DNA of 64,000 nt from Pseudovirgaria hyperparasitica (Eukaryota), in NCBI GenBank assembly GCA_010093815.1, contig ML996575.1; one strand, written 5' to 3'. The notes under the pieces were generated by a model. The model searched no databases and had not been told where the DNA came from. It saw nothing but the letters and a program-made list of their open reading frames with translations. Of the stretch, positions 1-64,000 are shown one piece after another (position 1 is the stretch's first letter; each line of letters opens with the position of its first letter). A program made the position numbers and the translations under genes.

Positions 1-680
1 TTGTCCGTTTCGAGATTATGCGGCATCTCAAGGGCAGATGGATGCGTCTGAGAGGCTCCTTTGTGGGAAGTCGCGATAGTGGGCTGAGGAAGACTGATTC
101 CCAGAACGGAATCTGCAAAGGGGTCGACGTAGGTTCGAGGGATATGTCGCATGTGACGCTCATCTTCTTGGGATGCTATGGAGCTAGGATGGCCGTGAGC
201 AGTCGGTCTTCCAATGGACGATGGTTTTCTTCGGAGTCTGGCCGATCGTGGACTATCGACCTCTGACAAAGATGAGCCGGATATAAGAGACGGAGTTCTT
301 GTGCTTGCAATACCGTCGTATCGCACTGAACGACCCCCTACACTGGGCGCAACAGGTCGAGGATGTGTGGCCAAGGGGATATGTGTTGAAGGTGGTGCCA
401 GCTGATCGTTCCTGTTCATCGGCCTCTCCGTATGCTGTGGTTGCTGCGCTCTGTTTCTCGGCGTTCCCAGATGTTTACTAGGGGTCGGCTGTCCGTTCTC
501 GTTGTCTCTTGTGGGTCTCTTCTTGAGAAGCTTCGCTGTTGGAGGTGCAGTGCCGGGCTTTGAGTAGGTCGTCGAAGCGGTTGATCGCGGAGGCAATCGA
601 GTAGAAGGACGTCGCTGGGCGGGAGGAGCTTGAAGTTCCGGTCCCGACGGCAGGACTGTGTGCGACTTGTGTGATGCCAT
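1..680 (-). CDS. Hypothetical Ser/Pro/Arg-rich protein, 5' portion (runs off the left edge of the window)
   Basis: Manual translation: ATG at 680 (aagATGG context) opens a stop-free frame to position 1 (MASHKSHTVLPSGPELQAPP...RTPSLISGSSLSEVDSPRSARLRRKPSSIG...). It is absent from the ORF track because it has no stop in the window. Confidence 0.6.
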   Translation of the reverse strand, partial: MASHKSHTVLPSGPELQAPPAQRRPSTRLPPRSTASTTYSKPGTAPPTAKLLKKRPTRDNENGQPTPSKHLGTPRNRAQQPQHTERPMNRNDQLAPPSTHIPLATHPRPVAPSVGGRSVRYDGIASTRTPSLISGSSLSEVDSPRSARLRRKPSSIGRPTAHGHPSSIASQEDERHMRHIPRTYVDPFADSVLGISLPQPTIATSHKGASQTHPSALEMPHNLETD

Positions 681-3600
681 CTTGAATACCTATCCGGTAC
701 TACAGTGGCAAGGGGCGCTGGGTGGCCAGGCGCGGTTTGACAAGAATCTGTGTAGCCGAGGGGACTCATGAAGGCGTGGGTGCGACGAGGGTACTACTAT
801 GAGCTGTGGTCCATCCAGGACTTTGGCAGACGATATGGTCCAGGTATACAGCCAAACATCCAGAGATTATGCCGACGGAAGACGTCTCGGGTAATTCCCA
901 CGCCAGCAAAGACAATTCAGAGGCGGTCCGAAGCGTGCGGGCGGCGGCGGCAACGTAGTCAGTAAGTCTGATTTAAGCGCCGGGGGTTATATATGGACGA
1001 GTATTAGGGCGCTGATGTCAGATCCGAGACTTGTAGTCGGGGTAGGATGGAAGAATGATAGAAGGCCGTAACTGTAAATATGTCTGTGTGTTATAAGTTA
1101 GCGGGGGGGATAAGGCAGATAAGAAAGAGTGGTAGAGCGGTGGAGGCCGGATTGCGGGACCCCAGAGCTTAGGGACGGATCGCAGTGTATATTCCCCAAA
1201 TAAAGGCGCTCGAGCTGCGGCCGTTGCCCCACCAAGCGTGATAGGATGGATGACTTTTTAGGTAAACTTACCTGATGAGGAACAGGGACAGGGCTTGTAG
1301 TTGCCAGCGTATCTCAGTGTAGTGCGATGCGACGGCGCCTCCGACCGACAGACGAATAGACAGACACAGTGACAAGACTTGATTGACGTGCCAGGGCTTG
1401 GAAGCTGTGGCTCAGCCTCACTAGGTACTGGTACTGGTACTGCCTCTGGTTCGCGGTGCGTGGGTTATATGCAGCTTGCCAGCCAACGAAAATCTCTGTC
1501 AATTACCAATGCTCTTTTCGAGAAAACGCTCTCTGCTCCGTGCGTCGTCGTATTGTCTTGTCGACGATCCGGAGCTGTCACGAGGAGGAAACCTTTTTGG
1601 ATGATGGACTGGCCATTCGACGACCCGTACACGTTATTCGCTCCAGGTACTCAGGCGATTGCAAATGGAGCGTCGAATAAGTGTATGTGTACACTGTCGA
1701 GACCATGTGGATATGCGGCGAAAAACAGTCGGTGCTGCTACAATGTTTGTGTCGTGCTCGAGAGGGCGCCAGCGACAGGTATAAAGGGCTGGAAGCTAGC
1801 AGACGGAGCGACAGTGATGATGACTGGAGCGGCACCATCTCCCGCCATGACTCTGCTCGAGGATAGTTGGAACAAGCGTAACACGACAGGAAGACGCATG
1901 GTTGGCGGTTCAAGGACAGAGTAGGATGCAAGAAAACGGCGAGTGGGGATGTTGTGGTGTCCAGTGAATGCAGAGAAATGAAGCTACAAGCTGTGATTGG
2001 CTGGAGAAGCGGGGGCCAAGTTTAGCCGTGTTTATGCCGCTAATTCCAGTCCCGCAACACCACAGGCCTTTTTCTATATTCTTCCGCCTCTCCACCGTCT
2101 CCACTACTCCAACGCCTCCATGGGTGTATCTATAAGTGCTCAATCCTGATGAAAAACTACATGAGCTGATCTACGAGTCAGTACGCATTCTTCAACTGTG
2201 CCCTCATCTCGTTACGCCCAAGTATGATCCTGAAGGCTCTGATGCAAGTCCTCTCGTGCGGGAACGGCGTCTATAACTGGACGCGATTGGAGACTGCTGA
2301 TCTGCAGTATGCTACAGGACGGACGTCACATGCTCTTGATTCTCTGATGCGATCGCGCTGTTCTGATTTAGACCAACATGGCTCCCTGGCCAGTCCAACC
2401 GCGCTCATGTAGTCGCGCAGACCGCCATTCTTTGCGCAGGGTACAATCAGTTTGAACACCACCATGCTCCAGATGCCTGTACATTGCAAGATAGTCCCAG
2501 TAACCTCTGGGTTGTATGTCAGGATGGGCAAATCGGAAGTACCGTGCTCGTCCAGCTGAGGCCAGCGTCTTAGCTGCATGGTTGAGGCTCTAGCTGTGGC
2601 GAAGTCGCTGGCTCTCACGCCACACTTGACAACGCATACTTCAATGACATACACTCGTTATTCATCGTTGCAAATTTCTTGAAGCTCGAGCTCGTTCTAA
2701 TTGCTTTGCAGAGACTTCGATTCCATCTCCGACATGAGGCCCAGGGTTCAAAAATAAAACCCATTCCATTGCGTAAAGATTAGACACCCTTGCCCCCGCT
2801 CCGGCCTGGCTTCAGGCCTTTTCGTGTCTTGGCCGACTTCTGTATCATGATTCGTTGTCTGCGCGTGCAATGAAAGAACTTCACGCAGCAGATATCTGTC
2901 ACGTGTTTCTATATCCACCAATGGGACGCGTATAACACCATCTGCTCCTTGTGCGCGCTACCATTGTGTTTGAGGGTCCACTTCAGACTTCAGCGTTCTC
3001 GATTCCACCAGTCTAGCATGAGATGAAGATTTTTCGCATCCTGCTCAACTCTGGTTCGGACCGTTGCCAGAGATTACACCCGCGTTTGGCGTCCAGAATG
3101 GAGATCAGAAAGGCCCGGCACGAGAGACGGAAGCTATACTATTCCTGCTGAACCGACCATACGAATCGAAGTGGTAAGCACACGTTGAAATTAGTGGTAT
3201 TTATTCTCAGTCTGTCACAGCACGGCCCTGCTGACTTACGTTGAGACTGGGCGCTTACGCTGCATGCTATCGCGTCTTGGATCTTGACTGACCTATCTTT
3301 GAGGCCCCGGCTGAACCTGTCTCCGCGCTGTGTCACCCTTCCGCGTGACTTTGTTGTTGTGGGATGATGTAGCCATATGGAACGACTCATCGTTTGTTGC
3401 ATTTCAGACATATCCATCACATGCTCGACGAAGCTAGACCTTGTGCCGTGACAGCTAGAGTGGAGTAGAAGTGTGCATTCGATGGATCACCTGGGGTAGA
3501 GCCGATGCTCTATACGTCATGAATGTCAGAAGCTATGGTGTTTGAAGCACAGATGGATGGCTTGTTTTGGTAGACAAACACAGAGATATCGAAGGGATTG

Positions 3601-3955
3601 TCCTAATTACTATCAATAGGATGGATCCACTTTTAGAGTCAATAGCTGTGTTTACCCGGACTTCTACCGCGCCTCGTCGCGCACTCAATGGAAAGAACCA
3701 TCACTACAATCATCACCATCGTCGGCCTCCTTTCTTCAACTTTTCTCCAACATCCTTCCATCACTCGCGCAACAATCGCTCTTCAACAGACGTCTTTGCG
3801 CATAACGCGACGACGGCCTCTTCGACTTTCGCTGCAGGTCTGCACGACGTCCAACACTCCCTAACCCATCTTCATTGTTTGTCGCTTACACGCGCGACCT
3901 CCACGTCATACGATCCCACAGACGCGTCTTATCTGACTACAGACCTTCCCACACC

Positions 3956-4768
3956 ATGACGGACTACGCAAAGCTCAAGAACGATGAACTCCAGACTCTG
4001 CTCAAAGAGCGAAGTCTTCCACATACTGGCAAGAAGGCTGAGATGGTAGCGCGCCTTCAAGAAGACGACAAGAAGAAAGCCAGTGTCGCTGCACCCACAC
4101 CCTCCGCGCCTGCAGTGCCAGCTGAAGATGTCATTGACTGGGACGATGACGCTGATGCTCCCGCTGCTACGTCAAAACCCGCTGCTGCTGCCTTGGCTGC
4201 TGGCGGTCAAGGCCAAGTTGCAAACCCACAAGCTGTACCTAATCAAGTTGTCGCTACCGACCCTGCCACAACCGATGATCTCTCAGTCAAGGCTCCCAAT
4301 GGTGCGACAAACACTGATGCTCCAGCTGCCGTTGTGGAAGAGAAGAAGCCTGAGGTTGACTTCTCCCGCGGTCTAGCCGCTACCGACATTGAAGCTGAGA
4401 TTGAGAAGCGCAGGAAACGTGCTGAAAAATTTGGCTTGAAAATTGAAGACGACAAGGATGCACAAGAAGCGATGGCAAAGCTTGAGCGGCTAAAGAAGTT
4501 TGGTGGTGCTGAAGCACCCAAAGGCCTCGACGAGGCTCTGCCCGAACGCCAACGTAAGCGTGGTCGAGATGCGGGCGATGAAGGTAGTCGAGGGGGTTTC
4601 AAGAGACGTGGTGGGGGTCCGCAAGGACGACGAGGCAACAACCCCAGGAGAGGTGGTGACAGAAGAGAAGGCAAACTCGATCGACCTACAGAGGGACGGG
4701 GGAACTGGATGACCAACGCAGACCGTGAAGCTGCCGATCGCCGGAAGGCCAGGTTCGCTGCAGCTTGA
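3956..4768 (+). CDS. THO1: SAP-domain ribonucleoprotein, Tho1/SARNP (CIP29)-like mRNA export factor
   Basis: N-terminal SAP motif (YAKLKNDELQTLLKERSLPHTGKKAEMVARL), repeated R/KxxRF/KFG motifs (KRRKRAEKFG, RLKKFG, RRKARF) and an RGG-rich segment. Single exon. Confidence 0.85.
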   Translation: MTDYAKLKNDELQTLLKERSLPHTGKKAEMVARLQEDDKKKASVAAPTPSAPAVPAEDVIDWDDDADAPAATSKPAAAALAAGGQGQVANPQAVPNQVVATDPATTDDLSVKAPNGATNTDAPAAVVEEKKPEVDFSRGLAATDIEAEIEKRRKRAEKFGLKIEDDKDAQEAMAKLERLKKFGGAEAPKGLDEALPERQRKRGRDAGDEGSRGGFKRRGGGPQGRRGNNPRRGGDRREGKLDRPTEGRGNWMTNADREAADRRKARFAAA

Positions 4769-6664
4769 ACGAACGAAAACTAAAGATTCAATCATTAATT
4801 TCACAAAGTCGACCTTGATGCTTTTCGATATTCGCACACGTCTTGACAGGCGAGACTTCAAGCAGTGATTCTTGGCGTCCGTAGCAGCAGCAGCAGCAGC
4901 AGCAGCACGCGGACTTGTATAACATTTGCTTTCGCCCTTAGTCTTGAGTTTCGGTGCAGGATGTCCGCAGCTCGTATTCAATTACATCTACCGTCGCGGC
5001 GTCGAATTTACCTCCCGTCCACATTAGTCTTGTGATACCCATGATTCATTCTAGCTCCACGATATTCTTTCGCCTCGCATCCCGGCAGGACCTGCCAACA
5101 AGTCAGCCAGCGGTAAAGCATATGGAGCAGCTTTTAACGCGGCTTCACGCCTGAAGTATAAGTCAGATCATGTATGCAATCGGCGTGAGGTCCCGACTCT
5201 GGGCACGTGGTTCCGCCTCCACGGATTAATCTGCTGTTGCTCCGCCATTCGCTTTGTCATTCACTGTGTTCACACAAGTACTGTAGAGCTGTACTCAGGG
5301 ATCTCATCGGCTCACATCCCTGCATGACCATCCGACTAGACGGACCGCGCGCGTTTGATCCGCGACAAGATAGGACGAGCACTCAAATTGCATGCGGAAG
5401 TAGCGGAAGGAGGCTTTGGCGCCGGGGAAGAAGAGCTCGACCGCAAACGGTCTCCAGCGCAAGACTTGCCAATATATCTGATCCGCAACGGATGCTTGAC
5501 GAAGTCAGGAAGCACCGACTTGAGCGAAGCGTCATCAAAATGATTCATTCGTGCTCCCTAAACTCCATCCGTCCATCTAGCTTGCGACTGCCTTGCTCTC
5601 CTTTCCTCACACATCGAACGCCAGAATTGTTGGGCATGAGGGCAAACACACACGCGTACATAGCTGGCCATACTCCGACATGCATAGTCTGTGGGGACGA
5701 TATCTCCGAGACGCGTCTGCACGGAATCATGCTCCAACTAATTAACGTTGATACGTCAATCTATGTGAGGTGAAATTTGGGTTATGCCTCCGGGATCGAA
5801 GGAGAGCCGATCGGTCCCACGCTTAGCCTGTTCAAGCCTAGCCTCATATATATCCTCCGGTTCTCAACATGAACAAACACCAACGAAACGTGAGCTCCTG
5901 AGAAGCGTATTGCTTCATCAACAGATCAACGTGGTGCATTACTCAACCATCGAATGTACACCCCTCCAGGTCGTATACGCTTCCTCGCTATCTCAGCAGC
6001 CGATTCAAATCACCATGCTGTGCTTAATCAATGCGGATACAAAAGCAGAGTCTTCAAATGACAGGTAGGACAGCATAAAGCTGTGCTGATCTTGGCATGC
6101 AGCTTTGACCATTTATGAATATGACAAACGGCGCGAATACATGCTTTTGCTTTTTGACAGCTTCATATCCGCAACCTTCTTTAGTCCGGTCTATCAAGAA
6201 CAATCTAAGAGTCAGACATGACATGTGTGTCAGTCATTTCAGGCCCCAGAGATGCGCGCTTGGCAGCATGATAATCGATAGGCACGGTCATCGGAGCAGT
6301 ATGAGAGACGGCGACTCGCGGATTCTTGCATATAAACTCTCCGATGTCCTGATTCGGATGTTTGGGAGTCAACACTTGACTCTTCTGCGTTGGAGTGGTT
6401 CTGTTTCTGGTGAAGCCGCTCCTTCTTAGTCTCCATGCAGATCTTCGTATTGCTGAGTCCATCCCATTCATGGTACGGTTAGGTTTTCGTGGAAGTGTCA
6501 ACCATGGTAGAGAATATTAGGCGTCCGTGAGTCCGTCTGATGTCAACGTTGAATGGCTGCCATCGAGTGTACATAGGATATGAATGCGCCAGCGCCTCTT
6601 GTTGATACTCTCGTTTCTTATCATCCACGCATTCATTGTGTAGCCCATCATATACAGTCTCACA

Positions 6665-8841
6665 ATGGCTCTTCATACTCTCTTTCTGTGCATTGCTCTG
6701 CTCGTCGTCTACACGCTCTGGAAGCGATACTCAGCCAGGCATAGCATACCACATGGCTTGAAGCCACTTCCAGGCCCGAAAGGTATGCTGAGCAAAGTAC
6801 TATTGCATGTCCTCATCTAAACCGTGTGCCAGGCATTCCATTCCTCGGTGTCGTCCCCCAGGTCCCAGAGAAGAACGCCCATATCAAATTCGCAGACTGG
6901 GGCAAGCAATACGGGCCCATCTACCAGTGCAACCTCGCCGGCACAAACCACGTCTGGATCTCATCCGACCAAATCGCCAAAGACCTCCTCGCAAAGAAAG
7001 GCGCCATCTACTCCGACAGACCACACATCCCCGCCCTCGAATCCGACAACCGCACCAGCGCGCAATACCTCCCCTTACTCTCCAAAAACGGTACCCTCAA
7101 CCCCCTTCCCATCACTCTCCCCCATACACATACATGACTGACACACCACCCACCCAGACGCATGGCTCCGCCAACGCAAATTCGCAACCCACATCATGCG
7201 CGCCTCCGAAGCCGCCTCCTTCCACCACTACCCCGAACTCGAAGCAAAACGCCTCCTCACCGAACTCCTCGACGCGCCCCACGCGTACAACACCGCCCTC
7301 GAATCCTTCGTCGCCCGCGTCACCTGCCGCCTCGCCTGGGGCCACGCCGACGCCGCCGACGAACTCAAGCAGCGCGCCCGCGAGCTCCTCATCGCCGTCT
7401 CGCCCACCGGTGCGCTCGGCAACAGACTCCCCGCCATCATGCGTCTCCCCGCCTGGCTCAGCCCCAGCAAAGCATGGGAGCAGCGCCGCGCACGCACGGA
7501 GCGCGCCTTCTTCACTACCATGCAGCGCACCGTCGAGCACGATATGCGTGCCCCTGACGCGGATGCTGCGCCGCAGAGCTGGATGCGCGCGTTCTTAGAG
7601 GCGCCGAGCAGGTTTGGCTTTGTGGGCGGGGAGGCGGCGGAGGGGGCGTATGCGGTGGGGATGCATGGGATTGCCGGTGCGCTGACGATTGCGGCGCCCA
7701 TGCAGACGTTTTGTCTGGCTATGTGCTGGTATCCGCAGTTTCTGCCGTTGTTGCATGAGGAGCTGGATCGGGTTTGTGGGGAGAGGTTGCCGTGTGCGGG
7801 GGATAGGGCGGAGTTGCCGTTTCTGAGGGCGTGTATACGGGAGTGTTTCCGGTGGAGGCCGCCGGTGCCGACGGGTGAGTGTTTTGGTGGTTTTGTGCAC
7901 GTTCCGGATGGTGGAGTTGGACTGAGACTGACTGGTCGACCAGGTATCCCGCATGCCCTGACGCAAGACGACGAGTATAACGGCTACCATATTCCCGCCG
8001 GCAGCGTCATGCATCCTCTAGAATGGGTATGTCTCTCCTTACCCCTTTCCCTCTCCTCTCCCCAATCCCCCATCTAACAAACCCTCCCCAACAGGCCATA
8101 TCCCGCACACCCTCCCTCTACCCCTCCCCCGAAACCTTCAACCCCCTCCGCTGGCTCGACCCTGCCTCACCAGTCTACCAAGCCCCCCTCACCACCCACC
8201 CCACCATCATCGGTTGCTCGCAATTCGGCTACGGCCGCCGCGTCTGTCAGGGCCAGGCCGTAGCAGACGAAGACCTACTCGTAGGCATCGGCAGCTTGGC
8301 ATGGCTATTCGATATCGGAAGGACCCGGCAGAAAGAGCAGAAACAAGGAGATGGAGACAGACAAGAAAGACAAAAAGGCAAACCAGCACAAGGCAGCAAA
8401 CGAGAGCGCCACGAAGCAGACGACCAAACGCAAAAGCCCAAGAAACTCCGCAAACCCGCCCCGCACCCACGCAACACCCTCATCCGCCCCACCATCTCCG
8501 CCGAAGAACTCCACACCGGCTTCCGCGATTCCTCACCCCCTCATAGCCCTACAACCCCTTCTTCCCCCTTTCCCCAATCCACCCTTCCCTCTCCCCCACT
8601 TCCAGACCACTCCCCAGACCTCGCCCCCCAGACCCTCTCCTTCTCAAAACTCCTCATCGCCAAACCGCTTCCCTTTGACTTCGCGCTCACCGTGCGGAGG
8701 GGATGCGAGAAGAGGGTGGAGATGGTGAGGGGGATGTTTGATGAGTTGAAGGAAAGGGGGGAGTTTGGCGATGAGAGGCGGTTTTGGGGGGGTGAGGAGG
8801 GGAGGGGGGAGAGGTTGGGGTGGGGGGAGGTTTATCTTTGA
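6665..8841 (+). CDS. Cytochrome P450 (5 exons; introns ~6783-6832, ~7091-7157, 7874-7943, 8027-8094)
   Basis: TM anchor plus PLPGPK hinge, YSDRP, ExxR (ECFR), heme motif FGYGRRVCQG. GT-AG introns restore the frame. Confidence 0.9.
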
Positions 8842-11800
8842 GGGTTTATTATTTTTAGAAAAGAAGGAAAAGAGGAGCGGAGGGGTTTGAGTGGATGTAG
8901 AGATTCAGGCGGGAGGGAGAGAGTGTTGGGGGGGGATGGGGAATGATGCTGTGCGTCGTGTGTGGGTTGGTCGGTCGGTGATTTCGTTTGTGTAGCGTTG
9001 ATGTCGATTTGTAGCGTCGATGTCGATGTTTGTATTATTATTATTATTATTATTATTACTACTATTAATAGCACTCGAGCTTCGAGGATATACTATCTAT
9101 ATTGAGACCTGACGACGCCGTGTGAAGTCGGGAAGTCGTCTACTTCGATTTGACGGGAAGCTTTTGGTGCTTAAATCGCTGGTGACGGCTAAGATATGTG
9201 TTTACTACCTACATACTGTATAAACGAAGTGTGTGCTGATGTATGACGAACAAGGTGGTCGAAAACGCCTGGGTTCGTCTGTTTTGCTGGATGAAATCGT
9301 AAATGCACACCTAGACACTTATATATCTTCAAGTCTGCATGGGCGATAGTTGGAGTATAGCGAGGCTTTGGCGTGTATCTGGGTATGATCGTGATTGTTT
9401 GGTGTTTAGCGTCATGGCGTCTCATCGCATCGTGCATACATAGAGGCACATAAAGACGTCTTCTGGTGGATGTGTACTTATACGTTCTTCATTCCTGAAA
9501 TCATATCCTTACAAGCCTCCGAGTAACACGTTGTGTTATCTTCATTCATTCATTCATGCAGGCACCACAGATGCATCATAGTACCATATATTCTTAGACC
9601 GATGACATAGCGGCATGGAAGGGTCTATCCTGATCCAATACTCTATGTTGAGGTTACAGATGGAGATGATATGTGATAGGATGTGTGTGCGTAGCTGGAC
9701 AGGATTTAGGGATACAAGCGGGTTTTGTGTATGCTATATACGGCGTTGAACGGCAGGGCGGACTATGTGGAGGATAAGCTCGTTAGGTTATGAAAGTTTT
9801 TTGAGGGATATATTTTATGTGTGGGAGGGATGGGTAGGGGGTTGGGTGTTTGCTGGGTTTGTATCAAGATAGGCGGTTAGTTTGGATGGTAGAGGTATGC
9901 GTTTTGGTCTAGATGGTGGATATAGGATAGAGGATAGGGGACTGTAGGATAGAGTGTGAGTATTGGATGATAGATCTGATAGATTATGAGATTTTCTTAA
10001 GCTATGGAAGATAGAGTGAATTCAGACTATCACTGTTTTGATAGACTATCTAAGTGGACCTTATACACGACTTCACCTAGCTTTGACACAGTAGAAGAGT
10101 ATTGGTAGATCTGTTATCAGCAATATACGAGGCTGTTTGAGCCGACCTCCAATGATAATAACTCAATTCTAAAGAACTGTAGTACTGGAAGATCTATATA
10201 AGAGCTAGTAAGATATGTATAAATATAAGCTATCCTAGGCTAAAAGTTATAGTCTTATAATCAATTTCAATCCACCTAAGCTAATCGGAAAGATTTGATA
10301 GAAGGTAGAGGATGTCCTGTGTCAAAGTACATCCAAGTACCACCAGGTCCATACCATCCTATTTCTCTTATAAGCTAACACATTCTTCTATCCCGCAAGC
10401 CCCTTTCAGATGATCACCCACTGAAGAAACTGCCAGCTCACGTATCCATGCATTAATACACCGCTAGCTTCTTCAGCGTGTAGAATATGAACAAGGACTT
10501 GATTGATATACTTTGTAATGCAACGCTACGCTACTACAATACACTATATGATACAATATAACCGAGCGGACGAACGAGTAGGGGTAAGATAGTATAAGAT
10601 GCAATACTCCAGACGATGACGATTCACTATCTTGTTGGGACTATGGCTATAATCCTGATACCACATCCCGAATAGTTCCTGGGGGCATGAACTAGGGCAG
10701 GCAGAGATCTAGAGCAGTCACATCACACAAGTCCAACGTGCACTGCAAATCGCATAATGACGACGCTTACTTTCGTATGTAGTACAGAGACAGGCAGCAT
10801 ATGTAGCACAGCCACTCCATCGCACAGCAACTTCATTGCACAGCATAGCACACCACAGCATAAGGCCGGACTCGCAGTTTCTTGCCATGCCTATCTTGCT
10901 TTCCCTCTCTCACACTATGCCAATCTCGCCATGCCAATCTCACCATGCCAAATATCGCCATGCCAACCATTTCCTTCCCGTCTTACCTTCCCTTTCCCAC
11001 CTACTAATGCCCATGTCCATGTCCATATCGATTCCCCTCGGGATATTTTCTCCCATTATTGTCCTCTTGCCTTCTTGCCTTCTTGCCCTCTTTACCCTCC
11101 CCCTCTTCCCCTCCCGCCTTCTGCCCTCTTGCGGTTGTATACCCAAACCTGAACCTAAAACTATACCTAGAAGACGCCGACGCCACCGCCACAGTAGCAC
11201 GGTTGTTATACGACTGTGCGCCACCGTTACACCGCTCTACACATGAACATACAGGTCCACACAGATCCACACACATATATGCACATACATACAGGTCCAC
11301 ATAGATCCACACAGATCTACACACATACATGCGCATACGCACGAACTATATGCCCTTCTCCCCTCAATATCAGATACATCACATTCACCACACACCGCAT
11401 TCAACACACCACATTCCACACAAACACCACATTTCGCACACCGCATTCCACACCGGAAAGCCTGCAATTGCCGTCTTATGCGTGTTGGATTGCCATGTAC
11501 GCACTGCTAGACCCCTCATAATCCCATAGGACGCCACTGAACCCTCGAAATCACATAGCACGCCGCTAGACCCTGGAAAGGTCGTGAACACAGCCCTAGG
11601 AAATCCCATCGTAAACCCCCCCTACCCAGATATCCCTCCTCTACCTAGTACTACGCCCTGATGATGATGATAAGTAATCACCGCCACCACGATCCCGAAT
11701 TCCCAGCATCCCAGCATCCCAGCATCCAGCATCCCAATCTCTTACAGACACAAGATCATCCTGTCCCTTGCCTCGCGTTTGCCCTGCCCCTTTCTTCCCC

Positions 11801-13297
11801 TCCCCTCCCCTTTGTAAGACCCTGTAAGACCCTGGAAAGTCTCCTACCCACCCGAGAGGATTTCGATCCCAAGAGAGGGGAATTCCCAGAAAGCGTTGGT
11901 AATTCCCAGCACGAGCGCACACAGCCCCCCTCCGCCACCCCGCGTCCGAGCCGCTATATCCGAGATCTAGATAGCGGAGATGATTCCGGGTATGTTACTC
12001 GGAGAGGGGAAGGGGGCTTTCATTCTTTGTTCTCGGTCTCTCTTTATTCGCTCCACCTTTCTTCCTCTACTTCTTTCTGTGATCACCTTGAAGTGCGTGT
12101 TTACGTACTGTCTTGCGTTTCGGTCTGGCGATTATAGATAATAATATACCACTAAGGGAGGATTCTGCGGAATGGTACCTACACCTACTCACAGAGAACT
12201 GAATATACCAAAAGTGATAAGCACATATAATATCACATACGACGCAAGAAGGGGTAGGATACATGAATGGCAGGTGGATGGATGGATGAATGAGCGGGTG
12301 TATAGTACAGAGTCAAGGAGTCATGGGATTAACGAGTGGGGCATGGAGAATAGGTATGGATATGCAGAGTTTTTAGCGACGAGGAGTTGATGATGAGGGG
12401 AGTCATATGCAGGTGAATGGGACAGATGAGCGGATCTAGGAACTTCGTGTATGGCAGTTTGTTGTCTGGTGGGAAAGGGCTTGGGAATGCTGTGTGTTGT
12501 AGGACGAGGGAGGCGATGTGGAAGGAATGGAGGGGGAGGGGGAAGGGGAGGGGGATTGGGGCGGTGAGTAGTGAGTAGTGAATGGTAAGATCCGCAGTGT
12601 GATGGGATGCGACGTGAGATGTGGGATGCGAGATGCCAGGTGCAACGAGCTGAGATGTAACGAGACAACCAGCCGTACACCCACACACAACATCAAAAGT
12701 CCAGACCACACCTCGGCCGATTGACCACTCCCACGCAATGGATACACGACATACACGTAGACAGAATACAACCCACATCAAACACACACAGAACCGCACA
12801 GCCACGCACAACGGCATCACATATCCCCGAATCTATCACCCGCCTTCCCCCCATACCTCTATCAAATCAAACAAACCACGCCCCTCAAACGGGAAGCCTA
12901 GATAACATAGCCCGTAAGTTATGCACGTATACATACACAGTTCCGCGCCGCCTTCAAAAACGCTCTTCCGTGTTTTTTTACCCCTCTGTGTCTTGTGTGT
13001 AGATATAGTACGAGTACAGTCGAGGCTAGCTAGCTAGATATCATACAGGCCCGCCATCCATCCATCGGGAGACCTGGTAAATTGCGCCATACACGCGCTC
13101 TGATGATCCCTTCTTCGTCGAGGGGGTCCGTTGATGCATATATCCTCTATACTTCCACCCCCCTCCACCCCCTGTTGAGTAGCCTGTTGGGTGGTAGTAC
13201 AGCATCGTGAAAAAAGCCTCCTCTTCCCCTTCTCCTTTCCCTCAAAAAATGCCGTCTTTTGTATTTTGCTCAAGTAATCAGTCAGTCAGTCAATCAG

Positions 13298-16027
13298 TCA
13301 ATCGTATCCGCCGCCGCCACCGCCGCTACCCCCTGCTTGCCCGCTGGCACCACCGTATAGGCCGCTTCCAGTGCCTGGTCCGCTGACGCCTACGGTTACG
13401 CCGACGCCTGCTATACCGGGTGCTACGCCGCCGCCGGAGTCTGCGTAGACGGGGATGCTGGTTGTCACGGCTGGGTAGGCGAAGGAGGATGGATGGGTGG
13501 GTGTATGGGGGGAAGTGTACTGAGCGTAGTCGCGCTGTTGCTGTTGGTGCTGTTGTTGTTGCTGTTGCTGTTGCGGTTGTTGCTGCTGTGCTTGCTGCGG
13601 CGGGTAGTCTTGGCGGTGAGCGGGCTTTATGTCGTTCGGACCGCCGGTGTATTGGGATAGCGAGACGGACACGTTGACGTTGTGATGGCCGCCCTGTGTG
13701 GGTGCGGGCGGGGGCATGCCGGAGGTGCCTGTTATTGCGGCGCCTGGGTCGCTGTATAGGGGCGGTGTGGGACCCGGGGGGTGGTGCTGCGAGGGGTGAG
13801 CGCTGTGGTGAGAGCTGGGGAGATCGGGGGGTTGAGGCGGGTTGGGGGCGTAGCCGCCGGCGGAATGGGGCGCGGAGCCAGGCAGGGCGGAGGCGAGGGA
13901 GAGCTGGTTTGTCATGTCGGGGAGCATGTCGTTGATCTTCTCCATCAGCACGGTGGTGTAGCGCGGGGAGTTGGCGCGGAGGTTGCTGATGATGGTGTAG
14001 TAGCGGGTCAGGAAGTCTCGTGGAGAAGGGGGAGAGGCGCCGAAGGAAGGGTCGTAGGACGGGTTGATGGACTGGGCGTAGTCGAGGGGGACGTAGGACA
14101 ATACATCGGTGAGAGTGCACGCGACGTCGAAGAGTTTCTCGATCTAAGGGGGAGGAAACGTGTTAGCTGCCTGAGGCCCACAATATCGCGAGGTAATGAA
14201 TGGTACAATCGGTGGCCCTTGTGAGAGAGTCCGGGACCCACGAGGCTGGAAGGGAGGAACGAGGAGAGAGGCATGCGAGCGGCAGGCCTGGACCGTGGTG
14301 GAGAGAGCAATACGCAGGGCAAGTGTGTTTCCTGCAATAAGCAGCGATGTGCGGAGACAAACACACACCCAGGCCAGATGCCGCAAAGTCGTTCGTCATC
14401 CCCCAGATGATCGCAGGCTTGATGCGGACGTTCCCCAATGCGCCGTCTCGTGCAGAGTCGAGCGGATCCGCGAACGGTTACGGCGGACGTCATGCTTGCA
14501 GATGGGCCAATCCCAATCCCAAGCCAGGGGGTCGAGAATCGGACATGGGCCAGGGTATAGAATAGCGCCCGGGCAGACAAAAGGAAAATGATGGCATGAA
14601 TCGTAAACAGATATGACGTTGCAAAGAACTTACCAGACCGACCCCATGCACTTCCATTGCCTGCTGTCTGAAATGGCTTGACATGGCTATCCAGTCGCGT
14701 GATATCTCGATCGGGTACTTGAAGCTCATCGCGTTGTCGGATGCGACGCTGGAGATGAAGCCGTGGCTGATGCTCAGCTGCCATACCATGGTCTTGAGCC
14801 AGATCTGGCTGGTGCGCAGATCCACAACCTGCGTCTCGGTGTTTGTATTCTCGAGATAGACTGGCAGGGCGTCCTCGAGTTTCTTGTGAAGTTCGAGTAG
14901 CCAGGAGGGAAGGCATGTCGTCTGGACCTTGTTCCACAGCCCGATAAACGTGTCGTCAAACGGCCTATATAGGTTGATTAATCGGCAAAACCCTGTAATT
15001 GAGATGCGGTCCGTGGGATCTTCGTCCTCAATTGGAGGGTGTATCGTTGCATGCAACGTCAGCGGACGATGCTTATGTAGTGCAAATGCTCTGGGAGTCA
15101 TGTCAGCCTGACCCCATATGACCATCCATATACATGGAAAATATCCATCTTCAACAAACCTTTCGGTGATAAACAGTTGCCAGAACAAGCGCCGGCGCTG
15201 CAGAGTCTCCATGGGATCCAGAGTTCTATATGATTCCTCGTCTCCCATGCCCAGACTGTGCGCATGTGTGGTAGCTTCCCGGAGGTGAAACCAGGCGGTG
15301 TTGGGCCTGTCGATGGCAAAAAAACATTCGTACATATAATATGAAGTGAGTACCGTCAAAATGGTCGGATTCTCCGTATAAGTGCCGTTCTTCCGCACCC
15401 GGATGGCTTCCTCCAAAAGCGCCTCGCCGTACGCCCCATTCGACGGCTGCGCGGCCGCTCTATACATGTCGAGACCAGGTGGCGGCGGCATGTTGCGCTG
15501 CAGCATCATCATGTAGGCGCAAAACACGGTGACGAAGCAGTACGGCTCCAGGGTATGCTCCATGGCCATGAAGTACTCGGCCAGCCGCTGGCGGTGCAGA
15601 ATGGGCTGGGTGGGATACAGATTCGCAAAGTAGTAGTCGGCACAGTGGTCGGCCAGCTCCTGGTTGACGAGATGCGGCGTCTTTGCCCACGCCGGCTCGA
15701 ACCTGGAGAAGTCGTGGAGATAGGGGATGTTCTGTCGCTGGGTCTCGCGCAGTTCGGAGATGACCTTTGCGCGGCTGCCCTTGGGGCCCTTCTTCTGGGG
15801 GATGGCATTGTATGTGCACTGCAGGCCGGACGTGATGCAGTTCTTACATGGCTTCGCGCTGTCTCCAGTCCCACGCTCGCACTTGACTTTTCGCCGGTGA
15901 CAACTAGCATCAACATATCAGTGGGAGGGCGCACGTCGTGTGCACACAAAAAAAGCGACACACACCTGTCACAGGCTCTCTTGATGAGCGCTGAAGTGCC
16001 AGTCGGTGGAGTCGAGACGGGCGACAT
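13298..16027 (-). CDS. Zn(II)2Cys6 transcription factor of the COL-26/BglR/ART1 type (starch and sugar utilisation regulator)
   Basis: KRACDRC|HRRKVKC...PCKNC...CTYNAIPQKKGPKGSRAKVISELRETQRQ signature across intron 1, fungal TF middle homology region (AWFHLREA, RRRLFWQLFITER), IEKLFDVACTL after the 14633-14144 intron, and a Q-rich C-terminus. Confidence 0.85.
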
Positions 16028-19000
16028 GTTCTTGAGAGGTTTAGTCGGCCCAGCCGGAGCTTTCCATGAAGAGGAGAGATCTGAGCCAGAGCTGCTGCCG
16101 GAGCCGTTAGGGGACGATTGGCCTTATCCCAAAATGAAGTCACAAAGGCACAGCTGTATGACGGCAAGTGCTTTTTTGATAGAGTAGTCAGCCAGCACGT
16201 GGTGCATGAGAGTAGGCCACGAAGATTACCGATCCAGTCGGAGGACGATGTCAAGAGGCTCCGGCGCTCTTTTGAGTGATAGTCATGCTGCAGAAACTCT
16301 CACGATAAGTGCAATGTTGAGGGGAGGCATGCCCTGTGTCCAATCGCAACGGCGCCAAGGAGGCACTGTAATCTCATAGGTAGTTGCGAAAGCGACGTCC
16401 AGGCTGCAGAAAGAGCAGGCATCTAATACTCGGTAGTGAGACAGAGACCAATCGGCAGAGCATGGAATGGATAGAAGCATTGGCCGTCCAGGGACACAAA
16501 ACTGATGGACAGGACAAAAGGTAGAGGGTATGTGTGTGTGATTGAGGGAGAGGGACCTGGAAGGACCTGAGGGGACCTAAGGGGAGAGGGTCCAAGTAAC
16601 ATGCAGGCGTCAAAGTCAAAGGTGGGCTGTGCTGTGCTGTGCTGTGTGTGTGTATGTGTGTGTGTGTGTGTATGTGCTGCGTGCTGCCGATCACCTCACA
16701 GACTGACTCCCTGTCTGTGCAGGGAAGTACGAACGGGGGAGATGTTATTTCGTGCCGCAGATGTTTAACGATGTCTGGCATAATACCCAAGCGCAGCTAG
16801 CACCAATTGTAGGCTCTATAAAACATAAACTAGGAACTTGGTTGTCTCTCTCTATCTCTGAGCACGCCTGGACGGTGGCACAGTTACTATGTACTATGTA
16901 CATGGCGAGTGGTAGTAGTAGTAGTAGTAGTAGTAGCCGGCCCCCCCCCCCCCCCCCCCGGGTGTAAGTAAAGTTCATATTCCTGGTATGTGGAGTATGT
17001 TGCTGTGAACGTATAAGGAAGAGAGGTTCACGGCAGCATTTTCTCTAATAGGGCTGGTTAAACATGAAGGTTTGCTGCACCAATCATGGGGCAACCCTTT
17101 ACACCCATTACACAAACTTCACCAGCATGTATGTACGTATGGATGTATGTATGTATCTCTAACCGATGGGAGGAAAGAAGATTTGAAGAATTCGGAAGGA
17201 TCCGGAGACGTTGCCGGCAATGACTTGACTGGCTGGCTGGTCTGTCTATCTGTCATTGTCAAACAAAAGAGATGAGAGCTGGCGGAGCAAAAAGAGTGGG
17301 CGGGCTTCCCTCCTCCTGACAGGCAGGGTGTTTTGGGGTGTTTGGGCTAATAGGCTTGTTTGATCCACCGAATTGCCGCACAACAACTACTACCACAAAG
17401 CCTCGCCTGCACGTGCCGCCTGGGTTGGAACGTTGAATTGGCATTTGGAAGCGTGGGCGGCCCCCCCGGTTCGCTAATTAACGTGGTCTACTTACTGTAG
17501 CTACTTAGTTTGCAGCTCGATGCACGGCAGCAATATCTTCCTAGTGTTGTAGCCCTACTTATGGAGCAACAGCGGGTTGGCAGATCGTCCACGTTGCAGA
17601 AGTGAAGAGTCTGTGTTGACAAACTATCAAAAACTCGCCATGTTTGTGTGAGTGTGCTCGAACCGCCCAATGCCACAATTATGCTAATACTGTAGGCATC
17701 AAAGTACCGACAAGTAGCGACAAGAGGCCCCTGCGGGCATTGGCATTGGGCTGAGGTGTCATGAGTGAAATAAAAAAACGGCTTGTGCGGAGAGATAGCC
17801 GTGATGAACATCCTCCCTCGCACCCTGGCGCCAAGTGTGAGCGCGGGAGCTCCCACGCTGACGGTGCGTTTAGCAGTACCAGTCTTTGTACCAGGGACCA
17901 TTCCATAATTTAAATGGTAATAATAGGGTGCCTACATCTACCTCTATCTCGGATGACGACGGGAGATTAGCCACGCGGTCTCTCATTTGTGGCTGCTTGT
18001 ATCTGTGCCTTTTCTCCAGAGCCAGCCCCAGTATAATCAGCCCAGCAAGGAGCCCAGCAGCCCTCGTTCCGGTCGTGATCAGTATCAATGTAGAAAGAGA
18101 GATGTATGTGTGTGTCGCTCTCGATTGCTCCCGACGAACACGAGAACGACGACACGCACACCTGGCTGGCAGGTCAGCAAGCAACCAACCAGGCAAATCA
18201 TCGTCCTGGACCGGATGTCCCACACACGCCTCCTGCTTGGGGTAAAGATAGGCACACACTGTATGTAGCGGGCGGTATAGCGTCCTAGTCCCAGGCAACA
18301 CAGAAAGGACATTCCGAGAGCGTTGGTGAGGAGGGTTTACCATTCAGCGTGCATCCCGGGATATAGCTTCAGATCATTCGACTTTTCCCACACTCACTAA
18401 CCCCCCACCCCCCTGGTCCTTTTTCTAGCATGCTCCTCATCCCATAACCGACGCACGGCCTCTCTCGTCAAAGCCTGAAACCAGAAAGTGCGAAGAGAAA
18501 GTTGATGGGAGCATCGTCGAGATTGATATAGCCATATCTGACGACTCTTGGTGAAGGACAGTAGTCAGTGGGTAAAAAGGTCGATAGGTGCCAGTTCGTC
18601 CGAAGCCGTCCAGTTGTGCCATGCCAGGCAAGCATCCAAAGGCCGGCGATGGTCTCGACCTCACCGGCTCGGCCGTGTTGTAATGCTGACGGCTAAAAGC
18701 GGATCAGTGGCAGTTGATAGGGAAAGGAAGAGGCAGGCAGGTCCACAGTCCTGAGTCGACAGCCAGCCCCCGTAGTCATCATCATCAGGGCCACACAGAC
18801 TGCCTGACAGCCCTTCACCAGCAGCACAGGTCGTAGTCGCTAGGTGTCCTGGCAAGGCCGGCGTCCAACTTCCTGATTCGAAAGGCGGAGAGTGTGCCAT
18901 GCTGCGACATGTGCAGGCCAGCACAACTGGGGTGTGTGAGGGAAAAAAGAAAGAAAGTGGGCTCAGGTCATGCCATCGTGATGCTCTCTATCGAGGAGGA

Positions 19001-20818
19001 GGAAAGGGGGGCCGTATATTGGTGCCAGGAGTACTTTGGAGGGGGCGGAGGGATATGAAGTTCAAATAGTACGCGGAGGGCAGAGTGAAGGAGAGAAATG
19101 GTTGAATTTTGATATGTCTGGACAAAGAAGAATGGATGTGCTGTTCAGGTCCCATCCATCATATATATATATATGCTTTCCTGAGGCCCGGTGGAAGTGA
19201 AAAAGGCCCGTCTGCGGTGCTGGCTGGACAAAACAGCGCCTTTCTTGCGCCGTCGCTGTGCTTGCGGCCTTGGAAGAGTGAACGATTTGGCCGGCAAAGG
19301 GGGCTTCTTTGGCGGGCGCCGTTGTTGTAGCTGCAGACCCAGCGACAACTGCGCCGCTTCTTGGGGGGGTTTCGCGCCGTTTCGCGCAGTCTGGGGCGGC
19401 CTTGGGGCGGTCTTGGGCGGTTCTTGGGGGGCGTCTTAGGCTGGGTCCCCCCCGTACCGCCAGTGCATGTCAACATTGGAGAGCCATATATAGTAAACAA
19501 ACACACAACCACAGTACATAGTCAAGAAAGAGTCAACAACATCAAACGTCCTACCACACAGGATCACGACATGCCAGAACCATCGTCGCATCTTCGCATC
19601 AGATTTGTCGCACTGACCGACAGGTCCATCTGCCTGCTCCCCTGCCCTCTGTATCAAAGCATGGCACCATTCACTCGTCGCGTTTGGTAAACAAACATCC
19701 ATCCATGTGCCCGCGCCCAGTCCTAGGGCTGGCTGAACAAACAGTCAGTAGGGTACAGTAGTATACTCAACCCGCCATCCGCCATCAGCATCGCGTGCCA
19801 ATCGGCCCTATCAAGCGGGCTGGCGCGCACGACAAAGCGCCGGTGCGGTACGCTACAGGAACGGGGAGGGCGTTTAGAGGCGACCATCCATCCATCCATC
19901 CATTCCCAACCATCATCGCTATCATCTTGACTTTGATAACTGACAAAGTTCTCACTACGCCATGACTCCCGGCTCGTCCGCACCCTTTCCCTAGCCACAA
20001 GATGTAGACGTGCGACATAGGGAGGGAGATAGTTGGTAGTCATTAGCATCCCATCCATAGCCTGACGTTGAAATAGACTGGTCCTGACACACACACACAC
20101 ACTGCGCTGCACAGCCATGGGCGATAACTTACATATGTGCATGGGGGAGGGGAGACTGGGGGCGCACCAGGGGTGGGGGAGGGGGCTGACTATTGTAGTG
20201 TATGTACTCATGCGAGTCTTGTGACTTGCTTTCTTCTTTTCTGAAGTCCTACTTTTTATATCCTGTATAGTGATTATGTTTATTGCGAGCGAGCCTCAGA
20301 CAGACTGCTTGGCTCGGCTTGTGAGCATTCTTTGGTGACCATTGGCGGACTGTGTATATATAAATATATGTATATCTTCATCAAGCACACGAGTCGCGCT
20401 CAGGCATAGATACATGGACTGTGTACGACATTGCGACATTGCGACATTGCCCTCCTGCGACCTTGGTAGGCCTCCTCGGCGGACCCTCGTCCGAGCATAT
20501 CCACGATTCTTCACATACAGTACTATTCCGGGAAACCATCTTGAAACATCAAAACACGTTTCCAGTTTTTACCCATCAACGGCATCTATACCCTAGCGTC
20601 TGTCTCATGCTACTGTATCCACATCCTACCTCTCCACAGTGTCCACTCTCGTCTCAAAATCTCATCACAAGAAATTTTTTTGGTCTACATGGGCCCCCAA
20701 GCATCATCGGGTATTAGAACGCCATTCCATGCATCGCTGTACAGTACACACACTAAACTCCAAATCGCTCCGCCCAGATAGATGTTCATGTGCCGAAAGC
20801 ATGCGCGACGGCTCGTCA

Positions 20819-23310
20819 TTATGTGAATTCCACGCGACTACCTCCGCGCTCTGCCCGCTGCCGTGCACGTTCAGCGCGTCGTCTCCTCCGATTGTCCTCG
20901 TAGTTACTTGCGCGACTCATCTCCGTTCCTGTGCCAGGTGGACTGCTACCCATCGCACTCTCTCCGGCTGCAGGAATGGTTGGAGGCGGAGCAAGGCTTG
21001 CATGGTCCGTCGTTGCAGCTGCAGGATGCGGTGCTCCAAGTGGTGGCGGTCCAGGAGGTGGGCCTGGCAATGGATACGGTAACGCAACCGCAGGAGCATT
21101 GCTCGACGAGCCCATCTGCTGCTGTTGTTGTTGTGCTTGTGCTGCTTCAGTTGCTGCCACTCTACGCCATCGCTCGTCGTCCACGTTGCTGAACGAGCTG
21201 ACACTGCCGCCGCGATTACCACGCTGCTGTCTCTCCTTTCGCCGGTGTTCACGCTCTGCTCGAGCTTCCTCCTCATTCAGCCTTCTTAATGTGACATGAC
21301 GTCCGTCTTCGTGCATCTTGACTTTGACAGACACGGGAGGCGAGTTCATGCTGTTGTCGGCATTACTGCGCTGGCCGCTGCCATCTCTACGCGATGATGA
21401 TGCACCTGCTGGAGGTGGCGCAGATGAGCTGGCTGCTTGATGGTGCCGTCGATGCGGTCGACCTCCTGCAGAGAAATACTCCTCGGACCCAGACTCAAAG
21501 CCCGGAGGCGGAATGCCTTGAGACTGGGGCGGAGCTGGCACTGGAGCTATACTCGACACACTGGTGACATCAGCACTATGCAATGGAGGTGCGACTGAAC
21601 TCTGGGCAGGTCGTGGTGGGTGATGTCGTGAGAGTGCTGGAGTGCTACCAGTGATGTCGGTATCGTCATCAGTGAAAGAACCAGTGCGTCCGCCTCGTCG
21701 TGGTCCGGGAGTCCCGTCTCCAGTGTAGTGCCTTCGTTGACTGTTCGTTCGTGCCATTCTCTCCTTTTCAATCTCCTGTGCACGAATTGCCTCTACCCGT
21801 GCGTCTTCCTTTTTACGTCGTCTTTGGCCTAACTTGTGTTTCAAGAATCCTGCAAAGCCGAGCACGGCAAGTCCTTCTTTGATACCAAAATCACGGCGAT
21901 GATAATCATGGTCATCTTCATCTCGTTCGTCGCTAAAGCTCGAGTATGAGTCGATCGAGTTCCCACTCCGCCTTCTCAGTGATGCTCTTCTCGAAGGACT
22001 TCCGTATGATGCCGCACTCGCACCTGCTGTCGCCGCCGCCGCCGCTGCTGCTGCTGCCGGTCCAACAGATGGTCGTCGACCATGGGGCCGCAGTCGATCG
22101 TTGGCTGGCGATGCTGGCGCTAGGCCTTCTTCTACTCTGCTTATGTCTGTCTGGGTCATCTCTGAAGCGCCAGCACGAGGTGGACGATAACTCGACACGT
22201 CACTTTCAACCTCCTGGGGTTTCCTTCGGTTGAACAGCCCCCTAAAAGCAGCTATAGCACCAAGACCAGCGCCTGCACCGAGAAGTCGGTTTCTCCACGT
22301 GTGATTCTTTTTCTCGTGCTCATGGTACTTTTCACGACCAACTGACTCGGAGCGCCGCGGGGATCGTGAGCTATGACGAGAACTGATGACCTCCCGTCTC
22401 TCTCTTGACCTATGTCGACTTTGCGAGCGTCTTCTCAGTGCTGCCAACGCTGCGCCCGCTCCTCCTGCAGCGGCTAATGCACCCAGTCCATGCCCTCCCC
22501 GGCGGCTTCTCCTCTCCTCTGTTATCTCAGTTACGCCCTCACTGTAGATACTACTGCCCTTGTCGTAATATCCGGTTGATGGCCGATAGTGGAAACTCAG
22601 ACCAATGTAGAGGACTAGAAGGAAGAACCCCCACAAGGCAAACAGGATAAATAGAACTTCTGGTGATCCGTAAAGGGTTAGGCCAAGTGCGACCTGTGTG
22701 AAGCCGAGAAGGGCGATGGCTCTACCAACCCACTGATGAAGGAATAGCTTGAACGGTATGCGGATCCGGTCCTTTCCTTTTTCTCGGTGATGAGTCCATG
22801 CGCCGAAAGTAGCTTGTAAAAGGATGAAGATGTAGAGAGTCAATCCTATGCCATGGTGGGGATTTGTAAGACTTCTTGCTTGGCCCACGGCGAACCAACC
22901 TAGTACGAAAACTACAGTAGATAGCAGTACCGTCAGTATCTGGAGCCAGATGTGATATCGAAGAGCCATTCGGGCGTTTCTGTGGTAGAATGCAGCGATC
23001 ATTATAGCAGCGGGCACGACCCCGAGAAAAGTAATGGCAGCGACAATGCCATGACCTTTTATAATGCTATGATATCCCGGCATGTCCAGAAAGCGATTTC
23101 CCATACCTAGTCCCTGTCAGCTTGGTGCTCTACCTCTCCTGTATCCTCGTCAGTCTTACCATTATAGCGCATCGTCGCAAAGTTTAGCCCTACGAGGTTG
23201 GGCAACAGGAAAGTATTTCTTGACGAATCCCACGTTCCATCCCCAACATACATTGTGTCCGAGTTGTATGTGCTGCTGCCGGCCGGCGCCAGCTGCGGAT
23301 TTGGCGACAT
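20819..23310 (-). CDS. Cytochrome b561-domain membrane protein with a long disordered Arg/Ser-rich C-terminal tail
   Basis: Exon 1 (23310-~23159, MSPNPQLAPAGSSTY...LLPNLVGLNFATMRYN) splices to a 761-aa ORF. About 5 TM helices carry spaced heme His residues (HGIVA, HIWLQ, HHGIG, HQWVGR). Confidence 0.8.
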
Positions 23311-24833
23311 GTTTCTTTATAGCGATATGTACAGGCGAATAGAAGGGTATGCGCAAAGGCGGTGAAGGCTGATTCGGAGGTCAACGGCGAGTCCTAGGAA
23401 GAGCAATCGATGCTGATGGCTGCTTTCCTATAGAATCAGGTACGTCACGTCGAACGAAGGTCGTGTCGAGTCTACAACCAGCTGGCAGCAGGCGTCAATC
23501 GCGAGCAGGTCCGGCGAGGCGGACCGCTCGTTGAAGTCGGTCAGTACGGCGAGATTCGAAGATTGTAGGGAGCGAAGGCGTCGTAGATAGATAGCAATGA
23601 TAATCACAGATTACGCAGGTATTCCCCGAGTCTTTAGATAGCTTGAACCAGGGTAGGATAATGTGAAGAAAATGTCCAGAGCAAGGTGAGATGGTAGTTG
23701 GTGGCAGGGCGGTCTGTGCTTTCGGATGTGTTGTCGTCGATTTTGGCGGGACAACCACAACAAATCGATAATTCCCCCACTAGCCACCAATAACAATAGT
23801 AAGGCACCAGCCACTCCGCCACTATGTGGCGATTCTCGTCAAACTTCATCCAATTGCCTTCCGCATTTCCATTTCTATTCGTCTCCTTATATTCATCGTT
23901 GCGCGTCCTCTAAGATCTTCCAATTCCCGGCAGTTTCATCGACGCGTAAATGTTCCATTGATGCCCAAAGTATGCCCTAGGACACTGGCAAAGCGCGCTG
24001 GTCGTGACACGTTCATATCGTTCGCCCTGCTCTCACATAGTCTGGTCGCTCTCCTATCACACTCTACTCATGGGTGGGCCAAGATGTGAGTATATGAGTA
24101 TGTGAGCATCTAATGTTGACGTTTCGCTTCCCTCATAGGTATACGGCTTCTCTAGGCCATGTTGGCAATTCACTATCGTTTGTTTCCACGATGGACGTAG
24201 TTCTCAGGTATCGCATTCTGATACTACGCCATGTCTGTCTACTAACCAATGATGGCCTTACTGCTGTAGCTGCCAAGTTCTCTTTGTCGTTGTGATGACA
24301 AAGGATCAAGGCCACGTATAGCTCGACCCTGGCAAGGTAACTTCTACTCAGCCCCAAAACCGTACGTCGAATCATGAGGCCATGAAATTGCATATATTCT
24401 CTTCATTCAGTCTGATCATTCTCGTCGCTGTTCTCCGAGCCTTTATATCTAGCTCCACTCTTCCATGGCAGAACTAGTCTCGTCTCGGTCCATATGGCGA
24501 CACAAGTTGACGCTTTGGCCGCCAAAAGCACACGATACTGGTAAGTAGATGCAGATGCAGATCTTGTTGCGCCTAGGTCTGGCGTCTGGCCCCTATCCTA
24601 TAGCGTGCATATGAAGCAGACAAGCCTAGAACTAGCCAGGCGAGGACCTAAACATACGCCATGTAGACTAAGATACAGCCAGCATGAAGGTGGAAACTCC
24701 ACTGAGCATCCAGATGCCTGATTATGGATCATATAAGAGTCCTTCTCGAGGATGCCGAAAATTCAAGAAAGAAACACGACGTAGTCAACTTCCATCTTTC
24801 TTCTGTCGCCATACTGTTTGTTCTACCGTCCCC

Positions 24834-26114
24834 ATGGCATCTCTACTCGCTCAAACACTCGGGTTCATTGGTCCCAAGATAGGCAGTGCCGCCGCAAGCT
24901 GGGTCTTCCAGAAAAGTGTCAATTCGCTATTCGAAAGCGACAATGCCCTCATTCGAAACGATATCCGCGCTCTATCGACCAAGGTTGAGCAAATCCAAAC
25001 ATCTGTCAATAATCTAGTGAAACAGATAGACGCTATGAAAATAGTCCTTCGGTCAGACACACTCAACGAAAAGCTCACAATCATCAACAGCCATTACGAC
25101 ACAATCTTATTGATCTTCCAAGCGGTCCTCGATATCGAGAATTCGCCCAAAGAGAAACAACAAGCGCAGTTGAATGATTCGCAGAAACGGCTGCGCCAAA
25201 AACTCAAAGACTGCGTTCACGATCTTCCAGAGGCCCTGAAGGGTATCCACGTCTTTCTCGGCGAATCAGGAGAGAACAACATTGTTGTCGATGTTAGAAA
25301 CAAGGTCCTTGCCGACTCACGCGACTTCGTTGTATATTACAGCAGGATGAAGCTGTGGATGCAACGCTTGTGGCTAGTAGAAGCAAAAGCACTGTACCTG
25401 CTACGCATGGCTCACCAAACAGCCGGTGTGAACTACTTTGAAGGCCTCCACTTCATCGAAACTTACACCAAACCTACCGGCATCTTGAAAGAGCAGGCCA
25501 CCCACTTTGAGAACACCGTCGGTCACCACGTCATTTCCTTATTTGATGCCTTAGCGAAGAACAACGGCTCGGTTGCAGTTCAATTTCGTAACCACGCCCT
25601 ATCACCAATCACACGGAGAGCAGAAGGGGACCCTATAAACAACGTCTGGCGTCCAGCTCTACCATTCCCAGATGGCGTCAACCTTGCATTCAGTCTGGAC
25701 AAGCACAGTTTCACAGCCTGGGATCCCTCAGCGTTGACGCCGTATCAATTTACAATCACCGCAAAAGATGCTGCGCAAGGCCGATCGTACTACATGTCCC
25801 ACTGGTATGGAGAGATTCTAGGCTTCGGTATTCGATGTTACTTGTAAGTCGACCATTTAACTGATGAATGAGCTTTTGCATGTAGCTTACATAAGATTAG
25901 ACCAGAATCAATCGGAGGCTCCGCAGGATCCTGGTATGTCAAGCCTGGGCCAAATGGAGGTGACTACTTCAATCTGGAGTATGTTCCTGGCCCAAACAAT
26001 TTCGGTGCTCGAGCTTCCTATTTCCTGCGCCATTCAGAGGTGTATCTCGATCTAGACAATGCGCTGGAGCCTGCTGATGTAAGGTATCGATGGCACTTGG
26101 ATGTCCAGAGTTGA
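24834..26114 (+). CDS. Hypothetical ~410-aa protein: N-terminal helical/coiled-coil domain reminiscent of the Vip3 toxin N-terminus plus a beta-rich C-terminal domain
   Basis: Long ORF from ATG 24834. A short GTAAGT..TAG intron (25844-25885) joins it to a second exon ending YRWHLDVQS* at 26114. The family resemblance is by eye only. Confidence 0.7.
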
Positions 26115-26597
26115 ATAGCATTATGAGAATGAATGCTCAATCGTCGCATCCATTGCCATTCAGCAGGTCAGCAGTTGAGAACTCAGGCTGAGGAAGAAAT
26201 TAGGAGTCTATCCGGGCTTCAAGGCCATATTCCATACAGAACTTTTGGGTCATGGCCACATACATGATCATAATGATATCTAGAGAGCGCGAATAGCACT
26301 GGCAGGATCGGGATGAATGTATATTTATATGATATCCAAGTAGACAAAGTAGATTCATACAGTAGAGACTAGGATGTGTACTACAGAAACTACTCTTCAG
26401 ATAGTAATACTGAGGAATCTAGTTTTTCCAATTTGTCTTCCTTCGTCATAACACAGACGCAGCCCTTTGACGTCACAACATGCCGGCACGTTATCCCCGC
26501 CGGAGTTACCGGAGTAGAGGCATCAACAACATATCAACCAAGCCCCCAGCACACCCAACTCCCCAGAAAGGCTCCAAACAAAAGGACACAACCAGCC

Positions 26598-27353
26598 ATG
26601 TCCCGAATCCTCATCACCGGCTCCGCCGACGGCCTCGGAGCCCTAGCAGCCCGAGACCTCCAAACCCGCGGCCACAAAGTCTACCTCCACGCCCGCTCCG
26701 CCCAGCGCGCCAAAGACGCCATGGCCTCCTGCCCGGGCGCCCAACAATGTCTCATCGCAGACCTCAGCTCCCTCTCCGACGTCAAGACCCTCGCCAGCGA
26801 CCTCAAATCCCTAGGTCCCTGGGATGCCATCGTGCACTCCGCCGGCGTCATGCACGGCCAAAGCGGCAAGACAACGGCGGAAAGCTGGGGCACGATCTTC
26901 GCCACGAACACCGTCGCGCCGTACGTAATCACCAGCATCGTCGGCGGCGCGTGTCGGCGCTACGTGTTTCTGAGCTCGAGCATGGAGAGTAGTGGGGACC
27001 CCATGTTGCGCGGGATCGAGAGCTGCTCGTATAGTGATAGCAAGCTGCATAATATCATGCTGGCGAGCTATTTCGCGCGTGTGCTGAAGGGGGCTGGAGT
27101 GGAGGAGAGTAATGCGCTGGATCCGGGGTGGGTGCCGACGGCGATGGGAGGGAGAGGGGCGCCGGGGAGCTTGGATGGGGCTGTTGAGACGTATAGGCGG
27201 TTGGCGGAGGGTGCGGGGAGTACGGGTGGGTTCTGGAGACCGTATGCGAAGAAGGGGAGTCCGGTGCATGGGAAAGAGGCTTTTGATGAGGGCGTACAGG
27301 GGAGATTGGTCGGGGAGCTGGCGCGGCTGACTGGGGTTGAGCTCGCTGGTTGA
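26598..27353 (+). CDS. Short-chain dehydrogenase/reductase (SDR)
   Basis: ILITGSADGLG Rossmann motif, HSAG, catalytic YSDSK (YxxxK), DPGWVPT. Intronless. Confidence 0.9.
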   Translation: MSRILITGSADGLGALAARDLQTRGHKVYLHARSAQRAKDAMASCPGAQQCLIADLSSLSDVKTLASDLKSLGPWDAIVHSAGVMHGQSGKTTAESWGTIFATNTVAPYVITSIVGGACRRYVFLSSSMESSGDPMLRGIESCSYSDSKLHNIMLASYFARVLKGAGVEESNALDPGWVPTAMGGRGAPGSLDGAVETYRRLAEGAGSTGGFWRPYAKKGSPVHGKEAFDEGVQGRLVGELARLTGVELAG

Positions 27354-28059
27354 GTCTGTGTATATAAAGTAGTTGTGTAAATTGTATACATACCGAGCTT
27401 CGTCGCAAAGCAGACACAGATCTCATCAACTGTCTGCCCCTGTTTCTAGGACCGAACAGTCACTGATTGTTACGTCAGAACACAGACGGGTAGGCTCAAT
27501 TTCAGCCTACTTGCTGTTATAAATCCACGAATTATGAAGAGACCAACTACAGAATAGCTCCCGTGTCAAGATTTTAACAGAAATCTACTACTTTTTATCT
27601 CGCTTGTATTGTCACGACTATCATATCACACGGAGCGATGTTCGTTCTTATCTCCAAGATAGGAGTTGTACTTGGGAAGTTTAGTCCTCGAATATAGAAA
27701 TCATATAGATGGTCGCTCCTGGTACCCCTGACACCTTTTTGAAGGGAACTACTTTCATTTAGCAATAGCTAGCTGCCTATCGTCTTCATTCACACATAGC
27801 AAACTTTCCAGTATAGTGACTTCAATAACACCTAGTGGCAACCAGACTTGTCTAATGTTGTGCTCGCACTTGCACAAAGCATATAATGCTTAACATCGAG
27901 ATCGTATTGAGTTTTTACCAAACTGTTGGATATACACAAGACTACCCTGCTCCTGTCGCACTTATGTCCATCTCAAAATAGCATGTTTGTACCTGGTAGA
28001 GCGACGATGCGGAATATCAAAGACCATTCCTAGCCAGTTGATCCATCAAAAGCTCAAAG

Positions 28060-28905
28060 TCACGACCGCGAATCTGCACGCGTGTGTAGACTCGTACGGT
28101 GACGCAACGCCAGCCATCTTTTACACTTTCCCGTCGCCGGTCTCACCACGTCGTGGTGGAACTTATGCTTCGACTCCACGTTCAGCACATAGCAAGTGCG
28201 CATCTGGACGGTCAAAGCCGGCAGAACCGCCCAGTGGAGTTGCTGTAGCTGGCGTTTTGCGTACTCGCGGGTATTTGCTTTCATCAGCTGGAGCCCCTCT
28301 TCGAACAGTTCTTGGGCTCGCTCTGGATCGACTCCTTTGCAGCAAATGGGTCGGAGCTCGGGGTAGCCGATTGCTTTCCACGCTCCGCGCTCAGCTGGGC
28401 CAGTGTCCGAAGCACTGTTGGTATCGGATCTCTCCAGCTCGAATAGGTGCTTGATCTCGTTCTGTATTCCATCGCGCGCCATCTGGTTGATTCGATGATC
28501 GATGAATGTCCCCAATATATCGAGGCTACAGTTCAGAGATATGACCAGAAGGTCTTGCTGCTTGATAAATGGATGGAATAAAAGTGGTCGAGTTAGGGAG
28601 AGGGAGCCGCCGCACAGGATTGGAACGAAGCCGCGATGATGGATAGATTTGATGCAACGCACCGCTGAAGAGATGAAGTTGGTCGGTTCCTCGTTTGCAC
28701 TAAGATGCCCTACAAAATGGTGTCGAACTCCTCTCATCTCCTGTGTAGTCACAGCACCGGACAGGATTGGGGCATCTCGGTACACTTGGATGCTATCGAC
28801 GGAGATGATCTCTCCATGACAGGATTCCGCCAATTTGATGCTCAATTCTGTCTTTCCAACTGCGGTTGGGCCGATGATTGCGATGATGGGGATCTTTGGA
28901 TTCAT
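28060..28905 (-). CDS. IPT: Isopentenyltransferase (dimethylallyltransferase), short adenylate-IPT-like form; putative cytokinin synthase
   Basis: P-loop GPTAVGKT, EIISVDSIQVY, GVRHH, CGGS, KAIGYPEL, TREYAKRQ. It is only 281 aa, intronless, with no C-terminal zinc finger. Confidence 0.9.
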   Translation of the reverse strand: MNPKIPIIAIIGPTAVGKTELSIKLAESCHGEIISVDSIQVYRDAPILSGAVTTQEMRGVRHHFVGHLSANEEPTNFISSAVRCIKSIHHRGFVPILCGGSLSLTRPLLFHPFIKQQDLLVISLNCSLDILGTFIDHRINQMARDGIQNEIKHLFELERSDTNSASDTGPAERGAWKAIGYPELRPICCKGVDPERAQELFEEGLQLMKANTREYAKRQLQQLHWAVLPALTVQMRTCYVLNVESKHKFHHDVVRPATGKCKRWLALRHRTSLHTRADSRS

Positions 28906-29605
28906 GTCTTCTGTAGAGAGTATCTTGACATGGAGACCGGGACATGCGAGGAGATAAGTGGACCATCCGATTCTTATTCATAGGGACTTTTGAAGCAGCA
29001 ATGAGTACTGTGATCAGAGTTGGCGAACACGCCACTGTCAAGATGCCGTTCCACACATGTCTACGGGGCGTTGCCGTGTGTGTGATCACAATTTGCGCAC
29101 TAAATCGGCTCAGAAGCCCCTGAGATGATGCCGACCCCCAGGTCAAGCTCGTGACGGTCAGAACAGGTAATTCATGGCTCGCATCTAGACCAAACCTGTT
29201 CTCCAACTTCAATTTGGCTCTACACCTGTTCCAGATTAGAAGGCATGATAGCCGGGGTTCTAGAATGCACTGTGCTCAGGAGTCTTCGCATTACCAAATG
29301 GAAACAAGCTTTGTGCAGGGAAACGACAGAGACTGCCATGTCGCATGATTGTTGACTCTGTTGTGGACTTGGACTACGTGATCAATGACCTTTGATCCGA
29401 TCACCAACCTCTCGCTCACTCGATTTCTTGCTCTGGTAGTAGAGTACTAAGTTATGAGTCCAGACAGGGATTCCGGAGGATTGAATAGCTCGATGATAGG
29501 CGTTCGAAAGTCAAGATAAGGAAAAGCGTGCAGTTTCTGGCTCCTTGTAGCCATACCAAATGCACCAGCATGAACTATATCACAAGAGTTGCTCAAGGAT
29601 ACCAG

Positions 29606-30353
29606 CTATAGTTTATGGTCACTCCAACAGAGCGAGTATCGACCAGCGGCTGGAGCCAACTGAACCATCTCGATGAGCTCTTGCATGGTATTGGCAACAT
29701 TGAAGAGTGCCAAATGAGGGCTGGAAACAAAGCCAACCTCTGCAGACGTACGAACCCAGCGCTGCAAATCATCAAAGAACCCACGAATATTGTAAAGCAC
29801 GACCGGCCGACCATGGATGCCCAGTTGACTCCACGTGATGGCCTCAAAGAGCTCCTCCATTGTCCCGTACCCCCCAGGCAGAGCAACAAACGCATCGGCC
29901 TCCTTGGCCATAATCGCCTTTCGCTCGTGCATGGTCGATACTAATGTCGTGTGACCATACTCCTGTTCCAGGGGTCTGTCCACCCCACGCTCTGTGGTGA
30001 TCAGTGCCCTAGGTATGACGCCGTGGACTGATCTGGGGCCAGAAAGCTGCACGAGAGACCTTGCCAGGCTCCCCATCAGACCCCGACTTCCACCTCCGTA
30101 GACCAGAGACCAACCCTGCGCATGCATTACCTTGGCAAGATCTTCTGCCGCGGTCTCGAACTGAGGAGAGTTGCCCGAGCTGGAGCCTATTGTGGCTTTT
30201 GTCAGAGTGCTTTGCAGTACGTATGCTACCGAAAGGGGTCATACCACAGAACACACACAAAGTGAATGGCTTTCGGGTGGCTTTTCTCGCTCCTTCTTCT
30301 GGTCTAGCTGTTGGGCCGTTGGTTGCCGTCTCTGGGAACGCTGCAGGACTCAT
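29606..30353 (-). CDS. LOG: LOG-family cytokinin riboside 5'-monophosphate phosphoribohydrolase
   Basis: Spliced CVFC|GSSSG (intron ~30244-30187), LVYGGGSRGLMG, MHERK, and the signature PGGYGTMEE. Confidence 0.92.
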
Positions 30354-31505
30354 CTTACATGCCCGTCAACGGTAATGAGTGATGTCAGAGACTACTGTGA
30401 TCACCATAGAATATGAGTTCAGCTTTTATGTTACCCGCTCCAGGGTTTTTGTCCGAATCGGGCCTTGTCATTCATGCCTGATCGGCTCATCGGAATGCCC
30501 ACGATGGGTTACCGACCGTGTAGACTGCTATTGTCACTACGCTTAAGGAGAGCCGAGACATGTATATCAAGCAGGCCCTGAGGTATTAGTACCGCTAACC
30601 ATCCATAATTGCAGTAAATGCGCCAATGACAGCCTTATAAATTCATATATAAAGGCTAAGACTAGGCCCCCACCCCCCGTCTCGAGTCTGCCTTACCCAA
30701 ACCCAACCCTTGACCCCGGAGAAGTCCCACTAACGATCGATCGCTCACGATATATCAATGCGAACACTTTTCCCCCCGGTAAAAATGTGAGAGAGACTTA
30801 AGGACTGATACATTACCCCGAGACAAGCTGACCGCGTGTCCTGTAGGGATTGGACATTGTATTACCAAAAGTGAAGCCAGCTAGCAGTCACATAACATGA
30901 CAGGGGCGACTTAACTTTACTCCTGCCACTCACAATATTATGAGAGCGCGAATGTGCTTCCATTGCAGACGACACCTTGTCGATGCCCGCGCCACTGAAT
31001 TTGGAGTTGTGTGCAGCCCCGACAGGCTGGCTCGTGCCGGGGTCCTCTATATCTCTCCGATATAACGTAGCTTGTTTATGGATGAAGTAGGGCCGTTTAA
31101 AGGTAGCAGGAGCGTCATGCGTCACAGCACAACAACATGAAGTCCAGCGAGTGGTGATTTCCAGCAAACGGAACACTACAATTATAAGTCTTGGAAAACG
31201 GACAGAAACGTACAACAATACATCGTCAGAACAAGCATCCCGCTTTTGCATGGCATGACAAGCGGGACGAGATACACAGAGCCAAACTAGCGTGCAAGGA
31301 GCAAGAGTAAACCATGGGAAAACTCATCAAAACAATGCAACACCCTGTCAATTTGGTCCCGTAAACGAAAGAAAACATCATGAACCACCAAACTAAAAGT
31401 TCCAATAACCCTCTACACACACATTCTCCTTGCACCCCTCCCCTCTACACCCATCACCTTCCCCCTCACACTCCCTCTCCCACTCCCAATCTCACACCCG
31501 CCCCC

Positions 31506-33486
31506 TCAAACCCCCTCAAAACTAACCCTCCTCTCAACCCCATTCCCCCTCCCTGCCCCCTTCTTCCCCGCCAACCCCGCCCTCGGCGTCAACGAAACCC
31601 AAAGCGGAGCCCTCTCCCACCCCATATACACCTTCTGCAACCCATGCCAATCCGCGCATCTCGGCGCAAGCTCCACGTCGAATTCCAGAAACAGGCGCGC
31701 TAGCAGGATGCGTATCTCCATGTATGCGAGTCTACACGACACGAGATGATGTGAATTAGCTTGGGGTGGGGGGATTTTGAAGGGGAGGTAATGTTTACGT
31801 ACGTTCTACCGATACAGTTCCGCGGGCCGATGTGGAAGGGCTGGAAGACGGCGGTGTTGTCGCGCGCGAAGCGGAAGTCGTCGAGCCAGCGCTCCGGGAT
31901 GAAGGAGTCGGGCCGGATGAAGTTGCGGCGGAGGTGGTAGGCGGAGTAGTGGAAGATTGAGACTGTGGTCTGTTGTTACGGGTCAGACAGGGCGAGGTTT
32001 TGGAGCGGTGTGTAGGTCGTGTTTTGTCAGAGAGATAGGGGGGAGGTAGTGGAGTAGGAAAAAGGGGCAAAAAAAAACACACATTCGCCGGCACAGCCCG
32101 CCCATCAATAACCTCCTCCACACACGTGCGCCGCGGAAAATTCCCCGGAAACGGCGGAAACACACGCAGCGCCTCGGCAACACAAGCCTGCATATACTTC
32201 AGCTCGCCCAGCTTCGCCGCCGAAACGGGCACTGCGCCACCCGCAGCAGCAGCCTCCGTCTCAGACCCAGACTCAAACACACCGCGAATCTCCGCCGCAA
32301 GCCGCGCCTTGACCTGCGCGTCGCGCAGCACATAGTAGAGCAAGCCGGACAGCAGCGTGGCCGTCGACTCACTCCCCGCAATGACAATCGTGCACGTGTT
32401 CGCGACGAATTCGGCGTCGGAAACCCTGCTTTCCGGGCTGGCCATGCGCTCGACGAGGTCGTGGCGGGCGGAGCCGAGGGCGCGGCGGTGGGAGGCGAGT
32501 TCGGTGGCGTGCTGGATGTGTGTGCGGCGGGCGGCGGCGAGGGAGGCTGGTATCAGGGCGCTGAGCAGGGAGGTGGCGCCGGGGAAGTACTTTGCTGTGC
32601 GGGCGAGGGCGCCGAATTTCTGGTTGCCCATCATGGCTTCGATCCAGGGGTGGTAGTTGCCGCCGCTGGTGAGGCAGTCGAAGGATTTGCCGTAGACGAG
32701 GGCGCCGGTGACGTCGAAGCTGAAGAACTGCGGGCTTGGTGGTTAGGATCTGGACTGTCTGTGGGAGTGAGGGATGGATAGGGGGATGAGGAGGGCTTAC
32801 GTTGAGCCACTTTACCAGGTCGACCTCCTTTCGCCCTCCGTCACAGGCATCATGAAGCCCCTTGATGAACAGCGCACAATACTCCTTGACGCGATCCTCC
32901 TCGGCCCGCATCCGCGACTCGGCGAATCCGTTCGCCAACAAGCTCCGGAAGTACGCATGGCGCTCCGTCCCCGCGCCTAGCAGACTCAAGTTCGCACTCG
33001 ACATGGAGCCGTAGAACAGGGCGTCCTTTGGGATCTCCGGTAAGCCCTTGCGGAAGCCGTAGATGTCCTTCCAGGCCTGGGCCGAGGCGTACGAGAGCTC
33101 GTCCGGGGCGATGCGCACGACGTCGCCGTACTTCTCGTGGAGGTCGCGGATGTCGTAGGGGAGTGTGCCGCGGATCATGGCGCGTGCGTACCACAGTCTT
33201 GAGCACCGGGCGAGTAGTGGCCCCGGGTATGCGCTCAGGGGCGCGTAGAAGGCGTTCCATATTGCGTTGAGGAGGAGGATTGAGAGGAGCTGCTTGTTGT
33301 CAGATGGGGTTCTCTTGTCTGGGTTGTGTGGTTGGGACTCACGAGGGCAGTGATGGTACATGAAGCCCAGATCACGCGTGGGAGTATGTTGGCAAAGTAT
33401 TGGCTGCTCTGGTCGGTGAAGAGGGCATTCGATGTAGCGACGAGGTGGAGGATAATCCACAGGAGCTGCGTGCTGCGTATGAACAT
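31506..33486 (-). CDS. Cytochrome P450, CYP65-like (5 exons; introns 33342-33290, 32800-32728, 32082-31970, 31802-31732)
   Basis: YPGP, LHEKYGDVVRIAPDELSY, I-helix AGSESTAT, EALR, PERW, heme motif PFHIGPRNCIG. An alternative upstream ATG lies at 33549. Confidence 0.9.
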
Positions 33487-34613
33487 TGCGAGCGAGCGGT
33501 CGGTTTCCGGTGGGGGTGTATCCTGCTCCTTTGTGTAGCCTGTCGACATAACACAGTGCTCAGACTGTCTCGACTATCACGTAGCACTAGGGTGCGTTTA
33601 TTGAATATCGTCTTGTCTTCCAGGACTGGCACTCGACCGTCGTTCGGACGAGTGGATGTATACACACACAACTTGAACAATAACGTAGTTGTCACACAGC
33701 AAGTCGAGTATCGTCCGTTTTCTCATCGACCGATGGCAGACAGAGTCGCTCACATGTCAAAAGGTTCTGGACGTGGCAGTTTCCGAGTCATGGATCCCCG
33801 ACACGAGTGACATGCGTGAAATCCCGTCAGTTCATGATTGAACACCCCCCAGACAGGCCAGAAGGAGCTCGATACTTAAGAGCACGAAATCGTGGGATGT
33901 GTAAGGCATCATCCACTGCAGGCTTTCGAGTCGAGGCGGGGTAAAGGTGGAGGTAGGTCGTTGTGTTGTACAATGCGAGTGGACAGGGATGTTTCTCGAA
34001 GTGAGGTGGAGTGATATAAATCGTAGCCGCCTCGGCCGCATACCGCGTTTTGCGGGGTTATTAATCCGAGTCCTTGGGATTCCATCGGAGGATATCTTTG
34101 GCCCCCCACCATGCAGATCGATGTTTGCCGTCTTCCGGGCGGTGCTGGGAGTTGCAGGTGTCTGGTTGGACAGGGGCTCCGTTCCTAATGTAGATTAGGC
34201 TGTGCTGGGTACGTTGAGTTGATGGCAGATGTGTACTGGCATGTTTTGTTTACATGGCTACCACATACTAGACAGAATACATCATCCGGATATAAGTAAT
34301 TTCAGCCTATGGGCAAGCATCAAACGTTCATCCTTTTGCAAGCACTAGTCCGTACATCTCAACCTGTTCGTTTCCGGTCGTAGACAATGCACACAGGAGC
34401 ACGAGCCCTATATCAACAACCAACCATGACAAGAGCCAAACCCCAAACATCAAAGCCTCCAAAACTCATAACTATATCAGACTCTCACACCCATCTATCT
34501 CCCCTCCACGCCCCCAACCCATCCAAGACTCACTCTCCAATTCCTCAAATCATCAAGCCCTTAACCTTCAACCCCGAAACCATCAGCCCCGTAACCTCCA
34601 ACCCCTAAACACA

Positions 34614-36575
34614 ATGCCCTCCCAACCACAACAACCACCCTCACAACAACCACCCTCACAACAACCACCCTCACAACAACCACCCTCACAACACCACCCC
34701 CCCTCACCCCCAACCCACCCCTCAGTCCTCATCATCGGCGCCGGCCTCGCAGGAATATACATGCTGCACGCCCTCCGCAGCGCCGGCTTCACATGCGCCA
34801 TCCTCGAAGCATGCGCCGGCATCGGCGGCACCTGGTACCAAAACCGCTACCCGGGCGCCCGCGTCGACACCGCCATGCCACTATACCAGTTTTCCATTCC
34901 GGAGGTGTACAAGGTATGTTTTTGTGTCTCTGTACTCATGAACCGCTCTCTTTTGCTCTTTTGTTGGTTTGACTTTGTTTTTCGATGTATGGATGATTGG
35001 ATGATTGGATGGATGGGCAGATAGACGAATAGACGGACAAACGCTCACGCACGCCAGACCTTCAAATGGCGCTCCACACACCCCACCCGCGCCGAGATCA
35101 TGGAGTACATAGACCACCTCGACAAAGTCCTCCACATCACGCCCTACGTACACCTGCGCAAACGCGTCGTAGAGGCATCCTACGACACGCACGCCCGCCT
35201 CTGGACCGTACAGACCCAAACCACCACCAACGACGACGACACAACCACCAAACCCCCAACAACCCCAACCCAAACAACAACCTTCCACGCCCCCTACCTA
35301 ATCAGCGCAACCGGCCTCGTCTCCCACCCCTACACACCCCCCTGGCCGGGCCTCAACACCTTCGCCGGCCCAATCCACCACACAAAAACCTGGCCCCACA
35401 CCGGCATAAACGTGCGCAACTCCCGCGTCGCAATAATCGGCACCGGCGCCTCCGGCGTCCAACTCATCCAAGCCCTCGGCAAAGAAGCCAAATCCCTGAT
35501 CGTCTTCCAACGCACGCCGAACCTCTGCCTGCCCATGCGCGCACGCACCCTTGATGCCGAGGGACCAGAGCAAACAGATGAGGAATTGGCGCGGGTGTTT
35601 GCGCGGCGGCGGGAGACGTTTGCGGGGTATGCGGGTGAGTTTGCGGCGCGGTCGGTGTATGCGGATGGGGAGGGGGCGCGGGAGGAGTTTTTCGGGGGCT
35701 TGTGGGCGCGCGGGGGGTTTGCGTTTTGGGTGGAGAATTATGCGGATGTGTTGTTTGAGAGGGGGGCGAATGGGGTTGCGTATGAGTTTTGGGCGCGGGA
35801 GACACGGGGCCGGGTGGCGGATGAGAGGAAGAGGGGGGTTCTTGTGCCGCGGGAGGCGCCGCATTGGTTTGGGACGCGGAGGCCGTGTTTGGAGACGGAT
35901 TATTATGAGGTGCTTGGGCGGGAGAGTGTTGAGGTTGTGGATTTGCGGGGGAATGGGATTGAGAGGGTTGTGCGGGAGGGGATTGTGACGGCGGATGGGG
36001 TGGTGAGGGGGGTGGATGTTATTTGTCTTGCTACTGGGTTTGATGCGTTGACGGGGGGGTTGACGGGGATGGGGTTGAGGGGGAGGGATGGGGTTGGGTT
36101 GGGGGAGAGGTGGCGGGAGGGGGTGCGGACGAATTTGGGGATGACGGTGTCTGGGTATCCGAATATGTTTTATTTGTTTGCGGTTCATGGGCCGAGTGCG
36201 TCGAATGGGCCGTCGTGTATTGAGCTTCAGGGGGATTGGATTGTGGCGGCGATGGTGAAGATGCGGGAGGAAGGGGTCGAGTCGATTGAGGCTACGGCGG
36301 AGGCGGAGGCGGCTTGGACGAAGCAGATTCATGATATACTGCGGGGGACGCTGGTACAGGAGACAAACTCGTGGTATAACGGGGCGAATGTGCCGGGGAA
36401 GACGGTGGAGCCGTTGATATTCTTTGGGGGATTTCCGGAGTATCGGAGACAGATCTACGAGGTCTTGGATAATGACTTTCGGGGGTTTGTGAAGGTTATG
36501 AAAGAGCAGGTTGTGGGGGAGGAATCGACGGAACGTGGTGCGGCGTCCTGTGCAGATAGGCCTATTCATGTGTAG
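34614..36575 (+). CDS. Type I Baeyer-Villiger monooxygenase (flavin monooxygenase, cycloalkanone monooxygenase-like)
   Basis: GAGLAG, GGTWYQNRYPGARVD, BVMO fingerprint FAGPIHHTKTWP, GTGASG, ATGFD. One intron at 34914-35057. Confidence 0.92.
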
Positions 36576-36928
36576 GGCGTATATGGATGTATTGCTCGTG
36601 TCTGTAGCCCGCAGAGCGCTTGTTATATTGAATCTCGGATACCATTAGCATGGATCGGATTCTCTTGTCGGCCATGTACTCACATTCCACTTACCTAGGT
36701 AGTCCTGAATCTGACTCTCATCGTCCACGGACATCAGTAAGAGACACCGCAAGCATCTCCTGTGATAAAACTTCTCGATTGATGATGCCTCTGATGAATG
36801 CTGCCCGCAAGAGCCGCGTATATTTAGACTCCGCCACCTGTAGAAGACACACCAGACAATGCATCTCACCATGCCCACCCACCCGATATTATGATACACC
36901 CCAACCCCATACCCCAAAGCCAACACTC

Positions 36929-38214
36929 TCAAAACCCATCTCCTTCCTTCCACTCTCTCCCCAGCTCCTCCGCCCTCGTCTTCGGGTCATTGCCCCTCTT
37001 GACCGCATTATCCCTCAGCCCGTCCAAGATCTTGTTATATTTCTGAATCTCCTTCTCGAACTCGGCATCCTTGCCAGGCTCCGGCTTCTCCAGCTTCTTG
37101 AGCTCCTCCGTCTTGCCCTCTTTCTCGGCCTTCTCGATGGCCTCCTTTTTGTTCCGCCAGTCGCGCAGCTTGCCCTCCCAGCCACGCTTCTTCCCATTAA
37201 TCTCCTGATATTCGTTGTATTGATCGCGGCCGCCGAAGCAGAAGCCGTAGCCGTCGCAGTAGCTATGAAGTGTTAGCATTGACCATCAAATGATGCTCTA
37301 GTAGTTGGTGCTTACCAGACATGCTCCTCGGGGCAATGAAACGTCTCCCCAGTCCAGATAAAGTGCCACACGTACTCCCACACGCGCCCACTGATCCCAT
37401 CCTCCAGCCGCGTCCGCAACAGCCAGTCGCGGTAGTAGACATACCGCGACAGTGGAAGCGCCCGGATTCGGTCCGCGCTCAGGGCAAATTGCGCACAGCA
37501 CATGCCGGCCAACACCTGCGGAATGGGATCCAGCGGGAAAAGCTCACTCCACGCTTTTGCTAGCTCGCGCTGTTCGGGACGGTGCTCGTCGTCGTCGGTC
37601 GCGCCGGGCTTCATCCAGTCCGGGCAACCGGGGTGCCAGTGGCAGCGCAGGTTCATGAAGCCCTCGCGGATCACGCGGTTCGGGTTGAGACGCTTGACAA
37701 TCTCGGACGAATCGAGACCCATGATCTCGTTGTTGTGCCAGGTCCAGCGATGCCAGTGCATAAAGAGCGTGACGTCGGGCAGGTCGTGGTAGTTGTCGAT
37801 GATCCATGACAAGTAAATCATGACTTCGTGGCCTTTGTTCTTCGGCGGGTGGTACTTCGCGCTCGGGTCGTTGGCAACGTATTTTGCAATCGGTTGGTTA
37901 GGAATCAGTTCCTGCACCCAGTTTGTGTCCTCCTCCTTTGTCGTGGCCATTACCAGCAACGTGCTGAAATTGTATCCCATAGGCCTACTCTCGCCAGGAC
38001 GGAAGTCCATTTTCGGATTCCAATTCTTGAGGTCTTCAGTCGGGTCATGTTGCTGTCCGCGGTCTGGATCCAGCACCTCGTCGAACTTGTCGCCTAGACC
38101 AATGTGTTGCGGTATCCTCCGCCATGTCGCTTCGATCGATGTACTGTGGTAGTAGAAGAGGAAGATAATGACTGCCGCAATCGCCGTGATGGGTATGAAA
38201 CGTCGCTGAATCAT
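36929..38214 (-). CDS. DUF3431-family type II membrane protein
   Basis: N-terminal TM helix; NKGHEVMIYLSWIIDNY, FMHWHR..WHN, CCAQFA, SGRVWEYVWH, C|YCDGYGFCF across the intron at 37315-37263. Confidence 0.85.
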
Positions 38215-39945
38215 CGCGCTGGATGTATGGAGACCGATGCTGTGTTCCCAGTCGGTAAGGATTGTTCGACGATGGCGTGTATATCTCTACAAACGTGGGC
38301 ACACCAGCACCTCGATGGCAAAGAGATGAATATGTGCGAATGGCCGCCGCAACATTAAGGAACGGGTATCGAAGTAAGTAAAGACTCCTGAATCCAAGGC
38401 GGGCTGGGCAAGATTGATTCTAGAGGTTCCTTGAATGGGCGCCACATTGGGGCTGAGATTCCGCCCCCCGCCGCCCAAAGGCTAGGCTACGTACTATTTT
38501 AAAAGCGCCAACATCAGAATACATAATTAGCGCGAGAGTGGAAAGGGAGTTCAAGTCATGTTAAGCAGTGTTTGTTGTCTACGGAAGCTATTTGCCATTA
38601 CACTGCACGACTCTGCGGGAAATCCATGTGTACAGTTCGAGAGTCAATGCACCTTGCAAGGAACCCCCTTGACCTACAACGCCATGACATCATGAGTGTG
38701 TGACATCCTGACAGTAGTATTAAGACCATCGTCTACTAGAGGGAGACGACAGGCCATCAACAACGATGCCACACGCTCTAGACTAGGAGCAGTGTGCGTC
38801 TTTGTTCTCGTGTCTCTCGAGTTTACAGCTCGAGGTGCTGCACAGTATGACATCTCGTCAAAAGGCAACAGTCAGGCTTTGCAGATATAGTTGCAATGCT
38901 TACAGGCATCTTGCGCAATACACGCCAAGAAGGACCCTGTCTATACGCTTCGACAAAATAGAGCATGTCGAAACGTGCCATGGTTTCAGCTTACCTAGGC
39001 GAGAACCAGGCAAACCTGTCTTGGTCTTATTATGTCGAGTCGCGGTGCAGTCGCATACAAGGTCACAGAGGAGGGGCCAGGAAAGGACCTACATGGTGAG
39101 TTTTCAATGTTGTAGTGGCGCATGTCAGGTCGAAGAGCAGAGCTAGAGTGAGAGGCGATATGCGGATTGACGGGTAAAGGCCAATTATATAGAAGCGCCT
39201 GTCATCTGTGTAGATATATCAAGTTGATGGATTTAGCTCGTCTTCATGGCGTCATTCGTGCATGCTAGAGAGAGATTAAAAGGAGACTCGAGGGCGGTCA
39301 GGTGAAGCTGAGTCCCTAGTGAGTGTTTTGGATGAAGCTGCTGATATCGTCAAGGTCACGGGGGAAAAAGGGTCGAAGTCGCAGTTGAATGGTGAAGCGC
39401 ATGGCGAGTTATGTTTGTTTCGAGGCCTCGAAATGGATTCGTTGCCTTACCATCATCGTTTTGTTGTAAATCTAGGAGAAGTCGCTGCAAGCGCTGAGAG
39501 TGCTGTTCACAAGCCGTTCTTCCGAATCCGTTTTCAAAGAGTATGGTAGTACAAATTGCGATGTCGACTCGTCAAGAGACGCAGACAGGCGCCCCGGAAG
39601 CTGCTGAGACACCGCGCCGTGCTGTTGCGGAGGCGAAAAGTCGCAGATCGAATTGCCCAAGGAAATCCACATATTATGCCGTACCGTTCGAACCACGGTG
39701 TATGAAATGACAGATGGGAAGTTGTGTGATGATTATCGCTTTGCCATCCCGCCGACGCCGATGAAACCGAAAGATGATACTTTTTCCGAGCCACAAATAT
39801 GATGACTTGCCGCTACAAGGTTAACATGCTCACCAACGGTCGGCCGAGTAATACACACAAGGTCGAGCTTATAACGTGGCATGTCGAGCAACTTTCCGAC
39901 TTTAAGCGCGAGTAGTCGGACCTGGTCTTGTTAGCGGAAAAGGCA

Positions 39946-41060
39946 TCATCTACGAGAATAGCGGTCGTCACCACGATCTTCGTAAGATCGGCCGCCGCCA
40001 CGAGTATCATCTGCTGGAGCGCCTCCGCCGTAAGCACCACCAGCTGGAGGAGCCCGGTCTTCGCGATCGTAGTAGCCACTTCCACCACCGCCACCGCCGC
40101 CGCCGCCTCCGCCGCGTCGGTCATCTCCACGTCCACCGTAGCGGTCATCGCGAGAAGCATAACGGTCAACACCACCACGATAGCCGTAGTCGTCTCGGTC
40201 ACGTCGACCACCGTAGCCGCGGTCTTCATATCTGTCGCCACCTCCACCGTAGTTGCGGGAGCGACCACCATAGCCGTGATCATCGCGACGGCCATAGCCA
40301 CCACCACGACGGTCCTCATACCTGTCGCCGCCGTAGCGACCGCCACCACCTCGAGGACCACGGAAGTCATCTATGACACTGATCAGTGATGTGAAGACGT
40401 TTCAGCAGTGGAAAATAGACTTACCGCGCTTGGGAGGGCCGAAGTACTTGCCGGGCGTAGGGGTACGAGGGCGAGCACGGCGAGCCTTCTCAATGCTCAA
40501 GGTTCTACCTTGATGGACTTCACCTTGTAGACCTTCCTTGGCAGCATCAGCCTGTTCAGAAGTGACCATCTTGACGAAGCCGAATCCGCGAGAGTCACGA
40601 GTGTGAGGGTCACGCATGATGTTGCACTTCTCAACCTCTCCATACTTCTCAAAGAGACGTGTAACCTCCTCCTCAGTCAAGTCAGGGTGTATACCAGTCA
40701 CGAAAAGGTTGGAGCCAGGGTTGCGAGCACCTTCCTCGTCATCTTGTTGTGCGCCGCGAGGCTCAGCTGGAGGACGGCTGGTCGTAAGAGTTAGATTGAG
40801 GGCTTCAGTGTGAGGTGGAAGGCGTTATACCGATCATTGCCACGATCACGATTACCGGGAGATGCGCTACGAGCTCTTGCGTCTTCGTCGCCACGACGGT
40901 CAGCTCGAGGTGAGCGGCTGCGCTCACGGTCATATCCGCGATTCTCGTCTAAAGATCAGGTCAGCGCACTCATTCGAGCGTGACAGACGTGTTGTGTATC
41001 AAAGTCGAGCAGTAGCATACCTTCGAAACGGCCTTCGGCCTCAAAGTCCATGTCCGCCAT
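39946..41060 (-). CDS. Single-RRM RNA-binding protein, Tra2/SR-like with RS and RGG/RD-rich arms (4 exons)
   Basis: NPGSNLFVTGI (RNP2), SRGFGFVKM (RNP1), KARRARPRTPTPGKYFGPPKR, RSRSP N-terminus and a GYGGR/DDR-rich last exon. Confidence 0.88.
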
Positions 41061-41750
41061 TGTTGATGTTTGGTGTGAATAGGGAAGAGGTTTTGCGGCG
41101 CTGCGGCTGGAGGTGATGTTTTGGGAGCTGAGGTAAGCTAAGGGAAAAAGCAGCTAGATTCTGGAGGGTTCAGCTAATGCGACCCAAGAACACGATCTAG
41201 ACGTTGTGTGTATCGTCGAGTGGAATACTTCGCCTTTGATGCGAAGATGGATGGATGTGAGGGAAGAAGCGAGGATGGAAGAGAGACGACGATGAAGAAT
41301 GTAAAAGTCCGACGCAAGGGGCGAACGAGGCGACAGAAAATCGCAGGGCAACACAAACTGCGGCCTGAGGCAGAAAGTGACGCCTAGCCTTTGAGGCTCC
41401 GCTCTGCAGTCCATCCACGATATATTATTATATTGAGTGAGGCGCCTGTGTGAAGCGCGACACGTTTCTCCCTGTAATTACTACTCGCTGGCTGAAACGC
41501 AACACGTCTGAATACTGCCTCTATTGCATATGCTCTTTCGGACAATGCCACCGCATGCATCTAGAGCTATTGGGCATACTCAAGCCGGAGCCAATGCATT
41601 CCCACGACTACTATGCTTTCAACCACCGCTGTGAGAACGACCTGCCGCAGGGCTTATAATTTCACTCCGGCCATGTCTCACGAGATTTAAAAGCTGTACA
41701 TGTCATATATCATAGTTCGTTAATCTACACACAGGGGTATACCGGTCCCA

Positions 41751-43756
41751 CTACACGAATCCACTCGCCTGCTTCACCGCCTTCTCCCACCTCTCATACA
41801 TCTTCTCACTCTGCTCCTTGTCCATCGCCGGATCAAACGTCGTGCTTCCCTCCGTATTCACCGTCTTCAGATCATCGAAACTCTTCCACACGCCATAAGC
41901 AAAGCCCGCTGCAATTGCGGCACCTAGCGCCGTCGTCTCGCGCATGTTCGGGCGCTCTACAGGGATGCCAATGAGGTCTGCTTGGGTCTATATGTGTCGT
42001 TAGATAAATCGGAGGACGAGAACGAAAAAGTTCAAGGGGGCTAGGAATGGGAAAATATGGGGCTGGGACATACCTGCATGGCGAGATCGGAGTTGCTCAT
42101 ACCGCCATCAACGGCCAGCTGCGTCAACTTCTTGCCCGAGTCTTTCTCCATGGCATCCAGGATGGCTTTTGTCTGAAAGCAAGTGGCCTCCATTGTTGCG
42201 CGAGCGATATGGCCTTTTTGTGTATGTTGCGTGATGCCGACTAATGTTGGGTTAGCTTGCAATCAAGTAGATATTACAGGCAGACATACGGATTGTGCCG
42301 CGCACATCGTCGACCCAGTACGGCGCAAAGAGCCCGCTGAAGGCCGTGACGAACACAACGCCACCATTATCATCTACAGCAGCAGCATGTTCATTGATTT
42401 CCTCTGCACTGTTGATCATGCCGAGGTTGTCGCGCAGGAACTTGATGCCCTGACCTGCCACGGCAATGCTTCCTTCTAGGGCATAAGCTGGGGTTCCATC
42501 GAAATCGTACGCGATTGTGGCAAGGAGTCCATTCTTCGAGATGACGGGCTTGCTGCCGACATTATAGAGCAAGAAACAGCCTGTGCCATATGTGTTCTTG
42601 GCCTGACCAGCCTCGAATCCTTTCTGGCCGACCAGAGCGGCGGACTGATCGCCGAGAACACCGGCGATTGGAACGTCTTTCAGGATGCCGGAGCTGAGCT
42701 TGCCAAATGCCTCCCTGTCAGAAGAGCGCACAATCTTGGGTAGCAAGACCTTTGTTGTGTCGATGTCAAAGAACTTGATGAGCTTATCGTCGTACTTTCT
42801 CGTCTCAATGTTCATAAACATAGTCCGGGACGAATTCGTGACATCGGAAACGTAGACGTCTGCGGCCTTGCCGCCGTTGAGCTTGTACACCAGCCACGCA
42901 TCAACAGTACCAAACGCAAGGTTGCCCGCTTCGTAGCAATCAGCGACTTCCTTGACATTCTTCAACAGCCACAGTAGCTTCGTAGCGGACGGATATGTGG
43001 ATAGTGGGAGACCGCACAGGTCAAGAAGGCCATCTGCGCCCTCACGCTGCTTGAGTTCGCGAACAAGCGCTTGTTGGCGGATATCCGTCCATACGATGGC
43101 GTTGTGCAGAGCTTTGCCAGTGGTCTTGTCCCACACGACTGTCGTTTCGCGCTGATTCGTGATGCCGACGGACTGGATCTGGTTCTTCGAGAAGCCCTTG
43201 CGCTCTAATTCTTGCGTCGCCTTCTCGATGCACACGCGGACAGACGAGATGAGCTCCTCGGGGTCATGTTCGTGCCAGCTGAGATGGCGCGTCAGCAATT
43301 GGTCTTATCGCAATTCAATACCCGACGCAGACTCCACCCGAATCTGTCCACTACCCCACATCCGATAATCCCCGTAGCGAAGAAGTTGAAAGGAACACTG
43401 ACCCTGAATGCGGATAGATTTGTTTGAACTCAACCTGGTGGGAGGCAATTGGTTCTCCTCTTTGGTCGAAGATTAGGAATCTAGAGCTGGTGGTGCCTTG
43501 GTCGATGGCACCCACAAAGACGTCCTTTGCGTTTGATTTCCCTTCGAGCTGGGCGAGTCTCTTCTCGATGGAGTCATTCTTCTTTTGGAGAGAGTCAATG
43601 AGCTCTATTACTTTCTGTAGATACATTAGCAGCTGTAACGCCACGTGTTGCGAATGACGGTACATTATTGATATCTGGGGCTTGCAAGCTCTCAACATTC
43701 TCGATATGAGCAGTCTCTTGCGCCGGCTTCAACGAGGATGGGTCTATGGTCGCCAT
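41751..43756 (-). CDS. GUT1: Glycerol kinase (FGGY family)
   Basis: [62 protein letters not shown] across several spliced exons. Confidence 0.95.
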
Positions 43757-43982
43757 TGCATATGAAAATAGGTACGATGACACAACTCGTGATAAAGACA
43801 ACGGAGAGGTGCGCGAGAGGATGCAATCAGCAAACACGAGCGCCGAGCTTGGGGTTTTGAGTGACAGAGCAAGCTGCTGGCAAGACAGTTAATAGGATGA
43901 TAGTAGAGAGAGACACAGAGAGATAGAGGTATTGGAATGAAATGGATTCATGCAGGTGGCCCACAGGGTTCAAGGGGGATTA

Positions 43983-43995
43983 CCCCACCGTGGGG
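43983..43995. promoter_or_regulatory. Inverted pair of putative CreA/Cre1 (SYGGRG) catabolite-repression sites upstream of glycerol kinase
   Basis: CCCCAC-C-GTGGGG palindrome about 230 bp upstream of the GUT1 ATG. The motif is short and could occur by chance. Confidence 0.4.
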
Positions 43996-45006
43996 CATCC
44001 ATCCATCCATATCCATCATTTGCTTTTACCACGATACAATCCACCAATACCCTTCGCCTTCTCGGGCCTTGGGTGTTGGCGCGATGGAACCGACAGAGAA
44101 AGGCAAAGGGATTAGCTGTGTTGTCCACTTAACCAATTGGCCGTCACATGTCCCAGCTGTACCAGGCGTTTGATCCGTAGATGACGTTACAGGTTACAAG
44201 AGGAGATCGATCATCGATGGGATGCACCGCCACCAGACGTGATTACTTTGGCTTGGCCGTAACCACGCCGCAATCAATTCGAGAGACACATATGGCCGTC
44301 TTGTAGCCTTGTGTCGTGTGCGGTAGATGCCATAGCCCAGCATGTCAGGCATATATGATAGGACTGTGTCGTGCGGTTGAAGGCCGACACTGGCCGTGAC
44401 ACCATATGTATATGAGAAGAGCGACAACATCTTGCATCCTGCATCCTGCAGTACCGACGTTTGCATAAAACCTCCGATGCGTCTAATACCGGCCCACACA
44501 GCCAATGTGACTGCTGCAGAGGCGGCTGAGTATTACAGCACTAATGTCGGAGGATAGCAGTGCAGTCCAACTATCCACTTCGAGCATCCATGGCTTTTGT
44601 GGCCACGCGCATGCCATCCAGGACGCTGAAGTTCGGTCGCTTCCATAAGCTGCGGATCGCTCTCGAACATGGCAGCATGCACAAGATGCATGATTGACCC
44701 ATTGTTCTTAGTGGCGAGGTCTTGGTGGTGTCGACACATGGTGGTACCGGTGGGTGCACACTGGGGCATTGGTCTTGGCTTGGCTTGCAAAAGAGATATG
44801 ATATATCACAGCTAGAATGTGGGCACTGACTATCTTACCTGGCGAGGCGTTTGTCGCTTGACTTGAGTCAAGAGTAGCAGAAGAGAGGACAGCGAATACT
44901 CTGTTGCACATATGCCGAATACATATTCATATCATCTCGTGCATGTCGCGGGTATCGATAGCCAGCCAGGGAGCGCGTCAAAGTGGATCTCTCGGCTATG
45001 GATCCA

Positions 45007-45123
45007 TCCGTCGTTTTCCTAGAACCTGAGTCGGCTTAGCACTCGCATGTTGCGCTATGTCTCCCCCACCTAAATTTACGTGAGACAGACATATTTTAGC
45101 ATTTTATCATATACTCGTCGCTA
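45007..45123 (+). repeat. Left terminal inverted repeat (117 bp)
   Basis: TCCGTCGTTTTCCTAGAACC...ATACTCGTCGCTA is the reverse complement of 56578-56694, apart from transition mismatches. Confidence 0.92.
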
Positions 45124-45169
45124 ACGCGTTACTATTACCGATTATATATATTTAGTAGGTTATTAAGGC

Positions 45170-46310
45170 TATCTAGTAGTTAGTACACCTATTATATAGT
45201 ATTCTTCTAGTATTTTTAGCTTATAGTTATATATAGTAGGCCTACCTAGTAGGGTGTACGAATCTAGTACCTATTATTAAATTAACTTCCTTCTTAAACA
45301 CGATATACCTATAATTACTACCACCTAGAAGTCTTAGGTCTCGAAGGCTATAGTTAATTATATAAGGTATAATCTATCTACGTATAGCTAGCGAAGTAGA
45401 CCTCTATCTATAAAGACGCGTGGTTATAAGACTATACTTAGTAATTATATAATAGAATTACTATTCGAGTACCTACTCTAGGAGGGATAGCTATACCTTA
45501 ATAAGATAGTTAAATAGATATATAAAGAGCTTAAGATAGTAACCTTACTATCTACTATCTTAAAGTAGTTAAAGAAGTAAGGGTGGAATAGGCGGCTATT
45601 AAAGCGTATTTATTCTTAACGCTTAGAGATTATACGTCGCTCCTATCGTAAGGATATAGCTTAGTTACCTACTAATCGCCTTATCTTTATTAATAAGGTT
45701 ATCTTTAATAAGAAAATAGAGTAGAGGAGGCGAGGTAGGGCTCCTCGTAGAGAGACTTCTATATAATCTACTAGTATTAATCGAGGCTAGATATATAGCG
45801 TATATAGCGTAATCTCTATTAATAGATTTATTACCTATAGAATTAAGAAGGGCTACTTTAATAAGGAAGAGTTTATTAATTAGCTAGAGGTATACCTATT
45901 TCCTAGCCTATAAGAAAAGTATCCTAACTAGGTAATAGTTATCGTGATAGATAATCTCTCGCTCTATACCGATAAAGACGTTACTCCTATAGTTACTATA
46001 GCTAGCTATACTCTTCGATATACACCGCCTTATTCGCCTAATTATAACCCTATTAAGTTGGTATAGGCGGTACTAAAGGCGTGGATTTGAAGGTGGTACC
46101 TATACGTACGTAAGTAATTAGTTAACTTCGAGGAGTTCTTATACCGCGCCTTTAAGAATAGCTACTATAATAGATTTACTCTCCGCTACTTTAAGTATAC
46201 TACTAATGGCTAGTATATTAATAAAACGCTACGGGAGTATATTATTAAGGATTTAAAGTAATTCGGGCGTAGAAGAAGAAGTGGTTTTATAGAGGAAGTT
46301 AAGGATATTA
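45170..46310 (+). pseudogene. RIP-mutated DD34E (DDE_3) transposase
   Basis: De-RIPped reading: LIFIDE..FNEKTGWRRRGRAP (~45680), IVMDN (45941) followed by 34 codons to LRYTPPYSPDYNPIELVWAVLKAWI. It has many TAA/TAG stops, and the boundaries are approximate. Confidence 0.85.
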
Positions 46311-46567
46311 GTTAACTTTTTATAGTACTATTTACTAACTAACGTTATATCGTCCTTACTTATATAGCTTAATATAGTAATATAGAGGTTACTTAATTAT
46401 ATATATATATATATATATACTAAATATAAAGTTCGCGATATCTCTACTTAAAGCCCTTATATAGTACCGGAGGTAAGCCCGTAGAGTGCCTTCGCTACTT
46501 TCTCCTACTCTACTACCTTTAGACTATTCTTATACTTATAAAGATAGCGATAAGTATTAAGGACTAT

Positions 46568-46805
46568 TGTAAAGAGTAAAGACGTAGGATAGTAGTCTAA
46601 TAGTTCATAGAGAGACATAGAAATGTATTTATAGAGTAATCTTACTCTTATATAAGGTTGATTCCTAACGAGTAGAAATCGGTTTATACGGTCTACTTAT
46701 ATAGTAACCTCGCTTAACTTAGCTAACTTAACCTAGCTCTAGCCACTACGTGGCTATATAGATTAGAATAGTTTATATAGATCTATTATAGTTCCCGTCC
46801 TAATA
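46568..46805 (-). repeat. 3' LTR (238 bp)
   Basis: TGTAAAGAGTAAAGACGTAGG...GTTCCCGTCCTAATA is a direct repeat of 54550-54787. Confidence 0.92.
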
Positions 46806-49800
46806 ATATCCTTCTTCTTTTTATACTTCGCTCTAAAGTACTTAAGTATATATAATCCTAAGTCTCTATAATCTATCATATATCTATATATCCGTGACTA
46901 AGTTTCTATAATGTTATAACTATCCTTAATATAGGTAAACTTAAGATTCTAGTTTACTTTTACTAGTTTATATACGCGCTTATTCCTTACTTCGTGGCTA
47001 CTACCTAGGATATATAATTACTACTTTAGTCGAGTATATATTTAGCTTCGCTCGCCTTTAATTTTATTCTCTAGTATATCTACCTCGCTCTTAAGGTAAG
47101 TTATTAATTTATATACTATCTTCTCTAGTTTAGGTTTAGAAGGGTCTATAGTAGTCTATTCTTATTAGAACCGGTCCTATATAACCTATTTACGTTATTA
47201 TAGTTACTAATTTAGCTTTATTAATTACCGTTAAGGGTAGACGAATATTCCTTCCTTAGATCTCTAGCTAATATATATATATAGATATCTAATACTAGTC
47301 CTATCTCTAAGCCTACCTCCTTCTCTTATAAGACTCGCTCTAAAGATATCGCCTCCTCCCTAGCCACGCCGGCTAAGAAGTCTACCTATTACGGTAGTAT
47401 AAAGGCGCGCTCCAAGTCGGAGAAGAGAGTAGCTAGGGCTACTACTACTACTTCTACTACTAATATGGCCACTGGTCGCTCTAATCTAGGTAATCCTAGT
47501 ACTAAACTTATAGATAAAGTAGTTATAGATTCTCCTCTCACTCTAAAGCGTACGCCATCTACTCTACCTTCTCTAGAGGATAAAGAAGATCTTATTATAG
47601 ATAATAATCGCGAGCCCTCGCGCTTACCTACGCCACCGCCTTACCGCTCTTCCTTCCGGTCTAATATAGACCGATTTAGTTACTCTAGGTCCTTTTAGAA
47701 TCTTAATATTTACTCTAAACCCTAGTCTACTAATAATAAGGCCTAGGTCGCTAAGAATACTAAACGTGGTCGCGGTTTACGCTATAGAAAAACGGCGAAC
47801 TACGGTTTAATATACTATAAGTATATTAAGGGCTATACGGCCGGCTCTAAATATCTCTTTCGCTCTAACTCTAGTATTAGCTACTACTCTACTAACCGTG
47901 ACGGGCCTATATACCCTATCTTTACTCTATCTACCCGCTACCGCTACTATACTATAATTAGTAAGACTTATCTATAGATAAGTATAATAGGCTATCTTAA
48001 TCTAGTATAATCTAAAGTAGTCCACGCTAATATATTCTTAGGTTCCTATATATATATAAGATATATATAACGACCTTCGCGTCCGTGAGACCCTTAGGGG
48101 TTCTTATAGCCGCCTATCTACTATATAGAGGGAGTTTAGAGAGCGCTATAAGCTCTTCCTAGAGGTTATTAAAGTATAAGTTATAAGCACGTTAATTATT
48201 TTTAATATCTATTAATTTTTCTAGCCGCCGTAAGATCCCTAGCGCCTAGACTACCTATTCTAGGGAGTCTATCCTAGCTATAGAGGCCGTAGAGAGGATT
48301 CGCTCTATCCCCCTCTATCTATCTTACGCTACTAATAGATCTTATAAGAGGTCTACTATTTCTCCCTCTAAGTCGCCTTATAAGAGGGTATATATTCCTT
48401 TCTAGATTATTCTAGATCGTGTTAGCTAACTTTAGACCTAGTCGCTACGCTCCGGCGCTTAAGGCTCTTCCCTCTAGGCTCTAACGGATCGGGTTATTAC
48501 TCTAGAGGCTAAGGTTATCGTCCTCCGCCGCTATATCATGCGGTTAGAGAGAACTATACTAGAGGTTAGAATAGATAATAAGATAGAGGAGTAGCTCTAT
48601 AGTTCTAGCTCTATGGGTTTGGCTCTATATATTAGCTCTATGGTCTAGCTCTATATATTAGCTCTATGCCTGGCTCTATATATTCTAGATCTACTATAGG
48701 TGGTACGCGCCGGCTGTAAGGAGGCGGGCTCTACGTACTAACCAACTACACCAAAAGGACCGAATCTTGAAGCTACTACTTCAAGGGTAGAGTACACTAC
48801 TTATATACGACTGCTGCACATATATAGAATCAACTGGTAGGCCACGTACCTGACACCGGCTCTATTTACCTAGCTTTTATCCGTTTTAGTCCTTTTTAGA
48901 CCGTTTAGATACCCGTCGGCTAGTTTCTAGTAATTTAATTCTTAACTTAGTGATATTATATGTACGCTCGCTTAGCTTATAACTATCGGTTTCTACATTC
49001 TAATTTTCCTTAAGTTACCTAAGTATAGGCACCGTATATAAATTAGTTTATCTCTATAAATTCTATTAGAGTACCTAAACTAGTAGCCTAGTAGTTATCG
49101 GTTCGGGTACTCTAACCTTTTATATTTCGTGTTAAGAGTTTAATTCTATAGTAGGGTACCTTTTTTTTAGGTTCTTAGTCCTATATTTTTCTCGTATATA
49201 ATAGTCCATATTAGTCCATTCTAGACTCTTCTATGTTATTCTATTATGGTATATCGCGTCGCGTTCCTAAAATAGTTATTTACGCTTTCTACGCGTCTAG
49301 TAACCGTACGACGCTTAAATTATGGGGCTACTATATAGAGTTTTCCTAGTGCGCGTCTAGATTTCCTAGTTTAGCACTTCGTTCTCTATAGTATCCTTCT
49401 TCTTTTTATAATGACCGTAACGTTACTATACTTATATTAATAATACGCTATTCTATATCTTTTACTTATATATAGCCATTATAGAACTTAAGATATATAC
49501 CGCTAGTTCCTAGGTGTCCTCGTCCTTAGTATAGTCCTTCTAACGGATTCTATATTTCTAAATACCGTCTTTATTAATTCTATATTCGATAATATAGTCT
49601 ACTTCGAACACGTCTAGTCTATCTTAGGGTATAATAGAGTATAACTATACGTTCGTGTAGCTATATATATTAGATCGAAATCTTTCGAGTAGTAAGACGT
49701 GGAACACGTTATAGATTCTTATATCGCTTCCTAAGTCGAGCTTATAGGCTCTTATACCGATACGACGTTTAATTCGGAAGGGACTAGCTATTTTATAATC

Positions 49801-50095
49801 GAGCTTCTTATTTACTCGTGATATTTATATATTATAGACGTTAAGAAGGATCTTATCGCCCTTCTTATACGTCTAATCCTTAGCTAATCTATTATAGTAC
49901 TTCGTATACGAGTCGTTTACTTATTAGATTATAGCGCGATAGTTACATGCGGTTTCGAAGATTTTAATTACTAATTTCTAAGCGTGGACGTTCACGTCTA
50001 TTATTTAATTAAATTAGACCGTCTAAGGCTTAAAACCTATCCTTAGACTACGTCCGAGGTTCGCCTAGAAAGGTATAATATCTATTATACTATAA

Positions 50096-50165
50096 NNNNN
50101 NNNNNNNNNNNNNNNNNNNNNNNNNNNNNNNNNNNNNNNNNNNNNNNNNNNNNNNNNNNNNNNNN
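50096..50165. other. Assembly gap (70 N) within the retrotransposon integrase region
   Basis: Run of N characters. Confidence 1.
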
Positions 50166-53100
50166 TAGGTAGGCCTCGAGCGTCTAGTTCTATCGCTCTA
50201 TCTAGCTATCCGTCTAAGGATAAAATGCTATAGATATATTTCTATTTATACTTACTATTTTATAGAATAACGTCTAGAATTTAGATATAAAGGTACTTCC
50301 TCGGTCCGTAATAATCCTTTTTAGTATACTATGGACCTTAATAATCTCGTTCTAGAACACCTACGCTAGTTCTTTAGATGTAATTATCTTCTATACCGGG
50401 ATATACCTAGATATCTTTATAAGTCTATCCACGATAATAAGAATAGAATTATAACTTATTCTAAGCATCTCGCTTAGAGGTAAGTTAACTATAAAATCTA
50501 TAATAATATCTTTCTATATAAAGAGGGGGGCTAAAAGAGACTATAAATTCCTATATAGCTTATGCCTAGGGGCCTTTATTCTTTAATAAATCGGATAAGT
50601 AGCTATCTATTCTTTAACGTACTTAGGTATATCTTCCTAAAAATAGTACTAATAAATTAAGCTTAGGGTATATATATATCTAAAGTATTCTACTAGGTTA
50701 GCGTTATAGTATCGGCTAACTACGTTAAATCGCGTGTTATCTATTAGTATATAGCACTTTCTATCGTAGTAAAGTAAGCCGTCTATAAAGGTCTACTTAT
50801 AGTCTACTTTAGTCCGTAATAACCTATCTTACTATATTTTACGTAACTTTAAAACTATCGGGTCTATCTTCTATAGATCTATAATTAACTAGGTAAGGTT
50901 AATTAGATATTCACGCTAGGTATTATCGTCCTTCCTAATAGCGCTAATAAACGGCCTACTAGGGACTTTAGTACCGCGTCTTTAGTTACCGGCTTCGGTC
51001 TTAGAGATTTAATTACCGGTATTAACGTTAGTATCTCGCTAATCGCCTAATAACTTAAAATCTAACCTCGTCCTTAAGAGTTAGGCCTATAGCTACTCTA
51101 GGACCCTATAGCTACTATAATCCTAGGCGCCTTCTTTATAGTTAGGTCTTCTTAATATTCTATTAGCTAGGTTTATACTTCTAGGTCGATAGTAGATTAT
51201 AAAGTAAAAGTTCGTAAGCTACTTAGCCTATTAGACCTATTAATGGTTTAAAACCGTTATACTTATAAACCCCTTTAAGTTATAGTAATTAGTTAGTAAC
51301 TTAACGTTATATATAGTACCTTTAAGATAATATCGCTACTATTTAAACGACTCTACTATTACTAGTAGCTCTTAGTTATAGATAGTATATCTAGTCTTAA
51401 TATCGACTATTTTACGTGAGAAGAACGTAACTAGATACTATTAGACCTTTTTAGACTTAGTTAGTCTAGGCTAGAAGAGAATACCTAAGATTATAAATTC
51501 TAACGCGTCGGTTTTAATATAGATAGGTTTAGTCGGGTCGAAGTACACTAGTAATAGGGTAGTTATAAATACCTCTTTAATTTTCTTAAAGGAGGCCCTT
51601 TCGCCTTCTAATAATTCTATAGACTACGATTTAATATTATACTATTTCTATCTACCGCGGACTATAATAGACGAATCTATAGTAGTAGTACACGCGTTAA
51701 GCGGTACTACTAGCTAGGAGAAATACTTAACGAATTTTCGGTAGTAATTAGCGAATCTAATAAAGACACGTATATCTTAAACCGATTTTAGTTTAGGCTA
51801 GTCCACGATAGTAGCGACTCTATCCCTTTCTATAGTTATACCTTAATTAGTAATAATAAAGCTAAGGAAGTTAATATAGTCCTAGTGGAACTCGCATTTA
51901 GATAGCTTAATATATAGCTTATATTTTTCTAGCCTATCTAGGACTACGCGTACGTGCTAGATATATTCTTCTTTATTATTAGAGAAGATAAGGATATTAT
52001 TAAGGTATACGATATACGTCGTATTAAGTAGGCCTACTAGCGCATTATTAATATATACTTAGAAGGTTCCTAGCGCGTTAGTTAGTCTAAAAGGGACTAC
52101 TATATACTCGAAGTATCTATAACGGGTTCTAAACGCCGTTTTCTACTTATCGCCCTTCTTAATATATAGGCGGTAGTAGGTATCGCGTAGATCGAGCTTA
52201 GTAAAGATCTTCGCGCGCCCTAGTCTATTAATAGACTCGGAGATAAGAGGTAGTAGGTAATAATTCTTTCGCGTAATATTATTTAGGCTATAGTAGTTAA
52301 TATATAGACGGAGACTCCTATCCTTCTTCTTTATAAAGAGGATTAGAGCTCCGGCTAGGGATATACTAGGCCTAATCTATCCTCGCGTAAGGTTCTTTTC
52401 GATGTATTCTTAGAGGACCTATAGCTTAGGTTCTAATAGAGGGTAGATAGGTCCGTATAGGGGTTATTAACCGTCTTTAAGATTAATAGTAAGGTTAGTA
52501 GATTAGTATTAAGGTAATTTAGATAAGTCGATCGCTAATATAATATATTAGTATATTTTATACTAATATAGTAGGTTTTCGTCTACTTTAATACTAAGCT
52601 CTCTATTTTAAGTAAGTAAGAGGACGTAGATAGCGGAGATTACCTTTTTATAGTCCTTCTAGAATTATTCGTCGTCGACTAGCTATACTAGGTTCTATTA
52701 TAGTAGGTATATACGCTAGCCAGCTATTTTCTAGATAAAGTCTAGTTTTAGGTTATATTTTTTAAGCTATGGTATACCGAGGATTATATTAAAGAGACTA
52801 TCTACTATAATAAAGGTTAAGTAGTAGGGTTTCTACTTCCCCCCGCTATTCTAGATACTATATTTAATAGTATAGGTACCCTATAATTTAATAGAACTAT
52901 TAATACTATAGAAGGTAGTATCTATTAGTACTTAAATATCGACGTTAAGTTCTCGTGCTTATTAAGTCGATATAACGTTAGTAGCTAAACCGCTATTAAG
53001 TATTATAGTCTAATATTATCTATAAGGGACCTTAATAGGCCTAGCCTATAGTTCGATATACTAGTTAGCTAGTTATCTCTCTATTTTAGTTACGTCTATA

Positions 53101-54549
53101 AGTCACGAGGGTTCCTTATAGATAGTTAGTTTTTTATATTATATACCGGGTAGTTAGGCGCGATATATCCTAGCTACTAGCACTTATAGTATATAACTAA
53201 CTTAGTATCTATATTAGTATTTAGTAGTTTCTCTAAGCGGCACTCGGGTGCTATATAGCCTATCCTACTATAGGTATAGTAGGTAACTTTAGGTCGTTTA
53301 TATAAGTCGTTTCTCGTATCTTAATATATCGACTAGTAGAAAGATCCGCGGTATAGGCCTTGTCTTCTTAAGTTCGTAGAGTGGTAGCGCCTATAAGGTA
53401 TTCCGCGCAATCTATTACTAAACCGGTCCTCTTTAGATGATTTCGTATTAGATTAGATTAATAGAGATAGTCATGCGCCTATATAACGTTAGTTATTTAT
53501 TATACGCTAATATCGTTCTACGAGATTTATAAGTACCTAAAGATTAGTAGAGATAGATATTATAAGGTCGATGCGTTTCTTTACGCTCGGGTTAAGGGAC
53601 CTTTTAAAGTTATTATATTATCGAACTATACGATCTTCCTCGGCTTCTCTCTAAAGAGGTTAGAGATATTCGAGAAGTTATAACGGGGATTATCTCTCTC
53701 GCTATTAAGTCTTAAAGATATAGCTCTAAGCCTATTTATATTACTTGGCTCTATCGCCGAAGTATTAAAGAAGGAATTCGGTAAACGTGTTCTAGTTATA
53801 CGTATCCTTAGGGTATTTAATTCGATATACTATCTAACGTTTAGATAGCGTTAGGTCTAGGTAGTTCTATATAAACCTAATCTTATTACTATCGTTTGTG
53901 AATAGGTAGAAGAATTAGCTATACTAATAAGCCTATTCGTGAAAGCTCCTCCTAGTTTTACCGTTAAAGTAAGGTAGTTTCTTAGGCCGAGGTAACTAGA
54001 ATAGTAATAGACTTAGTTAGACTATTTCGGCTTAAGTTAGTCTATATTAGTATAGATTAGTTACTACTAGTACTAAAGCGCGTAGTACGGCTTCGAGTCT
54101 AGCGGTTTATCCTTATACTTTATTAAGTTTACGAAGTTACTACTTAAGCTAAGCCTAACGCTATCTCTCCGTGTATAGCTTAGTATATATATTATTATAA
54201 GGCGTGGTTAACGTTAGTTAGTTCTAATAAATTAATTTATTAACGTTAATAGGGTCTAGTCTTATAATAAGAATAGGTCTAGTATAGTATAAACTAGACC
54301 GCGATAGAGTATAATGGAGTCCTTCCTTATTATCTAGGTAATCTTCTATAGTTATATAGAATACCGTACTAGTTATTAGTACGATAGCCTATAGGGTATA
54401 CTTATTAGTAGAGGTGGTCGTAGAGAGACTATTCTCTTCGTTTAGATTTAGAGAGAGTCTCTTATATAAGGTAGTACCACGGGTATTATAGCGCGTAGTA
54501 GGAGCTATCTCTATAAGCTACCGTCGTACTATATAGAGAGGAATTAAAA

Positions 54550-54787
54550 TATAAAGAGTAAAGACGTAGGATAGTAGTCTAATAGTTTATAGAGAGATAT
54601 AGGAATGTATTTATAGAGTAATCTTACTCTTATACGAGGTTAATTCCTAATAAGTAGGAATTGGTTTATATAGTCTACTTATATAGTAACCTTGCTTAAC
54701 TTAGCTAACTCAACCTAGCTCTGGCCACTACGTGGCTGCATGGATTAGAATGGTTTATATAGGTCCATTGTGGTTCCCGTCCTAATA
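54550..54787 (-). repeat. 5' LTR (238 bp)
   Basis: Direct repeat of 46568-46805, differing by C/T and G/A transitions. Confidence 0.92.
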
Positions 54788-54792
54788 ACTAT

Positions 54793-56367
54793 GCTTAATA
54801 GAACTCTATATAACTTTACTATCTTGTAATAAGTAGTTCTAAGACGAGTAATCTCCTTAACTTATCTATATTAATAATAGTTTTTAACGGCGTATTCGCG
54901 GAGTAACCTAATTCTATCCTTCGTCCTACTATAAGTCTCCTTTACTAGCTACTACTTAAGTACTAGTTAAATAACGTTAGCCTAGTAAAGTTCTAGCTAA
55001 GTAGAACTACTATATAGAGCGGGATTTATTATCTCTAGTAGTATTAATAGACGAGGACGTTAACTCTTAACCTCACGAGGGTATTAACTATTAACCTTAC
55101 GAGTCGGCGACGGTAACGTATAGGGCGGTAGAATATTTATCGGGTAAAGAGGTACACGTGTTCCGAATATAGGATTAAACTATTAAAGCTAACTCTACCT
55201 TATTTACTCTTTAAATTAACGACGCTCGGCTTAACGCTTAGCCTATTCCTTAATTCTACTAGCCTTTTCCTCCTTACGATAATCGAAGTCCTCTATTACT
55301 ACTATTATTCTCTTAGTTTAATACTTATATACGAGGGCGTTAATATTAATATTCTACTTATTTCTACCTAGCTTCTTTACTAACTTTCTCTTATAGAGTT
55401 TAGATACGAGTTATCTTATTATAGAAATAGGAGAATCCTCGACTAAGGTACTAGGAGTACTAGTAATAATAGCGTGTACCTATAGCTCTATTAACACGCG
55501 TTTAATCTTATAATAGAAACGTCTAGCCGGAGATAGGATAATAAAGTAGTGCCCTTATTCATTACTATAACCGGCGTCTATATAGTAGTAGGTTAACTTA
55601 ATCGAACTAATTATCTTAATCTATTTTAGGCTAGCGTCCTTCCTCTACTAAGCCTTATTATATATAACTTAAGTACGTCCTCTTAGTTACTAAGTATCTA
55701 TATTTAGTAAACTTCGAAGCTCTATACACGGCGATAGCGTAGAAGAGTCGCGGTAATAACTACGTTAAGGTTACTAAGATAATAGAGGTTTCTTACCCCA
55801 CGACTTATACTTTATACTATTCTTAAAGGTAACTATAATAGGCTCGTCTTTAGTACTAGTAAGTAAGTGTATCTCGTCTATAATTATATAGACTCTTTTC
55901 TAGCTAACGATCGACTAGTCGTTAATAGTAAGTATCCTTCTCTACTTCTTTCTTATACTAAGACTATATACTATCTAGCGAGTATTAAAGGTCTAGTTAT
56001 TAGTACTAAGTCTTATACTAATCGCCTTATTAATAGTAGCCTTATATACCTTACGATTAAACGTATATTATAGAATAGTAATAAGTTTATCTACCGCCTC
56101 GTTCTTCCTATTAACGCGTAATCTCTAGAATACGTATATTCTATATATCTCCTCTATATCCTTATCCTTAGCCTCTATAATCTTATTCTAACCACTATTA
56201 ATAGAATTAGAAGGAGGAGATAAAGAAATAGAAGTAGAAGAAGAAGAAGTAGAGGACGGAGGAGAAGAAGGTATAGCCTTCGAAGGCGTAGAAATGTCGA
56301 TAACACGTAGATTTTTCGGCGCCGCGGTACGTTTACGAGCCTACTTCTTTGCTATTACCCTTACCAT
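54793..56367 (-). pseudogene. RIP-mutated second ORF of the DNA transposon (unknown function, Cys/His motif); its 3' end probably continues at ~46430-46562
   Basis: ATG at 56367 (MVRVIAKK.ARKRTAAPKNLRVIDISTPSKA...Ser-rich). De-RIPping near 55440-55600 gives C-x4-C-x-N-x4-C-F...H-Y...W..AI..G...VE.PP. Confidence 0.55.
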
Positions 56368-56577
56368 AGCTACCTCTATTAATTTAGTAGTAGATTTATA
56401 CTAATAAGGAGGAGGAGGAGAAGAAGGAGGTTTAGTAGACGCGTCTATAGTAAATTAAACGCTTTAAGCGGGTTTTTTCAACCTCGTAGAGGGTATATAG
56501 GTAAAAAAAATATGTGGAGACTTAACACTAAGTATATTAACTAATATTCGATAGTATATATATATTAAAACCTTATA

Positions 56578-56694
56578 TAGCGACGAGTATACGATAAAAT
56601 ACTAAAATATATCCGTCTTACGTAAATTTGGGTAGGGGAGACATAGCGTAACATGCGAGTGCCAAGCCGACTTAGGTTCTAGGAAAACGACGGA
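56578..56694 (-). repeat. Right terminal inverted repeat (117 bp)
   Basis: TAGCGACGAGTAT...GGTTCTAGGAAAACGACGGA matches the left TIR. Confidence 0.92.
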
Positions 56695-58598
56695 TCCACC
56701 TCCTTGCCTAGCTACAATCCTCCGGCGACGGACAGAGGTCTCGTGATGGCGACGATTTGAGAAGACCTTCCCTCCGAGCCGTGTTCTCGGGGATTGAGGG
56801 TATAGAAGAGGCGTCTAAATACACGACTGGACAGGAGGTTTGAAGAGCGTCATGAAGACGCCAGACGCAGAAAGGACCTGACTAATACACTAGACATCAT
56901 CCATCCATATCCACTACTCCGGCGTTTGATCGACTCTCAAGCCCAGCAGACCAGTGGAGTAATGTATAGTATAAAAGTATCTGTACAGTAGTATCAGTAG
57001 TATCAAAGGAATCATAGCCCTGCAGATACGACCTCTTAGGTAGGTGCGGACACACAACAAACACACTCAGCCAATCCTATTGGTCCTTGCGGCGACAGCG
57101 CCCCCTAAACGGCAAGAGCGCCGCGCCAATTGGCCCAGGAGGCAGGAGCGGGCGGTTGTGGCAGGCAGGTGCAGCCAGGTGTTGGCGGAACGAACGAGCG
57201 TTCTTGCCGTCCCCGCATCCGATTGTTTTGCATCATCCCAGTCGTACTTGCCTACCCTGGACCCCCGACTATCTCCTGTAATCCCCGTGGGGAGATTTTC
57301 CTGCTCCCTTGCATCTCCCTATTCACTTCAACATCAACATCATACCAATTAACACTCTGACACCGTCACAACATCTGTTCTGGTTGTCTACGACTCACTC
57401 GCACCACCGCACGCGACGCTTCGTCCCTGGGTTGACACTTCCGGACTTCCACGACAGTTGGACAGGCCGTTAGTTGGCCTTGGTGCCAACACTCTGGATA
57501 GCGTCCCGTCCACCATGGGCCCCAGATTCTGACACTTGCTCCGCGCACAGTTACATGCCGGCCGTGGGCTATGTGCGTCGGCCTTTGTCCCGATCACAAG
57601 GGTGCTGCCTCAGAGGTTCGTTCACCTCAGGCTTGACGGCGGCGCTGCAGTCCCGTCCCCGTGGCTTCGTCCAGAGGAGGCGAACATTCTAGCGCTGGCG
57701 TGTGTGCGACAGTAGTGATGACTGACAGGATGCGCCATTTGCTAGTTCGCGGAGCCACGGACGAGATGGCTGGTTGCTGGTGAAGATACGACACTGTGTG
57801 TGTGTGTGTATATGTGCATGGTTGTGTGTAACGGCGCTCCAAGTTCTTCAGACGCAAGTATCGAATGTCCGCTTACTCGCCTTCACTCTCAACCTCGGCC
57901 TAGTCTTCTCGCGGGGAGGTTTTGTGTGAAGGACAGGAAGACCTGCAGACATCTACACGCCCCACAGTCGTCCAAACTCTGGGGTATGTGGCCATGGGAA
58001 GGTGATACCGTTGCCAAGCAGGCGCAGTTAGAGTCAATACCGGCGATTTCTACCTCGTCAACACCCTAGACTGACGTTTGACATGTTCCAAGCACCGCTA
58101 GAGCCTTGTAAGGGTTTCTAGCATGCGACACCGGCCGTGTGGCTGGCCTATAGCAGAAAAATTCTCACGGAATGCCCGAGTACAGACGGCAAGGGTGTGA
58201 AGGACTTCGCATCGCAATTGGACCCTCGCCACCATGAGCATGTTTGTGCTATACGTAACGTAAGAAGGAATAGGCGGGAAGGGAGGAGGCCATGCGACTA
58301 TCACCATGCCGTTACCGTATGCGGAAGAGCATATCACTAGCACTATTAGCTAACATTCCTCGGGAGCCACCGATCTCATCCGGCTGCTACTGTTGAGCGG
58401 GGCCGCTCGCATCTACCATAAGATCTTCTTATACTTGGGTTGTATAGTCCCATGTTGTAGCACTTGGAGTCCTGAATGATACTCGTTGCCAGATCCCATA
58501 GCCCATCCTGCTAGGTGTTTTCCTAAAGTCTTGACTGCTGTTGTCTTCCTTTCTTAAAGTCCACATTCCGGATCCCGAGGAGGAGGATTATTGCCGCT

Positions 58599-59841
58599 AT
58601 GGCCACTACTACACGACACCTGGAGTACGTTGGAGACACCTCAAGTGACGACATCCACTCGTTCGGATCCCACAAGGGCGAGTATGTGTCGAACAAGGCC
58701 AACGATGCCGTTATAGAGCCCATGCCCACCTTACAGACTCGAGCCACACTGGCCGAGCACGGAGTGACAATAGACCATGAAGGCCCCCAGGAAGAGGAAA
58801 AGGACTCCAATCCCCACCTGCTCTGGAGCCGTATCAGGTACCAATGCCAGGACGCCTTCTCCGAGTTCTTTGGCGTCTTCATAATGATCCTCTTCGGTGA
58901 CGGCGTCGTGGCCCAGGTCGTCCTTAGCAACGGCGAAAAAGGCGACTATCAATCCATATCCTGGGGCTGGGGCCTGGGTGTCATGATAGGCGTGTATGTT
59001 GCCGGGAAGTCTGGAGGCCATCTCAATCCCGCCGTGACGCTGTCGAATTGCGTATACCGTGGCTTCCCCTGGAGAAAGTTCCCCGTTTACATCGTAGCGC
59101 AGACCATGGGCGCCTTTTGTGCTTCGCTGGTAGTCTACTACAACTACTACTCGGCCATCGTACGTTTGGAATCCATCCTTCCCGGGGGAATGATTTTTCG
59201 TTTTGGTCCAACCTGCCAGCATAATAACTAACCAGATGTAGGACACTTTCGAAGGCGGACGCATGCGAACGGTACCCCCCGCAACGAACGCAACCGCAGG
59301 CATCTTCTGCACATATCCCGCCGCCTTCCTGACGCGAACTGGCATGTTCTTCTCCGAATTCGTCGCCAGCACAATCCTCATGTTCTGCATCTACGCCTTT
59401 GCCGACAACAAAAACGTCGGCGCAAACAACCTCACCCCGCTCTGTCTCTTCTTCCTCATCTTCGGCATCGGCGCCTGCTTTGGCTGGGAAACTGGCGTAA
59501 GTGTCTTCTCCTTGCATTCTCACTGTCAAACCACCCTTCCCACCCAACCCCAAGCTAACCAAAAACACACACAGTACGCAATCAACCTAGCCCGCGACTT
59601 CGGCCCCCGCCTCGCCTCCTACGCCGTCGGCTACGGCAGCGAAGTCTGGAGCGCCGGCAACTACTACTTCTGGATCCCCATGGTCGCGCCCTTTTTCGGC
59701 ACCCTCTTCGGCGGCTTCCTCTACGACACCTTCATCTTCACGGGGAAGAGCCCGATTAACACGCCGTTTATGGGCCTCAAGCGGCTTGTCGTGTTGCAAG
59801 GGCGTGGGTCCGCTTCTTTGTCGAGGTCGGGGGCTGTTTGA
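58599..59841 (+). CDS. Aquaglyceroporin (GlpF/Fps1-like MIP channel), 3 exons
   Basis: SGGHLNPAVT (NPA1) and GWETG|YAINLARDFGPR (NLA + D, the aquaglyceroporin signature). Introns at 59160-59241 and 59497-59574. Confidence 0.95.
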
Positions 59842-61195
59842 TAGTCTTGCTTTTTTTTGATGGATTTTATGTTTTTTTTTACGGCCGTGTAGGTGGGCGT
59901 TAGCAGGTGTTGAAGGCGTTGGTGGAAAAGTCTTGGTTGTTGGTTGTGTCGGTGGGGTTCTGCATGCATGGTTTTATATATGTATATATGTCTCTGTCTG
60001 TCTGTCTGTCCGCGGACGGATGGATGAGACTGACGGACAGGGGGATGAGGGATGGGAGACGAGAGACGAGGTTATGCGATATGACGAATCACGATCATGA
60101 TCACGATCACGCCTTGTGTCAGCTATGCATGCTGGCTAATTAGTAGCTAGATAGCTAGCTAGATACGAATGGATACCGGGTGGTTGTCTCGGTGTATTTT
60201 AGCATTGCATCCATGGCATTATATTTTCATGAGCATGAGCATGAGCAGTATTATTTGCATGGTGAAGACTTGTGATTATATGGGGAAAATGGATTGAGAT
60301 TGGGGGAAATTTTTCCGTTTTTGTGTGGGTTGGTTGGCCTTGTTGTGTGGGTTGTGGGTTAGGTGGTGGATGGTGGATGTTGTGTGCTTGTTAGTACTTG
60401 TTGTGCGTGTTGTGCGTGGGAGGGTGAGAGGGTGAGATGGTGAGACAATGAGAGGGAGGGAAGGTAAGAGGTCAAGAGGGAGCTGGTACTGGTACTAGTA
60501 CTGGTCCTGCTCTCGTCTGGCTGCGCGATGAATGCATCCTATACCAACCACACCATCCCCTCATCGCCAACAACACAGCTTACGCGCTCCTAGTCCTTGA
60601 CTTGATTTTATCAGATCTGATCCGGCTACGAAGCAATAGAATCCAACCCGATCCGATCGTGCCACGATGTATTGTATAGTAGACTGATAGAGCGCATGGA
60701 GATGGTTTGGTATATGATATGCTGTATGTAGCACGTCGTATATAACACGTCGTATGTAGCGCGTCGTATGTAGCACGCTGTATATAACACGCCGTACAAA
60801 TCATCGATCCCTTCCCTCTCTCTCCCTCTATACTCTCATACTTCCAAGTCGTACCTCTCATATCATATCTCGATATATCCACGTACTATTGAATATCAAA
60901 AGCATGCTATGTACATACTAATCCGATAGATAGTAGTCCGATAGAACATAATCCGATAGATAGTATAGGTGGGATATGCCATGTACGAAGACTAATTAGG
61001 TACAGTAGAAGACAGACACATAATAGATTTAAGCCATCTAGATCCTACCTCGTCGTCATACTTGATATAACTTCCCGAGAGGACAAGCGGATTAGGATGA
61101 ATGGAGGTGACTTGGTATTGGGATATAAAGATGATGGATAGTAATGAGAGCGAGGGGAGGGAGGGAGGGTGGTGGGTGGTATGTGTGGGTTTTAT

Positions 61196-61352
61196 TGGTG
61201 GTGGTGATGGTGGTGATGGTGGTGATGGTGGTGATGGTGGTGATGGTGTTGGTGGTGGTGATGGTGTTGATGGTGTTGATGGTGTTGATGGTGTTGATGG
61301 TGTTGATGGTGTTGATGGTGTTGATGGTGTTGATGGTGTTGATGGTGTTGAT
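61196..61352. repeat. 9-bp minisatellite (GATGGTGGT/GATGGTGTT)n
   Basis: About 17 tandem copies visible directly. Confidence 0.9.
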
Positions 61353-61815
61353 GTCGTAGTTGTTGTAGTTATGCGATTCAATACAGCGACAGTCGTAGCA
61401 GCTTAGTACCTACACCACGTCACATCATATATCCTTACCATCACCGTATTCATCATTATTGTCATGGCACTCAATACAGCGACAGTCGTAGCAGCTTACA
61501 TCACATCACTACATCACAGCACACCACAACGCACGCGTGCGCAGTACAAAAGTACAAGTCTACATTGTACATGCTAACAGCTAGAAAGCTAGAATGCCAG
61601 ATGAATGAATGAAAAAGAAAGCAAGGCGCCCAAAACACCATCCCATCCCATCACACACTCCCATGCCATCCCAGCACACAAAACGCCCACCGCCTAAACC
61701 GCACAAAAATCCGAAAATCCCCTGAAAATGGTACAAATACAATACACGCGCCAGGCCCAAGCAGTACACACACCACCTCTCGCCGGCGATACACCTCCCC
61801 ATACTATACTCATCC

Positions 61816-64000
61816 TCATCGATACCCACGCCTGCGACGCCTCGTCCTCGCTCTCTTCTTAGCCGCTTCCTTGGCCGCCAACGCCGCCGCATCTTCATCC
61901 ACTTCTTCGTCTGCGTCCTCATCCCCATCATCGCCATCACCACCATCAGAGTCGTCGCCGTCGGGGCCCAGGTTCTTGATCTCGTCTTCGCCGAGCTCGC
62001 TCAGATCGCTGAGGACAGAGCTCAGCACGCTTGCCTCGCGCTTGGGTTGCGCGTGCGGAACGGCCAGGGAGGAGGCGTCTGCGGCGTGGGTTGATGGGCT
62101 CGGGGGTTCGTCTTCGGGCATGTAGAGGGTGGTGCCGGATGGTGAGAAGGGTGCTGCGTACCAGGGTATGCCGCCGTGGGTGAGGATTCTGAGGTCGTCT
62201 GGTTCTGCGTCTGTTTTGTTGTGTGAGGACCCATGGGCGTGAGTAGGAGGACCGGTGGATGTTGAGGGGTGTGTTGAGCCTGAGGCGGATAGGGAGGGTA
62301 CAGAGCCGTCTGAGCCAGTCGATGCGGCAGGATCGCCGCCGGCCATGATGGTGTCGAGGTGCTGTTCGGCGGCGATATTGTTGTTGGGGGTCGGGATGGT
62401 CTCCTCGGTCTCGCCAAGTTGGAGACGGATTACCGCTTCGTCGGTCGTCTCGTCGTGCTCAGCGTCAGGGTCGTGCATATGACCATTCGCGTGGTTTTTA
62501 GAGATCCCGTTGGCGAGAATACCATGTTCGGATCCACGCACACCCTTAGGTTCATGTGCTGCCTCGTTGATTATTTGGTCGACTTCCATCTCTTCACCCT
62601 CACTATCAATGTCCATGTCTGCAGCATCATTATTGACCTCGACCGCCACTTCACGAGCGGCTTGTTGCACTTCCGGCGGTCGAGTCATAGCAATCAACGC
62701 CGCAAGGTCTGGAAAGTCTTTTCGGTTCCGCACAATGTCTGATTCTTTCCGCGTAACATCGTCCAGCGGCCCCTGGATAGCCTTGATAATGCGCTTGGCC
62801 ACGGCCTTTCTCTGCTTTTCCTCCAACGTCAAGGGCCCATCAGCGCCGGGATTGAGTGCGGTGCGGAAGACGTTTGCCAGATCGGGAGTGAAGTCGGCTA
62901 CTGTCACGTAGTGACGGCGGTCCATATTCTCCCGGATCTGGTTCAGGCCGTCAGCAAACATGTCTTTACCGTCCATTTGCTGGGCTTTCGCCAAGATAGG
63001 CTCGAGTAAAGGCTGGATGGGGAAGGTTATTAGATCTACCAGTTCCAGTTGCAGTCTCGCATCGAACAGGTTCTTGTCCTCGCGCTCCTTCACTGCCTTC
63101 ACCATCGGTACCAGATGCGCCATGTCTTTCTCGAGAGCTTCAGCAAACTCGATTCGGCGTTGCAGGCGAGGTCCACCGGCTGCGCCCATGCCTGCAAAAT
63201 TTCGCCGTGTGATTTCCATCGAAGAGAACTGCTCCATCTGCAGCTGAAGTCGTTTCAGAAGAGAGGCGCCACGTCGAGCCTCACGTTTCAAGGTCCAGTA
63301 CTTGCAGGCTTCGGCGACAAACTCCTTTCGCCTGCGTGGATTGAAGCGTTGAAGCGCAGTCTCCACGTTATTGAAGACCACTTGGGGTACGACTGGCGCC
63401 CCTGACGGCAGCCGCCACACTTGCTTCTGCGGTACTCCTCGCTTCTTGTTCTGTCCTGTCTCAGGCTCGTCGGCGCCATCATTATGCTGCTGAGTTCGTG
63501 AGGGACCCTGTGCCAGTGCGGCTGCCTGACTGTCTGCCCATCTTCGACCTCTCATCTCCCGGCGATAGAAAGCCACTGCTTCCTCGTAGGCCCATTCAAC
63601 ATCATTGTCTCGTCTCCACTCTGACGTCACGTGTCTGTGACAGAACGCCTTCAACACACTCGCATCCTGTATGCCTGTGCTATGGGCTGACTTCATCTTC
63701 AAGTACAGTCGCGCGCGTCTGGCGCAGGTAACATGAAAGGCTGCGTAACAATTCTTGTTGCCACACTGAATACATGCTCCCATCTTCTGTTGACAGATAT
63801 AACATTGCTACCACGTCATCAGTTTACCGGCACCAGTGAGGAGACATGGACAAGACTCACAAGCTTCCAACGTTGTTTCTGTACCTTCTCAACATCCATG
63901 ACTGGCTCCATGAATGTCGTGTTACCCAGTGAGACTTCTGGTATCCAAATCGCACAGAGAAGATGTGACCATCTCATGTTATTGGTTTGTTTAAACGCGC
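61816..64000 (-). CDS. NTO1: PHD/PZP-finger protein Nto1/BRPF-like (NuA3 histone acetyltransferase scaffold), 3' portion
   Basis: WSHLLCAIWIPEVSLGN, CYICQQKMGACIQCGNKNCYAAFHVTCAR, CKYWTLKREARRGASLLKRLQ. The gene continues beyond the right edge. Confidence 0.88.

What the first reader, a model, noticed from the sequence alone, without database searches (positions are those of the whole stretch)
28060..36575. Putative fungal de novo cytokinin biosynthesis cluster with split LOG and IPT genes
Seen: LOG (29606-30353) lies directly upstream of IPT (28060-28905) on the same strand as two separate genes. LOG has its own stop, ~700 bp intervene, and there is an in-frame stop shortly upstream of the IPT ATG. 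A co-oriented P450 and a divergent BVMO follow. Known: IPT + LOG + P450 is the minimal route from AMP/ADP/ATP through iP nucleotides to iP/trans-zeatin. The characterised Claviceps purpurea and Fusarium clusters use a fused IPT-LOG gene next to a P450. Inference: this is an unfused variant of the plant-hormone cluster with a different gene set, probably used to manipulate host tissue (galls, scab, green islands).
Basis: partly seen in the sequence, partly recalled or inferred. Interest (0 to 1): 0.9.

Follow-up and report, generated by a model that had tools for sequence, protein, structure and literature searches.

The report
Unfused fungal cytokinin genes IPT and LOG
A fungus that parasitises rust fungi carries two neighbouring, separate genes for the two enzymes that make the plant hormone cytokinin from scratch, a layout that differs from the single fused gene so far described in fungi.

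Summary
On the minus strand lie a 281-aa isopentenyltransferase (IPT, 28905..28060) and, 700 bp upstream, a 229-aa LOG phosphoribohydrolase (30353..29606, one 58-nt intron confirmed by RNA contigs). A co-oriented P450 (33549..31506) and a divergent type I BVMO (34614..36575) follow. A database name line places the window in Pseudovirgaria hyperparasitica, a mycoparasite of rust sori. The IPT lacks the ~90-residue tRNA-binding insertion and the zinc finger of Mod5-type enzymes. It belongs to a well-supported clade of short fungal IPTs that also holds the IPT halves of the Fusarium IPT-LOG fusions, but it sits in the sister subclade of unfused forms. Its LOG belongs to a separate LOG clade whose members lie next to a short IPT in three other genomes (Fusarium beomiforme, Fusarium sp. 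DS 682, Pyricularia sp.). The fused LOG domains group elsewhere. Best reading: a two-gene de novo module making isopentenyladenine-type cytokinins, assembled separately from the known fusion. Whether the P450, BVMO or SDR belong to it could not be tested. Plant gall or scab manipulation is doubtful for a mycoparasite. No whole genome was held, so a separate tRNA-IPT could not be checked. This is a new variant of a known kind, of moderate interest.

The parts
28060..28905 (-). IPT gene: single exon, 281 aa, short insertion-less isopentenyltransferase of the IPPT family
   Evidence: ORF. Pfam PF01715 94.9 bits in 2 stretches. Against Mod5 (3eph), query 7-105 aligns to 4-104 and query 127-231 to 197-296, so about 90 residues of Mod5 have no counterpart. 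The AF2 model has pLDDT 86. An identical 281-aa protein is on record (P0001). RNA word depth over it is low in X3 (1.5-4.9) and near zero in X4 (0-1.2).
28906..29605 (.). 700-bp spacer between the LOG stop and the IPT start. It holds the LOG 3' UTR (to at least 29439) and presumably the IPT promoter
29606..30353 (-). LOG gene: exon 1 30353..30245, intron 30244..30187 (58 nt), exon 2 30186..29606; 229 aa
   Evidence: The joint is present in RNA contigs of X3 and X4 and absent from DNA run X1. Pfam PF03641 131.6 bits. A 229-aa protein with 100% identity is on record (P0146). The GGGxxGLMG and PGGYGTMEE motifs are conserved. The best solved relative is 5ajt 'phosphoribohydrolase Lonely Guy', E 1.1e-45.
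29006..29016 (-). Copy 1 of a shared 11-mer (TGATCACAGTA), 101 nt upstream of the IPT ATG
   Evidence: There are only two exact copies in the 64-kb window. Shuffles show no significance, so this is a lead only.
30393..30403 (-). Copy 2 of the same 11-mer, 40 nt upstream of the LOG ATG and just upstream of the 5' ends of the LOG RNA contigs (30365 and 30381)
30708..31405 (+). Spliced plus-strand transcript between LOG and the P450 (intron 30787-30846, GT..AG) with no ORF longer than about 42 aa; probably non-coding
   Evidence: Joint and depth bins; six-frame check. The contig ends are inferred from the depth bins, not listed by the tool.
31506..33549 (-). Cytochrome P450: 5 exons, 577-aa model, with the heme motif FxxGxRxCxG present
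   Evidence: Introns 33342..33290, 32800..32728, 32082..31970 and 31802..31732 are all skipped in RNA contigs of X3 and X4. Model. Pfam PF00067 on two exons. A link to the IPT/LOG pathway was not tested.
33550..34613 (.). Divergent intergenic region shared by the P450 and the BVMO
34614..36575 (+). Type I Baeyer-Villiger monooxygenase, 605-aa model. The predicted 144-nt intron 34914-35057 carries an in-frame stop
   Evidence: Sequence. Model, fingerprint and two GxGxxG motifs. PDB 5j7x E 2.5e-126. RNA contigs 34732-36036 (X3) and 34727-35964 (X4) are colinear across the predicted intron.
26598..27353 (+). Short-chain dehydrogenase/reductase converging on the IPT 3' end; a possible neighbour only
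   Evidence: Pfam adh_short 54.6 bits. An RNA contig covers it.

Best explanation
IPT and LOG form a two-gene de novo cytokinin module made of separate proteins. The inferred steps are as follows. The 281-aa IPT transfers the dimethylallyl group of DMAPP (mevalonate-derived in fungi) to N6 of a free adenine nucleotide, most likely AMP as for CpIPT-LOG, giving isopentenyladenosine monophosphate. The 229-aa LOG then cleaves the N-glycosidic bond and releases the free base isopentenyladenine. The neighbouring P450 may hydroxylate or otherwise oxidise the side chain, as the P450s next to IPT-LOG fusions do, but nothing here shows that it belongs to the pathway. The sequence and trees show the domain content, the missing tRNA-binding parts, the clade membership, the recurrent IPT-LOG adjacency, and that LOG and the P450 are transcribed and spliced. 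The substrates, the products and any role of the P450, BVMO or SDR are inferred. The module is a paralogue of the characterised fused IPT-LOG system, not a broken copy of it.
For: (1) Architecture. The Pfam IPPT match comes in two stretches. Against Mod5, about 90 residues (105-196) have no counterpart and the protein ends at 281 aa without a zinc finger. 8 of the 28 profile-search hits scanned had one unbroken IPPT match over profile positions 1 to 241-243, and one of them also had a dsRNA-binding zinc finger. The AF2 model (pLDDT 86) covers only 55% of Mod5 (TMt 0.55) but 75% of the plant adenylate IPT 3a8t. (2) Conserved catalytic-core columns. The P-loop GPTxxGKT and the D37, S38, Q40 and Y42 columns are invariant in 13 of 13 short IPTs. 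(3) Phylogeny. Short plus fused IPTs form a clade with support 100/99 apart from 14 eukaryotic tRNA-IPT-type rows; of the 8 of these whose names I looked up, 5 carry a tRNA-IPT or tRNA dimethylallyltransferase name (Basidiobolus, Diversispora, Saitoella and one unnamed JGI record), one is an unannotated Nonionella record, and two are unnamed. The fused members are P0284, named 'Bifunctional cytokinin biosynthesis protein' (F. austroafricanum), and P0273 of F. subglutinans, F. circinatum and relatives. (4) Recurrent pairing. IPT and LOG have consecutive accessions or locus tags in F. beomiforme (KAF4333864/KAF4333863, same 54,259-nt contig), Pyricularia sp. CBS 133598 (PspLS_08796/08797) and Fusarium sp. 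DS 682 (IL306_001269/001270). These LOGs fall with the window's LOG in one clade of 14 rows (SH-aLRT 96). (5) The LOG motifs are intact and its best solved relative is a LOG phosphoribohydrolase. (6) LOG is transcribed and correctly spliced, and the IPT is covered at low depth. (7) Established biochemistry of the fused relatives. IPTLOG alone gives iP and IPTLOG plus P450 gives tZ (passages of PMC5203792). CpIPT-LOG prefers DMAPP and does not use ADP or ATP (passages of PMC7913349).
Against: No enzyme activity or metabolite has been measured for any member of the unfused subclade. The presence of a separate tRNA-IPT and of a housekeeping LOG in this genome could not be checked. IPT RNA cover is very low and unstranded, and the gene has no intron, so the strand cannot be verified. 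The adjacency in other fungi rests on consecutive numbering and equal contig lengths, not on inspected DNA. The rows for the trees were hand-picked from the search lists, and three of the four fused rows are near-identical. The LOG tree is a quick tree. GC3 of the IPT (0.60) and LOG (0.57) differs from that of the P450 (0.80), and no shared promoter motif reached significance. Nothing therefore ties the P450 to the pair beyond position.
Confidence: 0.65

Rival explanations
1. The first two steps are the same, but the end product is a specialised N6-prenyl-purine metabolite. It would be tailored by the P450, the BVMO and/or the SDR. It would act in the fungus itself or on its rust host (for example in control of sporulation or germination) rather than as a plant-hormone mimic.
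For: The organism is a mycoparasite of rust sori (abstract of PMC3317363). F. pseudograminearum makes modified 'Fusarium cytokinins' from a larger cluster comprising FCK1 to FCK4 (passages). The review PMC7913349 notes that the Claviceps P450 mutant sporulates more and draws the parallel to discadenine. A P450, a BVMO and an SDR lie within 6 kb.
Against: No evidence links these tailoring genes to the pair: there was no synteny test, no significant shared motif, and GC3 differs. RNA contigs do not splice the BVMO's predicted intron. The two-gene IPT-LOG module alone suffices for iP in relatives.
Confidence: 0.2
2. The two genes are ordinary housekeeping genes (a tRNA-modifying IPT and a general nucleotide phosphoribohydrolase) that happen to be neighbours.
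For: Both families have housekeeping members in all fungi. By sequence, the best solved relative of the IPT is yeast Mod5 (E 1.1e-29).
Against: The insertion domain and the zinc finger are missing. The gene falls in a clade separate from tRNA-IPTs (100/99). The pairing recurs in three other genomes, and the LOG clade is distinct from the clade holding Pezizomycotina LOGs such as that of Glonium stellatum. Distribution is patchy: M. oryzae is reported to have only one IPT-domain gene (PMC4765853), whereas Pyricularia sp. CBS 133598 has this extra pair.
Confidence: 0.05
3. The module is a silent or decaying relic with no current function in this species.
For: RNA cover of the IPT is very low in the two RNA-derived runs. 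Pseudogenised IPTLOG copies are known in Fusarium (PMC5203792).
Against: Both reading frames are intact and all invariant columns are kept. LOG is transcribed and spliced. The fused clusters are also reported as strongly repressed in axenic culture, so low expression in culture is expected.
Confidence: 0.08

Closest known systems
Fungal fused IPT-LOG plus P450 cytokinin clusters (Claviceps purpurea CpIPT-LOG/CpP450; Fusarium fujikuroi complex CK1/CK2; F. pseudograminearum FCK cluster)
   Same: The same two enzyme activities are encoded and a P450 lies nearby. The IPT belongs to the same insertion-less fungal IPT clade as the IPT halves of the two fusion representatives recovered (100/99). The expected chemistry is AMP plus DMAPP to iPRMP to iP.
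   Different: There are two separate genes with their own stop, 3' UTR and 700-bp spacer, in the order LOG then IPT. The IPT sits in the sister, fusion-free subclade (98/89). The LOG comes from another LOG clade than the fused LOG domains. Orthology of the P450 is untested. The host organism is a mycoparasite, not a plant pathogen. No Claviceps sequence was available to me; the fusions compared are from Fusarium only.
Eukaryotic tRNA isopentenyltransferase (Mod5/TRIT1; CKS1 of M. oryzae)
   Same: It belongs to the same IPPT superfamily, with the same P-loop and DSxQxY core. Mod5 is its best solved sequence relative.
   Different: It lacks the ~90-residue insertion domain and the C-terminal zinc finger. 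It has 281 aa against about 420-480 aa. It falls in a separate clade.
Plant adenylate IPTs (e.g. Humulus lupulus AIPT, PDB 3a8t) with separate LOG genes
   Same: The IPT and LOG are stand-alone enzymes. The IPT is derived from the IPPT (tRNA-IPT-like) lineage. The overall fold and size are similar (TMq 0.77, TMt 0.75).
   Different: Sequence similarity is lower than to Mod5 (E 5.5e-18 against 1.1e-29). In my tree the fungal short IPTs branch beside eukaryotic tRNA-IPTs, but no plant adenylate IPT was included. An independent origin is therefore an inference and was not tested.
Bacterial cytokinin loci with IPT and LOG (Rhodococcus fascians fas, Agrobacterium Tzs/Tmr)
   Same: IPT and LOG functions are clustered, with a P450 in fas (this gene content is recalled; the clustering of LOG with IPT is mentioned in PMC7913349).
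   Different: The bacterial adenylate IPTs belong to Pfam PF01745. Tzs (2ze5) is only a weak relative (E 0.0046; TMq 0.54).

Membership tests
IPPT-superfamily isopentenyltransferase (PF01715) | Pfam match above the gathering score | tested here: met
   94.9 bits against a cutoff of 23.6
IPPT-superfamily isopentenyltransferase (PF01715) | N-terminal P-loop GxTxxGK[ST] and the DSxQxY motif carrying the catalytic Asp (the role of the Asp is recalled from the Mod5/MiaA literature) | tested here: met
   GPTAVGKT at residues 12-19. D37, S38, Q40 and Y42 are invariant in 13 of 13 short IPTs and align to the same Mod5 motif
tRNA isopentenyltransferase (Mod5/MiaA type) | Insertion (anticodon-stem-loop-binding) domain between the two halves of the core | tested here: not met
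   Query 105-127 stands opposite Mod5 104-197. The Pfam match is split, with about 80 profile positions missing. The model covers only 55% of 3eph
tRNA isopentenyltransferase (Mod5/MiaA type) | C-terminal zinc finger of the eukaryotic enzymes | tested here: not met
   No zinc-finger family was found in the 281-aa protein. It is present in a long relative, P0285
Adenylate (free-nucleotide) IPT, functional class | Prenylation of AMP, ADP or ATP by DMAPP | not testable with these tools
   Needs an enzyme assay. It is inferred from clade membership with IPT-LOG fusions and from their reported activity
LOG cytokinin riboside 5'-monophosphate phosphoribohydrolase (PF03641/TIGR00730) | Pfam match, plus the GGGxxGxMG and PGGxGTxxE motifs (the motif names are recalled) | tested here: met
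   131.6 bits. YGGGSRGLMG and PGGYGTMEE are present and conserved across 16 rows. PDB 5ajt E 1.1e-45
LOG cytokinin riboside 5'-monophosphate phosphoribohydrolase (PF03641/TIGR00730) | Hydrolysis of iPRMP to iP | not testable with these tools
   Needs an enzyme assay
Fungal IPT-LOG plus P450 cytokinin cluster (Claviceps/Fusarium type) | IPT and LOG in one polypeptide, with IPT N-terminal | tested here: not met
   The genes are separate with their own stops, the RNA contig runs past the LOG stop, and the gene order is reversed. The fusions P0273 and P0284 have IPPT followed by Lysine_decarbox
Fungal IPT-LOG plus P450 cytokinin cluster (Claviceps/Fusarium type) | The IPT domain is of the same lineage as the fused IPT domains | tested here: met
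   The joint clade has support 100/99. The window lies in the sister subclade, 98/89
Fungal IPT-LOG plus P450 cytokinin cluster (Claviceps/Fusarium type) | The LOG is of the same lineage as the fused LOG domains | tested here: not met
   They fall in different starred clades (96 and 99). A single clade is disfavoured (p-AU 0.025), though the group was named after the tree was seen
Fungal IPT-LOG plus P450 cytokinin cluster (Claviceps/Fusarium type) | An adjacent P450 orthologous to the cytokinin hydroxylase of those clusters | not tested
   A P450 lies 1.15 kb from LOG. No cluster P450 sequence or fungal neighbourhood could be fetched. The ESM Atlas returned only generic P450 clusters
Type I Baeyer-Villiger monooxygenase | FxGxxxHxxxW[PD] fingerprint and two Rossmann GxGxxG motifs | tested here: met
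   The fingerprint lies at about residue 202 and GxGxxG at about residues 42 and 228 of the model. Solved BVMOs match at E 2.5e-126 to 1e-107

The most novel reading that the evidence does not exclude
Ascomycetes assembled a de novo cytokinin pathway twice. One is the known fused IPT-LOG. The other is this unfused pair with its own dedicated LOG paralogue, scattered across Dothideomycetes and Sordariomycetes. In a hyperparasite of rust fungi the product would act in a three-way interaction. It could keep the leaf tissue under the rust sorus alive (a green-island effect that feeds the hyperparasite's host), or it could signal directly between the fungi, rather than attack a plant.
Probability: 0.25. 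Interest if true: 0.8.

Novelty: new variant of a known kind. Interest (0 to 1): 0.6.

Why it matters
The papers I could read describe fungal de novo cytokinin synthesis only as a fused IPT-LOG gene beside a P450, in Claviceps and Fusarium, and treat it as a trait of plant pathogens. A stand-alone short IPT paired with its own LOG lineage would widen the set of fungi expected to make iP/tZ-type cytokinins independently of tRNA turnover. The pair was seen here in a rust mycoparasite and, by numbering, in F. beomiforme, Fusarium sp. DS 682 and a Pyricularia species. It would also give a natural test of what fusion adds to the pathway. It raises the question of what a cytokinin does for a fungus whose host is another fungus. 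Related short IPTs without an obvious LOG partner turned up in Alternaria, Stemphylium, Venturia, Penicillium and Aspergillus records, so the family is broader than the literature I saw suggests.

Tried and rejected
(1) A LOG-IPT fusion by splicing. An acceptor-like CTCTCTACAG lies just before the IPT ATG, and a weak in-frame donor lies near the LOG end. No joint was reported, and the LOG contig runs colinear past its stop. I dropped the idea, although a gap in cover proves nothing.

(2) Complex prediction of IPT with LOG returned no answer (score 0.00). It counts neither for nor against binding.

(3) The whole genome was not held, so a second IPT (Mod5) or a second LOG could not be sought.

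(4) The metagenome scan with the IPT alignment confirmed 23 loci out of 601 pattern matches. All had at most 58% identity over short N-terminal stretches or 30-44% over longer ones, resembling bacterial MiaA. No fungal neighbourhood was obtained.

(5) The look-up of sequencing runs listed no holder on record as RNA. X3 and X4 nevertheless carry spliced contigs. Depths were not used to rank genes.

(6) Shared promoter words among the IPT, LOG, P450/BVMO and SDR upstream regions were not more frequent than in shuffles. The 11-mer shared by the IPT and LOG upstream regions is not significant: 12 of 100 shuffles gave at least 3 matches at up to 1 mismatch.

(7) The ESM Atlas search with the largest P450 exon returned only generic P450 clusters.

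(8) The search of earlier findings returned nothing in three look-ups.

(9) The 'longer' homologue search with the IPT found 25 proteins, none of them with a LOG domain. The fusions (469 and 489 aa) were found only by the profile search, so the word-based lists are not exhaustive.

(10) Literature. Searches found no paper describing an unfused short fungal IPT beside LOG. Sorensen 2018 (PMC6638160) is not held. Hinsch 2015 was not looked up; I judged from memory, not from a look-up, that it is not held as open text. Supplements were not opened. Either paper may mention such genes.

Full report
**1. What is there**

Reading the minus strand from 30353 downward, the window holds two separate genes. 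LOG starts at ATG 30353. It has a 109-nt first exon, a 58-nt GT..AG intron (30244..30187) and a second exon ending with TAG at 29606-29608, giving 229 aa. Contigs of runs X3 and X4 skip exactly this intron, while DNA run X1 is colinear. X3 and X4 therefore behave as RNA-derived, although they are not on record as RNA. The X3 LOG contig continues unspliced to 29439, 167 nt past the stop.

The IPT ATG follows 700 bp after the LOG stop, at 28905. It opens a single 846-nt ORF of 281 aa ending at 28060. An in-frame TGA lies 24 codons upstream of the ATG. Both proteins exist as called proteins of the same lengths in the public collection (P0001; P0146). The name line of P0146 assigns the 1.55-Mb contig to Pseudovirgaria hyperparasitica, which NCBI taxonomy places in Dothideomycetes, Acrospermales. 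The abstract of PMC3317363 describes the species as a mycoparasite of rust sori.

**2. Neighbours**

- A plus-strand spliced transcript without a meaningful ORF lies between LOG and the next gene, at about 30708-31405.
- The co-oriented P450 (CDS model 33549..31506, 577 aa) has four introns, all confirmed by RNA joints, and an intact heme-binding motif.
- A 1,064-bp region separates the P450 from the divergent type I BVMO (34614..36575). The BVMO model has 605 aa, the FxGxxxHxxxWP fingerprint, and a best solved relative at E 2.5e-126.
- The BVMO's predicted 144-nt intron carries an in-frame stop, and the RNA contigs of X3 and X4 are colinear across it. Either the intron is retained, or the cover is antisense read-through from the convergent DUF3431 gene. 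The BVMO's expression is therefore open.
- An SDR (26598-27353, plus strand) converges on the IPT.
- Pfam scans of 35 larger ORFs across the window found no PKS, NRPS or terpene cyclase.

**3. The IPT is not a tRNA enzyme**

- Pfam IPPT matches in two stretches.
- Against yeast Mod5, query 7-105 aligns to residues 4-104 and query 127-231 to residues 197-296. The ~90-residue insertion domain is missing, and the protein ends without a zinc finger.
- A profile of 13 short fungal IPTs (A1) was searched against 1.84 billion representatives. It returned 24,571 hits at E <= 0.001, of which 150 were listed.
- I scanned 28 of those 150 with Pfam (P0266-P0293). Fifteen were short or partial proteins of 197-324 aa; most showed the IPPT match split in two, like the window's IPT. 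Two were IPPT plus Lysine_decarbox fusions (P0273, 489 aa; P0284, 469 aa). Eight had one unbroken IPPT match over profile positions 1 to 241-243, and one of these also had a dsRNA-binding zinc finger. Three were of other kinds.
- The AF2 model (pLDDT 86, pTM 0.84) covers 75-79% of a truncated bacterial core (2qgn) and of the plant adenylate IPT (3a8t), but only 55% of Mod5.

**4. Relationship to the known fusions**

P0284 is named 'Bifunctional cytokinin biosynthesis protein' (F. austroafricanum). The cluster of P0273 holds proteins of F. subglutinans, F. circinatum, F. anthophilum, F. bulbicola and F. mexicanum.

I built a careful ML tree of 47 hand-picked rows: 24 short IPTs, 4 fused proteins cut to their first 285 residues, 14 long eukaryotic forms and 5 bacterial forms. 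Partial rows such as P0007, P0009, P0015, P0272, P0281 and P0288 were left out. The results were:

- Short plus fused IPTs form one clade (100/99).
- The window's IPT lies in a subclade of 18 unfused proteins (98/89). Within it the IPT groups with two unnamed proteins (54 and 52% identity), and then with the F. beomiforme and Pyricularia proteins.
- The fusions lie in the sister subclade together with 6 unfused proteins, among them ones from Penicillium cf. griseofulvum and Aspergillus nanangensis (95/87).
- Of the 8 long rows whose names I looked up, 5 carry a tRNA-IPT or tRNA dimethylallyltransferase name: Basidiobolus, Diversispora, Saitoella, and one JGI record without an organism name. 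One more is an unannotated Nonionella record.

**5. The LOG**

The closest relatives (56-61% identity) are stand-alone LOGs of Neonectria, Fusarium, Pyricularia and Pyrenochaeta. In a quick tree of 42 rows, the window's LOG falls in a clade of 14 rows (SH-aLRT 96). The four fused LOG domains fall in another clade (99) together with ordinary Pezizomycotina LOGs. Forcing the two groups together costs 22.2 log-likelihood units (p-AU 0.025). The group was defined after the tree had been seen. The catalytic motifs are intact, and the best solved relative is a LOG phosphoribohydrolase (5ajt, E 1.1e-45).

**6. The pairing recurs**

IPT and LOG carry consecutive accessions or locus tags in three genomes:

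- F. beomiforme: KAF4333864 and KAF4333863, both on a 54,259-nt contig.
- Pyricularia sp. CBS 133598: PspLS_08796 and PspLS_08797.
- Fusarium sp. DS 682: IL306_001269 and IL306_001270.

An unnamed pair (P0010 and P0154) shares a longest-contig length of 87,122. F. austroafricanum has both a LOG of this clade (P0420) and a fusion (P0284), so the two systems can coexist. I could not inspect any of these neighbourhoods. The adjacency is therefore an inference from numbering.

**7. Mechanism**

By homology to the fusions, the IPT should prenylate AMP with DMAPP, and LOG should release isopentenyladenine. Passages of PMC5203792 report that IPTLOG alone gives iP and that IPTLOG plus P450 gives tZ. 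Passages of PMC7913349 report that CpIPT-LOG prefers DMAPP and does not use ADP or ATP. The same papers report that the fused clusters are repressed in axenic culture. That fits the low RNA cover of the IPT here but does not prove anything.

The P450 may oxidise the side chain, but its membership is untested. Its GC3 (0.80) differs from that of the IPT (0.60) and LOG (0.57), and no shared promoter word is significant.

**8. Verdict**

The cytokinin reading of the IPT-LOG pair is the best explanation (about 0.65). The 'unfused variant of the Claviceps/Fusarium cluster' is better described as a separately assembled paralogous module. The plant-manipulation story is doubtful for a rust mycoparasite. 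The roles of the P450 and the BVMO remain open. The papers I read describe only fused fungal forms. My searches found no report of the unfused pair, but Hinsch 2015 and Sorensen 2018 could not be read.

Noticed in passing
window 34914-35057: The BVMO's predicted 144-nt intron carries an in-frame stop at 35022-35024. It is not spliced in the RNA contigs of X3 and X4, which run colinear over 34727-36036. This could be intron retention, or antisense read-through from the convergent DUF3431 gene. The contigs are unstranded.
   Followed up: partly
window 30708-31405 (+): A spliced plus-strand transcript (intron 30787-30846, GT..AG) lies between the LOG 5' end and the P450 3' end. Its longest ORF is about 42 aa, so it is possibly a non-coding RNA.
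   Followed up: partly
window 29006-29016 and 30393-30403 (-): The 11-mer TGATCACAGTA occurs exactly twice in the 64-kb window. Both copies are on the minus strand, 101 nt upstream of the IPT ATG and 40 nt upstream of the LOG ATG. Shuffles show no significance, so it is only a lead for a shared regulatory site.
   Followed up: yes
window 36090-38286 (-): A DUF3431 gene (Pfam 287.8 bits) has two confirmed introns (37315..37263 and 36683..36634). Its transcript contig appears to reach about 36090, which would overlap the 3' end of the BVMO CDS (stop at 36575) by roughly 480 nt. That end is inferred from the contig length.
   Followed up: partly
window 34627-34690: The BVMO N-terminus is encoded by a short tandem repeat (PPSQQ-type). 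The DNA-run contigs break exactly there.
   Followed up: no
window 44000-56000: An AT-rich block (GC 0.31-0.42, against 0.48-0.59 elsewhere) contains almost no long ORFs. It is possibly degenerate repeats.
   Followed up: no
window 7142-8841 (+) and 14490-15917 (-): A second P450 and a Zn2Cys6 transcription factor lie 12-20 kb from the IPT. No link to the pair was examined.
   Followed up: no
P0008, P0011-P0015 (Venturia effusa, Alternaria spp., Stemphylium lycopersici): A sister group of short IPTs occurs in plant-pathogenic Dothideomycetes. One source labels them 'adenylate isopentenyltransferase (cytokinin synthase)'. No LOG of the window's clade appeared for these species among the 120 LOG hits listed. 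They may work with another partner or alone.
   Followed up: no
P0269: A 263-aa short fungal-type IPT is filed under the tree Carpinus fangiana. This is possibly fungal DNA in a plant assembly.
   Followed up: no
P0420 and P0284: Fusarium austroafricanum carries both a stand-alone LOG of the window's clade and a fused 'Bifunctional cytokinin biosynthesis protein'. The two systems can therefore coexist in one genome.
   Followed up: partly
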